A DNA stretch of 64,000 nt, taken from assembly GCA_963675295.2 (NCBI GenBank), contig CAXXKJ010000002.1, positions 1,664,001 through 1,728,000 of the forward strand, written 5' to 3'. A program made the translations under genes and the position numbers. The notes under the pieces are model-generated. The model was not told the DNA's origin and did no database searches. It saw nothing but the letters and a program-made list of their open reading frames with translations. The DNA is from a bacterium (GTDB lineage: Bacteria > Electryoneota > Electryoneia > Electryoneales > Electryoneaceae). Of the stretch, positions 1 through 64,000 are shown piece after piece. Positions within the stretch are counted from its first letter, which is position 1. Each line of letters starts with the position of its first letter.

Positions 1-2
1 TT

Positions 3-362
3 GGAACGGTCCACGCACTGATCACGCCAGTAGTCGGACCGCGCGGTGAGTTGCATGTGGAAGTGTTTGATGCCATTTCCGGGGAGTCTGCCAAAGGTGC
101 AATCCTGATCCTGCCCTGCCATGATTTTGAGAATAGTGCTTCCTGGTGGGATCAGGTGTATTCCGGGCTGCCGGAGTTCACCTACCGGATGTTGGTGGCA
201 GCGGATGGCTACACCACATTGGGTCCGATTGATACTCCGGTCGAAGCTGGCAATACGACCCTGATGACCGTTACGTTGTATCCGGATACACTTGCGGAGA
301 CTGAATCCTCCGATACCGGTCTCGACAGCCAGGTTCGAATCGAGATCCTGCCTACACCGTGA
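3..362 (+). CDS. Partial CDS (5' end outside window), probable exported protein with a carboxypeptidase-regulatory-like beta domain
   Basis: Frame open from window start to TGA at 360-362; 'LHVEVFDAISGESAKGA...YRMLVAADGY' resembles CarboxypepD_reg-like domains. Confidence 0.5.
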   Translation, partial: GTVHALITPVVGPRGELHVEVFDAISGESAKGAILILPCHDFENSASWWDQVYSGLPEFTYRMLVAADGYTTLGPIDTPVEAGNTTLMTVTLYPDTLAETESSDTGLDSQVRIEILPTP

Positions 363-380
363 TAGCTCACTGAGGACGAC

Positions 381-2744
381 ATGCCTGCTTTATCCCTTCG
401 CACGCGCCTGCTGGTCTTGTTCCTGCTGCTGCTCGTTCTGGTTCCAGGCAGCTACGCGACGGAAACCAACCGTCTCAGCGGCATGATTCTCGATGTGGCC
501 GGGGCGCCGGTGGAGGCGGCGTCGATCACGCTGGAGGGTACGCGGTTCGGGGCGTACAGCCGGATGGACGGCTCGTTTGTGATCACCGGCGTACCGGCGG
601 GATCGTATGAGCTGCTGGTCACGCACCTGAACTATGAACCGTTGCGCAAGCGGATAGACTTTTCTGGCGATCGGGGCACGCTGGACATCGGCACGCTTGT
701 CCTGCACGCGGCGGTGACCAACTTGCCGGAGGCGACGTACACCGCGACACGTTCTTCGGTCAATCCGGCGGATGTGCCGCGGGCGACGGCTCAGGTCAAC
801 GCCGCCGAGATCCGCTACCATCAGTCGCAGAGCACGGCGGAAGTGTTGCGTGAAACGCCCGGCGTGATGATTCAGAAGACGAGTCACGGCGGCGGGCACG
901 CGATCGTGCGCGGGCTGACCTCGAACCGTGTGCTGTTGCTGGTGGATGGCATCCGGCTCAACAATTCGACCTACCGGCTGGGCAATCATCCGTACCTGGC
1001 GTTCGTCGATCCGCTGGCGGTGGATCAGCTGGACCTCGTACGCGGACCGGGGTCGGTGTTGTATGGCAGCGACGCGCTCGGTGGCACGATTAATCTGCGC
1101 ACTCGTTCCGCACCGTTCAGTGCGGACGGCCTGACCCTGTCCGGCGAGGCGACCGGCGGCTACCGCAGCGCAGATGAAGAGGTGCTCGGGCATGGGTCCG
1201 TGTCCCTGTCGAGCGAGTTGTGGAGCCTGTTCGTCAACGGCGGTTATTCAACGCGAAACGACCTCCGTCGCGGGGAGGAAGGCGATGCCGTGATGGACCC
1301 GGACCCGCCGACAACGCAATCCCCGACCGGGTTTGATGCTGGGTACGCGATGGGCACGTTCAAGTGGCGTTTTACCGATGCCAGCCTGCTCACCCTCAGC
1401 CATCAGTACACCGAGCGTCCCGAAGTGCCGCGCTACGACAAGTATGTCAACGGCGGCGACTATCGCTGGCTGTACACCGATCAGACGCGCCGGTTGAGCT
1501 ACGCCAGCGTCGATTCCCGAATCGGGTTGCCGTGGCTGCGGTCGGTTCATGGCAAGCTGTCCTACCAGTTGCAGACCGAAGGCCGGTCAACACAGGGCAC
1601 GCCGCTCGATGACCGGGTGGACGAGTATGACGAGACCGGCACGATTGGCATCGACCTTAGCGGGGAGTGGGAGGCGGGCCGCTTCGAGGGCGCGTACGGG
1701 TTCGATTTGTACCACGACAACGTGTCCAGCGAGAGCGAGACGATCACCCCGGGCGGGTCGGTGACTCCGGCCGCGCGTGGCCGCTACCCGGATGGCGCAA
1801 CCTACACCTCCACCGGGCTGTTCACGCAGCAGCAGGCGCATCTGACTCAGTCGCTGATTGTGCAGGCGGGTCTTCGCTACAGCATGTTCTCGACTGAATT
1901 TGACACTCCGGGCGACCTGCCGTTTGATGCGGTCGATCTCGAGTTCAGCGCGTTGACGGCATCCGCAGGGCTGGTCTACCAGTTGTTACCGTCCGCGTCA
2001 GTGTACACCAGCGTCGCGCAGGGATTCCGTGCGCCGAATTTGGGCGACATGGCGAAGCTGGGTGAGTCGAAAGGCTCGACGTTTGAGGTGCCGAACCCGG
2101 ACCTCGACCCGGAAGCGGTGGTAACGGTTGAACTCGGCACCCGGGTGCAGTCGTCCCGGCTGTCGCTGGACGCGTCCCTGTTCTACACGTCGCTGACGAA
2201 CACGATTTCCGGCGTCCCGGCGACGTGGAACGGCGCGGATACGGTGGTTGTGGCGGGGCAAACGTTTGACGTCCGCACCCGTGACAATACTGGCGAGGCG
2301 TACATCTACGGGGTCGAATGGGGCAGCCGTGTGCAGCTCCCGGCGAACCTGCAGTGGCGGGCGACGGTGACGCATGCGTACGGCCAGAACACCACGCTGG
2401 ACGAACCATTCGATGGCATTCAGCCACTGACGGGCTACACCGGGCTGGTGTACATGCACCCGTCTCGCGGGCTGATCGTGGAACCGTATCTGCGCTTCGC
2501 GACAAAGCAGGATCGGCTGTCGTCGGACGATCTCGAGGATTCCCGCATCCCCGGAGGGGGCACACCCGGCTGGTACACGCTGAATGTGCGGTCACAGCTG
2601 CGAATCGACGATCATTTCACCCTGAACCTGGCGCTGGAGAATTTGCTCGACCGCAACTATCGCGTGCACGCGTCCGGCATCAACGCGCCCGGCCGGCAGG
2701 TGGTGCTGTCTCTCAGGATGATGACCGGATCGCTGGGCCTGTAG
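381..2744 (+). CDS. TonB-dependent outer membrane receptor with N-terminal carboxypeptidase-regulatory-like domain (heme/hemoglobin-receptor-like)
   Basis: Signal peptide, plug motifs 'VRGL...LLVDG' and 'VRGPGSVLYGSDALGGTIN', 'FRAPNL' and 'NPDLDPE' motifs, C-terminal 'ENLLDRNY...PGR'. Confidence 0.92.
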   Translation: MPALSLRTRLLVLFLLLLVLVPGSYATETNRLSGMILDVAGAPVEAASITLEGTRFGAYSRMDGSFVITGVPAGSYELLVTHLNYEPLRKRIDFSGDRGTLDIGTLVLHAAVTNLPEATYTATRSSVNPADVPRATAQVNAAEIRYHQSQSTAEVLRETPGVMIQKTSHGGGHAIVRGLTSNRVLLLVDGIRLNNSTYRLGNHPYLAFVDPLAVDQLDLVRGPGSVLYGSDALGGTINLRTRSAPFSADGLTLSGEATGGYRSADEEVLGHGSVSLSSELWSLFVNGGYSTRNDLRRGEEGDAVMDPDPPTTQSPTGFDAGYAMGTFKWRFTDASLLTLSHQYTERPEVPRYDKYVNGGDYRWLYTDQTRRLSYASVDSRIGLPWLRSVHGKLSYQLQTEGRSTQGTPLDDRVDEYDETGTIGIDLSGEWEAGRFEGAYGFDLYHDNVSSESETITPGGSVTPAARGRYPDGATYTSTGLFTQQQAHLTQSLIVQAGLRYSMFSTEFDTPGDLPFDAVDLEFSALTASAGLVYQLLPSASVYTSVAQGFRAPNLGDMAKLGESKGSTFEVPNPDLDPEAVVTVELGTRVQSSRLSLDASLFYTSLTNTISGVPATWNGADTVVVAGQTFDVRTRDNTGEAYIYGVEWGSRVQLPANLQWRATVTHAYGQNTTLDEPFDGIQPLTGYTGLVYMHPSRGLIVEPYLRFATKQDRLSSDDLEDSRIPGGGTPGWYTLNVRSQLRIDDHFTLNLALENLLDRNYRVHASGINAPGRQVVLSLRMMTGSLGL

Positions 2745-2886
2745 CCCGTTTCTGAATTCTGACGGTTGAGCGTGTATATTGAAACGGTGGCGGGTGTGGG
2801 ATTCCAAGGTTGATGTTCCGCGTTCCGCGGCTTGCAACAGTGTTGCTATGAACTGATATGTACTGAAATTACGTGAGGTGGATGCT

Positions 2887-5685
2887 ATGAACCGTCCAAT
2901 CCTGCTGACCTGTTTGACCCTTCTGCTCGCGACTTCCCTCAGCTTCGCGGAGATCGGCTATTTCGGCTACGAAACCGAGGTCTACGACTCCGATCAGAAC
3001 ATGTCGGTCATCGATCTCGCGGACTTTGACGGTGACGGCTACCGCGACCTGGTCCGTGGATCATTCGGCCATTCCAACCTGCAGGTTCTCCAACGCTACT
3101 CGTTTTCGAGTGTCGGCTTTCACCTGGAGGGGAACCTGTACTATTCAGAGTCGACGATCTCCGTGGTCCGTACGCCGGACATGAACGACGATGGTCTGCC
3201 GGACGTGGTCGCGGCGGCTTCGGGTGACGGCAGCATCGTCTGGTGGCGAAACCTCGGCGATGACTTCGAGTTTTCCACGATGATCGAGATTACCGAAAAC
3301 CAGGGTGTGCGCGATCTTGATTTCGCGGATTTTGACGGCGACGGCCTGCTGGATATCGTTGCCGCAGCCAATGACAGTGAATCGCTGTTCCTGATGTTGC
3401 AGAACAGCCCGACCGATTTCACGCGGCAGGCGGTTGCGGTGCAGGATACGGTGATGCGTGATGTGACGGTTGGCGACCTGGACGGCGATGGGGACATTGA
3501 CATCGTCTCGGCGATCCCGAACGCTTTGGTGATCTGGGAAAACGACGGGGCGGCGTCGTTCACCCGTCACAATCTCGATCCGTTCGGCGGCATCCGGGCG
3601 ATTGATATCGCGGATCTCGATGGCGACGGCGACCTCGATCTGCTGGCGGGGTCGCATGTGCTGGGCACGATTCGCACGTGGGAGAATACCGGCGGTGAGT
3701 TTGTCGAACGGACCTTCCAGGCCGATTGCGAAAGTCTGATCTCGATGCGCAGCGCGGATCTGGATTATGACGGCGACATCGATATTCTGTATGCGATGCA
3801 CGACACTCAGACGATCATGGTGGCGGAAAACATCGGACCGTGGCAGTTCCGGCTGGTCGAGGTGACTGGAACGTTTAACGAACCGCTGCAGGTGATCCCG
3901 ATTGAAGCCGACAACGATACCGATGTGGATATTGCCGCGATCACCCGGAACCCGTCGAAGATGAGCTACTGGCTGTTGCACCGTCCGTCCGACTGGGACG
4001 AAGAGGTTGTAATGGATGAGTTTGGCGTTGCGTGGTCGTTGACGGGAACTGATATGGACGACGATGGCGACGTTGATCCGGTCGTCTCCGGTGCAGATCC
4101 CGGACGGGTTTCGATCCTTGAAAATGATGGCTCCGGCGAATTCACCGAGCACCAGATCTACGGCTACCAGCATTTCTCATTGCAGGTCGCGGATTTCAAC
4201 GTGGACGGCCAGCCGGATGTCGCCGGGATATATACCACCGGCGGCTATCGTGTCCGTGTCTTCCTGAACGAGGGAGACTTCGAGTTTAGCCAGGAATTGC
4301 TGCCGGGTGTTGTTGAATCCATGCGCATGATCGCGGTTGCTGACATGAACGGCGACGGTTTTCCGGATATCGTCTGCGAGGACCATGAGGTGATGATCCT
4401 CTACACCTACTTCGGTGACGGGACCGGCCAGTTCGACCGGGAACAGGTGCATGATTTCGCGGATGGAGGCTACAAGTATGTCATCGTGCCATGCGACATT
4501 GACGGGGATGGCGATAACGATCTGTTTATCAGCCTGGACGACTACCAGCCCGGCTGGCTGGAAAACCCGGGGAACGGATTGTCCTACACCCCGCACGTCA
4601 TAGACGGGTTGGGCTCCTCGTATTTTGAAGATGGCAAGGCCTGCGACTGGGACCAGGACGGCGACCAGGATCTGATCATTGCCTATGACGATCAGGCCCG
4701 GCTGGAAATTCTCGAGAATGACGGTGCCGGGAATTTCACGGTGCATACGTACGAGGACACTCACTCATTTGCCTCCGACATCTGGCTGACCGATGTGGAT
4801 GTTGACGGCGACCTGGATATCTGCGCCAGTGGGTATTCGATCAGCAGCGTGTACTGGTACGAGAACACGAATCCGGCGGAGTTCGAGCTGGCGGAGCATT
4901 TCGTCACCGACCGCTACCGGCTGCCGAACGATATCTTCGCCGCGCCGCTGGACGGTGATGCAGCGCCCGACATCATGAACCTTAACGGCGGCATCGAGAG
5001 TGAGGTTCTGGCGCTGTACCACAGCCCGCTCGACATCGCACCGCATCCGCAAATTCAGTTGGTTCCGTTCAATCCGCCGATTGTGCTGCCGCCGATCGGG
5101 GGCGATGTGGTGTATGATGCGCGTCTGACCAACCCGACCACGGAGTTGTTTACCGGGCAGGCGTGGTCCGAACTGCTGCTGCCGAACGGACAGCTGCAGC
5201 CGTTGCGCACGGTTGATGTGGAACTGGACCCCGGCGGACAACTTGAGCAGCAGTATCTGGTAGAACACATTCCGGGTTACGCGCCGGCTGGACTGTACAC
5301 CTTCACCGCGTATGTCGGGCAGTATCCGGGTGTGGTTGACGACGAATCCAGCTTCTCGTTTACCAAGCTGGCGGCGCTGGTTCCGGCGGGATCGGGTGGG
5401 GCAGCGGCGAGTGCGTTGCCGGATCACCTGGCGATGACCTGTTCGCCGAACCCGTTCAACGCGATGTCCACGCTCAAGCTGGCGTTACCGCAAGCGGGCG
5501 AGGTGCGGGTGATCGTGTACGATCTGCTTGGCCGGCAGGTGTCGGTGTTGGCGGATGGGATCACGCGGGCTGGCTACCATCACTATACCCTTGACGCGTC
5601 GGCGTTGGCCAGCGGAATGTATTTTGTGACCGTGGACGCGAAGGGGAGTGGTCAGATCACACGCAAGGTGATGGTGATGAAGTAG
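2887..5685 (+). CDS. Secreted FG-GAP/VCBS repeat beta-propeller protein with Ig-like domain and T9SS-type C-terminal sorting domain
   Basis: GAGGTG RBS before ATG 2887; many DxDxDGDxD repeats; C-terminus 'PNPFN...VYDLLGRQV...LASGMYFV...RKVMVMK'. Confidence 0.88.
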   Translation: MNRPILLTCLTLLLATSLSFAEIGYFGYETEVYDSDQNMSVIDLADFDGDGYRDLVRGSFGHSNLQVLQRYSFSSVGFHLEGNLYYSESTISVVRTPDMNDDGLPDVVAAASGDGSIVWWRNLGDDFEFSTMIEITENQGVRDLDFADFDGDGLLDIVAAANDSESLFLMLQNSPTDFTRQAVAVQDTVMRDVTVGDLDGDGDIDIVSAIPNALVIWENDGAASFTRHNLDPFGGIRAIDIADLDGDGDLDLLAGSHVLGTIRTWENTGGEFVERTFQADCESLISMRSADLDYDGDIDILYAMHDTQTIMVAENIGPWQFRLVEVTGTFNEPLQVIPIEADNDTDVDIAAITRNPSKMSYWLLHRPSDWDEEVVMDEFGVAWSLTGTDMDDDGDVDPVVSGADPGRVSILENDGSGEFTEHQIYGYQHFSLQVADFNVDGQPDVAGIYTTGGYRVRVFLNEGDFEFSQELLPGVVESMRMIAVADMNGDGFPDIVCEDHEVMILYTYFGDGTGQFDREQVHDFADGGYKYVIVPCDIDGDGDNDLFISLDDYQPGWLENPGNGLSYTPHVIDGLGSSYFEDGKACDWDQDGDQDLIIAYDDQARLEILENDGAGNFTVHTYEDTHSFASDIWLTDVDVDGDLDICASGYSISSVYWYENTNPAEFELAEHFVTDRYRLPNDIFAAPLDGDAAPDIMNLNGGIESEVLALYHSPLDIAPHPQIQLVPFNPPIVLPPIGGDVVYDARLTNPTTELFTGQAWSELLLPNGQLQPLRTVDVELDPGGQLEQQYLVEHIPGYAPAGLYTFTAYVGQYPGVVDDESSFSFTKLAALVPAGSGGAAASALPDHLAMTCSPNPFNAMSTLKLALPQAGEVRVIVYDLLGRQVSVLADGITRAGYHHYTLDASALASGMYFVTVDAKGSGQITRKVMVMK

Positions 5686-5734
5686 AGCGAAGCCCACGCA
5701 TGGCTTGTCAGGTAATTCGGTTGATACAAGAACT

Positions 5735-5765
5735 CAGCCCCACGGAACCATTTCCGCGGGGCTGA
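5735..5765. terminator. Hairpin between convergent genes, probable bidirectional terminator
   Basis: (T)CAGCCCCaCGGAA...TTCCGcGGGGCTGA imperfect inverted repeat. Confidence 0.55.
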
Positions 5766-5795
5766 TTCAGGTCATGTAGCTTGAATGGGTACGAC

Positions 5796-6509
5796 TCAGT
5801 CGAACGCCATCTCCGGTTTCCACTCTTTCCAGACTTCGCCAGCGAGGGTAAAGCCGGGTTTCAGCGTGGGTTTGCCGGGCTGCCAGCCGGAGGGAGTGAC
5901 TTCCCCGGTCTTGACCACGTGCTGGAAGGCTTTCACCTGGCGGATCAGTTCGGACACATTGCGGCCGACTTCCGGGGTCAGCACTTCCATCGCGCGGATG
6001 TTGAAGTCCGGGTCGATGATGAAGCGTCCGCGGATGTCGACGCCGGCGGCCTCTTCGTACACGCCGTACGCACGTCCGATACTGCCGCTGGCATCGGAAA
6101 GCATCGGGAACGGAACCCCGCCCTCGACCATCTTCTCAAGCTCTTCCTTCTGCCAGATCTTGTGGGTGAAATGGGAATCGGTGCTGACGGCAAGAACCGT
6201 CACGCCGAGCTCTTTCAGTTCATCGTATTTGACCGCGACCGCGGTCAGTTCGGTCGGTCAAACGAAGGTGAAATCGCCCGGATAGAAACACAGGACGATC
6301 CATTCTCCCTTATGGTCGGAAAGCTTGACCTGCTTGGCTTGACCCTGATGAAAGGCATTGGCGACAAAATCGGGCGCCGGATGACCGACACGTGCACTCA
6401 TGAAACGTATTCCTCCGTTTTCAGCGGGTGGGGTTTCCGATTTCTGCTGCGGTTCGGGTTCCTGAATCGCGCCCTCGACAGGCGTCAGGCATCCCTCCTT
6501 TTCAGGCAT
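5796..6509 (-). CDS. prxU: Selenocysteine-containing thioredoxin-dependent peroxiredoxin (PrxU/AhpC family); Sec at UGA 6260-6258
   Basis: Two in-frame ORFs joined by TGA read [14 protein letters not shown], matching the AhpC peroxidatic motif DFTFVCPTE; hairpin 10 nt downstream; GGAGG RBS before ATG 6509 (alternative start 6401). Confidence 0.9.
6230..6247 (-). promoter_or_regulatory. Candidate bacterial SECIS hairpin
   Basis: TGACCGC-GGTC-GCGGTCA stem-loop beginning 10 nt 3' of the in-frame UGA. Confidence 0.7.
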
Positions 6510-6848
6510 ACGTGTTCCTCCCTCCGTGTTAGCTTGTTTGTGGTGAAGACTATGTGATGAATATAACGAGAGCCGAGTCAACTGCAAAGCTGGGAGGGAC
6601 AAGAGCGAAGGTGAATCCGAGGTATACGTCAATCCGTCGGGGCAAATTCTGGCTTGAAAACGGATCAGGTGAAACTTCGCTGGCATATGAGACGAACAAT
6701 TCCCCGTGAGTTGTCCAGCCGGGGTTAGTGTATGTACAATGAGCGTATCAGCTACCAGGGTTGCGGACATCCCCGTGTTCACACTTGGTGGTTGAGAATT
6801 CTGCATGGATAATCACGTACTACAGAACAATGACACCTGGGGGATTCG

Positions 6849-9599
6849 ATGATTGCGAGAATGTTACCTCTTCTGCTGGTTGCTCTGCTGTTTCTGTCCG
6901 TCACGCCAATCCAGGCCCGCTACGTTCCGTTTGAACCCGGCCAAACCCTGATGCCGGAAGCTCCCCCGGTCCTTGATCTTGAGCGATATCCCAGCTCATC
7001 CGCGTACCACAACCGGATGGTGTATATCAAGGCAGGTACAGGGTACATGTACTTGATCAAAAGCAATGGTGACCATTTCCGGTTCGGGCCGTACAGCGGA
7101 TACAGTGACGCGCACGTCGCTGATCTGGACAACGACGAGGAGTACGATATCGTGGCGGCCAATCCGGAGGGTGGGTTTGTCCGTGCGTTGTCGCCCGGCA
7201 CCTACAACGGTGACTGGGATGGAATGTTTGTGGATCAGGACAATCCCGGTGTGAGCCGGGTGTCCTCGGCTGATATCGATGACGACGGTGATCTCGACAT
7301 TCTCGCTGGCGGCGAATCGGTTCTCTGCTGGTATGAGCTTGAAACCGGTCCCGTGTTTACGCGGCATCTGATCGCAACGGAGTACCCGTTGGTGGGGGAT
7401 ATCGTCCCCGCCGACTATGACGGAGATGGCGACATTGATATCGCCGTGCTCACAGGTTCACCCACCGAGCTGACGATCTGGGAAAATGCGGATACGGGAT
7501 TTGTGGAACATGTCGTCGCTACAGTTCCGGAGATGCGTGTGCTGGCTGGGCTGGATATGGATGTCGATGGTTTGCCGGACCTGGCGGCTGGGGGGTTGCA
7601 AACAATCCCGCAGTTGTTTACGAATCAGGGGAATTGGGTTTTCACCAGCTCAGCCATGAGTTCAGCGGCAACGACCATCTCGGATTTCGCCGTGCATGAC
7701 TGGGACGCGGATGGCGATCCCGATCTCGCGAGCGCGCATCCCGTTTCGAACCGGGTCGGCTATTTCGAGAACCAGGGAGAGTACGGTTTCGTCTTCGCGC
7801 CTGTTGACGTGGCGGTGGAAAATGTGTGGCAAGTGCTTCCGCTCTACATCAACACGGACAGTTATCCTGACCTTGTTGCCGGTTCACGCACGGAAAGTGG
7901 CTTGGAGGGCTGGAGATTCTCGGGGCGTGGTACAATTCGGCCATTCACGGCGATGGAACCAAAGTCAGTCTATATTCAACGATTTGTCGACTTTGACGGC
8001 GATGGAGACGTCGATATCTTGGCTTCGGAGGAAGATAACGACCGGATCATGTTTATCGAAACCCTAGATAATTTGCAGTTCGATCAACATATCCTGCTGG
8101 ACGGATTTTACTGGATACATTTTGATTATGCGGATTTTGATTCTGATGGGGATTATGATGTCGTTGTCGCAGACACATATTATGATTTGATATACTATGA
8201 AAACGAGGGAGACAATATCAATTTTACGCCGCACGTTTTAGAAGCTCTGGAACACGATATGGCATTCGTTAAAACCGGTGATCTCGACAGCGACGGCGAT
8301 CAGGATTTTGTCGTCGTCGTCAATGATCACGACATCACAAGCTGGTACAATGACGGGACAGGCCAGTTCACCTCGCACCTGCTGGTGGATCTTGAAAGCT
8401 ACCATGAACACCGGGATATCCTGTTGCTGGACGATGACGGCGATGGTGACCTCGACCTCTTCATTCCTGGAATCGGCGTCAATACAGATTGGCTGATCTG
8501 GTACTACGAAAATCGGGGTGTTGGCGAGGTCGGCCCGCGTACCATCCTCTACGAAGGTCTTTGGAACACCTGTGAACACCCGATTTTCACCGACTGGGAC
8601 TTTGATGGCGATCAGGATATCGTCATGGCCTATTTTTCGGAGAAGACCGTTCTCGAAAACCAGGGGGGTGGACGTTGGGATGCGTTCTCACTGGCCATTG
8701 ATCCTGATGTAACCAGTTGGGTGGCGCCGATCGATTACGATGATGACGGTGACATGGATTTGCTCGAACTGCGCGACGAGATCTTCTGGCACCGCAATCC
8801 CGGCGGGACAGATGTTTGGGATACGGTCTTGCTGGCGTATGCCCCGGTGGATTTCCTCGCCACCAATCTCCTCACGCACGACCTCGATGGTGACGGGGTG
8901 GACGAAATCGTCACCGCTGGCGTTGATCCCGGACTCACGGTTTGGGTGCAGGAGTTTGCAACCGGCGATCTGCGGTTCGCGATTCACCCGCCGGACGACA
9001 CAATTCTTCCCGCGACGGGTGGAGCTCTCACCTATCATGCCGGTGTGCGCAACCAGTCGGAAACGGACAGTTGGGCTGGGCAAATATGGGCGACAGTGCT
9101 CGATCCGGACGGCGCGTTGTTTGATCAGACGATGGGCAGCGTGTATCTCGCACCGGGTTCAGGACGGCACGTATCACAGGTGATCGAGGTCGCCCAGGAC
9201 GTGCCGGCGGGCGAGTATACGGTCGATGTATCGCTCGGCTACTTCCCGCAACTGGCGTTCATGACCGAATCATTTTCCTTCACCAAGTTGCCCGCGACTG
9301 CTGCTGGAATTGACCAGGGAACCGGGGATCCAATTCCGGGTCAGTGCAGCTTCAGTGTTGGGCCGAATCCGTTTAACAGCGTGGCGGTCATCCAGCTCCA
9401 ACTGCCGGAGGCAACGGCTGTGAAGGTGGAAGTGTTTGATGTGCTGGGTCGTCACGTCGCCACCCTGGTCGACCATCAGTTGGAATCCGGTTCGTACCGG
9501 TTCAGCTGGCAGGCCGGGCAACACGCCAGCGGCTTGTATTTCGTGCACCTGGCTGCAGGTGAACTTGATCAAACGCGGAAAGTGTTGCTAGTCAGGTAA
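6849..9599 (+). CDS. Secreted FG-GAP/VCBS repeat protein with Ig-like domain and T9SS-type C-terminal sorting domain
   Basis: Signal peptide, DxDxDGDxD repeats, 'GPNPFN...VFDVLGRHV...SGLYFV...RKVLLVR'. Confidence 0.88.
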   Translation: MIARMLPLLLVALLFLSVTPIQARYVPFEPGQTLMPEAPPVLDLERYPSSSAYHNRMVYIKAGTGYMYLIKSNGDHFRFGPYSGYSDAHVADLDNDEEYDIVAANPEGGFVRALSPGTYNGDWDGMFVDQDNPGVSRVSSADIDDDGDLDILAGGESVLCWYELETGPVFTRHLIATEYPLVGDIVPADYDGDGDIDIAVLTGSPTELTIWENADTGFVEHVVATVPEMRVLAGLDMDVDGLPDLAAGGLQTIPQLFTNQGNWVFTSSAMSSAATTISDFAVHDWDADGDPDLASAHPVSNRVGYFENQGEYGFVFAPVDVAVENVWQVLPLYINTDSYPDLVAGSRTESGLEGWRFSGRGTIRPFTAMEPKSVYIQRFVDFDGDGDVDILASEEDNDRIMFIETLDNLQFDQHILLDGFYWIHFDYADFDSDGDYDVVVADTYYDLIYYENEGDNINFTPHVLEALEHDMAFVKTGDLDSDGDQDFVVVVNDHDITSWYNDGTGQFTSHLLVDLESYHEHRDILLLDDDGDGDLDLFIPGIGVNTDWLIWYYENRGVGEVGPRTILYEGLWNTCEHPIFTDWDFDGDQDIVMAYFSEKTVLENQGGGRWDAFSLAIDPDVTSWVAPIDYDDDGDMDLLELRDEIFWHRNPGGTDVWDTVLLAYAPVDFLATNLLTHDLDGDGVDEIVTAGVDPGLTVWVQEFATGDLRFAIHPPDDTILPATGGALTYHAGVRNQSETDSWAGQIWATVLDPDGALFDQTMGSVYLAPGSGRHVSQVIEVAQDVPAGEYTVDVSLGYFPQLAFMTESFSFTKLPATAAGIDQGTGDPIPGQCSFSVGPNPFNSVAVIQLQLPEATAVKVEVFDVLGRHVATLVDHQLESGSYRFSWQAGQHASGLYFVHLAAGELDQTRKVLLVR

Positions 9600-10017
9600 C
9601 CAGTGTCCATACACTAGTGACGTCGAGATGATAGAGGGGACGAATGGTAATCGTCCCATGTTTGCTATTCCATTGTAGCTGTTGTGCAATTCTTTCGGGT
9701 AACTATCATTTCGGCTTCTTCATTCTGGTGACTACCCTTACAGTGGCAGTAGCAGAGAAAAGCATACGTCCAGCTGTGTCCCCGGCTGCCCCCGGAGGCA
9801 TGGGGGGACGGATGTTTTGGGTCACTTGTCCGCCTCTTGGTTTGTAACTATGTTTTGCGCGTGGAACCGTGGAACGTTTGCCGGAATGCGCGGACGGTAT
9901 GAATGTTCTTCGTGAAGCTGCGAACGTGTTCCACGGCGCTTGCGGAACTTCTTGCACCGGTTTGACGAAAACCGGTCTGTCAAACGATATACGACCTGCC
10001 GGGACGGAGTCAAGGCA

Positions 10018-11043
10018 ATGTCCTTTTTCGGGCTGAAGGGTTTTCTCACCAGCGACATCGCGATGGATCTGGGCACGGCGAACACGCTTGTGTACGTCAA
10101 GGGCCAGGGGATCATTCTGCGCGAGCCGTCGGTGGTGGCAATTCGGAAAGATGACAACAAGGTGATGGCCATCGGGCGTGAAGCTCGTGAAATGTTGGGC
10201 AAGACGCATGGCCAGATCGAGGTAATTCGCCCGATGCGGCACGGTGTGATCGACGACGACGAGGTCGCGGAGATCATGATCCGGTCGTTTTTGCGGCGTG
10301 TGGTGAAGAACCGGTTGATTCGTCCGCGGGCGATTGTGTGTGTCCCGTCCGGCGTGACGAAATCAGAGAAGCGCATCATCCGGGACGCGGCGGAACACGC
10401 GGGTTGCCGTGAGGTGCATCTGATCGCCGAACCGATGGCGGCGGCGCTCGGTGTCGGGTTGCCGGTGCAGGAGGCGGTCGGGTCGATGGTGATTGACATC
10501 GGCGGTGGCACGACGGAGATCGCGATTATTTCGCTGAGCGGGATTGTGAACGACACGTCGATCCGTGTTGGCGGCGACGAAATGGACGATACGATTGTCC
10601 AGTTCATGCGCCGCAACTACAACCTGCTGATCGGTGACCGGATGGCGGAAGAGATCAAGCAGAAGGTCGGGTCGGCGGTTCCGTTGGAGCAGGAACTGTC
10701 AATGATCGCGAAGGGCCGTGACCTGGTCGCCGGCATTCCGAAGGCAATCGAGATCAACTCTGTGGAGATCCGGGAAGCGATCGCGGAACCGGTCGGGCAG
10801 ATTGTGGACGCCGTCAAGCTGGCGCTCGAGCGCACCCCGCCGATGTTGTCGGCGGATATCCGTGACCGTGGGATCATTCTGACCGGCGGCGGCGCGTTGC
10901 TGCGTGGGCTCGATCAGCGGCTGCGTGACGAGACCAGCCTGCCGATCAACCTCGCGGAAGATCCGTTGACCTGTGTCGTGCGTGGGACCGGCGTCGTATT
11001 GGATCACATCGAAAAACACGAAGCAGTGTTGTTGAAGAGTTAG
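10018..11043 (+). CDS. mreB: Rod shape-determining protein MreB
   Basis: 'DLGTANT', 'IAEPMAAALG', 'DIGGGTTE', 'LTGGGALL' actin-fold motifs; first gene of mre operon. Confidence 0.97.
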   Translation: MSFFGLKGFLTSDIAMDLGTANTLVYVKGQGIILREPSVVAIRKDDNKVMAIGREAREMLGKTHGQIEVIRPMRHGVIDDDEVAEIMIRSFLRRVVKNRLIRPRAIVCVPSGVTKSEKRIIRDAAEHAGCREVHLIAEPMAAALGVGLPVQEAVGSMVIDIGGGTTEIAIISLSGIVNDTSIRVGGDEMDDTIVQFMRRNYNLLIGDRMAEEIKQKVGSAVPLEQELSMIAKGRDLVAGIPKAIEINSVEIREAIAEPVGQIVDAVKLALERTPPMLSADIRDRGIILTGGGALLRGLDQRLRDETSLPINLAEDPLTCVVRGTGVVLDHIEKHEAVLLKS

Positions 11044-11072
11044 GCTGCGGGCTGCGGACTTACGGACTGCTG

Positions 11073-11137
11073 TTTGGGGACACTTTGTCCTCAAAGTGTC
11101 CCCAAATTGCCGGGACACTTAGCGGAGTAAGTGTCCC
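11073..11137. repeat. Two tandem REP-like palindromes sharing GGGACACTT...AAGTGTCCC
   Basis: 15 bp perfect stem 11073-11087/11092-11106 and 10 bp perfect stem 11112-11121/11128-11137. Confidence 0.75.
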
Positions 11138-11206
11138 TTGTTCTTTGAGCCCAGAGCCCGAGGCCCGTTGTAGCATTTAATCCATTCCTCTTTCTCAAAA
11201 GTCTGC

Positions 11207-12061
11207 ATGCGACTTTTTGCCCTTCTTGACCGTCTCCGTGACTGGGTGGCGCTGCTGGTTGTGCTGATTGTGTCGATGATCACGATGAGTGCGTCCGACC
11301 ATCCCTCTGCGGAAACCTTCCGCCATTCGATCGGGCGTCCCCTCGAATTGCTGGCCTCTCCGGTGTCGGCGTTGATACGAGCGACGACGTTGTGGAAAGA
11401 GAACGCCGAGTTACGTGCCGAATTGATCACGATGAGCATGGAGCGCAACCAGTACCGCGATGCGTTGCTGGAAAATTCACGGCTGCGCCGGTTGCTTGGC
11501 TTCCGGGACCGTCCGGAGTTCAAATACCTCGCGGCGGAGGTGGTGGCGCGCGATCCGAATCCGGCGTTCAGCAGCCTGACGTTGGACAAGGGACGGTATG
11601 ACGGCGTTGTCGTCGGGCAGGCAGTGGTGACCTCGGGCGGACTGGCGGGCGTGGTGCACCGGGCTGGTCCGAGCAGTTCGACGGTCCTGCTCGCGACGGA
11701 CCGCAACTTCGCCGTCAGCGCGCGAGTGGAACGGACACGTGTGGACGGCATCGTGCGCTGGTCAGGCGGTTACCAGTTGCAACTCACCGAAGTTCCGCGC
11801 AACCTGGACGTCAAAGCCGGCGACCGGATTGTCACCTCCGGCTTGGGCGGCCTGATTCCCGGCGGGATACCCATCGGCCTGGTGGAAGAGGTGAAGCTCG
11901 ACGACCCGTTGTTTATGGAGGTCAGCGTCGATCCGTACGTGCCGTACGCCCGCCTGGAAGAGGTGTTTGTGCTGATTCCGCGCTGGCCGCTGACTGGCAC
12001 CGGTGACGACAGCACGGCGGCTGCCGACTCTCTCGCCGCCACGGCGGGAGGTGAGCGATGA
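11207..12061 (+). CDS. mreC: Rod shape-determining protein MreC
   Basis: N-terminal TM, coiled coil 'ENAELR...ENSRLRRLL', 'GDRIVTSGLGGLIPGGIPIG'; synteny. Confidence 0.95.
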   Translation: MRLFALLDRLRDWVALLVVLIVSMITMSASDHPSAETFRHSIGRPLELLASPVSALIRATTLWKENAELRAELITMSMERNQYRDALLENSRLRRLLGFRDRPEFKYLAAEVVARDPNPAFSSLTLDKGRYDGVVVGQAVVTSGGLAGVVHRAGPSSSTVLLATDRNFAVSARVERTRVDGIVRWSGGYQLQLTEVPRNLDVKAGDRIVTSGLGGLIPGGIPIGLVEEVKLDDPLFMEVSVDPYVPYARLEEVFVLIPRWPLTGTGDDSTAAADSLAATAGGER

Positions 12062-12546
12062 GACGCGGGCCGATGTACATCATCATGGGGATCGCGTTGC
12101 TGCTGCAGGTTACGCTGGTCCCGTACGCCGGCACCGAGACGATCCGTCCGAACCTGCCGTTGCTGATTCTGATCGTGATCGCAGTGCGCATGGGCGCGTT
12201 GGAAGCGGTGATCTGGGGGGCGGTGGTTGGGTATGTGATGGGTTTGATCTCGTCCGAACCGCTGGGCATGTCGGCGTTTATCCTCGCGTTGGCCGGATTT
12301 ACGGTCGGCAAGGCGTTCGCGAGTGACGTGATGCCGCCGTTGCATTTGTGGGCGTCCGCCAGTGGCGCGGGGGTGATGATCGCCGCGCTGTCGTGGTCGG
12401 CGTTGTATTCGATGGGAACCCTCGCCCCGGTCGGGGTGGTGTTCCTGAAGCAAGCGATACCCTCGGCGTTTTACACGTGGGCGCTTGGCATGTTGTGGGC
12501 GATCAGCCCGTTGTACGCGAGACGTGGCAGGGTTCATCTTGACTGA
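12058..12546 (+). CDS. mreD: Rod shape-determining protein MreD
   Basis: Hydrophobic 162 aa protein with 'PNLPLL' motif between mreC and mrdA. Confidence 0.9.
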   Translation: MRRGPMYIIMGIALLLQVTLVPYAGTETIRPNLPLLILIVIAVRMGALEAVIWGAVVGYVMGLISSEPLGMSAFILALAGFTVGKAFASDVMPPLHLWASASGAGVMIAALSWSALYSMGTLAPVGVVFLKQAIPSAFYTWALGMLWAISPLYARRGRVHLD

Positions 12547-14413
12547 GCGGACGAAAGCAAGCGTGCGGTTTGACCCGAACCGGTTGAACGCGCTAATTCT
12601 GGTGGCGGTGTTGCTGTGCCTCGTCCTGCTGTTTCGTCTCGCCCGCCTGCAGTTGGTTCAGTCCGATCTCTACCTGCGCCAATCCCAGACCAACCGTGTC
12701 CGCGTGATGGAGCAGCCGCCGTTGCGTGGCCTGATGCTCGACCGTCACGGTCGCTTGTTGGTCGACAACTACCCTTCCTACACGTTGATGGGCATTCCGC
12801 GTGTCATCCAGCAGAATCCGGACACTCGCGACACGTTGCTCGCCATCACGGGCATTGACAGCGTCGAATTCGAGAAGCGGCTGAACAAGATTCCCGGGAA
12901 CTGGTATACGCCGGTTCGCCTGTTACGCGACGTCCCGTTCGAAATGATGGCGGCGATTGAGGAACGGCGGGCACGCATCCCGGGCGTGCACTTTCGCGTT
13001 GAGGTGAAACGGGCGTATCCGAACCCGATCGCGTCGCACACCCTGGGTCACATCGGCGAGCTGAAGATCGAGCGCAAGGACGAGTTCCCCAACTTCCAGG
13101 AGGGGGATATCGTTGGCCTGGCGGGCCTCGAGCAGCAGTGGAACACGGTGCTTACCGGGCAGCGTGGGTACGAATATCTCGAGGTGGACGCCAAGGGCCG
13201 GATCATTGGCCCACTCCCCGGGATGGAGTCGCAGGATCCGTCGCCCGGGTCCGACCTGATCCTGACGATTGACCTTGAGCTGCAACAGACCGCAGAACAA
13301 TTGCTGGAAGGCAAGGCCGGGTCGGCGGTGTGCATCGAACCGAAAACCGGCGAAGTGCTGGTACTGGCCTCGGTGCCGGATTACCCGCCGGAAACGTTCG
13401 CGGGTACGTTGAGTCCCGCCGAGTGGCAGGCGTTGCAGGACGATCCGATGAAGCCGTTGATCCATCGCGCGGTGCAGGGGTCGTATCCGCCGGGGTCGAC
13501 GTTCAAGATGGGTGTACTCGCATCCGGGTTGGAGAGCGGGACAATCACGACCAGCTGGGAAGTCACCTGTGCGGGCGGGTATCAGTTGGGCCGCCGTTTC
13601 TTCCGTTGCTGGAATCACGGCGGGCACGGCGTTGTCGACCACCGGCTGTCGATTGAATCATCCTGTGACGTGTTTTATTACCTGCTCGGCCGGCAGATGG
13701 GGATCGAAACGTTCTACGAGTACATGAGCCGGTTCCCATTCGGTCAGAAAACCGGAATCGACCTGCCACATGAGAGCGCCGGCATCCTGCCAAGCCAGGA
13801 ATACCTGGACAGACGTTACGGCGGCGGTTGGACCGAGGGCCAGCTGTTCAACATCTCGATCGGGCAGGGCGATGTGCTGACAACGCCTTTGCAGTGCGCG
13901 ACCTTTGCCGCTTCGCTGGCAAACGGCGGCTGGTGGATCGAGCCACATCTGGTCAAGTATGTCAAGAATGGGGAATCCTACCAGCAGCCGGATCTGCCAT
14001 TGACGCGTCACGAAACGGGCTTCTCAGACGAGGTGATGAAACTGGTCCGGGATGACATGCTGGCGGTGACCGAGGGCCCGCGCGGGACAGCCCACTGGTT
14101 GCAGGATCCACGGCTACAGGTTGCAGGCAAGACCGGCACATCGCAGAACCCGCATGGCGAGGATCATGCGTTGTTCGTCGCGTTTGCCCCATTCGAGGAT
14201 CCGGAAATCGCGGTGGCGGTGGTGGTCGAGCATGGCGAGCACGGGTCAACGGCGGCCGCGCCGATCGCGTACAAACTGATTCGTAAATATTTCGGTCTGG
14301 ACGAAGAAACCTGGCAGCAGTACCGCTGGAGTGTGCTCCGGGAACGTGCGAACCGGGCTCGAGCGGACAGTCTCGCAGCAGCTCAGCAAGACAGCCTGGA
14401 GACGCTTGAATGA
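12539..14413 (+). CDS. mrdA: Penicillin-binding protein 2 (start uncertain: TTG 12539 or GTG 12563)
   Basis: 'RGLMLDRHG' dimerisation domain; SxxK 'PGSTFK', 'SCD', 'KTGT' transpeptidase motifs. Confidence 0.95.
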   Translation: MTERTKASVRFDPNRLNALILVAVLLCLVLLFRLARLQLVQSDLYLRQSQTNRVRVMEQPPLRGLMLDRHGRLLVDNYPSYTLMGIPRVIQQNPDTRDTLLAITGIDSVEFEKRLNKIPGNWYTPVRLLRDVPFEMMAAIEERRARIPGVHFRVEVKRAYPNPIASHTLGHIGELKIERKDEFPNFQEGDIVGLAGLEQQWNTVLTGQRGYEYLEVDAKGRIIGPLPGMESQDPSPGSDLILTIDLELQQTAEQLLEGKAGSAVCIEPKTGEVLVLASVPDYPPETFAGTLSPAEWQALQDDPMKPLIHRAVQGSYPPGSTFKMGVLASGLESGTITTSWEVTCAGGYQLGRRFFRCWNHGGHGVVDHRLSIESSCDVFYYLLGRQMGIETFYEYMSRFPFGQKTGIDLPHESAGILPSQEYLDRRYGGGWTEGQLFNISIGQGDVLTTPLQCATFAASLANGGWWIEPHLVKYVKNGESYQQPDLPLTRHETGFSDEVMKLVRDDMLAVTEGPRGTAHWLQDPRLQVAGKTGTSQNPHGEDHALFVAFAPFEDPEIAVAVVVEHGEHGSTAAAPIAYKLIRKYFGLDEETWQQYRWSVLRERANRARADSLAAAQQDSLETLE

Positions 14414-15615
14414 ACGCGCTGATCCGTCAAGACGAATGGTACATCCCGATCCTCACGCTGATCCTGCTGGCGATGGGGCTGACGGCGGTGTACAGCGCGT
14501 CGATCAGCACCGACTCGACGCTGTTCATCCGGCAATTGATCTACGTCGGCGTGGGCATCGTGTTGTTTGCGGTGTCGGCGTTCCTGCCGGAGCGGCTGCT
14601 GTTCGCGTTTACCTTCATTATCTATGGCGTGGTGCTGTTGATGCTGGTTGTGGTGCTGTTTATCGGCACCGGACCCACTGGCCGCTGGATCGGGGTGGGA
14701 GCGTTCCACATCCAACCCTCCGAGCTGGCGAAGCTGGGCATCATCATCGTGGTTGCCAACCTGCTCAGCGACAAACGCTTCGACTTGTCGCAATGGAAAT
14801 ATGTCGTACTGCTCGCCCTCGTTTCGGGGCTGCCGTTCGTGCTCATCCTGCTCGAGCCGGATCTTGGCACTTCACTTGTAATTCCGGTGATTGTCGGAGT
14901 GATGGCCTACTGGGCGGGATTGCCGCTGCTGGTGCTGGTGATTGTCAGCAGCCCGCTGGCGGTGATGCTGGCGAGCACGAATCCGTACACGTTAACCGTG
15001 ATCATCGGTCTGCTGATTCTGTTCGCGTATTGGTCGGGAATCCGCATCAGCCTCGCGGTGGTGTGGGGGATTATCGTTGGCGCGGCGGGTTCGCTGGCGC
15101 CGGTGATGTTGAACAAGCTGCAACCGTACCAGCGTGCGCGTTTGACCGCGTTCCTCGATCCGGAAGCGGACCCCTTGGGAGCAGGTTACCAGTTGATTCA
15201 GTCCAAGGTGGCGATCGGATCGGGCCGGTTCTGGGGCAAGGGGTTGCTCGAGGGCAGCCAGACCCAGGGTGGATTCCTGCCGGAACAGCACACCGACTTC
15301 ATTTTCTCGGTGATCGGGGAGGAGCTGGGGTTTGTCGGTGCGGCGATTGGCGTGATCCTGTTCTGGGTGTTGATTGTGCGCATGCTGTGGTTGGCTCGCC
15401 GGGTGGAATCGCCGTTCGCAAGATTGATCCTGGTGGGTGTGGCGACGATGTTTTCGTTCCAGGTGCTGGTCAACATCGGGATGGTGACCGGGATTATGCC
15501 GGTAACCGGGCTGCCCTTGCCGTTGTTCAGCTATGGCGGGTCGAGTATGATGACCTCGATGATCGCGCTCGGGCTGGTGACTGGACTAGCCTCGCGGAGA
15601 CGAGGCCACGGTTGA
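14410..15615 (+). CDS. rodA: Peptidoglycan polymerase RodA (SEDS family)
   Basis: 'QPSELAK', 'PEQHTDFIFS', 'PVTGLPLPLFSYGGSS'; follows mrdA. Confidence 0.96.
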   Translation: MNALIRQDEWYIPILTLILLAMGLTAVYSASISTDSTLFIRQLIYVGVGIVLFAVSAFLPERLLFAFTFIIYGVVLLMLVVVLFIGTGPTGRWIGVGAFHIQPSELAKLGIIIVVANLLSDKRFDLSQWKYVVLLALVSGLPFVLILLEPDLGTSLVIPVIVGVMAYWAGLPLLVLVIVSSPLAVMLASTNPYTLTVIIGLLILFAYWSGIRISLAVVWGIIVGAAGSLAPVMLNKLQPYQRARLTAFLDPEADPLGAGYQLIQSKVAIGSGRFWGKGLLEGSQTQGGFLPEQHTDFIFSVIGEELGFVGAAIGVILFWVLIVRMLWLARRVESPFARLILVGVATMFSFQVLVNIGMVTGIMPVTGLPLPLFSYGGSSMMTSMIALGLVTGLASRRRGHG

Positions 15616-15925
15616 ACGCCGGGCGAGCAACCCGTATCTCTTACCAGATTCAGACAGCGATTTGCTGAGTCATGAGGGAGACCGTTCAAGGGGAATCGCG
15701 GTGGACGATTGGGTCAATTCGCCTCCGTGCTTACACGACGCTAACAGATTCCTAACACAGCGGCGATAGACTCGCAGCGCCGGATTCAGCCAACGAATCC
15801 ACTGTGTGCAGGACTGGATTGCAGCCAGGCGGCGCGGATGCTGAACGTACGCGCCGCGGACGTCAACAACAGCTTTTCTTCTCGGCACTGCTTCAACGCC
15901 ACAGACGGAAGAATACGGCCAATTC

Positions 15926-17227
15926 ATGGATTTCTTCTACCCGTTCTTCTTTGGTGATGTTGTTCCCGCCAACGCCGACGTGTTCGTATACCTCGGATTA
16001 TTCGCCGTTGTCTTCGCCGGGTACATGGCGTGGATGATTGGCTCGAACGATGTGGCCAATGCGATGGCGACGTCGGTCGGTTCCAAGGCATTGACCTACA
16101 AGCAGGCCGTGGTTACCGCGGCGATTGCGGACTTCCTCGGCGCGGTTCTCGCGGGTGGAACGGTTACGGATACCGTACGAAAGGGTATTGTTAATTCGGA
16201 CGTGTTCGCCAGCGATCCGAATCTCCTGATTATCGGGATGATTGCGGCGATGCTTTCTGCCGGAATCTGGTTGCATTTGGCGACGAATCTTGGTTTGCCG
16301 GTGTCGACGACGCACTCGATTGTCGGTGCGATTGTCGGGTTCGGGCTGCTGTTGTACGGTGGTCACGCGGTGAACTGGGCGAAGGTTGGCAGCATTGTCG
16401 CGTCGTGGGTGTTGTCGCCGTTTGGTGGCGGTCTGATGGCGATGGGAGTGTTCATTTTCATCCAGAAAGTGATTCTCACCGCCGGCAATCCAATCAAACG
16501 AATGCGCATTTACGGCCCGATGCTCGGTGGTTTCACCATCGGCATGCTGGTCCTTTCCGGGATCTGGAAGGGCTTTGCGAAAATGCAGTTCATGCAGAGC
16601 ATTGACTGGACTCCTATCAAGCTGATCCTTGTCGCGCTGGCCGCGGCAATTGTCGGTTACTTCATCCTCACCGTGCTGGTGCGCCGTTTTGTGCCGGAAA
16701 ACCATCCGGACCTGTCGGGCATCGAGCGCATCTTCATCATTCTGCAGGTGATCACCGCGACGTACGTCGCCTTCTCCCATGGTGCCAACGACGTCGCCAA
16801 CGCCATTGGCCCACTCGCGGCGGTGCTCAGCACGATCCAGACTGGCCAGGTCGCGGCGGGTGTGCCGGTTCCGATGTGGGTGCTGGTCTTCGGTGGTGCG
16901 GGCATTGCGCTCGGCCTGTCGTTGCACGGCTTCAAGGTGATGCGCACCGTCGGCGAGAAGATCACGGAGATTACGCCATCCCGTGGCTTCGCCGCCGAAC
17001 TCAGCGCGGCAACCGTGGTGACACTGTTCTCCAAGCTGGGCATGCCGGTGTCGACGACTCACACGCTCGTCGGCGCGGTGCTCGGGATTGGTATCGTTTC
17101 GGGCTCGGGTGGCTTGAACCTCGGCGTGGTGCGCAACATCGCGTTTTCGTGGATCCTCACGTTGCCGGTCGCCGGCTTGCTGTGTGTGGCGATCTTCTGG
17201 ATCCTGCGTACCGTGATGGGATTTTGA
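15926..17227 (+). CDS. pit: Inorganic phosphate transporter, PiT family
   Basis: Duplicated signatures 'GSNDVANAM'/'HGANDVANA' and 'PVSTTH'. Confidence 0.95.
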   Translation: MDFFYPFFFGDVVPANADVFVYLGLFAVVFAGYMAWMIGSNDVANAMATSVGSKALTYKQAVVTAAIADFLGAVLAGGTVTDTVRKGIVNSDVFASDPNLLIIGMIAAMLSAGIWLHLATNLGLPVSTTHSIVGAIVGFGLLLYGGHAVNWAKVGSIVASWVLSPFGGGLMAMGVFIFIQKVILTAGNPIKRMRIYGPMLGGFTIGMLVLSGIWKGFAKMQFMQSIDWTPIKLILVALAAAIVGYFILTVLVRRFVPENHPDLSGIERIFIILQVITATYVAFSHGANDVANAIGPLAAVLSTIQTGQVAAGVPVPMWVLVFGGAGIALGLSLHGFKVMRTVGEKITEITPSRGFAAELSAATVVTLFSKLGMPVSTTHTLVGAVLGIGIVSGSGGLNLGVVRNIAFSWILTLPVAGLLCVAIFWILRTVMGF

Positions 17228-17358
17228 TCGATCTCAACCCCGCTTGTATCATCTCCGCAAAACTTGAACCTTCCGGGTTGCGAACGTAGGTTACCCGCTC
17301 GCTTGCCGTATGTCGTATTTTCTACATTCGGCGACTACATCCACTTGCAGGTTAGATC

Positions 17359-17910
17359 ATGGCTCAGAACAAGCCCGTACGCCGGGCGACAACCGTACTG
17401 GCGGTTCGTCACGGACGAACCAGCGCCATTGGCGCGGACGGTCAGGTCAGTTTCGACGACACGATTCTCAAGGCGACAGCGTCCAAATTGCGCACCCTCG
17501 GCGACGGCAAGGTTGCGGTCGGATTCGCGGGCGGTGTCGCGGACGCGCTGACCCTGTTCGACCGCTTCGACGAGAAGTTGCGCGCGTACCCGAAAGAAAT
17601 CCGTCGCGCTGCGGTGGAGCTGGCGAAGGACTGGCGTACCGATCGTGCGCTACGCCGGCTGGAGGCGATGCTGGTCGCGGCGACGAAAAAGGAGCTGTTC
17701 CTCATCAGCGGACAGGGCGACGTGATCGAGCCGGATGATGGCGTGCTTGCCGTCGGAAGCGGTGGTGCGTACGCGACCGCCGCCGCGCGGGCGTTGATCC
17801 GCCACGGCAACAGCAAGATGACGGCGGAGGAGATCGTGCGTGAATCACTGCAGATCGCGTCCGAGATTTGTGTCTTTACCAACGATCAGATCGAGGTAAT
17901 CAACCTATGA
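17359..17910 (+). CDS. hslV: ATP-dependent protease subunit HslV
   Basis: 'TTVLAV...ADGQVS', 'GFAGGVADA', '[14 protein letters not shown]', 'GSGG'. Confidence 0.97.
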
Positions 17911-19382
17911 AGCCCCTGCTCGAACTCACACCGCGGCAGATTGTCCGCGAGCTGGATGAATACGTCATCGGCCAGAAAGATGCCAAGCGCGCGGTCGCAA
18001 TTGCGTTGCGCAACCGCTACCGCCGCAAGCGTGTCGAAGGCGAGATGCGCGAGGAAATCCTCCCGAACAACATCCTGATGATCGGGCCGACCGGTGTCGG
18101 GAAGACAGAGATCGCCCGCCGGCTCGCACGCCTGGCCGGTGCGCCGTTCATCAAGGTCGAGGCGAGCAAGTACACTGAGGTCGGGTATGTTGGCCGCGAC
18201 GTCGAGGGCATGGTCCGTGACCTGGCGGAGACGGCTGTCTCGATGGTGCGCGAGGAGTTCAGCGACCAGGTGCAGCAGGCCGCGGCACAGCGTGTCGAGG
18301 AGAAATTGCTCGATTTGCTGATCCCGCCACCACCGAAGATCAAGAAGCAGGGACGATCCTCCGGATCAATCACCTCCATGCTGGAAGCGGCGTTCAACAC
18401 GGACGATGACGACGACAGTATCAGCGAACCGGAAGTTACCGAGGACGAGATTATCGAAGAGGAGGACAGCGGTCCGGATCCGAAGCAGGAACGCTACCTC
18501 CGCACGCGCGAGAAATTCTGCCAACGCCTGCGCGACGGCAAACTGGACGAGTCCGAGGTCGAGATCAAGTTGCAGGATCGCGGCGGCGGCATGGTGCAGG
18601 TGTTCGGCCCGATGGGGCTGGAAGAGATGGGGATGAACCTGCAGGAAATGCTGGGTCCGATGATGCCGCGGAAGAAGAAATCCCGGCGTCTCCCCGTCAA
18701 CCAGGCTCGCGAGCTGTTACTGAACGAAGAGATCGAGCGTCTGCTTGATATGGATGCCGTGGTCACCGAAGCCCTCGACCGGGTGGAGGAGATGGGCATC
18801 ATCATTGTCGATGAAATTGACAAGATCGTCGGTCCGGACGAAGGCGGCGGTTCCGGTCCCGATGTCAGCCGCGAGGGTGTGCAACGTGACATCCTGCCGA
18901 TCGTCGAAGGCACGCGGGTGATGACCAAATACGGGCCGATTCAGACCGAACACATCCTGTTCATCGCGGCGGGAGCGTTCCACGTTTCGAAGCCGTCCGA
19001 CCTGATTCCGGAGCTGCAGGGACGGTTCCCGATCCGGGTCGAGCTGGACGCGCTCGGCAAGAAGGAATTTGTCCGCATCCTGACCCAGCCGCGTAATGCG
19101 CTGGTCAAGCAGTACCAAGCCCTGCTGGCGGCGGATGGTGTCGAATTGGAGTTCGACAAGTCGGCGCTGAGCGCCATCGCGGACATCGCGGAGCAGTTGA
19201 ACGAAACCACGGAAAACATTGGCGCGCGGCGATTGCATACCGTGATGTCAACCTTGTTGGAAGAGTTGATGTTCAAGATTCCGTCGCCGAAGATCAAGCA
19301 GGTGACGTTCACGCGGCAGGACGTCAAGGATATACTCGACGACCTGATCGAAGACGAAGACCTGTCGCGGTACATTCTGTAA
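17907..19382 (+). CDS. hslU: ATP-dependent protease ATPase subunit HslU
   Basis: 'TPRQIV', Walker A 'GPTGVGKT', 'GYVG', 'DEIDK', C-terminal 'DLSRYIL'; ATGA overlap with hslV. Confidence 0.97.
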
Positions 19383-19624
19383 GCCGTTCATTTTGTTGAA
19401 CAGAGGGGAATGAACGTTCTCAATGCCCGGAGTCGTGGGAGCCGGTTGGATCGCGAAAAACAGCGCAGGTTTGTACGGATTACGCTCCGTATGTCAAGTG
19501 ATAAACCGGCAAAGTGATATATAAGAATGCGTCAAATCTGCTAAAAAACACGAAATACTACTCGTTGAACGAGGAATAGTGCAGTAGAATTCGGTGATTT
19601 GTGTCACGCTGTCAGATTTTTGTC

Positions 19625-19653
19625 TTGACAGGCCGGATTGGGCTCAGTACCTT
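19625..19653 (+). promoter_or_regulatory. Putative sigma70-type promoter of the M23 gene
   Basis: TTGACA-17 nt-TACCTT. Confidence 0.5.
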
Positions 19654-19774
19654 GTTTTCAGGGAGCGGCGCGTGTAGTTTTGCGGTTGGGAGACCGCAGC
19701 CAGCCGGCTTGGAACCCTGGGCGAAGAATTTCGTGATGTAGAACTGTTGCGAAAAGGAGTCTGTTCGCGTTCAT

Positions 19775-20749
19775 TTGGTGAGATTGGACGCAGCTTCCAC
19801 TCAAGCAAAGGAAGACGGTTTGAAGAAACCGTACAACAAACGCCGGTACCACCTGCTGATACAACAGGCAGGATCCAGTTCCCTTGAACAGCTCGAGATT
19901 CAGAGCGGGCTGGTCAAGTTGGGATTGGCGGCACTGGTCGTGTTCATCCTCGGTGCGGTCGCAGGGGGTGCGTACCTGTTCGGCGAGATGCATGCTCGCA
20001 GCCGGATGGGGCACTTGCAGGATGAAAATCAATTGCTCGCACACCAGCTGGACCAGGTGAAGGGCGAGCTGAATCAGGTGATCAGTTCGGTGGACTCACT
20101 TGTGGACCGTGAGCAGGGCTTGCGTCTGCGTGTTGACCTTCCACCGGTTGACGAAGACGTGCTCGAAGCTGGTATCGGTTCGTTGGTACCTCGTGAAACG
20201 GAAGTGATCGCGGATGCGCGTGTCGAGGATCTGCTGGTCGAACTCGACCATCTCGAGCGCCGGTTGTCGGTTACACGGCAGTCGTACGGCGAAATTCAGC
20301 AGAAGATCATTGACGACGAACAGCGGCTGCAGCACATTCCGTCGATCATGCCGATCCAGGAAGGTCGGTTGACGGACAACTTCGGCTATCGCCGTGATCC
20401 GTTTACCGGACGCCGGGCGTTCCACCATGGAGCGGACTTCAGCGCTCCGCGTGGCACGCCGGTGTATGTGACGGCGGATGGTGTGGTCAAGCGTGTGTAT
20501 AAGGCCCCGGGCTACGGCAACATGGTCGAGGTCGATCATGGGATGGGCTACACGACGGTGTACGGCCACCTGAAGCGAGCGCATGTGCGCAAGGGGCAGC
20601 AGGTCAAGCGTGGCGAGATGATCGCAGAAGTCGGCAACACAGGTCGTTCGACGGCGCCGCACCTGCACTACGAAGTCCGGATTGAAAACACGGCTGTCGA
20701 TCCGCTCGATTATTTCTACGAGGGGTACGCGTTGTGGTCTGGACGTTGA
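19775..20749 (+). CDS. M23 family peptidoglycan endopeptidase with TM and coiled coil (start uncertain, TTG 19820 also plausible)
   Basis: 'HHGAD', 'YGHL', 'GNTGRSTAPHLHYEV' LytM motifs. Confidence 0.93.
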   Translation: MVRLDAASTQAKEDGLKKPYNKRRYHLLIQQAGSSSLEQLEIQSGLVKLGLAALVVFILGAVAGGAYLFGEMHARSRMGHLQDENQLLAHQLDQVKGELNQVISSVDSLVDREQGLRLRVDLPPVDEDVLEAGIGSLVPRETEVIADARVEDLLVELDHLERRLSVTRQSYGEIQQKIIDDEQRLQHIPSIMPIQEGRLTDNFGYRRDPFTGRRAFHHGADFSAPRGTPVYVTADGVVKRVYKAPGYGNMVEVDHGMGYTTVYGHLKRAHVRKGQQVKRGEMIAEVGNTGRSTAPHLHYEVRIENTAVDPLDYFYEGYALWSGR

Positions 20750-20778
20750 CGTTGTCAGCGTTCCTGGATTGACTCTTC

Positions 20779-20803
20779 ACGGCCCCGGTTTCGGGGCCGT
20801 TTT
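20779..20803 (+). terminator. Rho-independent terminator
   Basis: ACGGCCCCG-GTTT-CGGGGCCGT followed by TTT. Confidence 0.75.
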
Positions 20804-20884
20804 GCTTTGGGTGCGATTCGGGATCCTGCAAATGGCTGCGGCTCCAGGAGTAGAAGGAGACGGTTGAGGATGAGGACAGCGATC

Positions 20885-20926
20885 TGTACATTTCAACGTA
20901 CAGGTACTCGTACTGATAGATGTACA
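20885..20926 (+). promoter_or_regulatory. Putative antitoxin operator array (TGTACA/GTAC cores)
   Basis: GTAC cores at 20886, 20898, 20904, 20910, 20922 immediately upstream of a Phd/YefM gene. Confidence 0.6.
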
Positions 20927-20959
20927 TTTTTATCCTGAAAATCATTGTTGAGAGAGCGA

Positions 20960-21220
20960 ATGCACACGTACAGTGTAACCGAAGCGAGGGCGCGATTCGC
21001 TGAGATGATCCGTCAATCGAGGAAACACGTCGTCCAGATTACGGATCGTAACCGTCCAGCTGTCGCTGTTTTGGACTGGGACGAATACGAATCCCTGCTC
21101 GAGACGATGGAATTGCTTTCCGACCCGGATGCAATGAAGGAAATCCGTGAGGGCATCAAGGATGCACAAGAGGGGCGCACGATCAGCCTCAAGGAAGTGA
21201 AAAAAGACCTTGGACTGTGA
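20960..21220 (+). CDS. Type II antitoxin, Phd/YefM family
   Basis: 'SVTEARARFAEMI...VQITDRNRPAVAVL...YESLLETMELL'. Confidence 0.92.
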   Translation: MHTYSVTEARARFAEMIRQSRKHVVQITDRNRPAVAVLDWDEYESLLETMELLSDPDAMKEIREGIKDAQEGRTISLKEVKKDLGL

Positions 21221-21531
21221 GGGTGGCCGAGGTTGAGCTGACACAGAAGGCGCACCAGAATTTGCGTGAGCTGCGGAACCCAGCGATTGCCAGACAGATC
21301 ATCGCCCAGTTGGAACGATTGGGCGAGGAACCGCGGCTGGGCAAATTGCTCGGCGACGAATTGCAGGGGTATCGTGCTGTTCGTGCGGCTCGAGGCCGGT
21401 ATCGGGTAGTCTATGAGTATCACGAAGAGCAAAACAAAGTCGTCATTATCCGGATCGGGATTCGACGTGACCGTGACCGCAGCGATGTTTATCAGCAGCT
21501 GAAGCGTGACATCCGCCGGTCAGGCCGATGA
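21217..21531 (+). CDS. Type II toxin, RelE/ParE family
   Basis: GTGA overlap with antitoxin; 'GKLLGDELQGYRAVR...RYRVVYE...IGIR'. Confidence 0.9.
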   Translation: MRVAEVELTQKAHQNLRELRNPAIARQIIAQLERLGEEPRLGKLLGDELQGYRAVRAARGRYRVVYEYHEEQNKVVIIRIGIRRDRDRSDVYQQLKRDIRRSGR

Positions 21532-21674
21532 GTGGGAGTTGCGGTTCTCAGTGAGTCTGACTGATCTGAGTTTAAAGTCAGCAGATCGATATTGTATCCA
21601 CTATATTGCGTGCCGCAGGAAACTGCGGAGTGCGATGATCGTGTAAGAAGTACGTAGTCGGTTCTTTCACAATT

Positions 21675-22053
21675 GGGGACGATTGGTTTCGACGGGACGA
21701 TGGGAGGCGGTACTCGCGCGTCGGGGTGGTTCGTGGCCCCGCACCCCTGCGAACAAACCTTCAAATGCCGATGATTACGGCTATGCTATGGCTGCCTGAT
21801 CTAGCTTAGATCACGCATAAAAAGCCACGTCAACAGTTTGCCTTGGCCGTTCGGCGAGCTGCTTGACGACGCGATGAACGGCCTGCTCGGTTGGCGCGTG
21901 CTCGAGCGCCGCCGCTAAGCTTTTCGAGCTGGATGAATCTGGCCTGCCACTTGGCCTTACGGATTCATTGAGACTGCAATAGAGTGGCTACACGCGTAGA
22001 CGGTATCGTGGCCCCGTATCCGGACCCGGGTTCGACTCCCGGCGTCTCCACCA
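21675..22053 (+). ncRNA. ssrA: tmRNA; tag reading frame 21767-21799 encodes ADDYGYAMAA*
   Basis: 5' GGGGACGATTGGTTTCGAC, 3' T-arm CCGGGTTCGACTCCCGG and CGTCTCCACCA pairing with the 5' end with G3-U; tag ending AMAA. Confidence 0.95.
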
Positions 22054-22057
22054 TGTT

Positions 22058-22096
22058 AGCCCTCAGGCCTTGTGATTAAAGGCTTGGGGGCTTTTT
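22058..22096 (+). terminator. Terminator after tmRNA (element-supplied)
   Basis: AGCCCTCAGGCC...GGCTTGGGGGCT stem followed by a T run. Confidence 0.7.
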
Positions 22097-22107
22097 CGCT
22101 CTTGCGG

Positions 22108-22126
22108 ATGTGCCAGATATGTGCCA
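22108..22126 (+). repeat. Putative integrase arm-type site (ATGTGCCA x2), left copy
   Basis: ATGTGCCAGATATGTGCCA recurs exactly at 33204-33222 and 35570-35588. Confidence 0.75.
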
Positions 22127-22169
22127 TATTTGCTGATACCATCTGGTACGATTAAGGAAATTTTGGAAA

Positions 22170-23264
22170 ATGAACGACCGTCCGAAAGTGCCAACCATCC
22201 GACAGCGCACCAACCCAAGTGGGAAAAAAGTCTGGATTATTGACTACGTCGATCCCGAGACAGGTGGGCGTAAACGCGAAACGATAGGAACACGCAAAGA
22301 AGATGCCGAGCGTCGCAAAGATCACCTTTACGACGAGATGATGGTCCAGTGGCGCGGAGACGGTGTTCTGCTACAAGACGACATCACCATCGAAGATTTG
22401 CTGACAGAATTCTTCCGCCACAAAGAACGATCCCTCAAACCAAAGTCGAAGGTGCGCTACCGGATCTACGAGAAAAACTTCTTGGATTTCATGAAGGCTG
22501 CGTTTCCGCAGGTGACTTTTTGCCGTCAGATTCAGAAAATCTACCTGGAAGAGTGTCTTGATCATCTCGCTCAATCGGGGCAGAAGAACGGTACCGTGAA
22601 CGGGCAGCTAAGATGGTTCCGCACGTTGTTCAACTTTGCCGTTAGGGAGCGCCGACTTCTGACTAGTCCTGCACAGCACATAAGTGGACGTCCGGATGAC
22701 CGAAAAGCCCGACCGAACAAAGCTTGGTCACCTGAACAGGTAGAACAAATCCTACAGAAGCTGAACCCCCACTGGCGACAGATCCACGAATTTCTGTACC
22801 TGACTGGAATGCGGCAGGGTGAACTTATCAACCTTACGTGGGATGCAGTGAAACTCGATGATCGCATACCACACATTTCGATTCAAGCCAGCGATGACTG
22901 GACCCCGAAAGACAATGAAATCAGGCATATTCAGCTTGGTGGGCGCGGTATCGATATCGTCAAATCCCAGTCGAAGCATGAGAACCATCCATACGTTTTT
23001 ACTGGACCGATGGGGAGGAAGATCAACCCGAATAGAATTTATGACGTTCTCAAGGAAGTGCTTAAGGAGCTTGGTTTTCCCGGTTCAACTCATTGGTGGC
23101 GAGGGACTTTCACCTCAAGATTAGCAGAAAAGGGCCATAGCGCCGAAGCTTTGGCGAAACTGTTGGGCCATAGCACCACAGAAATGACAGGCCGATATAC
23201 TTATTTTCGGGATGAACATCTTCAGCAAATCGTCCACGATCTTGATCCAGTAACTGGGGATTGA
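22170..23264 (+). CDS. Tyrosine recombinase/integrase
   Basis: N-terminal arm-binding-like region; catalytic 'TGMRQGEL', 'HWWR', 'LLGH', 'RY'; next to tmRNA. Confidence 0.95.
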   Translation: MNDRPKVPTIRQRTNPSGKKVWIIDYVDPETGGRKRETIGTRKEDAERRKDHLYDEMMVQWRGDGVLLQDDITIEDLLTEFFRHKERSLKPKSKVRYRIYEKNFLDFMKAAFPQVTFCRQIQKIYLEECLDHLAQSGQKNGTVNGQLRWFRTLFNFAVRERRLLTSPAQHISGRPDDRKARPNKAWSPEQVEQILQKLNPHWRQIHEFLYLTGMRQGELINLTWDAVKLDDRIPHISIQASDDWTPKDNEIRHIQLGGRGIDIVKSQSKHENHPYVFTGPMGRKINPNRIYDVLKEVLKELGFPGSTHWWRGTFTSRLAEKGHSAEALAKLLGHSTTEMTGRYTYFRDEHLQQIVHDLDPVTGD

Positions 23265-23716
23265 ACTGAAAATTCCCAAAATTCAATTTGACTGATTCAA
23301 CTTCTACTTCAGCGACCTTAGAAACCTTGTATTATCCTGTAAATTTAACAAAAACAATGTAATGTATTCAATAACTTGAAATCCGTCCTGAAAACACTCA
23401 TAATAGTACCAAGTGAAATCAGTGAAAAGGCGCATTAGGCTGGACCCAGGCACAAATTCGCCCAACAAACCGCAAGTTTACCGCACGTTGATATCCTGAT
23501 TCCCACTGAAGTTAGACCCCAGACAGCGACCACGACCATAGGGGTGTAAACCCCACTGAATCCGCAGGAAATGCGCGCGGAGCCAGGACAGTGACATTCC
23601 GACAAAACGACATATCGACATTGCTGTATTACCGGAAGATTGCAATGTCATGTTCAGCAGAATTTTGGCGAAATTGGCCACTTCTGATCCGGATTCGTGC
23701 AAGAAGAATTTGGGTC

Positions 23717-23744
23717 TTGACAAATTCGAAAACCGTCCTATACT
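23717..23744 (+). promoter_or_regulatory. Near-consensus sigma70 promoter of the replication operon
   Basis: TTGACA-16 nt-TATACT. Confidence 0.7.
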
Positions 23745-24028
23745 TAGAATAGGGCGCGCAGAACTGTTCGCTACCTCGACCTGACCAGACAGCAGACACC
23801 TTACCAGCGACACCCTACAGATTGGTGGATTGCTAAAACCCAGTATCCGGGATTCCCCATCCCGACGTTGGTTGCCCCAATCCATATAGTATCACCCGGC
23901 CGTGTTTCGGATTTCACTTCATCATCCCGCTTCCAGGGATAGCCCGTCCAGGAATTCAGTGGACGGGTTCCCTAACCCGTGGTGATGACTGAAAATGCAC
24001 GGAACATGATCACAACCAGGAGAAAGAC

Positions 24029-24262
24029 ATGGGACTACATACAGCAACAATCGAAATTCTTGAAGACGATCGCCTTTGTGCGGCGGTCATGAAAGCGGTG
24101 GGAAGGAACTATTCAAACCGCTATATCCAGCGTCAATTCGGCGTTTCAAGACGCCAGCTGGAAAGAATCGTCCAGACGTATTCGAATCCGCAAAATGGAA
24201 TGAAATCAATCGGGAATAAGAATGTGAATGGATGGCTAACCGTAGTAAAATCAAAAACATAA
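24029..24262 (+). CDS. Small putative HTH DNA-binding protein
   Basis: AGGAG RBS; 'YSNRYIQRQFGVSRRQLERIV' HTH-like. Confidence 0.65.
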   Translation: MGLHTATIEILEDDRLCAAVMKAVGRNYSNRYIQRQFGVSRRQLERIVQTYSNPQNGMKSIGNKNVNGWLTVVKSKT

Positions 24263-24280
24263 ATAAATCGGAGCTAAAAT

Positions 24281-26746
24281 ATGACAAGTGATATCAAACG
24301 AACACTGAAAACGATCTGTGGGGAAGATCAAATCACAGAATTACGCGCCCTGAATGTGCACGATCCAGAAATGGGGAACACCAGGAATTACAGCGGTTTC
24401 TTCAACGACTATGAAGCAATGGCATCAGAAGCAGAACGAATCGGCCTATACGCCGAAGGGGTCTATTTCACACCGAATCCCGTTGACCCAGCCGCTGTTC
24501 AAGGAAAGATGAACAAGCTGACGCCAGCTGAAACAGGTGGTTCAGCAAAGGACCACGAGGTATCCAGAATCCGCTGGCTACTAATCGACTGCGATCCCAT
24601 TCGAACGACAAAGACTGCAGCAACCGATGTGCAGCGTGATGCAGCGCTGTCACTAGCGCAGCGAATCCGCGAACGTCTTGACGAGCTGGGATGGTCACAC
24701 CCCGTTGTCGCCAATTCGGGCAACGGTGCACACCTTATGTATCGTGTAGATCTGCCGGTTCAAGATAAGCACCTGGTTCAGGGTGCGCTGTTGGCCTTGG
24801 CGGATATGTTCAACACGCCGGAAGTATTGGTCGATGTCAAAGTCCATAACCCGTCCCGGGTCTGGCGTCTGTACGGTACCTGGAACCGAAAGGGCGACAA
24901 CACCCCGGATCGCCCACATCGACAATCAATGATTAACTGGGACGAAACCCCGAATGATCTGATCACATTATCGCGCGAACAACTGGTGGCGATTCAACCG
25001 GTACGGTTTGAATCCAAGGTGTCAACTGGATCAGACGGATCAGGAAACTTCGATCTGGAAGATTGGATCAATGAACATCGACAGAAACTGGTCCCGTATG
25101 GTTTGCGTGGGCCAATGGATTGGACACACGATCTGGCGGGGAATACTGGCACAAAATGGGTGCTTCAAAGCTGCCCTTGGAATTCCGATCACGACAACGG
25201 TGCAGCCTTCATTGTACAGCGTGCAGACGGTCCCGTCGCAGCTGGTTGTCATCATAACGGTTGCCAGGGTAAAGGATGGCATGACCTTCGCGATGTGATT
25301 GAACCAGAATGGCGCAAGCGACGTCGATATCCGCATACGGACTATGGCAACGCCGAACGCCTGGTTGCCCATCACGGCGATGACATTCGCTACTGCTATC
25401 AGCAGAAGAACTGGTATGTCTGGGATGGTACCCGCTGGGCACTGGATGATACCGGCGCTGTCATGCGTAAAGCAAAAGCTACCGCCAGGGCAATCCTTCA
25501 CGAAGCTGATGGTGTGCAGGATCGCGAAAAACGTGATGCCATACTTGGTTGGATGAAGCAGTCCGAATCAGCCCAGAAGTTGAAGTCCATGATCGACTTG
25601 GCGGGCAGCGAAGAAAAAGTGGCAACGTCGGTCAACGAATTTGACCAGAATCCGTGGCTGTTGAACGTCGAAAATGGAACGATCGACCTGCAAACCGGCA
25701 CGCTGAAATTCCACGACAGGGATGATTTCATCACAAAAAAACTACCTGTTCGTTGGCAGGGACTAGATACACAGTTACCACTATGGGAACGCTTCCTGGA
25801 TGAAGCGACTGATGGTGACACTGAACTACAGACTTTTCTGCAACGCGCTGTCGGCTATTCCTTGACGGGTAGGACGGACGAAGAAGTCTTGTTTTTTATT
25901 CACGGTCTTGCAGCGTCGGGCAAATCCACCTTCATTGAAGCTGTCAAAAGCGCGATGGGTGACTACTGCACCACCGCAGATTTCGAAACCTTCCTGAAGC
26001 GCAGCAACACGGGTAGTCCGCGCAACGACATCGCCAGATTAGTGGGATCACGATTCGTTGCATCCATCGAAGTCGATGAAGGCAAAGCCTTGGCTGAAGG
26101 ACTAATCAAATCGGTTACGGGTGGCGACACTGTCAGCGCACGCTTTCTGTTCAAAGAAGCGTTCGAATTTGTACCCGTATTCAAATTGTGGCTTGTTGCG
26201 AACGATGCCCCAGATGTGAAAGCCGGTGACGATGCGATGTGGCGTCGTATTCTGCGCGTACCGTTCGAACACGTGGTACCGAAAGACAAGCGCGATCCAC
26301 AAGTCAAGGCGCAGCTGAAAAATCCAGAAATCGCTGGTCCTGCAATTTTAGCCTGGGCTGTGCGTGGGTGTCTTGATTGGCAGAAAAATGGACTGAACAT
26401 CCCGGACGCTGTCACCAACGCGACCGAAGAATACCGCAAGGAAATGAACCCACTTTCGGACTTCATCACCGACTACTGCACAGTTGACACCAATGATCAC
26501 GTCTTGTGGGAACCGACGGCAAACCTGCGCCAGGCTTATCTGGAATGGGGCAGGTCGAATGGATCCGGACAACACATCAATGACCGCCAATTCGGAAAGC
26601 TGTTGCGTGAAATGGACTGCCAACCAGAATCCAGACAGTTCGGTGGAACGAAAACACGCGGATGGCAGGGTGTCAGATTGGATGAAAGGCACCGCGACGA
26701 CAACGGCAGGTTCAAACCAGTAGTTTGTTTTGATGGTCTGTTCTGA
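24281..26746 (+). CDS. Primase-helicase: N-terminal AEP/PrimPol-like domain, Zn-binding region, D5_N and P4/D5-type SF3 helicase
   Basis: 'LLIDCD', 'SGNGAH', 'RLYGTWNRK'; 'CPW...H...CHHNGC'; 'TDYGNAERL', 'WYVWDGTRW', Walker A 'GLAASGKSTF', 'TGGDTVSARFL'. Confidence 0.92.
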   Translation: MTSDIKRTLKTICGEDQITELRALNVHDPEMGNTRNYSGFFNDYEAMASEAERIGLYAEGVYFTPNPVDPAAVQGKMNKLTPAETGGSAKDHEVSRIRWLLIDCDPIRTTKTAATDVQRDAALSLAQRIRERLDELGWSHPVVANSGNGAHLMYRVDLPVQDKHLVQGALLALADMFNTPEVLVDVKVHNPSRVWRLYGTWNRKGDNTPDRPHRQSMINWDETPNDLITLSREQLVAIQPVRFESKVSTGSDGSGNFDLEDWINEHRQKLVPYGLRGPMDWTHDLAGNTGTKWVLQSCPWNSDHDNGAAFIVQRADGPVAAGCHHNGCQGKGWHDLRDVIEPEWRKRRRYPHTDYGNAERLVAHHGDDIRYCYQQKNWYVWDGTRWALDDTGAVMRKAKATARAILHEADGVQDREKRDAILGWMKQSESAQKLKSMIDLAGSEEKVATSVNEFDQNPWLLNVENGTIDLQTGTLKFHDRDDFITKKLPVRWQGLDTQLPLWERFLDEATDGDTELQTFLQRAVGYSLTGRTDEEVLFFIHGLAASGKSTFIEAVKSAMGDYCTTADFETFLKRSNTGSPRNDIARLVGSRFVASIEVDEGKALAEGLIKSVTGGDTVSARFLFKEAFEFVPVFKLWLVANDAPDVKAGDDAMWRRILRVPFEHVVPKDKRDPQVKAQLKNPEIAGPAILAWAVRGCLDWQKNGLNIPDAVTNATEEYRKEMNPLSDFITDYCTVDTNDHVLWEPTANLRQAYLEWGRSNGSGQHINDRQFGKLLREMDCQPESRQFGGTKTRGWQGVRLDERHRDDNGRFKPVVCFDGLF

Positions 26747-26750
26747 TCCT

Positions 26751-26858
26751 TGGGACGGATGGGTCGCTTCGGGCGGCACTTTCTATTACCCTTCCTTCGT
26801 GAAGGGTTTTCTTATGAAGAATGTGGAATCTGCTGTCCGATCCGCCCTATGTGTCCCA
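26751..26858. repeat. Imperfect 28 bp inverted repeat with nested hairpin right after the primase gene (candidate origin)
   Basis: 26751-26778 vs 26831-26858 about 20/28 complementary plus G-T pairs; inner ACCCTTC...GAAGGGT hairpin. Confidence 0.55.
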
Positions 26859-27024
26859 CCAGAAAATTTCAAAAAATAAAAAAATCAGCTTCGCGTTCCC
26901 TGGCTCGATCTATATAGAAAGCCCGGTATTTTCCTCACCGGGTATTTTCCACCGGCACCCCGTATCTGAAAGCACTTTCTGCTGGCTGACCAGAGGAACT
27001 TCAAACTTATCACGAGAACAATCT

Positions 27025-27243
27025 ATGAAAAATAAAATCAACCACCATTATCTACCCGGCGCAGACTTTGTCCTACCGAATGAAATAGCCGAAATGACGT
27101 ACTTCAAAAAGATCGACTATACAAGGATATCAGAAGATGCCACCGAAGGCTGGGGGATCAGCCTGGGCTATGAAAATCCAGAAGGTGCCGTAGCAGATAT
27201 CTACGAGTACACGCAAGATCGAATCGATCTGCTGATGGAATAG
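27025..27243 (+). CDS. Small hypothetical protein, possibly a fragment
   Basis: 72 aa ORF with protein-like composition; no recognised motif. Confidence 0.35.
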   Translation: MKNKINHHYLPGADFVLPNEIAEMTYFKKIDYTRISEDATEGWGISLGYENPEGAVADIYEYTQDRIDLLME

Positions 27244-27337
27244 AATCGCACGTTGAACCTTTGATTGGTTTCTTCTGTGTGGGCCCTTCTTTTTGTTCAG
27301 GGAGATTTTCGTTCACGAAAGCTCCCGGGGGGATAGG

Positions 27338-27622
27338 ATGAAGCATTTACTCAAGAAAGTCGCCCTCATTGTTCTGATCTCGGTACTCTGTGTTCACGCA
27401 CAAGTTTTTGGCACGACTCACCATGTACCAGCAGATTACGCCAGCATCCAGGCCGGTCTCGACGCTTCGGCATCCGGCGACACCGTGCTGGTCCAACCCG
27501 GAACCTATGTCGAGAACATTGATTGGCCGTCGGTGAATAGTATCAAGCTCATCGCTGCCGGGGATAGCAGCAATACAATCATTGATGAGCGAAATGTTGG
27601 TCGTATTCAGCACCCGAATTGA
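27338..27622 (+). pseudogene. Truncated paralog of the downstream beta-helix secreted protein
   Basis: 'VPADYASIQAGLDASASGDTVLVQPGTYVENIDWPSVNSIKLIAAGDSSNTIID' aligns with 'VPGDYDTIQEALDVAESGDEVLVQPGTYYENLIWPSINGIELVAAGDTSNTFID', then stops. Confidence 0.8.
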
Positions 27623-27994
27623 GGATAGTTTGACGCGATAATGATCACTGGTGATTCCGTGATCCCCCACCATATTCTATTGACGCGTATTCGCCATAGA
27701 CTTTCACTGCGACTCGTTATTGGCTCTAGGGTGCATGTACGTGACATTCGTCACAACACAAGCGACATTCATTCGTTACTTTCGATTGGGGCATTGGGTT
27801 TTCCGAACACACTTCTTCATCCAGATTGGGGGCGACAATTGGATTCCAACCGTTTCGCTAAACACGAGTGGTTGTTCCTCCAGCATTTTGCTAGTCTTTC
27901 CCTTCTTTTCACAGCTGCCATCGATCCGATTGTTAAAACCAGTTGCGTCCGATACAGTTTTACGTACCTAAGATGTGCACTCCTTGGAGGAACC

Positions 27995-29833
27995 ATGAAG
28001 GGCTTCATTCTGACACTGGCCACATTCGCTCTGGTGATGATGGCTATATCACCCGTTTTCGCGGAGACCATTAACGTACCTGGAGACTACGACACTATCC
28101 AGGAAGCTTTGGATGTAGCGGAATCCGGCGATGAAGTGCTGGTGCAACCCGGAACCTACTATGAGAACCTAATTTGGCCATCAATCAATGGCATCGAACT
28201 GGTTGCTGCTGGTGATACGAGCAACACATTCATCGATGGCAACAGTCTGGATCGTGTACTCACCATCGTTAGTGAAGGTGAGATTGATGCGTCAACAAAC
28301 ATTCAAGGATTTACGATTCAGAATGGTGTTGCAGATGGGGATATGCCCGACTGTTTTGGTGGTGGAATGCTCTGTATTGGCTCCAGCCCAACAATCATGG
28401 AATGTTCCTTCAAGAGCAATTCAGCTCGTAGTGGTGGAGGACTTTTCTTCATGGAATCGTTCTCACATATCAGTGACTGCGATTTTTCATGGAATTCAGC
28501 AGAGGAAGATGGAGCTGGTTTATTTGTCAATGAATCGGGCGTTTTGCTTAGCGATTGCATGATCAACAATAACACAGCAAGCGTTTCTCTGGAAGGAGGA
28601 GGTGGCGGGGCTTTTTCGTTGAATTCAGACATAGAATTCCAGGGCTGTATAATCCAGGACAACGTTTCCATCCCGTATTACGGCGGTGGAATGTATTGCA
28701 TAGAGTCGACAATCCAGATGATCGATTGCGACATCAGCAACAACATTGCTGGCATTGATGGTGGTGGCATTGTGTGTGATGAAAACATTGACTTGTCGCT
28801 ATTCGCCTGTACCATCCATGGAAATGAAGCCCATTATGGTGGCGGGATGTACATTGAGTCAAGCGATTTTACTACCATCGTCGATACCCACATTTTTGAG
28901 AACAGTGCATATGAGGGTGGTGGTATCCTTTGTGTGTCTTCTTCCCTGATTGAAGTCATCAATTGCCATATTTCTGCAAACCAGGTAGTTGGAGAAGGAG
29001 GTGGAGTTTACAGCGAGAATTCAGGTCTGGATGCAAGCAGAAGTGTGATTATTGGAAATACTGCGTACGACGGAGGAGGGTTCGCGCTAAACAATTGTGA
29101 TGCAGTGATTAGTAACTGCACCATTTTCGAAAATGCAGCCAACGTGAATGGTGATGGTGGAGGTATCTATTTGCGTGGCCAGTCGAATCCTGTAATCACA
29201 AATTGTGCCATAACAGATAATTCGGGTGAAGGTCTATACGTAACGGACGGCAGTCCAAATGTTTCATTCAATGATTGCTTCAACAACAGTGGCGGTAACT
29301 ATGGTGGAGCAGGTGTCGATACTGATCTTGGAGTACCCACGGGTGAAAACGCCAACGGCGATCCGTGTGACAATTTCGACAACATCGCTCTCGACCCAAT
29401 GTATTTCGATCCGGACAACGATGACTTTCATCTTCAGGACAGTTCTCCCTGCATAGATGCTGGCGATCCCGCCAGTCCTCTCGACCCGGACAATACCGTA
29501 GCCGATATCGGCGCATTCTATTATGATCCTCTTTCTGTCGCGGACTTGGCAGATACCGAATTACCTGGCAGTTATGTCATCTCCCCGGCCTATCCGAATC
29601 CGTTCAACCCAACGACGACGATCAGTGTAACTCTTCCCCGACCAGCCGATCTGAACGTTTCCGTATTCAACATCAATGGACAACAAGTCGCGTCGTTGGC
29701 ATCCGGGACATATCACGTCGGTTCACATACGTTCACCTTCGATGCATCGAACCTAGCCAGCGGGTTGTACTTCATCCGCGCAGCTTTCCCCGGACATCTC
29801 GACCAAGTTCAGAAGATCATGCTGGTGCGATAA
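27995..29833 (+). CDS. Secreted right-handed parallel beta-helix (GGG-repeat, pectin-lyase-fold) protein with T9SS-type sorting domain; island cargo
   Basis: GGAGG RBS, signal peptide, repeated 'N.A..GGG', 'FHLQDSSPCIDAGDP...DIGA', C-terminal 'YPNPFNPTT...QKIMLVR'. Confidence 0.88.
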   Translation: MKGFILTLATFALVMMAISPVFAETINVPGDYDTIQEALDVAESGDEVLVQPGTYYENLIWPSINGIELVAAGDTSNTFIDGNSLDRVLTIVSEGEIDASTNIQGFTIQNGVADGDMPDCFGGGMLCIGSSPTIMECSFKSNSARSGGGLFFMESFSHISDCDFSWNSAEEDGAGLFVNESGVLLSDCMINNNTASVSLEGGGGGAFSLNSDIEFQGCIIQDNVSIPYYGGGMYCIESTIQMIDCDISNNIAGIDGGGIVCDENIDLSLFACTIHGNEAHYGGGMYIESSDFTTIVDTHIFENSAYEGGGILCVSSSLIEVINCHISANQVVGEGGGVYSENSGLDASRSVIIGNTAYDGGGFALNNCDAVISNCTIFENAANVNGDGGGIYLRGQSNPVITNCAITDNSGEGLYVTDGSPNVSFNDCFNNSGGNYGGAGVDTDLGVPTGENANGDPCDNFDNIALDPMYFDPDNDDFHLQDSSPCIDAGDPASPLDPDNTVADIGAFYYDPLSVADLADTELPGSYVISPAYPNPFNPTTTISVTLPRPADLNVSVFNINGQQVASLASGTYHVGSHTFTFDASNLASGLYFIRAAFPGHLDQVQKIMLVR

Positions 29834-29865
29834 CTGAAACTAACATTTGACTTCGCAAAAGGCTA

Positions 29866-29892
29866 AAAGGGGACGACATTGATCGTCCCCTT
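29866..29892. terminator. Bidirectional terminator-like hairpin
   Basis: AAGGGGACGA-CATTGA-TCGTCCCCTT between convergent genes. Confidence 0.65.
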
Positions 29893-29999
29893 GTTTGTTC
29901 ACCACTTCGACTTGATCCACTTCATCAGGACTGATGCACCTTCAATCGCTGTTTCAGCAGCTTTCCCGATTTCGCGCCAGGGGATACGTGCAATTATCA

Positions 30000-30749
30000 T
30001 CAGTTGTCCTCCCCGGATACACGGTCGCCCGGATCATCGAAATCCTGTTCCTGAATCACGCCAAACGCTTGACGACATTCTTCGCGAAGTTGCATGGCCA
30101 CATCCAGTTCCTGCTGAGTGACAACACGGTCAATGCTGCACTGAACTTCAGCCCAACGATAGCCGTTGCGTTGAACGTCAGACAAACTGAATCGTGTGAT
30201 GACTGCAATGGCTGGCGCTTTCGACCGGGCAAGCCGTTGCAGGTGATTCCGCCAGTGCTTGATGGAAGTCGGGGACAGGTTGAAAACCACAAGCTGCGGT
30301 TTGGTTTCCAGGTACGTCAGGATGAACAAGCGTACCTTGTCCTTGGCCTGTGAAGCCAGGTGAATGGAACCGTCACCGCTGGTGGTCTTTCCGTCGATAG
30401 CGCTGTAGCGTGGGATCTGTTCACCTTCTACCCAAAGCGCACTTACAGTCTGACTGAACACGACAATTCCACTGAAGACGTTGTCCGGTACATCAACCTG
30501 GTCTTCCTGGTTTTCGTCGTAGGATTCGCCGTTGTCGATGAACATGCGATGCCGGCCAGATGGACTGTGGTCAATGCGGACACGAACCAACGACGGTGGG
30601 ATGTTTTCCATCATCGCAGCCACTTCAGTTTCGATATCGATACTGTCCAACTGGTTAATGGCATCCAGGACAACAACGCCCGATTCATCTGAACCGGGCT
30701 TCTGTCGAGCAGGTGTACCGTTACGTGTTTTTGTGTTTTGTTGTGTCAT
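30000..30749 (-). CDS. Phage-type hypothetical protein, possible ssDNA-binding/annealing protein
   Basis: Coupled to nuclease gene (ATGA overlap); 'SGIVVFSQ..ALW...P..SAIDG', 'FNLSPTSIK', 'VITRFSL' pattern recalls proteins in phage replication modules; acidic tail. Confidence 0.5.
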   Translation of the reverse strand: MTQQNTKTRNGTPARQKPGSDESGVVVLDAINQLDSIDIETEVAAMMENIPPSLVRVRIDHSPSGRHRMFIDNGESYDENQEDQVDVPDNVFSGIVVFSQTVSALWVEGEQIPRYSAIDGKTTSGDGSIHLASQAKDKVRLFILTYLETKPQLVVFNLSPTSIKHWRNHLQRLARSKAPAIAVITRFSLSDVQRNGYRWAEVQCSIDRVVTQQELDVAMQLREECRQAFGVIQEQDFDDPGDRVSGEDN

Positions 30750-31651
30750 GCAGCTTCTCCCGTTATGGTCAAGGATTCGATGGATCGTACCTGCCTGGAT
30801 GACAGACCGTCACCTTGTGCATCTGACAGGCAGATGTCAGCGAATGCACACGCAGGACAGTTGATCATGCCTGGGTTACGTGGGAACACACCTCGGTTGA
30901 TGTTGCTGGCTATCGCAGTCAGGTCACGCTTCAGCGTAACCATTTGCTTGCGACTACGACTGGTGCAACGACGCGGATCACCACGTTCATCACCTGCGAC
31001 AAACCCGTTACCGTTTCGCTTGTAGGGGATGTGGTCGCGAAGCTGGTAGTACACGATATCCAGCTTTTCCGGTGGGATTTCCAGCATCCGCATCGTACCG
31101 TCGGGCATCTTGAACACACCATGCCAACAGGCAAGTGCGTACAGACCGAGCTGGTAATCCAAGTCGAGAAATTGCTGGTTCGGTGGGAACTTGGATGACT
31201 TGAAGTCCACTAACTGCCAACGGTTGCCATCCTGGCGGATCTGATCGACCGTCCCGCTGAAGACGTTCCTACCCACCTTCAGCATGAACGTGGCTTCGGA
31301 CAGGATGACGTCGGCATCATGGTTGTAGTCTTTATCCCTGTAGTTTCCCAACATCTGAACAGCCTCTTCGACCAGGGCTGTGATCGTTGCATCCCGCTCC
31401 TCCTTATAGAAGACAGGTGTGTCGGATTCATCCCCACGGAATTCCTCGTGGTCGAATTGTTCCCGGTAACGGGCGGCGATGTCCAGATCCCAGTTGACCA
31501 GGTGCATCTCTTCGATAAGCTGATGAAGAACACGGCCATGCAGTGCAGCTAGTGATCGGAATGCCGAAGGAATCTGATCGATGTATCGGTACTTGAAGCT
31601 GGCAGGACACCACAGGTAGGACTTGATGAGGGACTGACGTAGAACGTCGAT
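30746..31651 (-). CDS. PD-(D/E)XK nuclease, Cas4/AddB-like with four-Cys Fe-S staple; probable ATC start
   Basis: 'LRQSLIKSYLWCPASFKYRY' N-terminus, 'GTVDQI...LVDFKS', 'QLGLYA', C-terminal 'CPACAFADIC'. Confidence 0.85.
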   Translation of the reverse strand: MDVLRQSLIKSYLWCPASFKYRYIDQIPSAFRSLAALHGRVLHQLIEEMHLVNWDLDIAARYREQFDHEEFRGDESDTPVFYKEERDATITALVEEAVQMLGNYRDKDYNHDADVILSEATFMLKVGRNVFSGTVDQIRQDGNRWQLVDFKSSKFPPNQQFLDLDYQLGLYALACWHGVFKMPDGTMRMLEIPPEKLDIVYYQLRDHIPYKRNGNGFVAGDERGDPRRCTSRSRKQMVTLKRDLTAIASNINRGVFPRNPGMINCPACAFADICLSDAQGDGLSSRQVRSIESLTITGEAA

Positions 31652-31671
31652 AAATGACCACCCCCTTTCGA

Positions 31672-32430
31672 TCAGTTTGGCGACAGGAAGTACTGCGACA
31701 CACGACGGTTCAGGTTTTCAGCGCTGAAACGTTCCTGCTTGGTAAGCACGTCAGTTGCTGCGTTGTACACACCCCAAGCCGTATCATCTTCGATACCGTT
31801 GAACACCTTCGCCTGGGTTGTGATCGGCAGGTTGGTTTCACGGAAGAACTTCTGGATGTCCGCACGTCGCATCCGCTTGTGGGTAAGGTCAACCAGCATC
31901 GGCAATACCATGTGGAGACGGTTACCAACACGATCCAACTGGCGAGCCGCAACACGCAGTTCGCGGTCGAAATCCTTACTTCCCCAGTGCTTGAATCGGA
32001 ACCCGCCAAGCATGAACGAAAGCATCATGCCGTTGCTACATACCAGCCGAACGGCGTTGAATTCCAACCCGAAGGTTGTACTACCGTCGTAGGAATTGAC
32101 CGCATCCAGCGTACACGCGACAACATCACCCACCTTGACTTCACCCGTGGTCTGTGTCAGCAGATACCGCTGCCGAAGCTTCTTCCCATTCCACAACGTC
32201 TGATGTTCTTCGACGGGCATTCCCGTTCGGTTCAACAGGTCTTCTGCGACTTGCACAACCTCGCTGTTTTTCACGAGCTTGTACTCGGGGGAAACAACAC
32301 CCACTTCCGTGGCATCAGCATTGGGATTCAACACTACAGCCAAACGGCTGCTGTGATCCCCGTTCGCCCTGCGAAGTGGTTGTAGTTCGACTGGTGCAAA
32401 CGGTGATAGCACCGTCTTCGAATCGGTCAT
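31672..32430 (-). CDS. DUF932 family protein
   Basis: 'GVVSPEYKLVKNSE', 'NSYDGS', 'RLVCSNGM', 'TAWGVYNAAT'; AGGAGG RBS. Confidence 0.88.
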   Translation of the reverse strand: MTDSKTVLSPFAPVELQPLRRANGDHSSRLAVVLNPNADATEVGVVSPEYKLVKNSEVVQVAEDLLNRTGMPVEEHQTLWNGKKLRQRYLLTQTTGEVKVGDVVACTLDAVNSYDGSTTFGLEFNAVRLVCSNGMMLSFMLGGFRFKHWGSKDFDRELRVAARQLDRVGNRLHMVLPMLVDLTHKRMRRADIQKFFRETNLPITTQAKVFNGIEDDTAWGVYNAATDVLTKQERFSAENLNRRVSQYFLSPN

Positions 32431-32484
32431 ACGTCCTCCTGGTTGCTTTGTTCGGGTTCACGTTCTTATGCCGGAAAACTGAAG

Positions 32485-33201
32485 ATGAAGCACTACCACT
32501 ACATCGACGCGCCGGAAGCGCCACACCGAAGTGTGATCGAAATGGATCCGTTGAACATGCCGGGGATGCCGTATGGCGCCATCGAATGGATGTATGATCC
32601 GAAATCCACCGAAGCTGATTTCGTATCAAACCGGCTTGAGGAAATTCAACCGTTCGTGCGGAATGGAATCTTGGTCATCCAGGGTGTGTTTGAAGCGGGG
32701 ACCGTTATCTCGATCGCGCTTCGAGCGGATCACGTACTACAAGACATTTCGTTGTCCGAGATGAACGAGTTAGACGAACTGGTTGTCGAGACGATACAAC
32801 CTGTTTCTAAAGAAATAATCACTGGAATGCTGTATTGGATCGTCGTCGGTCAGACAGGGATCTTCAAATTGAAGGCCAAGGTTGCGCAGGACAAGGATGG
32901 TAAGATTAAGAAACTGCGGACCAACCTGAAAGATATTCCGTTGCGCGAGTATTTGGCTCGGAAGGCTCGGGCAAGAACAGGTGAGTTTACCGAAGCCAAA
33001 CACGACGAATATCCGCCGGTCATGGACACGAAAACCGCCGCTAATTATCTTCGGCGGTCAACGTCCTGGCTATATGGGAAAGCGCAAGATGGTGTGATTC
33101 CTCGGACCCCAGACAAACGGTTCCGTCGCGAAGATCTGGATGCCTATTCACGGCATCAGGAGGAACGTCAACTGAAGAGGGGTCGGCGACGGCGCAGGTA
33201 A
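32485..33201 (+). CDS. Protein with C-terminal MerR-like/excisionase HTH (putative recombination directionality factor); start uncertain
   Basis: 'MDTKTAANYLRRSTSWLY...IP...RFRREDLDAY'; stop abuts the arm-type repeat at the right end. Confidence 0.7.
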   Translation: MKHYHYIDAPEAPHRSVIEMDPLNMPGMPYGAIEWMYDPKSTEADFVSNRLEEIQPFVRNGILVIQGVFEAGTVISIALRADHVLQDISLSEMNELDELVVETIQPVSKEIITGMLYWIVVGQTGIFKLKAKVAQDKDGKIKKLRTNLKDIPLREYLARKARARTGEFTEAKHDEYPPVMDTKTAANYLRRSTSWLYGKAQDGVIPRTPDKRFRREDLDAYSRHQEERQLKRGRRRRR

Positions 33202-33202
33202 A

Positions 33203-33378
33203 TATGTGCCAGATATGTGCCAAGGGATCTGACACGGGCTGGTAAAATCTGGTAAAATCTGGAATTCTCAGTAGAAATCAGATTTGTGTATCAAGCGATA
33301 TAGAAAGAAAATACGGCATTTAGATGCGGTTGCGGGAATCCCATAAATCCGAATCCCGGCGTCTCCACGTTTAACGCC
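33203..33378 (+). repeat. Right-end block 1 (arm repeat + attR core)
   Basis: TATGTGCCAGATATGTGCCAAGG at 33203; GAATCCCGGCGTCTCCACGTTTAACGCC at 33351-33378. Confidence 0.88.
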
Positions 33379-33659
33379 CTAATGCTTGTTAATACAAGTG
33401 TTAGGGCCTTTTTCGTTTCTATGGTATCGATTCCAGTCAACCTACTCTCGTCACGTGGACCAATATCAGAATCAATGGGGAGCCGACAATTCAGGAAATA
33501 ATTGAGAGATCCGGGAACAGGAGCCAAATCAGACCGATAAGTGGGAACTGGCTAGTTGGGGGGGGGGTAGTTAGGATAAACAAACTTTTCGGGCACCCCT
33601 GGCCGGACTAATGGCGGCCGGATCCGACCACGCAAACTCCTTACAAGGAGAGTAGTACC

Positions 33660-35495
33660 ATGATTACAATTCGACCCTTTGTGACCGCCGCTGTCGTTAT
33701 GACGGCCATGACCGCGCCGAATCTTGCAAGCGCCACCGTCCCGCCACTCACGTGGCAGAACACCTATGGAACGGGTCAGGAACACTCGTTCTATGATTTG
33801 GTTTCAGCCGATACGGACGGTGTGTATGCTGTCGGAAGCCGGTTCAATTCTGGCACAGGTGAGGATGAGGCCTGGCTGGCTCGTGTTGACGCAGACGGCA
33901 ACCTCCTCTGGCAGGAATTCTACGGAGAGCCCAATGATGAGATCGAAGCTTTTGCGGCCGCCCGGGCAGGCGATGACATCGTTCTCGCCGGACGCATCGA
34001 TGGTGACGTTTGGGTAGCTCGTCTCGACAATGCAGGCAACCTCCTCTGGCAGGAGGAATACGGCACCGGAGGTATTGATGTCGCATTTGACGTCGCAGTT
34101 ACTGGCTCAGGTGCTAGCGAGCGACTTTGGCTGGCCGGACGCTGGAACGGAAGCGGTTTGCTCGGTGGTGACGGGATGGTCCTGGAGCTGAACGCGAACG
34201 GCATCCTGCTCAACGCTTATCCATACTCAGGATCCGTTCAAATCAACAGTATCACACCAACCACTGGTGGCGTGCTGCTGGCCGGTGAGGCTGCTCAGGG
34301 AAGCAACCGCCAAGCTTGGACGGCATTGATGGATCCAACCGATGGTAGCCTGGACTGGACCCACACCGATGGTGGTGCTGGTCGTGATGTGGCTATGATG
34401 GCCATTGAGGGGCTGGACGGCGATGTGGTAGTTGTTGGTGAACGTCGCTTCTCAGGTGATCCTCGGGTGTGGCTGTACAAACTGGACGCTTTGAACGGCA
34501 GCCTGATCTGGTCGCGTGACTACGGTACGGCAGAAGGTGACGAATACGGTCGTGCTGTGACTGTTTGGGAAGATGGATATATGGTGCTGGCAGAGGCTGA
34601 TAACTTCCAGACACAAGGTGAGGACGTGTGGCTGGTGGGCACCAACAGCATGGGCAACCAGCTCTGGACCGAAGTCTATGCCAGTTCTCAGCAGCAGAGT
34701 CCTGAAGCCTGGCTTCTCAACGGCGATGGACTTTTCGTTGCCGGTGAACAGGAAGGTGGTGGTCCTGAGCGCGGTTTGCTAATGAAGTTCGCAGCAGACC
34801 AGAACATCAGTGAGCTCTCTGTCGAAGTCATTCCGACGTCGCTGACGGATCTGCCGGCGGCAGGTGGGATGCTTGAATTTACTGTTACCCTTGAGAACAC
34901 GACGCCGAATGCATTCCAGGGTCAGGCATGGTCCATGGTCACGTTGCCCAACGGCAATGAATTCGGCCCGCTGGTCGTCGCGCAACTGACGTTGCCGAAC
35001 GGTATTGTGGTGGCTTCCGGGTTGACGCAAAATGTTCCGGGATTTGCCCCTGATGGCAGCTATACCTTCATGGTGAACCTGGGTGTGTTCAACAGCGGAA
35101 CCGTGCTCGCCACAGACAGCTTCGGATTCACCAAGAGTGGGGTGACCACAGGCGTAAATGATTGGGATGTGAGAGGTTGGGATTCGTTTGACTCTGCAGC
35201 TGGTATCGGTTCGGCTGCTGCGCAGCCGGCAGAGTTCAGTCTGGGTTCAGCGTACCCGAACCCGTTCAACCCGACCACCAGTCTGAACGTCGCTCTACCG
35301 GTTGCATCCGATTTGAGAGTCGTGGTATATAACAGTGTCGGACAGCAGGTTGCTGAACTTGCCAGCGGCATGTACAGCGCTGGTACCCACAACCTGTCGT
35401 TTGACGGCAGCAACCTGGCTAGTGGTCTCTACTTCGTGCGGGCTGTCGTGCCGGGTCAGTTGAACGCCATGCAAAAGGTGATGCTGGTGAAGTAG
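33660..35495 (+). CDS. Secreted beta-propeller-like repeat protein with Ig-like domain and T9SS-type sorting domain
   Basis: AAGGAG RBS, signal peptide, repeats 'WLARVDADGNLLWQEFYG', C-terminal 'YPNPFNPTT...QKVMLVK'. Confidence 0.88.
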   Translation: MITIRPFVTAAVVMTAMTAPNLASATVPPLTWQNTYGTGQEHSFYDLVSADTDGVYAVGSRFNSGTGEDEAWLARVDADGNLLWQEFYGEPNDEIEAFAAARAGDDIVLAGRIDGDVWVARLDNAGNLLWQEEYGTGGIDVAFDVAVTGSGASERLWLAGRWNGSGLLGGDGMVLELNANGILLNAYPYSGSVQINSITPTTGGVLLAGEAAQGSNRQAWTALMDPTDGSLDWTHTDGGAGRDVAMMAIEGLDGDVVVVGERRFSGDPRVWLYKLDALNGSLIWSRDYGTAEGDEYGRAVTVWEDGYMVLAEADNFQTQGEDVWLVGTNSMGNQLWTEVYASSQQQSPEAWLLNGDGLFVAGEQEGGGPERGLLMKFAADQNISELSVEVIPTSLTDLPAAGGMLEFTVTLENTTPNAFQGQAWSMVTLPNGNEFGPLVVAQLTLPNGIVVASGLTQNVPGFAPDGSYTFMVNLGVFNSGTVLATDSFGFTKSGVTTGVNDWDVRGWDSFDSAAGIGSAAAQPAEFSLGSAYPNPFNPTTSLNVALPVASDLRVVVYNSVGQQVAELASGMYSAGTHNLSFDGSNLASGLYFVRAVVPGQLNAMQKVMLVK

Positions 35496-35525
35496 TATTC
35501 CGCTGACGTCTAATACTGGATCTAT

Positions 35526-35564
35526 CAACACCCCCGGAATGAAAAATTCTGGGGGATGTTGTTT
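35526..35564 (+). terminator. Terminator-like hairpin
   Basis: CAACACCCCCGGAAT...ATTCTGGGGGATGTTG followed by TTT. Confidence 0.6.
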
Positions 35565-35568
35565 CTGG

Positions 35569-35743
35569 TATGTGCCAGATATGTGCCAAGGAACCTGATA
35601 CGTATTGGTAAATCTGATAAAACCTGGAATCATCGATTCTATCAATAAGGCGGAAATGGCAGCTATAGACGGCAATTGCGGGTGTCAATGCCGGTCTGCT
35701 ATCACCCCCAAACCTGAATCCCGGCGTCTCCACGTTTAACGCC
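35569..35743 (+). repeat. Right-end block 2 (second arm repeat + att core)
   Basis: 23 bp identical arm repeat at 35569-35591 and 28 bp identical att at 35716-35743; spacing 147 vs 148 bp in block 1. Confidence 0.88.
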
Positions 35744-36082
35744 TTAAGCCGTGTTTGCACTTGACTTAAGGCGTTTTCTCTCTGACCGAGAGATACAGCG
35801 CCCTCAGGTTGCCAAACCTGGGGGCGTTTCTGGTTTCCACATTTCGCGAGTCTTCACACCAGGGCCATGTCTATGAGAGTATTTATCGGACGAACTCCCG
35901 GTATAAATGTTAGAACAGTTGAACTGGCTCCGGGAGGGCCAGAGAATCATTAAAATACAAGACGTTAGCGATCGTCTCTGCGGTCAGACATCCCGACGAT
36001 CGGTGGCGTGTGCGATCCCACTTTGCCAATACTGAAGGGGTACTATGGGTGAATTGATCGAGACCACAGGAGAGGGAAACAG

Positions 36083-38014
36083 ATGAAACTGTTACGGATG
36101 ATGCTGGTTCTGGCCGCCCTGTTCACGCTGAGTTCCGGGAGTCTGGCCGAAGTCGTGATCGGTGGCCAGGTTACCTGGGCGCTGACCGGTGAGCCGATTG
36201 TGAATGCGGAAGTGGCGTTGAATGGAGGCGTGGATGGTACGGCGATGACAAACGCCGGCGGTACCTATCAGTTCACGGGACTGACCGCGGGCGACTACGA
36301 GATTTCTGTGACCAAAGCAAGCTATGTTGTTGTTGTTCTACCGTCCCAGTTCTATGCGGATGGCACGTACTCACGTCACTTCGAGATGGAAAACGAGCAG
36401 CTCGATCTGCCAGCGGTCGGCTATGCGGACCTGGGAATCTATCCGGCACAGGGGGGGATGGTGGTCGGTGACCTCGCGTACTTCACTCAGGATTTTGGTG
36501 GATTGTGTATCCTTGATGTATCCGATCCCTCAACTTCTATGCCCACGGTGGGTAGCATCGTCGTCGGCCCCTCGGCGTATGAGGTCCTGGTGAATGGGAA
36601 CGCCGCGTACGTCGGGACTGCGGGGGGGTGCAGAGTCGTGGACGTCAGCGATCCAGCGAATCCTGCGCTTGGCGTGTCGATACCGTTTGGTGCGGCCGGT
36701 GGGTTTGTCATGGCAGCAAACTACCTGTTTGCCGCCTCCGAAACGAATGGCTTGGTCGTGTTCAACGTGACAGATCCGTTGAATCCGGAACTCATGACCA
36801 CGTTTGCGACGTCGGATGCCGCACTGGACATCGACTTCGCGGGGAACTACGTGTTCATAGCGATCGGCGACGGCGGCCTCGCGGTGATCAATGTCAGCAA
36901 TCCCGGTTCACCCGACCAGGTGGCGGTGTTGGATCTTGGCGGCTATGCGAGTTCGATTGAAATCGCGAGCAACTTCGCGATTGTCACGCTGAGCGACGTA
37001 GGCCTGGCGGCGGTGGATATCAGCAATCCGGCGAATCCGGTGTTGGTGAGCACATTGGCGATAGGCGGCAGCTCCGATCACCTCACGATCTGGGGTTGCT
37101 ATGCGATGGTGGCGAACGCGACCGGGGGTGTCGGTGCGTATTACATCGGCGACCGTAGCAACATGGTCGAGGTCGGCTATTCGCTGCTGGACGGGTCCAC
37201 GAACAACGTTGCCTACGGTGGTGATGTGGTGTACGCATCCATGGCCGGGCAGGTTGTTGCGTTTGACGGGTCCGCGTTCCTCGGCGGATTCATGGAGAAT
37301 GCTGCGGTGTTGACACTGAACGGCACGCAGACCGAGGTCCCGGCTGGTGGCGGCACGGTCATGTACGACGCGACGGTCGAGTCCCGCTGTCACATGTGCC
37401 ACACCCCGCCGTACACGGTGACCAATTGTTATTACAAGACCTATGTCCAGATGCCGGACAACAGCCTCGTCGGTCCGTTGACGAGCCGGCGGTTCACGTT
37501 GGCCGGGTACATGAACACGACGGTGCCGGATCTGACGCTTGATGTTCCGGCGAACGCGCCGAGCGGGACGTACACGTTCCTCGGCGAGGTGTCGAAGCCG
37601 CCGGGTTTTGTGCCGACGGCGACCGGCATCTTCACCTTCACCAAGGCTGGAAACGTGTCGGACGAGGGTTTCACGTTTGATCCGTCCGAGTGGCGAGCCG
37701 GGGACGGTCGCACGGTTGCGTCTGGCGGCGAAGCGGCAGCCGCGCCGTCACGTTTCGCGATGCAGGCCGCGTACCCGAACCCATTCAACCCGGCGACAAG
37801 CGTCGCGGTCACCCTCCCGGAATCGGCGGCGCTGACGGTCAGCGTGTTCAACGTTGCCGGTCAGCAGGTCGCCGAATTGGCGAACGGCCAGTTCACCGCC
37901 GGGCAGCACAACCTGACGTTCGACGCGCAGGGTCTGGCCAGCGGCTTATACTTCATCCACGCGACCGTTCCCGGTCGGCTCGACCAGACGCAGAAGGTGA
38001 TGCTGGTTCGCTGA
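36083..38014 (+). CDS. Secreted LVIVD-repeat protein with N-terminal carboxypeptidase-regulatory-like domain, Ig-like domain carrying CxxCH, and T9SS-type sorting domain
   Basis: Repeats 'LCILDVSDP', 'RVVDVSDP', 'LVVFNVTDP', 'LAVINVSNP', 'LAAVDISNP'; 'YPNPFNP...QKVMLVR'. Confidence 0.88.
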   Translation: MKLLRMMLVLAALFTLSSGSLAEVVIGGQVTWALTGEPIVNAEVALNGGVDGTAMTNAGGTYQFTGLTAGDYEISVTKASYVVVVLPSQFYADGTYSRHFEMENEQLDLPAVGYADLGIYPAQGGMVVGDLAYFTQDFGGLCILDVSDPSTSMPTVGSIVVGPSAYEVLVNGNAAYVGTAGGCRVVDVSDPANPALGVSIPFGAAGGFVMAANYLFAASETNGLVVFNVTDPLNPELMTTFATSDAALDIDFAGNYVFIAIGDGGLAVINVSNPGSPDQVAVLDLGGYASSIEIASNFAIVTLSDVGLAAVDISNPANPVLVSTLAIGGSSDHLTIWGCYAMVANATGGVGAYYIGDRSNMVEVGYSLLDGSTNNVAYGGDVVYASMAGQVVAFDGSAFLGGFMENAAVLTLNGTQTEVPAGGGTVMYDATVESRCHMCHTPPYTVTNCYYKTYVQMPDNSLVGPLTSRRFTLAGYMNTTVPDLTLDVPANAPSGTYTFLGEVSKPPGFVPTATGIFTFTKAGNVSDEGFTFDPSEWRAGDGRTVASGGEAAAAPSRFAMQAAYPNPFNPATSVAVTLPESAALTVSVFNVAGQQVAELANGQFTAGQHNLTFDAQGLASGLYFIHATVPGRLDQTQKVMLVR

Positions 38015-38154
38015 CGATCCTTGCGTAAATGCACCAGACGGGCGATTCTTCACCCCCCACCGTGAAATACTGTGGGGGGTGTTTGTATTGGGTGGAGGTG
38101 GCAGGTTGGCCACATTCTGAACCATGCGATTGCGGAACTGGGCTGCTTCCATGC

Positions 38155-40812
38155 TCACTCGGCAACAGATCCATATTTCACGAACTCAATCGAGTCCGTC
38201 GCGTCAATCACAACTGGATCGCCATGCCCGATGAATGTGTGCAGCCGGTACGATCCCGGCTGGGCTCCGGACGGAATCGGCAAAGCCAGGCCGGAGAAGG
38301 TTCGTGTGCCGGGTGGAAGTGTCACCTGCCGCTGCAGCAACGGCGCGGTGACAGTCCCATCCGGCTTTTCAATGCGGATCCAGGCGGTTCGTGTCAGCGG
38401 CGAGTTGGAGCGATTGATCACGATGCCATCAAAGACGACATCCCCGCCGGACGGGGGAATCGCCGTTGTCACCGGAACCAGTGACAGCGTCAAATCGTCT
38501 GGGAGGAATGGCTCACGGTCGATCACCAGCACGCGGCCCTCGTTCGCGCCGAGCGGCACGCGCAATGATAAGAGCTGATCGCCAGATTGCGTCGTATGCT
38601 GCCCACTTAACACGTCGGTGACGACGTATTGGCTGTCAGGTTCGATCCAGACGGATGCCGGGAGGATGACATCCGGCGCGACGGCCTGTTGACTCAGGTT
38701 CAGGGCGACGACTGCCGCAGGCAAGCCCGGAGCGTGGCGCAGGTAACTGTAGACAGTTTCTCCCGCGCTGTTGGACAGCTGGCGCACGAAATTACTTCGC
38801 AGTGCCGGTAGTCGACGGCGGGCGTCGACGAGGCGCGCGTAGTGATCGAACAGGTTGTGTGGATCGTGCTCCCAGTTGATCGGACCACGCATCAGTGTCG
38901 CGCCGATTTCCTGCCCGGCGTACAGCATCGGGACGCCGGGAATGGTCAGCAGCATCGTCGCTGCGGTACGTGTTTGTTCGGGCGTGTGCTCGCTGATGTA
39001 ACGGGTTTCGTCATGATTCTCGATGAACCTGAACGGGAACGATTCAGCGGGGAAGTAGTCACCCTGGTTGGTGATCCGGCCATGGACCTGGCTGGCGCTG
39101 GACCCATTGAACAGCAGCCGGAAACCGCCCGGATCGAAGTACAGAGGCCAGTCCATCACCGAATCAAAGCGGTCGGTGAGGATGGAAAAGTCCATCACGG
39201 ACGCTTCCCCCTGAAGAAACAGGTCGGGCTTGCGTGTTTTCAGGGCAACGCGCCAGTCCGCCCAGAAGTCTGGACGACGTTCATGCACGCCCCAGGCGAC
39301 ATCCGCGCGGAACCCATCGACATATGCTTCTTCCAGCCACCACTGGCACATCTCGATCATGTAGCGGCGCACATCCGGGTTATCGTAATTCAGGTTCGGC
39401 AGTGAATCCCAGTCGTTGTAGTAGGTATAGTCGCCGTTTTCGTCACGGTCATACCAATCCCAGGTGGGGGAGATGGTGCCTTTCTCCGCCGCATCCATGA
39501 ACCACGGGTGCCAGATGCCGGTGTGGTTGATTGGAATGTCCAGCAGCACACGGATGCCGAGGGCGTGCGCAGCGTCCATCAGCGCCCGGTAGTCGTCCAT
39601 TGTGCCAACGTCCTGCTCGACGGCGTAATAGTCGGCGATCGCGTAGGAGTTCCACGGCGGCGCTTCGAAGATCGGCATGATCCAGAGGCAGTTGACGCCG
39701 AGTGTAACCAGCCGTGGCAGGTCGGCGGTGATCGCGTTCAGCTGCCCGCTCGGATGATGGTAGCGTGGGAAGATCTCGTACACCACCGCGTCCCGAATCC
39801 AACCGGCGGCCTCGTCAAGGTCCACCGGATCGGCGGTGCAGGATTGATCCACTTCGATCAGCAGCTGGGCGTGGGTGATGTTCCCGTCCGGATCGTCCAG
39901 CCGCAGGTGATAGCGGTAGGCGCCCGGTGCGGATGGTGTGGCGCAGGTCGCGTGCGCGGTGTTTGAGCCGGCCAGCGGCGTGGGGGCCGGGTTGGCGGGG
40001 TCAACCGTCCACTGGAACTGCAACGGTTGGTCCTGCGGATCGTAACTCTGCCCGGCGAACAGGTGAACGGTGCTGCCGGAGATGGTCGCCGAACGGATGG
40101 CTACCGGGGCTTGGGGGACGTGCTGAACGACGGTAAGCGTGTCAGACGTGCCGGTGAAGCCGTCGTGTTCGGCGGACAGCACAAACTGGTTGTCGCCAGG
40201 ACGAAGAGTGACCGGCACCGCAAACACACCCTGCTGCGGGTCGAGGGTCACGTTCTGCGATCCATCCGTCCACAGGTGCTGCAGGGTCATGCTATCGACG
40301 GGCGGAATCTGCTCGCACCAGAGGGTAGTCGTGTCCTGCACGGTTTCATGATCCGTGGTCAGCAGCAGCGGGGCGGGTGTGGCGTTTCCGGGCTCAAGGT
40401 GCCAGCCCAACAGGAAATGGTTGTCCCAGTTCCCGGCGTTATCGGTGAACAGGAAGTCGATGGCTGTTGTTGTCGCTAGCGTGGGAAAGGTCACTGTCCA
40501 CAGGCCGTCGCCGTCGGGTTGCATCGGCGAACGCACAGCGGCGTCTCCAGCGGGGACGGTTCCGTCCGGCCACAGAGAGGGCGGCGGTGCCTGCCAGCCG
40601 TTGATTCCCCAGTGCAGCCACACCGGACCCGAGGGTAACGTGCCCCGATCCGCGAGGTCATAGCTGATCGTGATCGAGTCGCCCGGCGTCGGCCACGTTG
40701 GCTCCCAACCAGCCCAATCGGCGTGAGTTGGTTGAACCATGGCAAACAGCAGCACAACAATCAGGAGCAGCGGCGTTCGCCGCGGGATGGTCGTCCGTGT
40801 GGTAATGATCAT
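38155..40812 (-). CDS. Secreted GH13 alpha-amylase family glycoside hydrolase with N-terminal carbohydrate-binding/PKD-like domains and C-terminal Ig-like domain
   Basis: GH13 regions 'DIPINH', 'GFRADVA', 'GEA', 'FIENHD'; Trp-rich N-terminal module 'WLHWGINGW...WDN'. Confidence 0.9.
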   Translation of the reverse strand: MIITTRTTIPRRTPLLLIVVLLFAMVQPTHADWAGWEPTWPTPGDSITISYDLADRGTLPSGPVWLHWGINGWQAPPPSLWPDGTVPAGDAAVRSPMQPDGDGLWTVTFPTLATTTAIDFLFTDNAGNWDNHFLLGWHLEPGNATPAPLLLTTDHETVQDTTTLWCEQIPPVDSMTLQHLWTDGSQNVTLDPQQGVFAVPVTLRPGDNQFVLSAEHDGFTGTSDTLTVVQHVPQAPVAIRSATISGSTVHLFAGQSYDPQDQPLQFQWTVDPANPAPTPLAGSNTAHATCATPSAPGAYRYHLRLDDPDGNITHAQLLIEVDQSCTADPVDLDEAAGWIRDAVVYEIFPRYHHPSGQLNAITADLPRLVTLGVNCLWIMPIFEAPPWNSYAIADYYAVEQDVGTMDDYRALMDAAHALGIRVLLDIPINHTGIWHPWFMDAAEKGTISPTWDWYDRDENGDYTYYNDWDSLPNLNYDNPDVRRYMIEMCQWWLEEAYVDGFRADVAWGVHERRPDFWADWRVALKTRKPDLFLQGEASVMDFSILTDRFDSVMDWPLYFDPGGFRLLFNGSSASQVHGRITNQGDYFPAESFPFRFIENHDETRYISEHTPEQTRTAATMLLTIPGVPMLYAGQEIGATLMRGPINWEHDPHNLFDHYARLVDARRRLPALRSNFVRQLSNSAGETVYSYLRHAPGLPAAVVALNLSQQAVAPDVILPASVWIEPDSQYVVTDVLSGQHTTQSGDQLLSLRVPLGANEGRVLVIDREPFLPDDLTLSLVPVTTAIPPSGGDVVFDGIVINRSNSPLTRTAWIRIEKPDGTVTAPLLQRQVTLPPGTRTFSGLALPIPSGAQPGSYRLHTFIGHGDPVVIDATDSIEFVKYGSVAE

Positions 40813-41148
40813 CAGGTTCCTCGGTTCGCAGCCAGCTGTGCACGTGGTTTCCGGACTCTGGTATCACAATCCTGCGTGATGAAGAAATGATACGGAGGTC
40901 GCGTTCAAGCGGCAAGCGTCCGTGTGACTTCCCGGAAATTGGTTGCCAGGGATTATCTGAGCGAACAGGTTGGAGGTAAGGAGTTTTGCCTCCATTCTCA
41001 GTCGGTTTGCAAGTCTTTTCTTTTCGGAACGCTTGCTCTACCGACTTTGTTTGATTATCGTACAAAGTACACAGAAACGCTACCACGCCATCACCGTCCT
41101 CGTGTGCAATTGGAACCGTGATGACACCATTTAAGCACGGGACGACTT

Positions 41149-42963
41149 GTGAAATCACGAGCCATCGTACTCACACTGTTGTTGGTCGCGGTCAGTCTGG
41201 CTGCCAATCCGATCCTCAGTGTCAGCCTTGCCCAGATCGGTGATTTGATCTGGACGGAGGACTTTAACAATCTCGACAACTGGATTGTTGCCACCGGAAA
41301 CGGGGCGTGGGGCTGGGGTAACGGCGAGCTGCAATTCTACCACGCAGACAACGTGTCCATCGTCGAGATTCCGGATGATCCGGGCAACACCGCACTGAAG
41401 ATCCTCGCCCGCGAGCAGAGCGGTCCCGGCATTGTCGACCAGTGGGGCAACCCGTTGAATCATACGTCTGGCCGGGTATCCTCCCAGTCGCTGGTATCGG
41501 TGAAGTATGGTGTGATCGAAGTGCGTGTCCGTGTGCCGGACCTGGACCTCGGCGGCTGGCCGGCGATCTGGATGCTGGGCACGTCCAACTACAACTGGCC
41601 TCGACGTGGCGAACTGGACATTATGGAGATGGGGTCAACGCAGGCGTTCCGTGATCTGCACGACGAACACAACGGCGGCAACGGACAGAACAATTCCACG
41701 GTCAACCAGGTTGTCAGCGCGAACGCGATCTTCTATTCGGCCGACGCGGTCACTCCGGACAACCCGAGCGGCGCGGCGAGCTTGTCGTGGGACCCGGAGG
41801 ATGTCAGCTGCCGGCCGTATTACAACTATGACGATCCATTCACCGATCGGTTCCTAACCTACCGGCTGTACTGGGACGAGAACAGCCTGCGCTACACGGT
41901 GATCGACGGCGAGGACGAGTTTGACCTCTACGCCGAGCCGTTCGCGATTGACAGCGTTTCGGCGGAGTTTCAGGAACCGTTCTTCTTCACGATCAACCTG
42001 GCGATTGGCGGGGTGTTTACGGACGTGTTCAACCTCGGCGATCCGGGGTCTGGTGAACCGGTGTCGATGCCGTTTCCGGCGGAGATGTACGTCGATTACA
42101 TCAAGGTGTACGAGTGGAACGGGCAGGGCGCGGTTCAGCTTGGCCCGCCGGTGAACCAGGGCGGCACGTTTGGCATTTTCACCGACCTGACGCCGGCCGA
42201 CGGCGCGTTGACGGTGGGCGATGACGCTGAGATCTATGTCTGGGAAGGCACGTTGTCGGAGGGCAGCATCCCGCCGTACGAGGGCGACAACGGGATCTCG
42301 TGGGTCACGAACGGGCTCGGCTGGTTCGGAGCGGGGATCATGTCGGTGCAACCGGTGAACCTGTTTTCGTTCGGGGATGGCCACCTCAAGTTCATGATCA
42401 ACATCCCGCCGGAGGTAACGTTCAAGATCGGCATCATCGACGCGTGGGGGAACCAGTCGTACGTCACCTTCCCCGCACATCAGACAACGTACGGGCTGGT
42501 CCGTGACGGTCAATGGGGCCAGGCCGCGATCCCGGTCAGCGACATCCGTGGCGAATTCATCGACTTACGGATGTTGAGTTACGAGTTTGTCATCCTTGAG
42601 GAGAATGGGGTGGCCTGCGAGTTCGCGCTCGATGACATCTACTGGGACGGTGGCGGCGAGGTGCATGTTGTCGAAACAGACCATGGTTCGGCGCTGCCCA
42701 CGTTCCAGCTGCATCCGGCCTACCCGAACCCGTTCAACGCGACGACGCAGGTGACGGTGGATCTTTCCGTGCCGGCACAGCTGAAGCTGTACGTGTACAA
42801 CACGGCCGGGCGGCAGGTCGCCGTGCTTGCCGATGGGGTATTCTCCGCGGGGCAGCACAGCCTGGCGTTCAAGGGGTCCGATCTGGCGAGCGGGTTCTAC
42901 TTTATCCAGGCGACAGTACAAGGTCAGCTCAGTCAGGTGCGGAAGATTGCGTTGATTCGCTAG
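41149..42963 (+). CDS. Secreted GH16 beta-glucanase (laminarinase-like) with T9SS-type sorting domain
   Basis: 'WGWGNGELQFY', 'WPAIWMLG', catalytic 'GELDIME', 'NLAIGG', 'MYVDYIKVY'; 'YPNPFN...RKIALIR'. Confidence 0.92.
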   Translation: MKSRAIVLTLLLVAVSLAANPILSVSLAQIGDLIWTEDFNNLDNWIVATGNGAWGWGNGELQFYHADNVSIVEIPDDPGNTALKILAREQSGPGIVDQWGNPLNHTSGRVSSQSLVSVKYGVIEVRVRVPDLDLGGWPAIWMLGTSNYNWPRRGELDIMEMGSTQAFRDLHDEHNGGNGQNNSTVNQVVSANAIFYSADAVTPDNPSGAASLSWDPEDVSCRPYYNYDDPFTDRFLTYRLYWDENSLRYTVIDGEDEFDLYAEPFAIDSVSAEFQEPFFFTINLAIGGVFTDVFNLGDPGSGEPVSMPFPAEMYVDYIKVYEWNGQGAVQLGPPVNQGGTFGIFTDLTPADGALTVGDDAEIYVWEGTLSEGSIPPYEGDNGISWVTNGLGWFGAGIMSVQPVNLFSFGDGHLKFMINIPPEVTFKIGIIDAWGNQSYVTFPAHQTTYGLVRDGQWGQAAIPVSDIRGEFIDLRMLSYEFVILEENGVACEFALDDIYWDGGGEVHVVETDHGSALPTFQLHPAYPNPFNATTQVTVDLSVPAQLKLYVYNTAGRQVAVLADGVFSAGQHSLAFKGSDLASGFYFIQATVQGQLSQVRKIALIR

Positions 42964-43374
42964 CTTCTTGGCAGTAGTTCGGCAGCATTGAACAGCGAAA
43001 GATAACCCGTCAGATTGGCGGGTTATTCATCTCATGTATGGGTAGCTTTGCATACTTAGGAGAGCCAAATGGACTCCAAACCTGTGGCACAACAGATCGA
43101 TTTGATGGATTACAGCGCCGGAACTGGTTTCATAGCTTCTGGATCGCACTAAACAGACGCTGTGGTTGTCGCTAAAGATACAGTCACTTTCACAACATGG
43201 AGATCAACTGAATTTTTCTGGAATCAAATACTTTCAATGGTTTACCCCATTGTTGCATTCTATATTCCACCTAATTGGAAACGTGTGATGTTCATTGAGT
43301 ACCAATCGTTTTTCCTCATCGAAAGGGTTCATGTTCGCATGAACCGGGGTCCACATGCACTGAAGGGAGGAAGT

Positions 43375-45231
43375 ATGAAAGGCGTTCTCACATTCTTGTT
43401 GATCCTCGCAGTTCCGCTGCTGGCCGTTGCCACTCCGTATACTCAGATCGGCTACGAAACCTACGAGACACCGAATTGGGTCGAGAACTATGTCGACTGG
43501 ACGCGTACGTCCGATGGTGGCGTGGCGGCATTGTACTACGCCTATGAGTGGAACTCGTACTACTATCCCGGCATCTTCGGCTTCCAGCTGTTCAATGCCA
43601 CTGGTGAAATGCGGTTGGAATGGACGGATGATTTCGTTGGGTCTGACGATTGGCCGGACGCGATCTGTGAAATGCAGGATGGTTCATTCGCCATGTTTTT
43701 CTGTGAATGGAGCACGGAAAGCGTGGACGTTCGCCTGGTAGATCCGACAGGGAACGAGCTCGATCCGATGACGATCGATCTGGGCTTCGCGCCGCGTGAC
43801 CTGCATGTCTATCCGATCCCATTGGCCGCGGGTGGCGGGTTGATGCTGGCGGTGAACCCCTCGGTTGGTGATTACTGGCACTTGGTGCGTGTCTCCAGCG
43901 ACTTTAATGTGGTGTACGATGTGTCCACCGCGTTAGACGATGGCAAACGTCTGATCATGCACCTGCTGGGTGACGGCGTGCTCGGCATGTTCGGCTACAA
44001 CGATGGCCCGTGCCTGTACAAGGCGAACTTCGCGGATGGCTCGCCGGTCGGGTTCAACCGTTTCGCGGCGGCTGACTACAGCAACATCCATCTCGCGGAA
44101 CGGCTGACACCCTCTCTGTTCGCCATGGTGTATTCCAGCAACAGCGTAAACTTTATCCTCAAGCTGGTGCGGGCAAACGGCAACCCGGTCGCGACACTCG
44201 AGCTGAACGGTATCGACGATGTCGCCGGAGTCTTCCTGAATGGCGAAGGGGGCGTGTTTGTGCTGGGTGACCAGCGTACAGATCCGGCACTTACCTGGGC
44301 GACCGTTCTCCAGTCGTACGACAACCAGGGAACCAGGTTGTGGACGCAGTATGTCGACCTCGGTCTTGAGCTGCCGAACCAGGAGCAGTGGTCGAACAGT
44401 GTCCGGCCGCTGGATGCGTGGAAGCTCCCGAACGGGCAGCTCCTGGTGGCAGAGTTGCGTGAATACCTGCCGCCGGATCCGGCAATGGTCTGGCCGATGG
44501 AACGGGACATCGCCTTCCACCGAATGGGTGTCGACAACGATCTGTCCGCTGTCATTGACCTGCAACTGCAGAGCGAAAGGGCGAGTGGATCTCGTGGGCA
44601 GGTCAGAGAAATCCCACTGAAGATCTGGCATCAGTCGGACTCTCCAGTCAATGTGGACGTCTGGTTTGACTGGTCGTGGACGATGGAAGATCCAAACGAT
44701 CCGTACGCCCTCCCATGGTATGTGCACAACACCGAACCCGCGCAGAGTGTGACACTGCTTCCTGGCGAAGTGTATTACGATCCGGAATTCGAGTACGTCA
44801 TCCCGGACCTTCCGGATAACGCCAGGTACAACGATGTGGCGATTCGTTACAACGTCGGGCACTATCCGGATGTGATCTGGTCGTCTGACTATTTCACGTC
44901 ATACATCTCGGGGAATGAACCCGCCGGGAACACGGAGGCCGCCGTTCACGCCAACGAGCTGCCGGACGCGTACGAACTGGCGTCGGTGTACCCGAACCCG
45001 TTCAATCCGACGACGACTGTCGGCGTGACGCTGCCTCAGACGGCGGAGCTGTCGGTCACGGTACATGACGTGCTCGGTCGTCAGGTCGCGCAGTTGGCGC
45101 AAGGCCAGTTTCGTGCCGGTGCGCACCGGTTCGTGTTTGACGGGTCGAATCTCGCGAGCGGCGTGTATTTTGTCCATGCGACGGTGCCTGGTGAGCTGAA
45201 CGCGGTGCAGAAAATGGTGCTGATGAAGTAA
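43375..45231 (+). CDS. Secreted protein of unknown function with divergent Ig-like domain and T9SS-type sorting domain
   Basis: GGAGG RBS before ATG 43375, signal peptide, 'YPNPFNPTT...QKMVLMK'. Confidence 0.85.
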   Translation: MKGVLTFLLILAVPLLAVATPYTQIGYETYETPNWVENYVDWTRTSDGGVAALYYAYEWNSYYYPGIFGFQLFNATGEMRLEWTDDFVGSDDWPDAICEMQDGSFAMFFCEWSTESVDVRLVDPTGNELDPMTIDLGFAPRDLHVYPIPLAAGGGLMLAVNPSVGDYWHLVRVSSDFNVVYDVSTALDDGKRLIMHLLGDGVLGMFGYNDGPCLYKANFADGSPVGFNRFAAADYSNIHLAERLTPSLFAMVYSSNSVNFILKLVRANGNPVATLELNGIDDVAGVFLNGEGGVFVLGDQRTDPALTWATVLQSYDNQGTRLWTQYVDLGLELPNQEQWSNSVRPLDAWKLPNGQLLVAELREYLPPDPAMVWPMERDIAFHRMGVDNDLSAVIDLQLQSERASGSRGQVREIPLKIWHQSDSPVNVDVWFDWSWTMEDPNDPYALPWYVHNTEPAQSVTLLPGEVYYDPEFEYVIPDLPDNARYNDVAIRYNVGHYPDVIWSSDYFTSYISGNEPAGNTEAAVHANELPDAYELASVYPNPFNPTTTVGVTLPQTAELSVTVHDVLGRQVAQLAQGQFRAGAHRFVFDGSNLASGVYFVHATVPGELNAVQKMVLMK

Positions 45232-45249
45232 GCGTGTGCAGATTCAGAC

Positions 45250-45287
45250 AATCCCGCTGCGAGGTTATTTCGTGGCGGGATTTTTTG
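45250..45287 (+). terminator. Rho-independent terminator
   Basis: AATCCCGCTGCGA...TCGTGGCGGGATT followed by a T run. Confidence 0.7.
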
Positions 45288-45482
45288 TGTCGTCTCTGAT
45301 GCAATTGAAGGGAAGATAGGTGAAAAAGCGAATACAACCAGAGTTGGTGCTGTAGTACACAATGCAATTATCGAGTATCAAGTTGCAACGAGTTCACTAG
45401 TTCTGTTGCATGAATGTGACCTGCATCCTTGTGTGACTCGATTTCTGCTCCGTACCTTAAATGAAACCCAGCGGAGTTCGTT

Positions 45483-46700
45483 ATGGACACCACCTTTTTT
45501 GCGCCGGCAGAGGTCTACGGCGACGCCGAACTGCGCCATCAGCGTGAGTTAATCCGTTCGGTGCCGATGCTGGAAATCTTACTCAACTCCGTTCATGTCA
45601 GCGTTCTGGTGCTCAACAATCTCCGTCAGATCGTGTACTACAACAAGGTTTTCTACGATCTCGTGCACGCTCTTGGCACAGACGAAGTGTATGGCAGACG
45701 GCCTGGCGACGTTTTTCGTTGTATCCACGCGAAGGAGCTGCCGAGCGGTTGCGGCACGACCGAATTCTGCCGCACCTGCGGCGCGGTAAAGGCCATCCTC
45801 GATTCGCAGAAGGGGGCTAGCCGCCAGGAAGAATGCCGTATCATGACGCAGAAAGACGTCGAGGTCAACGCGTTGGACGTGCGCGTCTGGTCAACGCCGT
45901 TTGAATACCAGGACGTTCCATTTACCATCCTCTCGCTGGTCGATATCAGCAACGAGAAACGCCGGACCGCGCTGGAACACATCTTCTTCCACGACATCAT
46001 GAACGCTGCAACGAGTGTTCTCGGTTACGCCTCGATGATGCGGTTCGATGAAGAAGCGAACCCGGAGAATCTCGGTGTGCTCGAGGAGAGTGTGTCGCTG
46101 CTCATCGACGACATCGCGGCGCAACGGGATCTCAAGTACGCCGAACAGGGCGAGTTGCAGGTCGATGTAAAGCAGCACAATAGCGGTACGATTCTGGATA
46201 GTCTCTTCACCCGTTTCCGGCATCAGTTCAACGCTGAGGGACGCGAGCTGCAGCTGGACAGCAAGATTGACCGAGTCGAATTTGAGACTGATTTTAGTTT
46301 GCTGAACCGTGTGCTCGGCAACATGGTGAAAAATGCGTTCGAAGCAACGGCGAAGGGGCAGGCTGTGCGTGTGGGCTGCCGTAAATACCGGAACCACCTG
46401 GAGTTCTGGGTGAACAATCCAACAGCGATACCTCGCAACCATCAGCTGCAAGTGTTCAATCGATCCTTCTCAACCAAGGGGAACGGGCGCGGGTTGGGCA
46501 CGTACAGCATGCGTCTGCTGACGGAAAACTACCTCAACGGCCGCCTCAGTTTCGTCACCTCGAAAGAACAGGGCACGACCTTTTCCGCGTACCTGCCGAT
46601 CCGCTTCGCCGACCACAGCAACGGATGGCGGGACGGGATTCCGACGTATCCGATAGGCGACCGTAGCGTGGCGGGACACGAAATACCCCGCAGCGGATAG
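45483..46700 (+). CDS. Sensor histidine kinase with Cys-rich PAS-like input domain
   Basis: 'CIHA...CGTTEFCRTC', H-box 'FFHDIMN', 'NMVKNAFEA', 'FSTKGNGRGLG'. Confidence 0.9.
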   Translation: MDTTFFAPAEVYGDAELRHQRELIRSVPMLEILLNSVHVSVLVLNNLRQIVYYNKVFYDLVHALGTDEVYGRRPGDVFRCIHAKELPSGCGTTEFCRTCGAVKAILDSQKGASRQEECRIMTQKDVEVNALDVRVWSTPFEYQDVPFTILSLVDISNEKRRTALEHIFFHDIMNAATSVLGYASMMRFDEEANPENLGVLEESVSLLIDDIAAQRDLKYAEQGELQVDVKQHNSGTILDSLFTRFRHQFNAEGRELQLDSKIDRVEFETDFSLLNRVLGNMVKNAFEATAKGQAVRVGCRKYRNHLEFWVNNPTAIPRNHQLQVFNRSFSTKGNGRGLGTYSMRLLTENYLNGRLSFVTSKEQGTTFSAYLPIRFADHSNGWRDGIPTYPIGDRSVAGHEIPRSG

Positions 46701-46736
46701 CCACGGGGTGAATTGTTGTTGTTGCGCTTTATGCGG

Positions 46737-47051
46737 TCAGTCGATATAAAACCTTTTACGGTCCAAGCCAAGCGCGTCCAGAATTTCTTCCGCGGTACAG
46801 TCGCCACAATCTGACCACACGCGGTATTTCTTCTGTTCTTCTTCCCAGATGAAATACAAGACTGTCGAGCCCGCACACTGCCCGGGTGTATAGCAGACCG
46901 GGCAACGGTTCATGCCGATGCGGTAGTCCTTTTCGTACGACCAGAATGTGTAGCCGCTTTCGATCAGCTTGCCGACGACATACTTGCAATCCTTAACGAC
47001 GTCAGCGGGTCTTCTTTCGGGCTTCTTCTTTGCTAATCTGTCGAACATCAC
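46737..47051 (-). CDS. Small Cys-rich protein resembling a primase zinc-binding domain
   Basis: 'RCPVC...YRVWSDCGDCTAEEILDALGL'; GGAGG RBS; overlaps upstream stop. Confidence 0.7.
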   Translation of the reverse strand: MMFDRLAKKKPERRPADVVKDCKYVVGKLIESGYTFWSYEKDYRIGMNRCPVCYTPGQCAGSTVLYFIWEEEQKKYRVWSDCGDCTAEEILDALGLDRKRFYID

Positions 47052-47542
47052 CGCCTCCCGGAGCTGGGATCACGCCGGTTCAGCAGTGCTTGGCGGTCTT
47101 TCTCCTTCTGGCGCTGCTGCGCACTACGCTCCTTATCGTAGTTCCGATCCAGCATCATCAGGTAAAGATCAGCCATCTTGAAGTCTTCATCCGTCATTTT
47201 GCTGCGTTCCTGCCAGTATGCCTGCTGGTCGAATTCCGCATGCAACAGGTTTTCGTTGTAGCCCAGGCACTCGCAGAAGTCGGATTCGGTCAGACCGCAG
47301 GGCACGCGCCCGTAGCGTTGCAGCTTGATCTTGCGCTTTTTCCAATCGTACGTAAGCCCCCAGGAGCAGTCGCGGCGATGGCGGCAGTAGTTGTTGAGGC
47401 AGAACGGGCACGACAAGGCGATGCCGCCCGCTTCGAAGTTGTGCCACCAGAGTCCGGCGTCGTTCGCCGCCTGAAGCAAGTCATTGGCGACGTTCTGGAC
47501 GACCTCGACGTCTGGCAGTTCTTTGATGAACAGCTTTTTCAT
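47048..47542 (-). CDS. Cys-rich protein resembling a primase zinc-binding domain, with helical C-terminal extension
   Basis: AAGGA RBS before ATG 47542; 'LSCPFC...KIKLQRYGRVPCGLTESDFCECLGY'. Confidence 0.7.
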   Translation of the reverse strand: MKKLFIKELPDVEVVQNVANDLLQAANDAGLWWHNFEAGGIALSCPFCLNNYCRHRRDCSWGLTYDWKKRKIKLQRYGRVPCGLTESDFCECLGYNENLLHAEFDQQAYWQERSKMTDEDFKMADLYLMMLDRNYDKERSAQQRQKEKDRQALLNRRDPSSGRR

Positions 47543-47828
47543 GGCGGTTCCTTTTGTTGTTGTTGCGGTGGGATGGTAGAGGAGGGGTGAAGCCTTTGAC
47601 GTGGTTGCCATAGCAGACATTCATGTCAAGGCCCAATTCTTTGAGGATCACTGTTTCGCTACAACCGTTGAAGCACGTGAGGACTAACCTGCTATTGCCG
47701 GTATGCCACTCGCCTTCGAGTTCGTTTCCGCAGTGTGGGCACTTCGCAAAGAAGCCGTCGTACACATAATGCGGATCACAACCCATGATTGATAGCATGA
47801 CACCAATCAGCCGGATAGCATAATTCAC
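47481..47828 (-). CDS. Small Cys-rich protein resembling a primase zinc-binding domain
   Basis: GGGGGG RBS before GTG; 'GFFAKCPHC...LVLTCFNGCSETVILKELGL'. Confidence 0.7.
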   Translation of the reverse strand: MNYAIRLIGVMLSIMGCDPHYVYDGFFAKCPHCGNELEGEWHTGNSRLVLTCFNGCSETVILKELGLDMNVCYGNHVKGFTPPLPSHRNNNKRNRHEKAVHQRTARRRGRPERRQ

Positions 47829-47947
47829 TTTATTCCCCCCATGTCAAGTAGGACAACAACAACAAGTTGTAGCTTACAGTACCTGGTGAGTAAGTACAAT
47901 ACATACAAAGAGTTATGATAAACTCTATGTATATATGTAGTTACACT

Positions 47948-49792
47948 CTAGAAGGGCACCGACTCACCCGAATTGTTGTTGTTGCTCTTCTTGTCCTGCC
48001 TTTCGGGTAGGTCGTATGTGCCCCGCGAGACGCACACGAGAAGTCCTTCGGCAGTCATGCGTTTCAGTACCCGGCTGCAGTAGGCGTACGAAATCCCGGT
48101 CGCAGCCACGATATCGGTCAGGCACATGGCCTTCTTCTCGATCCCCAGCACGTCGATGATCTTGCGCCGGGACCCTTCGACCGACGGCTGGTCTTCGTCG
48201 ATCTGACCGGTGATCTGCCATCCGGTGTGTTCAAGTGGGTCCTCTTCGTCGATCTCACGTTTGAATTCCATCCGGTGCCGGGCTTCGTCGATATCACGAC
48301 CGGTGACAAACAATTCGGCTTCGTCAGCACCGCGCTTGCGGCGCATGACAAGGATGGTATCAGCAGCACCGGAAAGACCGAAGCTGCCACTGATCTCGAC
48401 CAGTGGATCGGCTTCGTCAGTAGCCTTGCGGGTGTGGTGGACAAGGCAGATGCAGACCTTGTGCTTCAGGGCGAGGGTCTGCAATGCGGCAGCGACTTGC
48501 GTGTCGTAGTCGTACAGCGACTGCTGTTTCTCCTGTGGTTCACGCCAGCGTCCAAAGGTGTCGATCACAATCAGCTTCGGGTTGTCGGCCTGCCGCAGCC
48601 AGTAGTCCAGCTGCGAAAGGGACGGTGCCTGCGCAATAGTAAAAAAGAGTCTTTTGAGGCTTTCCCTTTCCAGATACATCCCGCCAAGCTGTTTCATCCT
48701 GTACTGGATACGGCGTTCACTGTCTTCCAGTGACACAATCAGCACCTCGCCAGGGTCGCACTTGCCGAGCCCAAGGGCCCGCTGGCCGGAAGCGACCGCC
48801 ATGCCCATCTCAAGGGCGATCCACGACTTGCCGGACTTCGGTTTGCCCGCGAAGATGCACAATCCCTCGCAGATCAGGCCGGGCACGACCCACACCGGCG
48901 GGTCCATCACCTTTGCCATCAGATCCTGACCGCAGTACGAAGAATTCGATGGTAGCAGCTGTGCTTGCGTCGTTTCCGGTACTTCCTTGGCCCGGGTCGC
49001 GACTGGCGGAAGACTGCGGGATACCTGGGACACGATTTCTTCCAATTCTTCCGGCTTGTGACCCAGTGCGAACCAGTCGGTAACATCCTTCACCCCCTTG
49101 AACGGCGGCAGACAGAGGACAAGAGCAGCAAGAGCAACAAGACTGTCTGCTACCATCTTCTGATGTTTGAGCCCGGGCTCGTCACCATCGCAGAGCACCA
49201 CCATCTTGCGGTCCTTGAAATACGAGGCATGGTTACGACCCCACTTCCCAGCGCCGCCGTGGTTGCAGGTAGCAACAAAACCGTGCTTGCGAAGGGTCTC
49301 GACGTCCTTTTCGCCTTCGACCACGTAGATGTACTGGTCCATCGGAGCACGCAGGCACTCCGGCAGGTTGTAAGGGATCGGCTTGACCTTCTTCAGGTTC
49401 CAGACCCACTGGGATTCGTCGTCCGGGTCGATACGGCGGGCGAGGAACTTCTTCCCGGGCTTCCGCACGATCTGGTACAACAGCACATTGTCTTCGGTGT
49501 AGTAGTCGTACACCGCTTCGTAGTCTTTCGACAGACCGTACCCTAGCATCTCGGGGGTGATGCCGAGGTGCGATTCGATATCGCGGCTGTCGCATCCAGC
49601 GTGGCACTTGAACTTGATCTTGCCGAACGGGGTGACATAGACAGAAAGCGACGGGTTCTTGTCGCCGCGTCCCTTGCCGTGTGTTGGCAAAGGACAACAG
49701 CAGACAAAGCCATCGCCTTTGATGTCTCCGGGGTTCAAGCCTTCCTGTTTGCACAGGGACCAGGCGTTGAACAGGTTGTCTGTCAGGTTCAT
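47948..49792 (-). CDS. Primase-helicase: N-terminal Zn-binding domain, TOPRIM, RepA/AAA_25 helicase, C-terminal winged HTH
   Basis: 'CP...H...DKNPSLSV...CHAGC'; TOPRIM 'VVEGEKDV', 'CDGDEPG', 'KDVTDW'; Walker A 'GKPKSGKS', 'VIDT', 'HHTRK'; C-terminal HTH. Confidence 0.92.
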   Translation of the reverse strand: MNLTDNLFNAWSLCKQEGLNPGDIKGDGFVCCCPLPTHGKGRGDKNPSLSVYVTPFGKIKFKCHAGCDSRDIESHLGITPEMLGYGLSKDYEAVYDYYTEDNVLLYQIVRKPGKKFLARRIDPDDESQWVWNLKKVKPIPYNLPECLRAPMDQYIYVVEGEKDVETLRKHGFVATCNHGGAGKWGRNHASYFKDRKMVVLCDGDEPGLKHQKMVADSLVALAALVLCLPPFKGVKDVTDWFALGHKPEELEEIVSQVSRSLPPVATRAKEVPETTQAQLLPSNSSYCGQDLMAKVMDPPVWVVPGLICEGLCIFAGKPKSGKSWIALEMGMAVASGQRALGLGKCDPGEVLIVSLEDSERRIQYRMKQLGGMYLERESLKRLFFTIAQAPSLSQLDYWLRQADNPKLIVIDTFGRWREPQEKQQSLYDYDTQVAAALQTLALKHKVCICLVHHTRKATDEADPLVEISGSFGLSGAADTILVMRRKRGADEAELFVTGRDIDEARHRMEFKREIDEEDPLEHTGWQITGQIDEDQPSVEGSRRKIIDVLGIEKKAMCLTDIVAATGISYAYCSRVLKRMTAEGLLVCVSRGTYDLPERQDKKSNNNNSGESVPF

Positions 49793-49860
49793 CGGTACTC
49801 CTTTGGTTGGTGGTACTGCGGAGAGTGTGAGGACGCTGGCAGGGAGCCAGCAGGGCGTAC

Positions 49861-49889
49861 AAGATAGCGTGTTGTCTTTACGTTGTCAA
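49861..49889 (-). promoter_or_regulatory. sigma70-type promoter of the primase-helicase operon
   Basis: Minus strand TTGACA-17 nt-TATCTT, 8 bp inside the right inverted repeat. Confidence 0.7.
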
Positions 49890-49990
49890 TACCCAACAGC
49901 GCAACAACAACAATTTGCTGTTGCCGCCACCTCCCTGCGGTCGTATTTTCCCTCACTTCTGATTGGGTCCTGGTTAACGCGGAGTAGAGG

Positions 49991-52018
49991 ATGAAGACGT
50001 GGTCACTTCTTGGCGTCCTGACGCTGTTGTTTGCCACCGTGGCATTCGGACAGGCGGTCGAACGCACGCATGATATTGTCCCGGAAGACTATTTCACGCA
50101 GGTATTTCTCACCGATTGCGCGGTATCCCCGGACGGTGAGCTGACGGCATTTGTCGATTACCGTTGGGACAAGGTGAATGATCGCCGCTCGCGCGACTTG
50201 TGGGTGGTGAACAACGAGACGCTGGCGACTACGCGTCTCACGTTTGACCCGGGCAACGAGTTCAGCCCGCAGTGGTCCCCGGACAGCAAGTGGGTCTATT
50301 TCCTCGGTCACATGAGCCGTGGCGGCGACATGACCAAGGCACCGTACGATGGCAGCTCGCAGGTCTGGCGTGTCAACCCGGACGGCAACGGCCTGATGCC
50401 GGTGACCAGCGTGCCGGGCGGGATTTACGGGTACGAGCTGTCGGCGGACGGCAAAACGTTGTATTACACCCTCGCGAAAGAGATCAGCGTCGGCGAGTGG
50501 CAGGACATGAAGGCCACGTACGCCAATGTCACCTACGCCGAGGGCACGAACGAAGTCTGCGAGCTGTGGAAGCTGAACCTGGTGACGTGGCGTGCGGACA
50601 AGCTGTTCGCGCCCGAGCTGCACATCCATGAGTTTTCCGTCTCGCCGAACGAGCAGAAGGTTGCGATGATCACTACCGAGAGCGGCAAACTGATCGAGCT
50701 CGAGGGGTGGTCCAATGTGACGATCTACGATGCCGAGACCGGCGACTCGTATGACCTGTACGACCAATTGTGGCGTGACGATGCGCCGTCCCCGCACGGG
50801 TGGCTCGGCGAACCAACGTGGAACGATTCCGGCAACAAGCTGGCGTTCACCGTCGACTTTGACGGCTATCCGGCCGAGGTAATTGTCTCCGACTTTTCGG
50901 AACGTGCGGCGAATCTGATGCGCATGCCGCGTCCGGAGATGGTGCACGTCGCCGGGCATATCCACTGGCTGCCGGAGAGTGACGAGGAGATTGCGTTTGT
51001 CGGGCACAACCTCGCCCGTCAGCGGGTCTACAGCGTGGAGCTGGGTACCGGTGACTACAAGACGTTGACCAACGGCGACGTGGTCATCGACAACTTCGGG
51101 TTCACCGGTGACGGGGAAGATCTGGTCGCGATCCAGAGCACGTTGACCTACTACCAGGATCTCGTCTACTACAAGGGCAACAAGTCAACGCGGATCACGA
51201 AGCTGAATCCGCAGGTGGACACATGGAAGCTTCCGCAGATCCAGATCGTCGAGTGGGAAGGTGCGAACGGCGACATGGTCTCCGGCATTCTTGAGCTTCC
51301 GCCGGACTATGAGCCGGGCCAGAAGCTGCCGCTGCATCTCACGTTGCACGGTGGCCCGACCGTTGCCGAACCGTATTGCTTCCAGTTGTGGATTTACGGA
51401 CGCGCGTCCTTCGCCGCCAAGGGCTGGGCGATGCTGTCGCCGAATTATCGTGGCTCGCTGGGGTACGGTGACGAGTTCCTCACCGACCTGATCGGTCACG
51501 AGAACGATTGGGACGTGAAGGACATCATGGCCGGCGTTGACTATCTCATCGCGGAAGGTATTGTCGACGAGGACAAGATGGGTGTCAGCGGCTGGAGTAA
51601 CGGCGGATTCCTGACCAACGCGCTGATCGCGTCGAACCGTTTCAAGGCGGCGAGCACCGGCGCTGGTGTGCTTGACATGACGATGCAGCTGGTGATGGAG
51701 GATACTCCTGGCCACGTGGTCAACTTCATGCAGTCGTTGCCGTGGGAGAATCCGGAAGCGTACATCCACGGATCCCCGATCTTCACGTTCCACGATGGCA
51801 TCAAGACGGCGGTGTTGATCCACGTCGGCGAAAATGATCCGCGAGTTCCGCCCGCGCACAGTGTCGGCCTGCATCGCATGCTGAAGCATTACCTCGGCGT
51901 CAACAGCGAATTGATCATCTACCCGGGTGCCGGTCACAACCTGACCAAGTACACGCACCGTCTCGCGAAAGCGAAGTGGGACCACGCGTGGTTCGACAAA
52001 TACGTGCTCGGGAAGTAA
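49991..52018 (+). CDS. S9 family (prolyl oligopeptidase/acylaminoacyl) peptidase
   Basis: Signal peptide, PD40-like propeller, 'HGGP', 'NYRGS', nucleophile 'GWSNGG', 'DPRV', 'GH'. Confidence 0.93.
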   Translation: MKTWSLLGVLTLLFATVAFGQAVERTHDIVPEDYFTQVFLTDCAVSPDGELTAFVDYRWDKVNDRRSRDLWVVNNETLATTRLTFDPGNEFSPQWSPDSKWVYFLGHMSRGGDMTKAPYDGSSQVWRVNPDGNGLMPVTSVPGGIYGYELSADGKTLYYTLAKEISVGEWQDMKATYANVTYAEGTNEVCELWKLNLVTWRADKLFAPELHIHEFSVSPNEQKVAMITTESGKLIELEGWSNVTIYDAETGDSYDLYDQLWRDDAPSPHGWLGEPTWNDSGNKLAFTVDFDGYPAEVIVSDFSERAANLMRMPRPEMVHVAGHIHWLPESDEEIAFVGHNLARQRVYSVELGTGDYKTLTNGDVVIDNFGFTGDGEDLVAIQSTLTYYQDLVYYKGNKSTRITKLNPQVDTWKLPQIQIVEWEGANGDMVSGILELPPDYEPGQKLPLHLTLHGGPTVAEPYCFQLWIYGRASFAAKGWAMLSPNYRGSLGYGDEFLTDLIGHENDWDVKDIMAGVDYLIAEGIVDEDKMGVSGWSNGGFLTNALIASNRFKAASTGAGVLDMTMQLVMEDTPGHVVNFMQSLPWENPEAYIHGSPIFTFHDGIKTAVLIHVGENDPRVPPAHSVGLHRMLKHYLGVNSELIIYPGAGHNLTKYTHRLAKAKWDHAWFDKYVLGK

Positions 52019-52056
52019 CGCGGCGACGTGTACAGGATTGCGTTCTGAACCGTCTG

Positions 52057-52088
52057 ACGGCCCGGATTTCACACTCCGGGCCGTTTTC
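52057..52088 (+). terminator. Rho-independent terminator
   Basis: ACGGCCCGGA...TCCGGGCCGT followed by TTT. Confidence 0.7.
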
Positions 52089-52267
52089 CGTGTTGGCGGC
52101 TATAAGCCGTGATCGTATATTGCGAATCCAATTGCGGCACCCCTCCCCCGGAAATCCCTCAAAGCCTTGTCCAATCTTTCACAGGGTAAGGAGTTAGCTT
52201 GTGACAAACGTTTCTTAAGCGTACATTGCTACAGATTGTGTGGACAAACGCGACCTGAGGTGAGCCA

Positions 52268-54514
52268 ATGGCGCCCACTGCTGCCCGGAAAGAACCGAAC
52301 TCCAAATCCGGACGTCGGTTTTCCGTGCTGAATCTCCTTCCCTTTCTGGGTTGGTTCAAGGGGTATACGGTAGGCAAGCTGCGACTCGATTTTATCTCGG
52401 GGTTGACAGTTGCGCTTGTTCTCATTCCACAGTCGATGGCGTACGCGCAGCTGGCGGATTTGCCAGCGTACTACGGCTTGTACGCAGCCTTCCTCCCGCC
52501 GGTCATCGCGGCGCTCTGGGGATCCAGCCATCAACTTGCCACGGGTCCGGTTGCGATTGTATCGCTGATGACCTCGACCGCGCTGGCGCCGATGGCGACA
52601 GCCGGCAGCGAGAGTTTCATCATGTATGCGATTCTGCTCGCTGTCACGGTCGGCCTGTTCCAGTTTTTCCTCGGTGTGTTCCGGCTCGGGATGGTGGTCA
52701 ATTTCCTTTCGCATCCGGTGGTGAATGGTTTCACCAACGCCGCCGCGATCATCATCGCCACCTCGCAGCTGTCGAAACTGTTCGGCGTGAACGTTGACAA
52801 GGCCGAGCATCATTACGAGACGATCTACCGTGTCGTGATTGCGGCGTTCCATCACACGCACTGGCCCACGCTCGGCCTCGCGGTGCTGGCTTTCGCGATC
52901 ATGATCATCCTGCGGCAGATTGATCGCCGCATTCCGAATGTGCTCATCGCGGTGGTGGTGACCACGATCATCTCCTGGGCGATCGGGTTTGAACAGAACA
53001 TTCACATTTGCGAATCAGCGATTGTTTCCGGAGACGTTCACGAGCAGATCGACGCATACAACTCGACATTGAACCAGATCGACAGCCTGATGACGGAACG
53101 AATTGCGATCAGTTCGCAAATTCGTGAGGCCGAATCGACCTATGGCAAGAACTCGGAAGAGATCATCGAGCTGGAATCGCAGCGGGCGAAGTATGACGTC
53201 AAGGTTAACCGCTTGCGTGAACTCGCGAGCGAACATCGTGCAGAGATTCGCGAATACCGCCTGGTTCGAACCGCCGCCGAAGCTGAAACGTTCATCCGCG
53301 CCGCCACCCGGGAGAAGGACCCGGTCTCCGGCCATCACTGGAAGCTGCGTGTCGGCAACCGGCAGTTGAACGTGGAGGATTTGACGCTTGTCGGTGGGGG
53401 GGATGTCGTCGGGGTTATCCCACGCGGCTTGCCGTCAATTACGGTACCCAAGTTTGACTGGGTGATCATGGTGCAGTTGCTGCCGATGGCGATTGTGATT
53501 TCGCTGCTTGGGTTCATGGAAGCGATTTCAATTGCCAAGGCGATGGCGGCGCGCACTGGCCAGCGACTCGACCCAAACCAGGAGTTGATCGGGCAGGGGC
53601 TGGCGAACATGGTCGGCGCATTCAGCCTCAGTTACCCGGTATCGGGCTCGTTCTCGCGTTCGGCGGTCAACCTGCAGGCGGGCGCGGCGACCGGTCTTTC
53701 GAGCGCGTTCAGCAGCATCGTGGTGATGGTCACGCTGCTGTTCTTCACGCCGCTGTTGTATCACCTTCCGCAGTCAGTGCTGGCGGCGATCATCATGATG
53801 GCGGTGATCGGTCTGGTCAACGTCAGCGGGTTCATTCACGCGTGGAAGGCACAGAAGTTCGACGGCGTCATCTCGATTATCACCTTCGTGCTGACGTTGC
53901 TGTTCGCGCCGCACCTGGACAAGGGGATCATCGTTGGTGTGTTGCTGTCGCTGGTGCTGTACCTGCTGCGCAACATGAAGCCGAGCATTGCGATGCTTTC
54001 CCGCACGGCGGACGGCCACTACCGCAACGCCGAACGTTGGGACCTGAAGTTGTGCAAGCATGTCGCGGCGGTACGGTTCAACAACTCGCTCATCTTCGCC
54101 AACGTTAATTATCTCGAAGACAAGATCATGGACGTGGTGATGCAGATGCCGGAGTTGAAGCACATCATCATCGTCGGTAACGGGATGAACGAGCTGGATG
54201 CGTCCGGTGAGGTAACCATCTCGAAACTTGTCACACAGCTTCGTGAGAAGAAAATCGAGATTTCATTCTCCGGGTTGAACGATCACGTGATGGACGTGTT
54301 GCATCGAACTCACCTGTATGAAAAGATCGGCAAGGAACATTTCTACCTGAGTCTCACCCAGGCGATTGAGACGATTCACAAGGGAACGTGCATCGCGACT
54401 GGCGCGATGGATTGCCCCTTGATCATCGGCAGCTTCAAGGCGTTCGAAATCGCGGAAGAGTTCAAGCACGAGGTGCACGGTTCGCCCCTCGGTATGAAGA
54501 AGCCGAAGTCATAA
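52268..54514 (+). CDS. SulP/SLC26 anion transporter with STAS domain and large soluble insertion
   Basis: 'LIPQSMAYA', 'GPVAIVSL', 'NQELIGQG', 'SFSRSAVN', STAS 'LDASG'. Confidence 0.93.
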   Translation: MAPTAARKEPNSKSGRRFSVLNLLPFLGWFKGYTVGKLRLDFISGLTVALVLIPQSMAYAQLADLPAYYGLYAAFLPPVIAALWGSSHQLATGPVAIVSLMTSTALAPMATAGSESFIMYAILLAVTVGLFQFFLGVFRLGMVVNFLSHPVVNGFTNAAAIIIATSQLSKLFGVNVDKAEHHYETIYRVVIAAFHHTHWPTLGLAVLAFAIMIILRQIDRRIPNVLIAVVVTTIISWAIGFEQNIHICESAIVSGDVHEQIDAYNSTLNQIDSLMTERIAISSQIREAESTYGKNSEEIIELESQRAKYDVKVNRLRELASEHRAEIREYRLVRTAAEAETFIRAATREKDPVSGHHWKLRVGNRQLNVEDLTLVGGGDVVGVIPRGLPSITVPKFDWVIMVQLLPMAIVISLLGFMEAISIAKAMAARTGQRLDPNQELIGQGLANMVGAFSLSYPVSGSFSRSAVNLQAGAATGLSSAFSSIVVMVTLLFFTPLLYHLPQSVLAAIIMMAVIGLVNVSGFIHAWKAQKFDGVISIITFVLTLLFAPHLDKGIIVGVLLSLVLYLLRNMKPSIAMLSRTADGHYRNAERWDLKLCKHVAAVRFNNSLIFANVNYLEDKIMDVVMQMPELKHIIIVGNGMNELDASGEVTISKLVTQLREKKIEISFSGLNDHVMDVLHRTHLYEKIGKEHFYLSLTQAIETIHKGTCIATGAMDCPLIIGSFKAFEIAEEFKHEVHGSPLGMKKPKS

Positions 54515-54580
54515 GTACATTGGGATACGTGGCAGGTCTGGTTTGCACGCAGGCTACCCCCAGCCCGGAAGGAGTTGAGG

Positions 54581-55801
54581 ATGGCGATAGTATCGATTTT
54601 CAGCGGTCCGTTCTGCCATGGTGACGATGTTGTCACCCTGATCACGGAGGAACTGGGGTACCGTCGTATCGAGACGGACGTGCTGGATCTGGCGGCCCGG
54701 GAATTCAGTGTGTCGAAAGACAAGCTGGTCAATGCGATGGCCGGGTCGGCGTCGTTTTTCGACCGGTTCACCAAGGACCGGGAGAAGCACATTGCGTACA
54801 TCCGGTATGCTCTCGCGCAGCTGGTTCAGGACGACAACGTTATCCACCATGGGTTCGCCGGGCACCTGATCCCGCGCAGCTTGAGCCATGTGCTTCGGGT
54901 GTGCCTCATCGCCAACCACGAGTACCGGGTCAAGGTCGCGATGGAAGAGTCCAACGTCGGTGAAAAGCAGGCGGCGGACCTCGTGCAGAAGATGGACAAG
55001 AAGCGGGCGCAGTGGACGCAGTACGTCAACAACCAGTCGCCGTACGATCCGGACGAGTACGACCTGCTGCTGGCGATGCACGACCTGACGGTTGAAGAGG
55101 CGGCGAGCAAGGTGCTGCTGACGGCGGGCAGTGATGCGTTGCGCACCACCGACGCCAGCAAGCAGGCGGCGGTCAACTTCCTGCTTGCGGCGAAGGTGCA
55201 CGTTGCGCTGGCGGAAAAGGGGCACCTGGTCGATGTCCAGGCGGACAACGGCGCGGTGACCATCGCGATCAACAAGTACACCGCTCGTCTGGAAACGTTG
55301 CAGAAGCAGTTGCAGGAGATCGCGCTTGGCATTGACGGTGTGCGTTCCGCGAAGAGCATCCCGGGAATCGGGTTTGTGCCACCCTCGCTGATGCCGAAAA
55401 TGGACCTGCCGAAGAAAGCACTGCTGGTGGATGACGAGGTGGAATTTGTCCACAGCCTGTCCGAACGGCTGGAAACGCGACAGCTGGATTCGTCCGTTGT
55501 CTATGACGGCGAGCAGGCGCTGGAGTATATCCGTAGCGAACAGCCGGATGTGATTGTGCTTGACCTCAAGATGCCGGGCATTGACGGAATCGAGGTGCTG
55601 CGGCGGGTGAAGCAGGATTACCCGGAAGTCGAGGTGATCATACTGACCGGCCACGGGTCTGACCGTGAAGAGCAGATTACGCGGGAGCTGGGCGCGTTTG
55701 CCTACCTGACAAAACCTGTGAATATCGAGGTGTTGGCGGACGCGATGAAGGCGGCGTACGGCAAGGCCGCCCGAAACCTTGCGGGCAGCGATGACGACTG
55801 A
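54581..55801 (+). CDS. Cytidylate-kinase-like domain / BON-like / C-terminal receiver domain protein
   Basis: N-terminal 'AIVSIFSGPFCHG', 'HVLRVCLIA', 'YDL'; REC 'LLVDDE...VLDLKMPG...LTGHG...KP'. Confidence 0.85.
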   Translation: MAIVSIFSGPFCHGDDVVTLITEELGYRRIETDVLDLAAREFSVSKDKLVNAMAGSASFFDRFTKDREKHIAYIRYALAQLVQDDNVIHHGFAGHLIPRSLSHVLRVCLIANHEYRVKVAMEESNVGEKQAADLVQKMDKKRAQWTQYVNNQSPYDPDEYDLLLAMHDLTVEEAASKVLLTAGSDALRTTDASKQAAVNFLLAAKVHVALAEKGHLVDVQADNGAVTIAINKYTARLETLQKQLQEIALGIDGVRSAKSIPGIGFVPPSLMPKMDLPKKALLVDDEVEFVHSLSERLETRQLDSSVVYDGEQALEYIRSEQPDVIVLDLKMPGIDGIEVLRRVKQDYPEVEVIILTGHGSDREEQITRELGAFAYLTKPVNIEVLADAMKAAYGKAARNLAGSDDD

Positions 55802-57563
55802 ACAGAGCACCGTGGAGAAGATGGCGGCGTCGGTAGCGGATAAGGACGTCCGTCCAGCCAACTTCTTCATGCAGATGATCCTGCCGCGCCGTTACCTGAA
55901 GCGCGCGGACCGGATCAAGGACTTGCGGCGGTACCGCCGACTGTGGTGGTACACGCTCCTGCTCACTCTGTTCGTTGCCTACCTGCCGCTGTTCGTGATG
56001 ACCGGCGTGAACTACTATATGTATGGCAATAACGTCACCGCCGAATACCGCTACGACATCTCACGCAGCCTGTTCAACGTGTCTCGCTCGCTGGAGTTCG
56101 TGATCGAGGAACGGCTGTCCGTGCTCGAATTGATCACCCACGAAAAGACGGACGCGGAGCTGCTCGACCACACCGACCTGGCCGTCACACTCAGCCACCT
56201 GAAGGAAACATTCGGCGGGTTTGTCGACCTCGGGGTGATCGATCATGAGGGCCGGCAACTGACGTACGTCGGCCCGTACCAGCTGGAAGGCGTGGACTAC
56301 ACTGACCAGGTGTCGTACCAACAGGCGGTGGTGCGCGGGGCGTGCGTCACGGAGGTGTTCATGGGGCACCGGAACGTGCCCCACTTCGCGATCACGGTGA
56401 AGAAGGACACGCCCGGCGGGCAGTTTTACGTGCTGCGTGCGACGATCGACATGGAAATGTTGACCCGGATGATCTATACGCAGACGATGAAGCATTCGGA
56501 CGACATTTTCATCCTCAGCCATTCCGGAATTCTGCAGACACCGTCCCGGTCGCACGGCAACCTGCTCGAACCGGCAAACATTGAGGTGCCACCCTATTCG
56601 CAGAACGGGGAAGTGATCGAGAACGTCGACGAATCGGGTACGGTTCTCGGCTACAGCTACATTGAGGATACGCCGTTCATCCTGATGATCACCAAGGAAC
56701 AGGGTGATGTGTTCGACATGTGGCTCGGCGATCAGACCGAACTGATTGTCTTCCTCGTGCTCAGTGGGTTCCTGATTCTGCTCGTGGTGTTGTGGTCATC
56801 GACGCAGATGGTGCGGCAGATCCGGCAGGGCGACCAGCGGCGGGTCTCGATGCTGATGAATGTTGAGTACACGAACAAGATGGCAACCATTGGCCGGCTG
56901 GCAGCGTCGGTCGCGCATGAGATCAACAACCCGCTCGCGATCATCAACGAAAAGGCCGGTTTGCTGCTGGACATGGCCAATTACATCGATGATTTCCCGG
57001 AGCGGGACAAGACGGTCGCGGCGTTGCAGTCGATCATCCGTTCGGTGGAACGCGGCGGGGATGTGACCCATCGGCTGCTGGCGTTTACGCGCAAGATGGA
57101 ATCGCGATTCGAACCGCTCGATCTGCGGGATGTTCTGTCGGAGGTGATCAGTTTCCTTGAAAAGGAGGCGCGCCATCGCAACATCCAGATCTACCGGGAC
57201 TTTGCGGAGCATGTCCCGCCGATCGAAAGCGACCGCGGGCAGTTGCAGCAGATTTTCCTGAACATCGTCAACAACGCCTTTGCCGCGGTGCCGGACAGCG
57301 GCAAGGTGCGACTGGTGGTCGAACCGCAGGACCACCATCATGTGCGGGTGCAGATCGAGGATAACGGCACCGGGATCTCACCGGAGAACCTGAAGCACAT
57401 TTTCGAACCATTTTTCTCGACACGCGGCGACTTCGGCACCGGCCTCGGGCTGTCGATTACCTACGGCCTGGTCAACAAGCTCGGCGGAACAGTCAATGTG
57501 GAATCCGAGCTCGGCGAGGGGACAACGTTCACCATCGTCCTGCCGACGACGCGTCCGGAATAA
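55791..57563 (+). CDS. Sensor histidine kinase (Cache-like input, NtrB-type core)
   Basis: Two TM segments, 'VAHEINNPL', 'EDNGTGI', 'FEPFFST', 'GTGLGL'. Confidence 0.93.
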   Translation: MTTEQSTVEKMAASVADKDVRPANFFMQMILPRRYLKRADRIKDLRRYRRLWWYTLLLTLFVAYLPLFVMTGVNYYMYGNNVTAEYRYDISRSLFNVSRSLEFVIEERLSVLELITHEKTDAELLDHTDLAVTLSHLKETFGGFVDLGVIDHEGRQLTYVGPYQLEGVDYTDQVSYQQAVVRGACVTEVFMGHRNVPHFAITVKKDTPGGQFYVLRATIDMEMLTRMIYTQTMKHSDDIFILSHSGILQTPSRSHGNLLEPANIEVPPYSQNGEVIENVDESGTVLGYSYIEDTPFILMITKEQGDVFDMWLGDQTELIVFLVLSGFLILLVVLWSSTQMVRQIRQGDQRRVSMLMNVEYTNKMATIGRLAASVAHEINNPLAIINEKAGLLLDMANYIDDFPERDKTVAALQSIIRSVERGGDVTHRLLAFTRKMESRFEPLDLRDVLSEVISFLEKEARHRNIQIYRDFAEHVPPIESDRGQLQQIFLNIVNNAFAAVPDSGKVRLVVEPQDHHHVRVQIEDNGTGISPENLKHIFEPFFSTRGDFGTGLGLSITYGLVNKLGGTVNVESELGEGTTFTIVLPTTRPE

Positions 57564-57575
57564 CGGAGGTCAGCC

Positions 57576-57941
57576 ATGGATAAACCGAGAGTCTTGTTAA
57601 TCGACGATGAGGAGGAGTTGGTTCACACCCTCGTCGAACGGCTGGCCTACCGGAACATCGAAGCCGTCGCCGAGATGGACGGCCACAGCGCGCTGGAACG
57701 GATCACGACCGAACAGTTCGACGTCGTGATCGCGGATCTGAAGATGCCCGGCCTCAGTGGCATGGAGGTGGTGGAGATTCTGCGGGAACGGTATCCGCAT
57801 GTAAAAATCCTGTTGATCACCGGTCATGGACGGCTGGACGAAGAGATCGAGATGGACATTGAGGGAGTGCACGAGGTGCTGATCAAACCGTTCAAGATCG
57901 ACAACCTGGTCGCCTCGATTCACCAGGCGCTGGCGAGCTGA
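57576..57941 (+). CDS. Single-domain response regulator
   Basis: 'LLIDDE', 'ADLKMPG', 'ITGHG', 'KPF'. Confidence 0.92.
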   Translation: MDKPRVLLIDDEEELVHTLVERLAYRNIEAVAEMDGHSALERITTEQFDVVIADLKMPGLSGMEVVEILRERYPHVKILLITGHGRLDEEIEMDIEGVHEVLIKPFKIDNLVASIHQALAS

Positions 57942-57959
57942 GCGAGGGATGTATTGACG

Positions 57960-58640
57960 ATGGACGAACACGGACATCCGCAGCCCCTCAGCGACGACCT
58001 TGCGTTTTTCGGCCGCATCTCCGCCGGGGTCACGCACGAACTGAACAACGTTGTTTCGATCATCGAACAGGTGACCGGCCTGCTCGAGGATCAGCTTTAC
58101 AGCGCCAATTCCGGCGGCACGCTCGACGTGGACAAGCTCCAGTCGGTGCATGACCGGATCATGGCGCAAATTGACCGTGGCGTGGAGCTGATTCACAATC
58201 TGAACCGTTTCTCGCACACCGTTGACGAAGCCGAACGCGACACCGACCTCGCTGAGCTGATGGCGATCCACAGTGTGCTCGGACGGCGGTTCGCGGCGCT
58301 GAAGAACGTCTCGTTCGAGGTATCGTTGAGCGCGGCGTCAATCATCGTTCGCTGCAGCCCGTTCCGGTTGTTGGAAGCGGTGTTCGCGGTTGAGCTGGCG
58401 GCGTTGGCGACAATGAACCCGGACGATCAGTTGACGCTCGCGATGATTCATGAACCCGGCCGGGCGGGGATCCGGGTGACTGGGGGAGCGTTCGAGAACC
58501 TCGGTGACAATGATGAATTGACCCGGGCGAAAGCGTTGCTGGCGGAGATGAACGGCGAGCTGCAGCTCCTCGACGATGACAACGGCGGCCAGAAAATCGA
58601 GATCTGGCTTCCGGCAACGGTCATCAGTGATGTATTTTGA
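57960..58640 (+). CDS. Histidine-kinase-like protein with H-box and degenerate ATPase domain
   Basis: 'GVTHELNNV' H-box; no recognisable N/G1/F/G2 boxes. Confidence 0.75.
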   Translation: MDEHGHPQPLSDDLAFFGRISAGVTHELNNVVSIIEQVTGLLEDQLYSANSGGTLDVDKLQSVHDRIMAQIDRGVELIHNLNRFSHTVDEAERDTDLAELMAIHSVLGRRFAALKNVSFEVSLSAASIIVRCSPFRLLEAVFAVELAALATMNPDDQLTLAMIHEPGRAGIRVTGGAFENLGDNDELTRAKALLAEMNGELQLLDDDNGGQKIEIWLPATVISDVF

Positions 58641-58649
58641 CCGGTAGAC

Positions 58650-59138
58650 ATGGATGTGCCGCCTCAACCGGGCGACCTTGATTCGGGGGAACCGATGGAA
58701 AACGAAGCTCTGGGAATCCGGGTACTGCTGGTGGATGACGAAGTCGAGTTCACCAGTGCGCTGGCGGAACGGATGCGCACTCGCGGGCTCGATGTTGATG
58801 TGTCATCCAACGGCGCGGAAGCGTTGCGGATGGCGGAGTCGGAGGTTTACAACGCGGTCGTGCTCGATCTCGCCATGCCCGGCATGGATGGCATCGAAAC
58901 CCTGAAGCGCATGCTCGGCAACAATCCCGACCTGCAGGTGATCCTGCTGACCGGTCACGCGACGCTGGAGAAAAGTGTCGAGGCGATGAAGTCCGGCGCG
59001 ATGGAATTCATGACCAAGCCGGCGAAGATCGACGTGCTGGTGGAGAAGATACGGGAAGCCCATCAGCACCACGAACAATTGACCATCGCCCGCATCGAGG
59101 ATACAATGAACGAGATCCAGAAACGGATGGGGTGGTAA
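58650..59138 (+). CDS. Single-domain response regulator (alternative start 58695)
   Basis: 'LLVDDE', 'VLDLAMPG', 'LTGH', 'KP'. Confidence 0.92.
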   Translation: MDVPPQPGDLDSGEPMENEALGIRVLLVDDEVEFTSALAERMRTRGLDVDVSSNGAEALRMAESEVYNAVVLDLAMPGMDGIETLKRMLGNNPDLQVILLTGHATLEKSVEAMKSGAMEFMTKPAKIDVLVEKIREAHQHHEQLTIARIEDTMNEIQKRMGW

Positions 59139-59260
59139 ACTGACGTAAGCCGCCGAATACTGCAGTCCTGTTCAACGTCAACTTGATACTTCTAGCCCGT
59201 GCTTGCTTGCAAGCGCGGGTTTTCTCACGGCTGGGTTTCTATCGTTGAGTGCGCAGGTTT

Positions 59261-60142
59261 TCAGTCTTGATTATCGGTGCGTGGTTTTTTCCGCACCCGT
59301 AGCACCACCGTTTCCGAAATACGATCGTGGACAGCTTGCCGGTTCGGGTGCCACAGCGCCTCGAGGAAGCCGAGGCCGAGTGTCGCGACGCTCGCGCTGT
59401 AGCCGCCGGCCCGGCCGAACGCATCCCACAGGTTCAACCGTTTGTTGTCGATGCGGATCACCCGGATGCGGAAGATCCATTTCCCCGGCGTGAATCCGTG
59501 CAGCAGCCAGATACAGAACGTGAAGTACACGATCAGCACCGCGCCGAAGTTCGCAATGATCGAGATGTGGCCCATGTAGATGTACATCCCGGCGTGGACG
59601 GTCCGTGTGCGTTCGTCGAAACGTGTGATTGGTTTGTCGGAAAAGGCGACCTGGAAGTTCCATTCCCACGTTGCCGCCAGCGAATCAACCGTTGCCGAGT
59701 CGATGTAGGTGGCATAGGTGAAGGTCGTATCGCCGCTGACGGTATCGATTTCCGTCGCAATGACCGTGGTCGAATCCACCGTTTCAAACGCCTCGATGAA
59801 TTCCCCTGGCAATCGTTCCGGCATCCGTTTGTAGATCAGGTACATCGTTTCGTTAATGAACTCACGCCACAACGGTTCACGTGCTTCCTCGTCCTCGGTG
59901 GTTCGGATTTCGTGCAGCAGTTCAATCGCACGCGGTGCGGCGAGTTTGGTCGAGAAATAGGCGACACCAAACAGGGTGGGGATGCTGAACAGGACGATCA
60001 GCAGCAGGTCAAAGGCAAAGGCAACGAGTCGGCGGCGGAAAGAGGCCAGTTCCGCGCCGGCCACATCTGGAGCGACACGCATCGCCTCCTCGGTGACAGT
60101 GCGGAATCGTGTGCTGCGCCTGAACTTGTGTTGACTGCTCAT
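59261..60142 (-). CDS. RDD family membrane protein
   Basis: 'LASFRRRLVAFAFD', 'TPGKWIFRIRV', 'RQAVHDRISETVV'. Confidence 0.9.
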   Translation of the reverse strand: MSSQHKFRRSTRFRTVTEEAMRVAPDVAGAELASFRRRLVAFAFDLLLIVLFSIPTLFGVAYFSTKLAAPRAIELLHEIRTTEDEEAREPLWREFINETMYLIYKRMPERLPGEFIEAFETVDSTTVIATEIDTVSGDTTFTYATYIDSATVDSLAATWEWNFQVAFSDKPITRFDERTRTVHAGMYIYMGHISIIANFGAVLIVYFTFCIWLLHGFTPGKWIFRIRVIRIDNKRLNLWDAFGRAGGYSASVATLGLGFLEALWHPNRQAVHDRISETVVLRVRKKPRTDNQD

Positions 60143-60188
60143 GGTACGCCGGGAATTGTCTTGCTGTTTGCACTGAGCCGGATCTGTT

Positions 60189-60980
60189 TCATGTGGATTT
60201 CTTTACTCGCATGACGACGGTTTCCGAGATGCGGTCGTGCACCGCCTGCCGGTTCGGGTGCCACAGCGCTTCGAGGAAGCCAATGCCCAGCGTCGCGATG
60301 CTCGCGCTGTACCCCCCGGCTCGGCCAAACGTATCCCACAAGTTCAGTCGCTTGTTGTCGAGCCGGATCACCCGGATGCGGAAGATCCACTTGCCCGGAG
60401 TATACCCACGCATCAGCCACGTCGCCAGGGTGAAGTAGACGATGAACATGAAGCCAATATTGGCGAGGTAGGATACCTTACCCAGGTAAACGTAAAGCCC
60501 GACATCCACCGACTTTCGTTCAACGTCGAACAGAACCTTTTCTTCGGTGCCGAAGGACAGGTCGAACGCCCACTCGTACTCACGCACAAGCGAGTCCAGT
60601 GCAAGTGAGTCGTTCCTGACGATCGCGCGCTGAAATTCTTCGGGCATCTGGTCCGGCATGCGTTGGTAGATCAGGTGGGCGGTGGCGACGTTCAGCTGAT
60701 GCCAGAGCAGTTCCTTTTCATCGGGATCGTCGCAGCGACGGAGTTCGCCGATCAGCTCGAGCGCGTGCGGTGAGTTGTATTTCATCGCGAGCCAGGACAG
60801 CAGGAACAGGGAGGGCATGCTGAGCAGGCCGACGAGCAGCAGGTCAACGAGAAAGGCGGCTAGTCGCCGCCGGAAGGTAGCCAGCTCCGCACCGAACACC
60901 GAGGGATCGACTCGCATCGACTCCTCGGTGATCGTGCGGTAGCGGGCGTCGTGTTTCTTATCGCTGTGTTTGCCGGACAG
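60189..60980 (-). CDS. RDD family membrane protein (paralog; probable CTG start)
   Basis: Same RDD motifs; homology to the paralog N-terminus extends upstream of ATG 60917 to CTG 60980. Confidence 0.85.
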   Translation of the reverse strand: MSGKHSDKKHDARYRTITEESMRVDPSVFGAELATFRRRLAAFLVDLLLVGLLSMPSLFLLSWLAMKYNSPHALELIGELRRCDDPDEKELLWHQLNVATAHLIYQRMPDQMPEEFQRAIVRNDSLALDSLVREYEWAFDLSFGTEEKVLFDVERKSVDVGLYVYLGKVSYLANIGFMFIVYFTLATWLMRGYTPGKWIFRIRVIRLDNKRLNLWDTFGRAGGYSASIATLGIGFLEALWHPNRQAVHDRISETVVMRVKKST

Positions 60981-60982
60981 GA

Positions 60983-62728
60983 TTACCTCACCAGCACCAC
61001 TTTCTGCACCTGATCAAGCTGACCGGGCACGGTCGCGTGGACAAAGTACAACCCGGACGCGACGTTTGCCGCGTTAAACGTGAACGGGTGCAGCCCGACG
61101 GGGTACAAACCGTTCGCCAGTTCTGCAACCTGCTGGCCGGCCACGTTGTACACCTTCACCGTCAGCGGCGACGCTTCCGGCAGCTGCACCGAGAAGGTCG
61201 TCGTCGGGTTGAACGGGTTCGGGTAGGCGGCGTTCAGCGCATAGCCGTTCAATTGACCGGCGGCTGCTTCGTTGCCGGCGAGTTGCGCTTCGGCTGCGAA
61301 GGCGTCCATGCCGCTCACGGTCCATTCGTCCGCAGCCTCCGCGACAAACATCGAATCGGTAACGGTGAACGGGAAGGAATCGCTGGTGAATGTGTTCCCC
61401 GGTGTCGCTCCAACGGCGACCACCCATTCGTAGTTACCCGCCGGGGCGTTGTAGGGAACGGTGACGCCGATGTTGGTCACGCTGATGTGCATGAACGGCC
61501 AGAACTGCACGTAGGTCTGGTAGACCGGCCCGTAGGTGGACCCGTTCGGCAGGATTGCTTCGGTCCAGATCCAGCCTGGAACCATGCCCGCCATGCCACC
61601 AACCATCAGCTCGGCGTTGTAGAAGAATGTCTCACCACGGTGGACGAAGATGTTCGGATTGTGCGGCATCAGCTGCACGTTCACGATCGGTACAACGTTG
61701 ATCGTATCCATCATGGCGTTGTTCAGCTCGTCCGGTTCATCCACTTCGAGTAAGGCGTCCAGAAATGCAGTGAAGATCAGCTGCTGCGGCTGCGCCGGCG
61801 CAGTGAATTCCTGGTCAAACAGCACGTCGTAAATGATCCCGACCTGGCTCGCCGGGTACGGGTTTCGCACCGCCGCGATCACCTGGTTGTTGCCATCGTA
61901 CAAGGCGTGTGTCACCGGCGGGGTGATATCAGAGCCGTACACCTTGAACCGCAGCATCACCTGGTAGTCCTGGCCGGCAAAGAGCGAACCGAGTTCGATG
62001 TCCGGATTGTTCGGATCGACGAAGGACATATCGAGCATCCGGAAATCGTAGTCGCCGAGGTACTTCATCATCGCGATGTCATCGACGAACACACCATAGT
62101 GATCGTTGTTGTCGCCATCAGACTGGAAGATGAAGTCGATGTAGAGGTTGTCCATGTCGAGGTAGCTGACCAGTGAGTCGCCCGACATCGCCTGCGACAG
62201 GTCGAAGTCAACCTGATGCCATGTCTGGTCGCCACCGCCATCCAGTTCGTAGAGGACGTCCCAGTCGCCGACAACCGGCGAGAACGGTCCCTGCTTGATG
62301 CCGAGCATGAACAGGTCGCCGTCCCCGTTGCTGTTGTCCTCGACGTCGGCCCAGTACCAGAAATTGCCGACGGCCTCGACAGCCTCTTCCGTGCTGAAGG
62401 GGCCCCAGTACATGTGGGACATCGTGTTGTCCGGATAATAATCGACACCGGGCAGCAGCGAGGCGTCCGAACCGACGCACCACGCCGCAGTGGTTTGTCC
62501 GGGTACTCCCTGGTGATAGATGGCGTCGCGTTCGATGTCCCAACGGGCCGGCATCGGCGTTGGCGGATCGACCTGCCAGAAGTGTCCGTAAGATTCCCAC
62601 GGGAACGGTGTTCCGATCGGGCGTTCGAAATTCTCTTGCAGGATGGCGACTTGCGCGTAAGAAAGGAGTGGTGTGATCAACATCGCCAGAATGATCAGTG
62701 CGAAAACCGTACGACGTGTGCGAATCAT
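60983..62728 (-). CDS. Secreted protein (jelly-roll/MAM-like and CARDB-like domains) with Ig-like domain and T9SS-type sorting domain
   Basis: Signal peptide, 'ENFE...GVFVDDI', 'VDEPDELNN', 'YPNPFNPTT...QKVVLVR'. Confidence 0.85.
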   Translation of the reverse strand: MIRTRRTVFALIILAMLITPLLSYAQVAILQENFERPIGTPFPWESYGHFWQVDPPTPMPARWDIERDAIYHQGVPGQTTAAWCVGSDASLLPGVDYYPDNTMSHMYWGPFSTEEAVEAVGNFWYWADVEDNSNGDGDLFMLGIKQGPFSPVVGDWDVLYELDGGGDQTWHQVDFDLSQAMSGDSLVSYLDMDNLYIDFIFQSDGDNNDHYGVFVDDIAMMKYLGDYDFRMLDMSFVDPNNPDIELGSLFAGQDYQVMLRFKVYGSDITPPVTHALYDGNNQVIAAVRNPYPASQVGIIYDVLFDQEFTAPAQPQQLIFTAFLDALLEVDEPDELNNAMMDTINVVPIVNVQLMPHNPNIFVHRGETFFYNAELMVGGMAGMVPGWIWTEAILPNGSTYGPVYQTYVQFWPFMHISVTNIGVTVPYNAPAGNYEWVVAVGATPGNTFTSDSFPFTVTDSMFVAEAADEWTVSGMDAFAAEAQLAGNEAAAGQLNGYALNAAYPNPFNPTTTFSVQLPEASPLTVKVYNVAGQQVAELANGLYPVGLHPFTFNAANVASGLYFVHATVPGQLDQVQKVVLVR

Positions 62729-62974
62729 GATGCAGTCCCCCTGATGGCTGGATTTGCCGGCGGCAAATCTTTGGAATCATTGTCAGGTTCAATCCTCCAA
62801 TCACTATCTTTGCAATTAGGCCAAACTTAATACATCGTTGCGGTAGACAAAATGCAGTTGCCCAATTTGCCAAACAAAATCATGGATTTCGAGAGTCAGA
62901 TGGCGGGACAGCCGACGCCAGCGCCCGCTATCTTGTCTACCCATAGCCCATAGCCCACAGCCCAGAGCAAGCTT

Positions 62975-63718
62975 ATGACGTTCAACGACCATTTTTCCCA
63001 CGGATCGGACGAGTACAACCGCTACCGTCCGGCGTATCCAGCCGAACTGTTTGCGTGGCTGCGTGAACGACTGCCGGACGTATCGACGGTCTGGGACTGC
63101 GGTTGCGGCACCGGGCAGGCGTCCCTGTTGCTCGGCGAACACTTCCCCCATGTCATCGCCACCGACCCCAGCGAGCAGCAGATCGCGCACGCACGTCCGC
63201 ACCCGAACATCGAGTACCGTATCGCCCGGGCGGAAGAATCGGGGCTGGGGGACGGGGTTGTCGGACTGGTCGTTGTCGCGCAGGCGTTGCACTGGTTCGA
63301 CCTGGGCAGGTTCTATGCCGAGGTGCGGCGGGTGCTTCAACCGGGCGGGTGGCTGGTGGCGTTAACGTACAATTTGCCTGTGATCGCGGGGATTGATAAC
63401 GGGCCGTTCGAACGGTTTCACTGGGATACGTTGATCGACGACTGGGCGCCGGAACGGGTGCATGTGGACTGCGGATACGCCGATCTGCCGTTCCCGTTCG
63501 AACGTGTCGACACACCGGCGTTCCCGATGCTCTCCCACTGGGGCCTCGACCGGTTCCTCGGCTATGTCAACACGTGGTCCGGGTTGAACCGCTACCGTAA
63601 ACGCACTGGCGACGATCCGTTGCCACAGTTCCGCGCGGAAATGGAGGCAGTATGGGGCGATCCGGCGACCGAACGTGAACTGAATTGGAGGTTAACCATA
63701 CACATTGGCGCGGTATAG
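62975..63718 (+). CDS. Class I SAM-dependent methyltransferase
   Basis: 'YRPAYP', 'WDCGCGTGQA', 'VAQALHWFD', 'RVLQPGG'. Confidence 0.93.
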   Translation: MTFNDHFSHGSDEYNRYRPAYPAELFAWLRERLPDVSTVWDCGCGTGQASLLLGEHFPHVIATDPSEQQIAHARPHPNIEYRIARAEESGLGDGVVGLVVVAQALHWFDLGRFYAEVRRVLQPGGWLVALTYNLPVIAGIDNGPFERFHWDTLIDDWAPERVHVDCGYADLPFPFERVDTPAFPMLSHWGLDRFLGYVNTWSGLNRYRKRTGDDPLPQFRAEMEAVWGDPATERELNWRLTIHIGAV

Positions 63719-63763
63719 CTTTATCTTTTCTTTGTACTGTATTTGGCCACAAAGGGGGGAAGT

Positions 63764-64000
63764 ATGAACCTAAGACGTTTGGCCAGCCTACTGTCGATCC
63801 TATCGATGGCTTTCATTTGGTGCGGTTGCGAGCGCGATACTGTCAGCTCACCCGTATCATCCGTCTCCACCTGTAACTATTTCCCGATGGATTTGCAACG
63901 GACTTGGACCTACGATGGCTTTGTCGAGGTGCGTGACGGCGATATTGTGGTTTCGCAAGATTTCACAGAAACATATGCGGTACTCGGTGCAAGCGAAATG
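63764..64000 (+). CDS. Partial putative lipoprotein (runs off window)
   Basis: G-rich RBS, MNLRRLASLLSILSMAFIWCGC lipobox-like leader, 'NYFPM...WTY'. Confidence 0.6.
   Translation, partial: MNLRRLASLLSILSMAFIWCGCERDTVSSPVSSVSTCNYFPMDLQRTWTYDGFVEVRDGDIVVSQDFTETYAVLGASEM

What the first reader, a model, noticed from the sequence alone, without database searches (positions are those of the whole stretch)
46711..49915. Recombinase-free 3.2 kb element with 18 bp terminal inverted repeats and a primase-helicase
Seen: a perfect inverted repeat (AATTGTTGTTGTTGCGCT) closes tightly around a promoter, a Zn/TOPRIM/RepA/wHTH primase-helicase and three small genes, inserted between two ordinary host genes (10 bp after the kinase stop). 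There is no integrase, transposase, relaxase or tRNA target. The terminal AATT (or AT) could be a target duplication, leaving GTTG...CAAC (or TGT...ACA) ends. Established: TIR-bounded replicative elements such as casposons and Polintons encode their own integrase. Inference: an undescribed minimal replicon or non-autonomous self-copying element whose ends are Rep-binding sites. Best candidate for a new system in this window.
Basis: partly seen in the sequence, partly recalled or inferred. Interest (0 to 1): 0.85.

Follow-up and report, generated by a model that had tools for sequence, protein, structure and literature searches.

The report
Integrase-less primase-helicase replicon island
A 3.3 kb piece of foreign DNA in a bacterial chromosome carries its own DNA-copying enzyme, and its matching inverted ends are most likely two of five docking sites for that enzyme rather than transposon ends.

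Summary
The 18-bp perfect inverted repeat (46711-46728 / 49898-49915) is real and non-random. It is not only terminal: the same (TTG)4-based 18-mer occurs five times in the element. Those are 5 of the genome's 10 (TTG)4 sites.

Two internal copies face each other across a 103-bp AT-rich spacer at the 3' end of the Zn/TOPRIM/RepA/wHTH gene. That is the layout of an iteron origin. 22 of 69 distant homologue loci show the same layout, against 0 of 69 control windows, and so does a paralogous element that uses a different motif.

A congener has the kinase-peptidase junction without the element, so this is an indel. The genome-specific DNA is 46655-49920. It ends 5 nt outside the right repeat but 56 nt outside the left one, and that 56 nt includes a terminator-like hairpin. 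I found no target duplication, no att-like repeat, no second copy and no recombinase fold.

Best reading (0.58): a compact iteron replicon module of plasmid or satellite type, lodged by a non-site-specific event. The "TIR" would be the promoter-proximal operator plus a distal Rep site. A transposon-like element is not supported. Related copies do sit at different loci in two congeners without any integrase, so the insertion route is unexplained.

The parts
46655..46710 (-). Genome-specific left margin outside the left repeat. It holds a terminator-like hairpin (46709-46685 on the minus strand) directly downstream of the element's last ORF. It also supplies the kinase's last codons and its stop.
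   Evidence: Homology to G001 ends at 46654. Similarity to G001's 92 nt is no better than shuffles: score 19.0 against mean 18.4, with 427 of 1000 shuffles at least as high. Hairpin of 10 pairs, 7 of them GC.
46711..46728 (+). Site 1, the left arm of the 18-bp inverted repeat (AATTGTTGTTGTTGCGCT). It lies 8 nt after the ORF C stop.
46737..47051 (-). ORF C, 104 aa, Cys-rich, no known family
   Evidence: No Pfam, PHROG or NCBIfam hit. Model pLDDT 70.6. 0 of 132 PDB matches at E<=0.001.
47048..47542 (-). ORF B, 164 aa, with five invariant Cys and a long C-terminal helix. No known family.
   Evidence: 2 homologues among 1.84 billion representatives. Alignment A5. Model pLDDT 71.8. 0 of 191 PDB matches at E<=0.001. 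Found in 1 of 79 genomes of the phylum, G000 only.
47552..47569 (+). Site 2, a 15/18 copy of the 18-mer, just upstream of the ORF B ribosome-binding site
47481..47828 (-). ORF A, up to 115 aa, a CxxC...CxxxC zinc-ribbon-like protein. The true start may be an internal ATG.
   Evidence: Only sub-threshold zinc-ribbon hits. Promoter-like site 47847-47820 overlaps the GTG start.
47850..47867 (-). Site 3, a 15/18 copy and the distal arm of the origin-like inverted pair. It is followed on the minus strand by a TTGACA promoter-like site.
   Evidence: (I2, I14)
47868..47970 (.). 103-bp AT-rich spacer with an internal hairpin, the candidate unwinding region
   Evidence: GC falls to 0.455 in the window 47600-47999, against 0.55-0.59 around it. 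47840-48000 folded as ssDNA gives z = -4.22, with 0 of 200 shuffles as stable.
47971..47988 (+). Site 4, a 17/18 copy and the proximal arm of the origin-like pair. It lies inside the last codons of rep and encodes the NNNN tract.
   Evidence: (I6). The closest homologue P0002 lacks the NNNN tract.
47948..49792 (-). rep: a 614-aa protein with a Zn-binding N-terminus, a TOPRIM primase, a RepA/DnaB-like SF4 helicase and a C-terminal winged helix-turn-helix
   Evidence: Pfam AAA_25 9.3e-27, MarR_2/AbiEi_4 about 0.003. phrog_239 1.1e-36. Profile against PDB: RSF1010 RepA 1.1e-12, T7 gp4 4.6e-7, Twinkle 6.7e-6, winged-helix proteins 1.6e-4 to 9e-3.
49861..49889 (-). Promoter-like site for rep (TTGACA, 17 nt, TATCTT)
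   Evidence: 10 of 12 matches. The motif TGTTGGGTATTGACAAC is shared with the G001 B copy.
49898..49915 (-). Site 5, the right arm of the 18-bp inverted repeat. It ends 12 nt upstream of the -35 hexamer and is the candidate operator.
49916..49920 (.). 5 nt between the right repeat and the point where homology to G001 resumes
   Evidence: Homology to G001 starts at window 49921.

Best explanation
The segment 46655-49920 is a compact, self-contained iteron replicon module lodged in the chromosome. It holds one initiator gene (Zn/TOPRIM primase, RepA-like helicase, winged-helix DNA-binding tail), its origin, its operator and a three-gene accessory operon ending in a terminator.

The (TTG)4-based 18-mer is the binding site of the initiator's winged-helix domain (inferred). 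Sites 4 and 3 face each other across a 103-bp AT-rich spacer at the 3' end of rep and form the origin. There the protein would load itself on both sides, melt the spacer and prime (inferred by analogy with SaPI Rep). Site 5, just upstream of the -35 hexamer, would act as the autoregulatory operator. Sites 2 and 1 would be distal cis sites for copy control or handcuffing, comparable to the crr region of phage P4.

The 'terminal inverted repeat' is then simply the outermost pair of these five sites. The module came from a small plasmid or a satellite-like element. It entered between the kinase and the peptidase by an event that left no site-specific signature: it replaced 92 nt, made no duplication and left no att site. 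Shown: the anatomy, the indel, the lack of a recombinase, and the origin layout across the family. Inferred: binding, replication and the insertion route.
For: 1. Five copies of the 18-mer lie in 3.2 kb, against 0.04 expected. They are 5 of the 10 (TTG)4 sites in the genome.
2. Sites 3 and 4 are inverted around an AT-rich 103-bp spacer that overlaps the rep stop.
3. On one measure (best inverted repeat within -60 to +250 of the rep stop), 22 of 69 distinct distant homologue loci score 13 or more. 0 of 69 same-size windows inside the gene do. Element A scores 13 and element B scores 15. In the 17 strongest loci that I picked, the arms are two tandem 7-9 nt units, matching (TTGTTG)x2 here.
4. 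The paralogue B (49% identical) has the same layout with a different motif. TTGTTTGGGTAC occurs twice in the genome, both times as an inverted pair 36 nt apart just after its stop. A related copy lies upstream of the gene.
5. The winged-helix region is less conserved than the Zn-binding, TOPRIM and helicase domains in all 5 comparisons. It is 0.60 against 0.84 for the helicase with the 76% homologue. It is 91% identical between the two B copies, which share one motif.
6. Site 5 abuts a 10-of-12 promoter match, and a terminator-like hairpin follows site 1.
7. In SaPI, iterons immediately downstream of rep flank an AT-rich region in opposite orientation and are bound by a C-terminal winged helix (PMC9371898, passages read).
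8. G001 has the kinase-peptidase junction without the element.
9. No recombinase family or fold was found in the four proteins.
Against: - In the 17 relatives inspected, iteron copies cluster at the rep stop. Distal copies more than 1 kb away are rare: one 2-mismatch copy, in L075. The promoter-distal and operon-end copies of element A are therefore unusual for the family, and their exact identity (18/18) is not required by this reading.
- The right edge of the inserted DNA coincides with site 5 to within 5 nt. A random capture event does not predict that.
- The winged-helix assignment rests on weak hits (E 0.0025-0.009), although homologues carry HTH Pfam families.
- No free circular or empty-site form was seen, but only assembled contigs could be laid. 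Nothing here shows that the module replicates.
- Whether the difference from G001 is an insertion or a deletion is not formally settled, because G002 and G003 lack the kinase at this locus.
Confidence: 0.58

Rival explanations
1. It is the decayed remnant of a larger integrase-bearing island (a P4- or PICI-like satellite or a small integrative element). The recombinase, att sites and other genes were deleted, leaving the replication module. The repeats are still Rep sites.
For: - The same genome has classical islands. One is tmRNA, then a tyrosine integrase, then a D5_N primase-helicase at window 21675-26746.
- Paralogues 3 and 4 lie 13 kb and 2 kb from tyrosine recombinases.
- G001 carries a truncated winged-helix fragment at the site where G000 has element B, so such modules do decay in place.
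- A 5.4-kb circular metagenome contig pairs a homologue with a serine recombinase.
Against: - G001's junction holds only 92 unrelated nt and no remnant.
- The insert runs exactly from operator to terminator with intact ORFs.
- B copies are under purifying selection (dN/dS 0.29).
- Three separate loci (A, B in G000, B in G001) all lack a recombinase in or beside the insert. That would need three parallel losses.
Confidence: 0.2
2. It is a true mobile element defined by its inverted ends. It would be moved either by a transposase supplied in trans or by a Rep-dependent route, for example a circle whose two terminal sites form a 36-bp palindrome that is cut and joined into the chromosome.
For: - The 18/18 terminal repeats are perfect, whereas the internal copies are 15-17/18.
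- The right end is within 5 nt of the homology break.
- The element is absent in the congener.
- The related B module sits at different loci in G000 and G001 at 84% DNA identity, without an integrase.
Against: - No target duplication or flanking direct repeat.
- The left homology break is 56 nt outside the repeat.
- There is a single copy of the element, and no other pair of such ends in the genome.
- B copies have no terminal inverted repeats.
- 0 of 24 loci recovered by motif scans encode any of the four proteins.
- No transposase-like fold was found in ORF B or ORF C. ORF A was not modelled.
Confidence: 0.14
3. The repeat is a chance product of low-complexity (TTG)n sequence and has no function.
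For: The other five (TTG)4 sites in the genome lie outside this element. The one examined lies in coding sequence for an Asn run. Site 4 itself encodes NNNN.
Against: - 5 sites in 3.2 kb against 0.04 expected, with 0 of 100 shuffles reaching 5.
- The matches extend beyond (TTG)4 to a shared 18-mer.
- Four of the five sites are wholly or partly non-coding and sit at the promoter, the origin, a gene junction and the terminator.
Confidence: 0.03

Closest known systems
SaPI / PICI Pri-Rep replication module with its iteron origin
   Same: The initiator combines primase and helicase functions with a C-terminal winged helix. The origin lies immediately 3' of rep, with iterons on both sides of an AT-rich region pointing in opposite directions (PMC9371898, passages read; element anatomy).
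   Different: The helicase here is RecA-type SF4 (AAA_25, RSF1010 RepA-like), not the AAA+ type of SaPI Rep. The primase is a TOPRIM. There is no integrase, att site, repressor or packaging gene. Extra sites lie at the promoter and at the operon end.
T7 gp4 / Twinkle-type primase-helicases and RSF1010 RepA
   Same: The order Zn-binding region, TOPRIM, SF4 helicase. Profile hits to 1q57 (4.6e-7), 8e2l (6.7e-6) and 1g8y (1.1e-12).
   Different: There is an added C-terminal winged-helix domain and a cognate repeat array. The protein therefore looks like an initiator as well as a replisome component.
Phage P4 alpha protein with ori and crr (recalled, not checked in a call)
   Same: One polypeptide with primase, helicase and origin-binding domains. 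The same short repeats occur at the origin and at a distant cis-required region.
   Different: P4 alpha has a D5-type SF3 helicase, and P4 carries an integrase and integrates at a tRNA gene. A D5_N island of that kind exists elsewhere in this window and is unrelated to this element.
Minimal replicon of archaeal plasmid pRN1 (PMC4234260; only the abstract start in the listing was seen)
   Same: A replicon of about 3.1 kb made of a primase-helicase replication operon, an upstream promoter region and an essential sequence just downstream of rep.
   Different: It is a free plasmid, its primase is of the prim-pol type with an SF3 helicase, and it is archaeal.
Casposons and Polinton-like self-synthesising transposons
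   Same: Terminal inverted repeats around replication genes.
   Different: Those encode a Cas1 or rve integrase and a protein-primed polymerase, and they make target duplications. None of this is found here. Only the listing was seen.

Membership tests
Iteron replicon with a self-loading Rep (SaPI-type origin logic) | Initiator carries a helicase plus a C-terminal winged-helix DNA-binding domain | tested here: met
   AAA_25 at 9.3e-27. Weak MarR_2 and AbiEi_4 hits at residues 559-593. Profile hits to ArsR, AdcR and the RPA32 winged helix at positions 500-565. Homologues carry HTH Pfam families.
Iteron replicon with a self-loading Rep (SaPI-type origin logic) | Short repeats immediately 3' of rep, on both sides of an AT-rich region, in opposite orientation | tested here: met
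   Sites 4 and 3 with a 103-bp spacer. The same measure is met by 22 of 69 homologue loci against 0 of 69 controls.
Iteron replicon with a self-loading Rep (SaPI-type origin logic) | Rep binds its repeats and the segment replicates | not testable with these tools
   Needs a gel-shift assay and a replication assay.
PICI / P4-like phage satellites | Own integrase and att sites, often at a tRNA or tmRNA gene | tested here: not met
   No integrase family in the insert. The nearest tyrosine recombinase is about 24 kb away, at the tmRNA. No flanking direct repeat of 8 nt or more.
PICI / P4-like phage satellites | Regulatory and packaging or capsid-redirection genes | tested here: not met
   The three accessory ORFs hit no PHROG or Pfam family.
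TIR DNA transposons (IS elements, casposons, Polinton-like) | Transposase or integrase encoded, or matching autonomous copy in the genome | tested here: not met
   No such family or fold. No other pair of matching ends. No second copy of any of the four genes except rep paralogues.
TIR DNA transposons (IS elements, casposons, Polinton-like) | Target-site duplication flanking the inverted repeats | tested here: not met
   Only one shared 7-mer between the boundary zones, and it does not flank the element. The palindromic AATT cannot be told apart from the repeat itself, and G001's junction has no AATT.
TIR DNA transposons (IS elements, casposons, Polinton-like) | Inverted repeats lie exactly at the ends of the inserted DNA | tested here: inconclusive
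   The right end is within 5 nt. On the left, 56 nt of genome-specific DNA lies outside the repeat and is no more similar to G001 than shuffles are.
T7 gp4-like TOPRIM/SF4 primase-helicases | TOPRIM primase followed by a RecA-type hexameric helicase core | tested here: met
   phrog_239 at 1.1e-36. PDB profile hits to T7 gp4, Twinkle and RepA. Invariant EGEKD and GKS/T motifs in alignment A2.

The most novel reading that the evidence does not exclude
Elements A and B belong to an undescribed class of integrase-less 'replicon islands'. Each is a Rep gene with its own cognate repeats, and they move between chromosomal sites in this genus by a route that needs no dedicated recombinase. Three loci are occupied: A, B in G000 and B in G001.

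One concrete version: the free form is a small circle in which the two terminal sites of A abut as a 36-bp perfect palindrome. Breakage at that palindrome gives a linear molecule with Rep-bound inverted ends, which is captured at chromosomal breaks. This would replace a few tens of bases and make no duplication.
Probability: 0.13. Interest if true: 0.75.

Novelty: new variant of a known kind. Interest (0 to 1): 0.4.

Why it matters
If the main reading holds, this is a clean natural example of a very small bacterial replicon. One multifunctional initiator and five copies of its site fit in 3.3 kb. The origin rule (inverted short repeats right after the gene) is shared across a large, mostly unannotated family of TOPRIM-RepA-winged-helix proteins in phages, plasmids and islands. 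That rule could be used to annotate origins in metagenomic elements.

The open point is how such modules reach different chromosomal sites in related genomes without any integrase. If that turned out to be an active route, it would add a new way for replicons to enter chromosomes.

Tried and rejected
Close relatives of the element:
- A genome-contig scan with the protein found none.
- Metagenome and viral scans with alignment A2 gave only relatives of 35% identity or less. 558 of 592 and 492 of 592 candidate stretches were confirmed, and 80 were kept from each.
- The 76% homologue P0002 and the 44% and 38% homologues P0005 and P0006 are known only as proteins. Their DNA could not be fetched.
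- Phylum-wide genome searches with rep found matches in 8 of 61 genomes at E<=0.001 and in 5 of 79 at E<=1e-40, G000 included in both. Only G001 has a close copy.

Motif scans:
- The origin pattern gave 6 loci in genome contigs and 4 in viral contigs. The 18-mer gave 14 loci in viral contigs.
- 0 of these 24 loci encode any of the four proteins.

Free or excised forms:
- Four runs from one study, at most two samples, hold the stretch. Only assembled contigs could be laid.
- They show the integrated form. One 19,043-nt contig spans the whole stretch in the first sample, and an 815-nt contig bridges the right junction in the second sample.
- No circle joint and no empty-site joint were seen. Contigs drop rare variants, so this says nothing against excision.
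- No RNA holder was listed.

Circularity of homologue contigs: 2 of 160 loci have terminal direct overlaps (L124, L165) and 0 have terminal inverted repeats. Many of these loci are only parts of contigs.

Accessory ORFs:
- ORF B: the word-index search found only itself among 12 candidates. The Atlas gave no usable hit. A viral scan with A5 found nothing. The fold search gave nothing at E<=0.001.
- ORF C: the fold search gave nothing at E<=0.001.
- ORF B against ORF C by profile comparison: probability 0.35%.
- I considered ORF A as a minimal HNH nuclease and dropped the idea. It has no Pfam HNH hit at E<=10 and no similarity to the HNH ORF of element B.
- The weak resemblance of the ORF A and ORF C 'CxxC...LGL' motif to the primase N-terminus (BLASTP E 0.27-0.96) is not significant.

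Other checks:
- Rfam: 0 matches at E<=0.1 in 44000-52000.
- Serine recombinases in the genome: 0 hits.
- Outgroups for polarity: G002 and G003 lack the kinase next to the peptidase, so insertion versus deletion rests on parsimony only.
- Site Y in G002 is not a clean empty site. A different small gene occupies it.

Literature: the search (primase-helicase, terminal inverted repeats, mobile genetic element, integrase; 330 papers, 12 listed) showed only casposon and Polinton-type elements in the listing. I saw no paper describing an integrase-less TIR primase-helicase island, but only listings were seen and supplements were closed.

Full report
**1. The observation**

The two arms 46711-46728 and 49898-49915 are 18 nt long, perfectly complementary and 3169 nt apart. 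The repeat is not only terminal. With up to three mismatches the 18-mer occurs five times in the window, all inside the element: 46711 (+), 47552 (+), 47850 (-), 47971 (+) and 49898 (-). The expectation is 0.04, and 0 of 100 shuffles reach five.

The core (TTG)4 occurs 10 times in the 4.81-Mb genome, and five of those are here. Composition predicts 0.35. This is the only place in the genome with three or more (TTG)3 sites within 3 kb. Outside the element, the best match to the 18-mer has two mismatches and lies in a long ORF coding an Asn run. So the would-refute condition 'the repeat is common genome-wide' is not met.

**2. Genes**

All genes are on the minus strand.
- The 614-aa protein has a Cys/His N-terminus, a TOPRIM region, an AAA_25 RepA/DnaB-like core (E 9.3e-27) and weak winged-HTH hits at residues 559-593.
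- It matches phrog_239 'DNA primase/helicase' at 1.1e-36.
- A profile of it and 16 homologues hits RSF1010 RepA (1.1e-12), T7 gp4 (4.6e-7), Twinkle (6.7e-6) and several winged-helix proteins.
- The three small ORFs (115, 164 and 104 aa) are Cys-rich and hit no family.
- ORF B has only two homologues among 1.84 billion representatives and is found in none of the 78 other genomes of the phylum.
- Models of ORF B (pLDDT 71.8) and ORF C (70.6) match no solved fold at E<=0.001.

Nothing resembling a tyrosine or serine recombinase, a DDE or HUH transposase or a relaxase was found. ORF A was not modelled. Within the reach of these tools, 'recombinase-free' stands.

**3. Boundaries**

In congener G001 the kinase (89% identical) and the peptidase (95%) are adjacent. 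DNA homology runs up to window 46654 and resumes at 49921 (alignment). In between, G000 has 3266 nt and G001 has 92 nt.

The right repeat ends 5 nt from the break. The left repeat is 56 nt inside it. Those 56 nt, plus the 5 nt on the right, are no more similar to G001's 92 nt than shuffled sequence: score 19.0 against mean 18.4, with 427 of 1000 shuffles at least as high. They contain a 10-pair hairpin that reads as a terminator for the element's minus-strand operon. They also provide the kinase's last codons and its stop.

No direct repeat of 8 nt or more links the two boundary zones. G002 and G003 have the peptidase but no kinase upstream of it and no element. The element is therefore absent at this locus from 3 of 3 congeners, but only G001 gives a usable junction. 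Independent assemblies from at most two samples of one study show the integrated form, so it is not an assembly artefact.

**4. What the repeats are**

Sites 4 and 3 are inverted around a 103-bp AT-rich stretch that starts about 20 nt downstream of the rep stop. Site 4 lies in the last codons and encodes NNNN. GC dips to 0.455 there. The region folds far better than shuffles, with z = -4.22. Site 5 lies 12 nt upstream of a TTGACA-17-TATCTT promoter match for rep. Site 3 is followed by a second promoter match. Site 2 precedes the ORF B ribosome-binding site. Site 1 lies between the ORF C stop and the hairpin.

I then asked whether 'inverted repeats right after the stop' is a property of the family. 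Of the 160 loci fetched, 69 were distinct, had a match reaching the C-terminus and had 250 nt of downstream sequence.
- 22 of these 69 have an inverted repeat scoring 13 or more within -60 to +250 of the stop.
- 0 of 69 control windows inside the gene do.
- Element A scores 13 and element B scores 15.
- In the 17 strongest loci that I picked, each arm is two tandem 7-9 nt units, and the copies cluster at the stop.

This matches what is described for SaPI Rep proteins. There a C-terminal winged helix binds iterons placed immediately downstream of rep, on both sides of an AT-rich region and in opposite orientation (PMC9371898, passages read).

**5. The paralogous element B**

The genome has a second copy of this protein type at C2:1806471-1808408, 49% identical. 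It has no (TTG)n but has its own motif. TTGTTTGGGTAC occurs exactly twice in the genome, as an inverted pair 36 nt apart just after the stop. A related copy lies upstream of the gene.

G001 has this B gene at 84% DNA identity, but between different neighbours. The shared segment runs from the ribosome-binding site to the end of the palindrome. At G000's B site, G001 has only a truncated winged-helix fragment behind a 7-nt tandem array.

Neither B copy has a recombinase in or beside it. The nearest tyrosine recombinases are more than 100 kb away in G000 and 41 kb away in G001. Neither has terminal inverted repeats. The B genes are under purifying selection, with dN/dS 0.29.

Across the clade, the winged-helix region is less conserved than the Zn-binding, TOPRIM and helicase domains in 5 of 5 comparisons. 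It is 91% identical between the two B copies, which share a motif. That is what a specificity domain co-evolving with its site would look like. This is an inference, not a test.

**6. Reading**

The simplest account of all five sites is that they bind the initiator's winged helix. Sites 4 and 3 form the origin, site 5 is the operator, and sites 2 and 1 are distal cis sites. A distant cis-required repeat region is known from phage P4's crr, which I recall and did not check in a call. The 'terminal inverted repeat' is then the outermost pair of sites.

The module is complete from operator to terminator, with an intact rep. It sits in the chromosome with none of the marks of site-specific integration or transposition. 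I put 0.58 on 'iteron replicon module of plasmid or satellite origin, lodged by a non-site-specific event'.

**7. What does not fit neatly**

- Distal copies more than 1 kb from the stop are rare in the 17 relatives inspected, yet here the two outermost copies are the best conserved, at 18/18.
- The right edge of the foreign DNA coincides with site 5.
- Three loci in two genomes carry such modules without a recombinase.

These points keep two rivals alive: a remnant of an integrase-bearing island (0.20) and a mobile unit truly defined by its ends (0.14). For the remnant reading, the genome does contain classical islands. One is a tmRNA-integrase-D5_N island in this very window. Two further paralogues lie near tyrosine recombinases. 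A 5.4-kb circular metagenome contig pairs a homologue with a serine recombinase. Chance low-complexity sequence is rejected (0.03).

**8. Comparison with known systems, and novelty**

It works like a SaPI or P4-type initiator-origin pair and like small primase-helicase plasmid replicons. pRN1's 3.1-kb minimal replicon has an essential region downstream of rep (PMC4234260; only the abstract start in the listing was seen). The enzyme itself is of the T7 gp4 / RepA type.

It is not a member of the PICI or P4 satellites, because it has no integrase, att site or packaging genes. It is not a TIR transposon or casposon, because it has no integrase, no target duplication and only one copy. I rate it a new variant of a known kind and of moderate interest. 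Its main value is the family-wide origin rule and the unexplained integrase-less placement.

**9. Limits**

The DNA around the closest homologues therefore could not be seen. Only contigs, not reads, could be laid. Supplements were closed and none was needed for a claim made here.

Noticed in passing
window 21675-26746: A classical integrative island: a tmRNA gene (21675-22053), then a tyrosine integrase (22170-23264), then an 821-aa D5_N/DUF5906 primase-helicase (24281-26746). It is unrelated in sequence to the element studied.
   Followed up: partly
window 40755-45254: About 4.5 kb, including the 689-aa T9SS-tailed protein (43162-45231), has no counterpart at this locus in G001. The neighbourhood is variable beyond the element itself.
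   Followed up: no
L024 2948-3373 (G000 C2:1805947-1806372): A low-GC 141-aa HNH endonuclease ORF (PF01844, E 2.8e-11) sits between the upstream repeat and the rep ribosome-binding site of element B in G000. It is absent from the G001 B copy and looks like a free-standing homing-type endonuclease insertion.
   Followed up: partly
L024 3472-5409 versus L026 (G001 C49): The two B rep genes are mosaic. The primase part is 93% identical and the winged helix 91%, but the helicase core is only about 66% identical. This suggests recombination between element variants.
   Followed up: no
L219 (G001 C70:54000-57200), reverse strand about 340-560 and 872-1078: A long tandem array of 7-nt units (GGTAGTC, then GGTTGCC/GGTTGCT), followed by a truncated reading frame that matches only the last 69 residues of B's Rep (51% identical). 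This is a decayed module at the site that G000's element B occupies.
   Followed up: partly
G000 C2:2551977-2553719 (L012, L025): A third paralogue (29-32% identical) has an in-frame TAG and lies 13 kb from a tyrosine recombinase at C2:2566825-2567307. It may be a broken gene in an integrase-bearing island.
   Followed up: no
L124 (metagenome contig, 5413 nt): A 123-nt terminal direct overlap suggests a circle. It encodes a serine recombinase (Resolvase, E 3.9e-30) next to a TOPRIM/AAA_25/HTH homologue. It is a small circular element of the same Rep family that does carry a recombinase.
   Followed up: partly
L106 about 4490-4640 and other homologue loci (L131, L095, L085, L120): Long arrays of 8-9 nt tandem repeats lie just after the rep stop, up to 14 copies of TGTTACAT in L106. 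These are candidate origins in unannotated viral and metagenome contigs.
   Followed up: partly

Follow-up and report, generated by a model that had tools for sequence, protein, structure and literature searches.

Zinc-binding domains (ZBDs) of primases choose the sites at which primers start and can act across subunits. Among phage proteins, T7 gp4 is a Toprim primase with such a domain at its N-terminus. In the satellite phage P4, the alpha protein combines a zinc ribbon, a Toprim primase, a helicase and a C-terminal origin-binding domain in one polypeptide, and the replicon carries ori and crr repeats. An array of additional zinc-domain genes is not known from P4. A primase-type zinc domain can also occur as a small separate gene in phages and mobile elements, as illustrated by the BFVD proteins A0A1B1IRE7 (73 aa) and A0A3T0ILY9 (84 aa, 'DNA primase subunit'), both of which match the Rep ZBD model described below. 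A further BFVD match, 'ORF 8' of phiC31 (86 aa), was considered as a stand-alone ZBD and discarded, as the current record has gp9a start at this place and holds no separate gene. For DnaG, PMC2978363 states that the ZBD sets the template (trinucleotide) specificity and can work in trans with the catalytic domain of another molecule. This bears out in print, for DnaG, the premise of a preliminary description of the present locus, namely that a primase ZBD selects priming sites and can act in trans.

The locus lies in a window of 64,000 nt, the whole stretch of DNA that was analysed, and consists of a compact replication cassette with one large gene (rep) and three small open reading frames (ORFs A, B and C; Table 1). 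The cassette is a strain-specific insertion. In a genome of the same genus (G027), the histidine kinase and S9 peptidase genes adjoin with 155 bp between them and the 3.2-kb insertion is absent. Homology to this empty site restarts at position 49921, 5 nt beyond the right repeat, while the alignment places the left junction within 46655-46710 and no finer. Neither an integrase nor a transposase was found for the insertion, its repeat ends show no target-site duplication, and no Rfam family was detected in 46000-50500. The cassette is most likely what remains of a plasmid- or satellite-like element, or a minimal form of one. It represents an unusually small and cleanly bounded Rep-plus-repeats insertion without a recombinase, which raises the question of how it entered. 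At the tmRNA gene, 22 kb from the cassette and within the same window, lies an island with a D5-type primase-helicase.

Table 1. Features of the cassette and its borders, with positions in the window
Feature	Position	Strand	Remarks
GC-rich hairpin, terminator-like	46685..46709	-	immediately beyond the left repeat, overlapping the convergent histidine-kinase gene at its end
Insertion (compact replication cassette)	46711-49915		3.2 kb; 18-nt inverted repeats at both ends
Left perfect 18-nt inverted repeat	46711..46728	-	8 nt past the ORF C stop
ORF C	46737-47051	-	103-104 aa; probable C4-type ZBD derivative
ORF B	47048-47542	-	164 aa (190 aa from start 47620); orphan
ORF A	47481-47828	-	C4 zinc-ribbon domain at ~47625-47798, related to the Rep-type ZBD; 47-codon tail
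Repeat copy, 3 mismatches	47552..47569	-	ORF A/ORF B junction
Sigma-70-like promoter match before ORF A	47820..47847	-	overlaps GTG 47828; consensus may not fit the phylum
Repeat copy, 3 mismatches	47850..47867	+	2 nt ahead of the -35 TTGACA in the ORF A promoter-like site
AT-rich spacer, putative origin	47868..47947	.	80 bp; flanked by inverted repeat copies; GC 31%, whole element 55%
rep	47948-49792	-	614 aa; CHCC ZBD, Toprim primase, RepA-like AAA_25 helicase, C-terminal winged-helix-like region
Repeat copy, 1 mismatch	47971..47988	-	within the rep 3' end
Rep ZBD, CHCC	49538-49792	-	N-terminal, ~aa 1-85
Sigma-70-like promoter match before rep	49861..49889	-	-35 TTGACA 8 nt from the repeat
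Right perfect 18-nt inverted repeat, core CAACAACAACAA	49898..49915	+	outer boundary of the insertion

Rep resembles P4 alpha in its one-polypeptide architecture and in the short repeats at no fewer than two places around its gene, repeats that Rep is predicted to bind. However, the Rep helicase is RepA/AAA_25-like and not of the D5/SF3 type. In Pfam, the AAA_25 match is strong (E 9.3e-27) and those to Toprim_2 and wHTH are weak, and PHROG 239 primase/helicase is matched at 1.1e-36. The helicase core (residues 297-505) aligns with RSF1010 RepA (PDB 1g8y, E 1.1e-7) which, unlike Rep, is a protein of its own and has neither primase nor zinc domain. The ZBD precedes the Toprim domain and has CHCC ligands, as in DnaG-type and phage Toprim primases. 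Its structural model (pLDDT 83.9) matches the N-termini of phage Toprim primases in BFVD (four matches at E <= 1e-3, best 4.6e-6), and its best PDB match, the DnaG ZBD 1d0q, is non-significant (Foldseek E 0.18, TM 0.37; profile E 1.3). Rep-type CHCC ZBDs form a family with 571 relatives at E <= 1e-3, and the genome itself encodes four Rep paralogs, which take the top four ranks in a ZBD-profile search of its 77,049 six-frame ORFs. Residues C33, H38, C63, C67, E159, D204 and D236 are invariant in the Rep family. A loop in the ZBD, HGKGRGDxNPS, is similarly constrained: in alignments of 17 and 41 members H38, G43, D44 and S48 are invariant in both, and G39, G41 and P47 are invariant or present in at least 90%.

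The ends of the insertion are formed by the outer two of five copies of an 18-nt repeat, both of them perfect and inverted with respect to each other. The 18-mer has five matches in the window with up to three mismatches, against 0.04 expected. The copies bracket the element, lie on either side of the AT-rich putative origin that follows rep, and immediately precede the two promoter-like sites. With regard to an iteron-controlled replicon, the cassette has five motif copies and the AT-rich spacer, and the winged-helix matches of Rep residues 541-603 all fall below the curated cut-offs. Rep is predicted to be the probable binding protein of the five CAACAACAACAA repeats, and the spacer may serve as origin. 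If Rep binds the repeats, rep itself and the A-B-C operon would both be under its control. The promoter-like site before rep agrees with 10 of 12 consensus positions, a match to the sigma-70 consensus only, which may not fit this phylum. As the second site overlaps the GTG at 47828, the real start of ORF A is more likely ATG 47798 or ATG 47786.

The preliminary description had presented ORFs A, B and C as three stand-alone, diverged paralogs of the Rep ZBD. The four ORFs, including rep, and the motifs reported for them were confirmed on the minus strand, but profile tests separate the three: paralogy with the Rep ZBD is supported for ORF A, probable for ORF C and not supported for ORF B. ORF A (17.0 bits, E 0.014) ranks fifth of the 77,049 own-genome ORFs with an HMM of 149 ZBDs, directly after the four Rep paralogs, and keeps E values of 0.012-0.014 (Z 77,049) across ZBD profiles. 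Its score was reached by 0/3000 full shuffles and 0/3000 shuffles with fixed cysteines. Comparison with the Rep-type ZBD profile by hhalign gives a probability of 94.4% (P 8.9e-8, 72 columns), and the N-terminus of PHROG 6088 'DNA primase' matches ORF A at E 0.012. The domain has an in-frame coding signal of +0.13 per codon; the tail is without coding signal and overlaps the ORF B start by 62 nt. A collection of 5.8 billion proteins returned no match to ORF A, not even itself; it is not called as a gene there. Judged by its sequence, ORF A clearly encodes a true copy of the Rep-type primase ZBD that stands alone and has diverged strongly.

ORF C is probably another diverged copy of the same domain. 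It scores lower with the 149-ZBD HMM (E 4.1, rank 29) and reaches E 0.83 and rank 9 of 77,049 with an extended profile. Its HMM alignment is a single collinear one of 53 residues. None of 3000 full shuffles and one of 3000 Cys-fixed shuffles attained its score, and hhalign against the Rep-type ZBD gives P 1.4e-3. In the ESM Atlas, 12 of 30 matches fall into PF01807 primase zinc-ribbon clusters and two into PF08273 with a score of 0.91, a lead only (by the tool's own note, scores of 0.9 arise in 4 to 10 of 100 shuffled proteins). In both ORF A and ORF C, a CxxC plus a Cx2-3C align with C33, H38, C63 and C67, so that a cysteine stands where the family has its histidine and the predicted ligand set is C4 and not CHCC. 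The in-frame coding signal of ORF C is +0.22 per codon with the other five frames negative, and its start overlaps the ORF B stop (GTGATG).

For ORF B, which has a Cys-rich N-terminal half (seven cysteines) and a helical C-terminal half, a relationship to the ZBD is not supported: the layout is alike, without statistical backing. The HMM score of -0.7 bits was matched by 722/3000 full and 488/3000 Cys-fixed shuffles, and hhalign gives P 0.075. In the proposed alignment, ORF B keeps the first knuckle and a single cysteine at the second. Its single-sequence AlphaFold2 model is unusable (pLDDT 47), with an order of elements as in the Rep ZBD. Its own frame carries a coding signal of +0.37 per codon, and the signal of the other five is negative. 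The ESM Atlas gave no usable match, and among 79 genomes from the phylum the search found nothing above noise (best E 4.1e-4, the match containing stops).

ORFs A, B and C share a predicted scaffold in which an N-terminal helix is followed by a CP knuckle, a beta hairpin and a helix with a terminal LG, and all three lack the HGKGRGDxNPS loop. They differ from the ZBDs of DnaG-type and phage Toprim primases in being separate genes (104-164 aa) not fused before a Toprim domain, in the absence of the conserved loop and, for the first knuckle, in a CxxC that replaces C-x4-H. In contrast to the small phage proteins mentioned above, the cassette has two or three strongly diverged orphan ZBD copies right behind a primase that retains its own ZBD. 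This arrangement was not encountered elsewhere. The protein collection returned ORFs B and C themselves only, as did phmmer for all three against the own-genome ORFs and the ORFs around nine other Rep homologues. A cysteine-pattern scan of the neighbourhoods of those nine homologues yielded nothing comparable. None of the three had a tblastn match in 50,697 phage records, the PDB sequence search gave nothing relevant, and single-protein scans of Rep loci nothing. A count of ZBD genes beside Rep homologues, proposed in the preliminary description, gave a second ZBD-like ORF at 0 of 196 other Rep-type loci. At all 196 the ZBD lies in one ORF, which measures at least 276 aa in 114 of the first 116. 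The set is thus not a recurrent system. A literature search on stand-alone or isolated primase zinc domains likewise yielded nothing on arrays of ZBD paralogues. The cassette is a singleton without relatives, and its general importance is unproven.

Several explanations of the three ORFs can be weighed against these data. A convergent or chance resemblance to the Rep ZBD, among unrelated zinc ribbons with an LG-ending helix, would agree with pairwise statistics at chance level: BLASTP of Rep residues 1-100 gives E 0.089 over 21 residues with ORF A and no match to ORF B or C, and Smith-Waterman comparisons of all six pairs (2000 shuffles) are non-significant (p at least 0.044). It would also agree with the failure of the reciprocal two-sequence A+C profile, which does not retrieve Rep and places its best Rep paralogue 18th (E 13), with the absence of any match to the Pfam primase zinc-finger families PF01807 and PF08273 at E <= 1 for Rep or the three ORFs, and with ESM Atlas scores of a height that shuffled proteins attain. 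However, the hhalign and rank values of ORF A do not fit chance, nor does a score that none of 3000 Cys-fixed shuffles reached, and ORF C has three independent weak signals for the same domain. Moreover, a post-hoc pattern (CxxC ... Cx2-3C ... LG) occurs nowhere among the 77,049 genome ORFs except in ORFs A and C, yet their genes are 430 bp apart and adjoin a ZBD-bearing primase. We regard convergence or chance as very improbable. The ORFs could instead be functionless, decaying relics of partial duplications of the rep 5' end or of older rep genes. Such an origin would suit a singleton set without homologues, the tail of ORF A that lacks a coding signal and overlaps ORF B, the cysteine missing from the second knuckle of ORF B, the invariant loop gone from all three ORFs, and an 11-nt identity between ORF B and rep at the aligned KIK position. 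It accords poorly with the intact frames, the host-like in-frame codon usage of ORFs B and C with the other five frames negative, the four zinc ligand positions retained in ORFs A and C, and the overlap between the ORF B stop and the ORF C start. At the DNA level, the rep 5' region resembles the three ORFs in the repeat only (p 0.076 for B, 0.35 for C). Any duplication must therefore be old, yet the frames are still open, and decay is an unlikely account.

Another explanation is that ORFs A, B and C encode functional zinc-ribbon accessory proteins unrelated to priming, such as transcription regulators, partition proteins or anti-defence factors, and that the ZBD ancestry of A and C is merely historical. 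Mobile elements commonly carry small orphan zinc-ribbon genes, and the coding signal and operon layout suggest that the ORFs are expressed. The loss of the family-invariant loop from all three and the extra helical C-terminal half of ORF B point in the same direction. Nevertheless, none of them matches a family of DNA-binding proteins or regulators, and a replication role accounts more simply for their site right behind rep and for the ancestry shared with its ZBD; a function outside priming seems rather doubtful to us. We tentatively prefer a combined reading, in which the cassette pairs Rep-bound repeats with zinc-domain mimics acting in trans. Given the predicted shared scaffold and the lost loop, the predicted role of ORFs A, B and C is most likely that of mimics acting on a Rep-type primase-helicase. 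By sitting on the docking surface or on the template, such mimics would modulate priming or prevent it, and so serve to control copy number or to interfere with a competing element. The preliminary description had proposed interchangeable specificity modules or decoys. Loss of an otherwise invariant loop in all three ORFs argues against drop-in replacement, so that full substitution for the Rep ZBD is unlikely, but is compatible with mimics. Any decoy or specificity-module function would be a matter of interpretation at this stage.

The suggestion of a defence system drew no direct support from PADLOC 2.0, which gave nothing for ORFs A and C, for ORF B only DruE3 (E 0.0027, 13.4 bits), and for Rep the DnaG-like part of a DRT model (E 3.2e-4) because of its Toprim domain. 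A bolder version, in which a self-contained mobile replicon with inverted Rep-binding sites at its ends carries private, fast-evolving mimics, derived from its own primase, that jam or redirect the primase-helicases of competitors (the D5-type island at the tmRNA gene, incoming phages), appears very improbable; if true, it would be a replication-interference module of an undescribed kind. More generally, if loop-less free-standing copies bind the same partners as the ZBD, nature would have provided modulators or inhibitors of priming that act in trans. This would offer a simple handle on communication between the zinc domain and the catalytic domain, and a possible route by which mobile elements control copy number or hinder rivals.

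No RNA sequencing run containing the stretch is listed. Four sequencing runs of one study contain it, and these showed neither an empty site nor a circle junction or a variant. The contigs match the window exactly, and a contig from a second sample spans the right junction of the insertion.

Rep, a primase-helicase, is encoded by rep in a 3.2-kb insertion bounded by inverted repeats, and three small cysteine-rich genes (ORFs A, B and C) lie behind it (table). The helicase core of Rep matches AAA_25 in Pfam (E 9.3e-27), with a weak Pfam match to Toprim_2 and weak winged-helix matches over residues 541-603, and the protein also matches phage primase/helicase families (phrog_239, E 1.1e-36; phrog_6088, E 1.6e-22) and RSF1010 RepA (PDB 1g8y, E 1.1e-7). 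The N-terminal domain is unrecognised by Pfam. When Rep is aligned with 16 full-length relatives, residues C33, P34, H38, G39, G41, G43, D44, S48, C63 and C67 are invariant, and so is the acidic Toprim set (E159, D204 and D236), which identifies the N-terminus as a CHCC zinc domain preceding an apparently intact Toprim primase. A search of 1.84 billion representatives with residues 1-100 gave 571 relatives at E <= 1e-3. An AlphaFold2 model of this domain, built on an alignment of 40 short relatives (pLDDT 83.9), predicts a helix, strand, knuckle, beta hairpin and helix in that order. Its best Foldseek match in the PDB is the DnaG zinc-binding domain 1d0q, which is non-significant (E 0.18, TM 0.37) and is reached by sequence profile only at E 1.3. 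Predicted viral structures give four matches at E <= 1e-3, the named ones being Toprim primases; the best (E 4.6e-6, TM 0.65) falls at the N-terminal end of one that is 695 aa long. The domain is accepted as a primase-type zinc-binding domain (ZBD) because of its position, ligand pattern and viral fold matches. Small proteins matching the model are also present among phage structure predictions. The 86-aa BFVD entry 'ORF 8' of phage phiC31 also matches (E 1.3e-4; phiC31 record 25107-27524), but it probably represents only the N-terminal part of a longer protein, since the current record annotates no gene 8 and gp9a starts there.

Features in window coordinates, with tests of ORFs A, B and C (shuffles reaching the observed score; hhalign with single ORF sequences as queries and the extended ZBD alignment as target)
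Feature	Position	Strand	Remarks	Full shuffles	Cysteines fixed	hhalign probability	hhalign P	hhalign columns
rep	47948-49792	minus	614 aa; co-directional with ORFs A, B and C					
ORF A	47481-47828	minus	115 aa from GTG start	0/3000	0/3000	94.4%	8.9e-8	72
ORF B	47048-47542	minus	164 aa from MKK; 190 aa with start at 47620	722/3000	488/3000	0.7%	0.075	82
ORF C	46737-47051	minus	104 aa; start overlaps stop of ORF B	0/3000	1/3000	17%	1.4e-3	78
18-mer, perfect inverted pair	46711-46728 and 49898-49915							
18-mer, weaker copies	47552, 47850, 47971							
tmRNA gene	21675-22053							
Tyrosine integrase gene	22170-23264							
D5_N/DUF5906 primase-helicase gene	24281-26746							
Large ORFs with Por_Secre_tail	27641-29833 and 33660-35495							

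The preliminary description presented A, B and C as three stand-alone, diverged paralogs of the Rep ZBD, and the peptide motifs it quoted are all present in the sequence. Pairwise tests did not support the relationship: BLASTP with Rep 1-100 matched ORF A at E 0.089 and gave no match to ORFs B and C, Smith-Waterman comparison of the four domains gave p >= 0.044 in all six pairs (2000 shuffles), and phmmer searches of the same genome (77,049 six-frame ORFs of 35 aa or more) with the three small ORFs as queries returned self matches only. Profile searches were more informative. A ZBD HMM (149 family members, 55 match columns), searched against the same ORFs with filters off, ranked the four Rep paralogues first to fourth, ORF A fifth (17.0 bits, E 0.014) and ORF C 29th (E 4.1), with ORF B outside the best 40. 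An extended profile (96 columns, 92 sequences) again placed ORF A fifth (E 0.012) and raised ORF C to ninth (E 0.83), in a single collinear alignment from the CP knuckle through LGLDRKR. Two independent hints agree with the profile tests: phrog_6088, a primase family that Rep matches further along, aligns over its first 68 positions with ORF A (E 0.012), and ESM Atlas look-alikes of ORF C include 12 clusters with PF01807 (DnaG zinc ribbon) and 2 with PF08273 (primase zinc ribbon) at a score of 0.91, which the calibration of the tool rates as a lead only. Of the 77,049 ORFs, a pattern defined post hoc (CxxC, 8-45 residues, Cx2-3C, 6-11 residues, LG and a hydrophobic residue) picks out 2, namely A and C; among 17,678 ORFs from 116 related loci it picks out 2, neither convincing. 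Counting against paralogy, a two-sequence A+C profile did not retrieve Rep (best, one Rep paralogue at rank 18, E 13), ESM Atlas gave no match for ORF B, and the single-sequence model of ORF B is unusable (pLDDT 47), although its elements follow one another as they do in the model of the Rep ZBD. Overall, ORF A is very probably of ZBD ancestry and ORF C probably so, and such an origin is doubtful for ORF B.

The family C-x4-H is replaced by CxxC in ORFs A and C, ORF B has, in the proposed alignment, an arginine where the second knuckle should open with cysteine, and the HGKGRGDxNPS loop, the most conserved part of the Rep-type ZBD family, is missing from all three. All three thus amount to scaffold copies lacking that loop, which are more likely to be competitors or modulators than substitutes. 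Published work on DnaG (PMC2978363) shows that the choice of trinucleotide depends on residues in strand beta4 of the ZBD, and that a ZBD can also act in trans, working with the catalytic domain of a second primase molecule. Since the copies keep the scaffold without the conserved loop, we tentatively favour trans-acting ZBD mimics, which would modulate or prevent priming by enzymes of the Rep type; taken with its structural claims, this reading is plausible and short of probable. No evidence was found for the defence role proposed earlier.

A somewhat unlikely alternative is that the genes encode small zinc-ribbon proteins whose function has no connection with priming. That the genes are decaying relics is less likely again. 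With 1337 long ORFs of the genome as training set, log-odds of codon usage are positive in the reading frame itself (per codon, +0.37 for ORF B, +0.22 for ORF C and +0.13 for the domain part of ORF A) and negative in the other five frames, and GC3 of ORF B is 0.79; the 47-codon tail of ORF A, overlapping ORF B by 62 nt, scores -0.33. Pure chance resemblance to the ZBD is improbable. Two frames are open at once over 47543-47624, that of the ORF A tail and the one that precedes the start of ORF B; the stretch contains a CAACAACAACAAAAGG run, and a one-base shift would in principle fuse the A domain to ORF B. In a collection of 5.8 billion proteins, ORFs B (164 aa) and C (103 aa) are each a single-member cluster, and ORF A is not present.

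The proposed array of ZBD genes beside Rep homologs does not recur, since none of 196 other loci has a second ZBD-profile ORF. Each of 36 genome and 80 viral loci has exactly one at 1e-3 and no second at 0.1, and likewise each of 80 metagenome loci; the 196 are partly non-independent, some metagenome contigs duplicating viral ones, and the second-ORF threshold would detect an A-like copy and miss a C-like copy. Of 79 genomes of the phylum, 7 carry Rep homologues (E <= 1e-20), own genome counted, all within one family (6 of its 15 other genomes), and beyond the genus the nearest Rep shares 34-42% identity. Nine other Rep neighbourhoods contained no ORF resembling A, B or C. The genome itself has three further Rep paralogues, at C2:1806435-1808405 (57% identity; an HNH-endonuclease-like ORF upstream on the opposite strand), C2:2551983-2553923 (32%; an in-frame TAG) and C2:3329326-3331707 (34%), none with CAACAACAACAA repeats or small zinc-ribbon neighbours. 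No array of ZBD copies of this kind was found described in literature listings. What is new is that two or three orphan copies, all strongly diverged, sit immediately behind a primase with an intact ZBD of its own, within a tiny repeat-bounded insertion.

The 18-mer AGCGCAACAACAACAATT forms the perfect inverted pair at the ends of the insertion and, at up to 3 mismatches, has 5 matches in the window against 0.04 expected; a 15-mer scan of the whole genome gave three window copies and one 1-mismatch match, and the surroundings of the other Rep paralogues lack the repeat. An 80-bp stretch of 31% GC lies between the copies at 47850 and 47971, which form an inverted pair. Copy 49898 lies 8 nt upstream of a TTGACA hexamer and copy 47850 lies 2 nt upstream of another; both hexamers are part of promoter-like matches, the two that score best on the coding strand. 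Iteron plasmids and P4 alpha with ori and crr serve as comparison cases, by analogy with which the repeats are putative Rep-binding sites, the AT-rich stretch between the inverted copies a putative origin, and both promoter-like sites putatively Rep-controlled. In G027, a genome of the same genus, the two genes that flank the insertion, for a histidine kinase (89% identical) and an S9 peptidase (95% identical), stand next to each other, 155 bp apart. Alignment to the window ends on the left at 46654 and resumes at 49921, 5 nt outside the right repeat; about 3.2 kb has thus been inserted. No integrase, transposase or target duplication was seen at this insertion. At 46655-46710, neither the final 15 codons of the kinase nor the 56 nt preceding the left repeat align to the 92-nt intergenic stretch of G027; either this DNA was partly replaced by the insertion or the stretch diverged. 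If the element were circularised end to end, its perfect pair would become a single 36-bp palindrome without mismatches and with AATT at its centre; the contigs of four sequencing runs showed no circle junction.

Elsewhere in the window, 21675-34000 has a lower GC content (0.48-0.53 against about 0.58-0.62) and is probably an island integrated at ssrA, with the tmRNA gene followed directly by a tyrosine integrase and then by a second primase-helicase gene, unrelated to Rep. Inside or beside this low-GC island are two large ORFs, each with a type IX secretion sorting domain at its C-terminal end; one of them has a right-handed beta-helix region.
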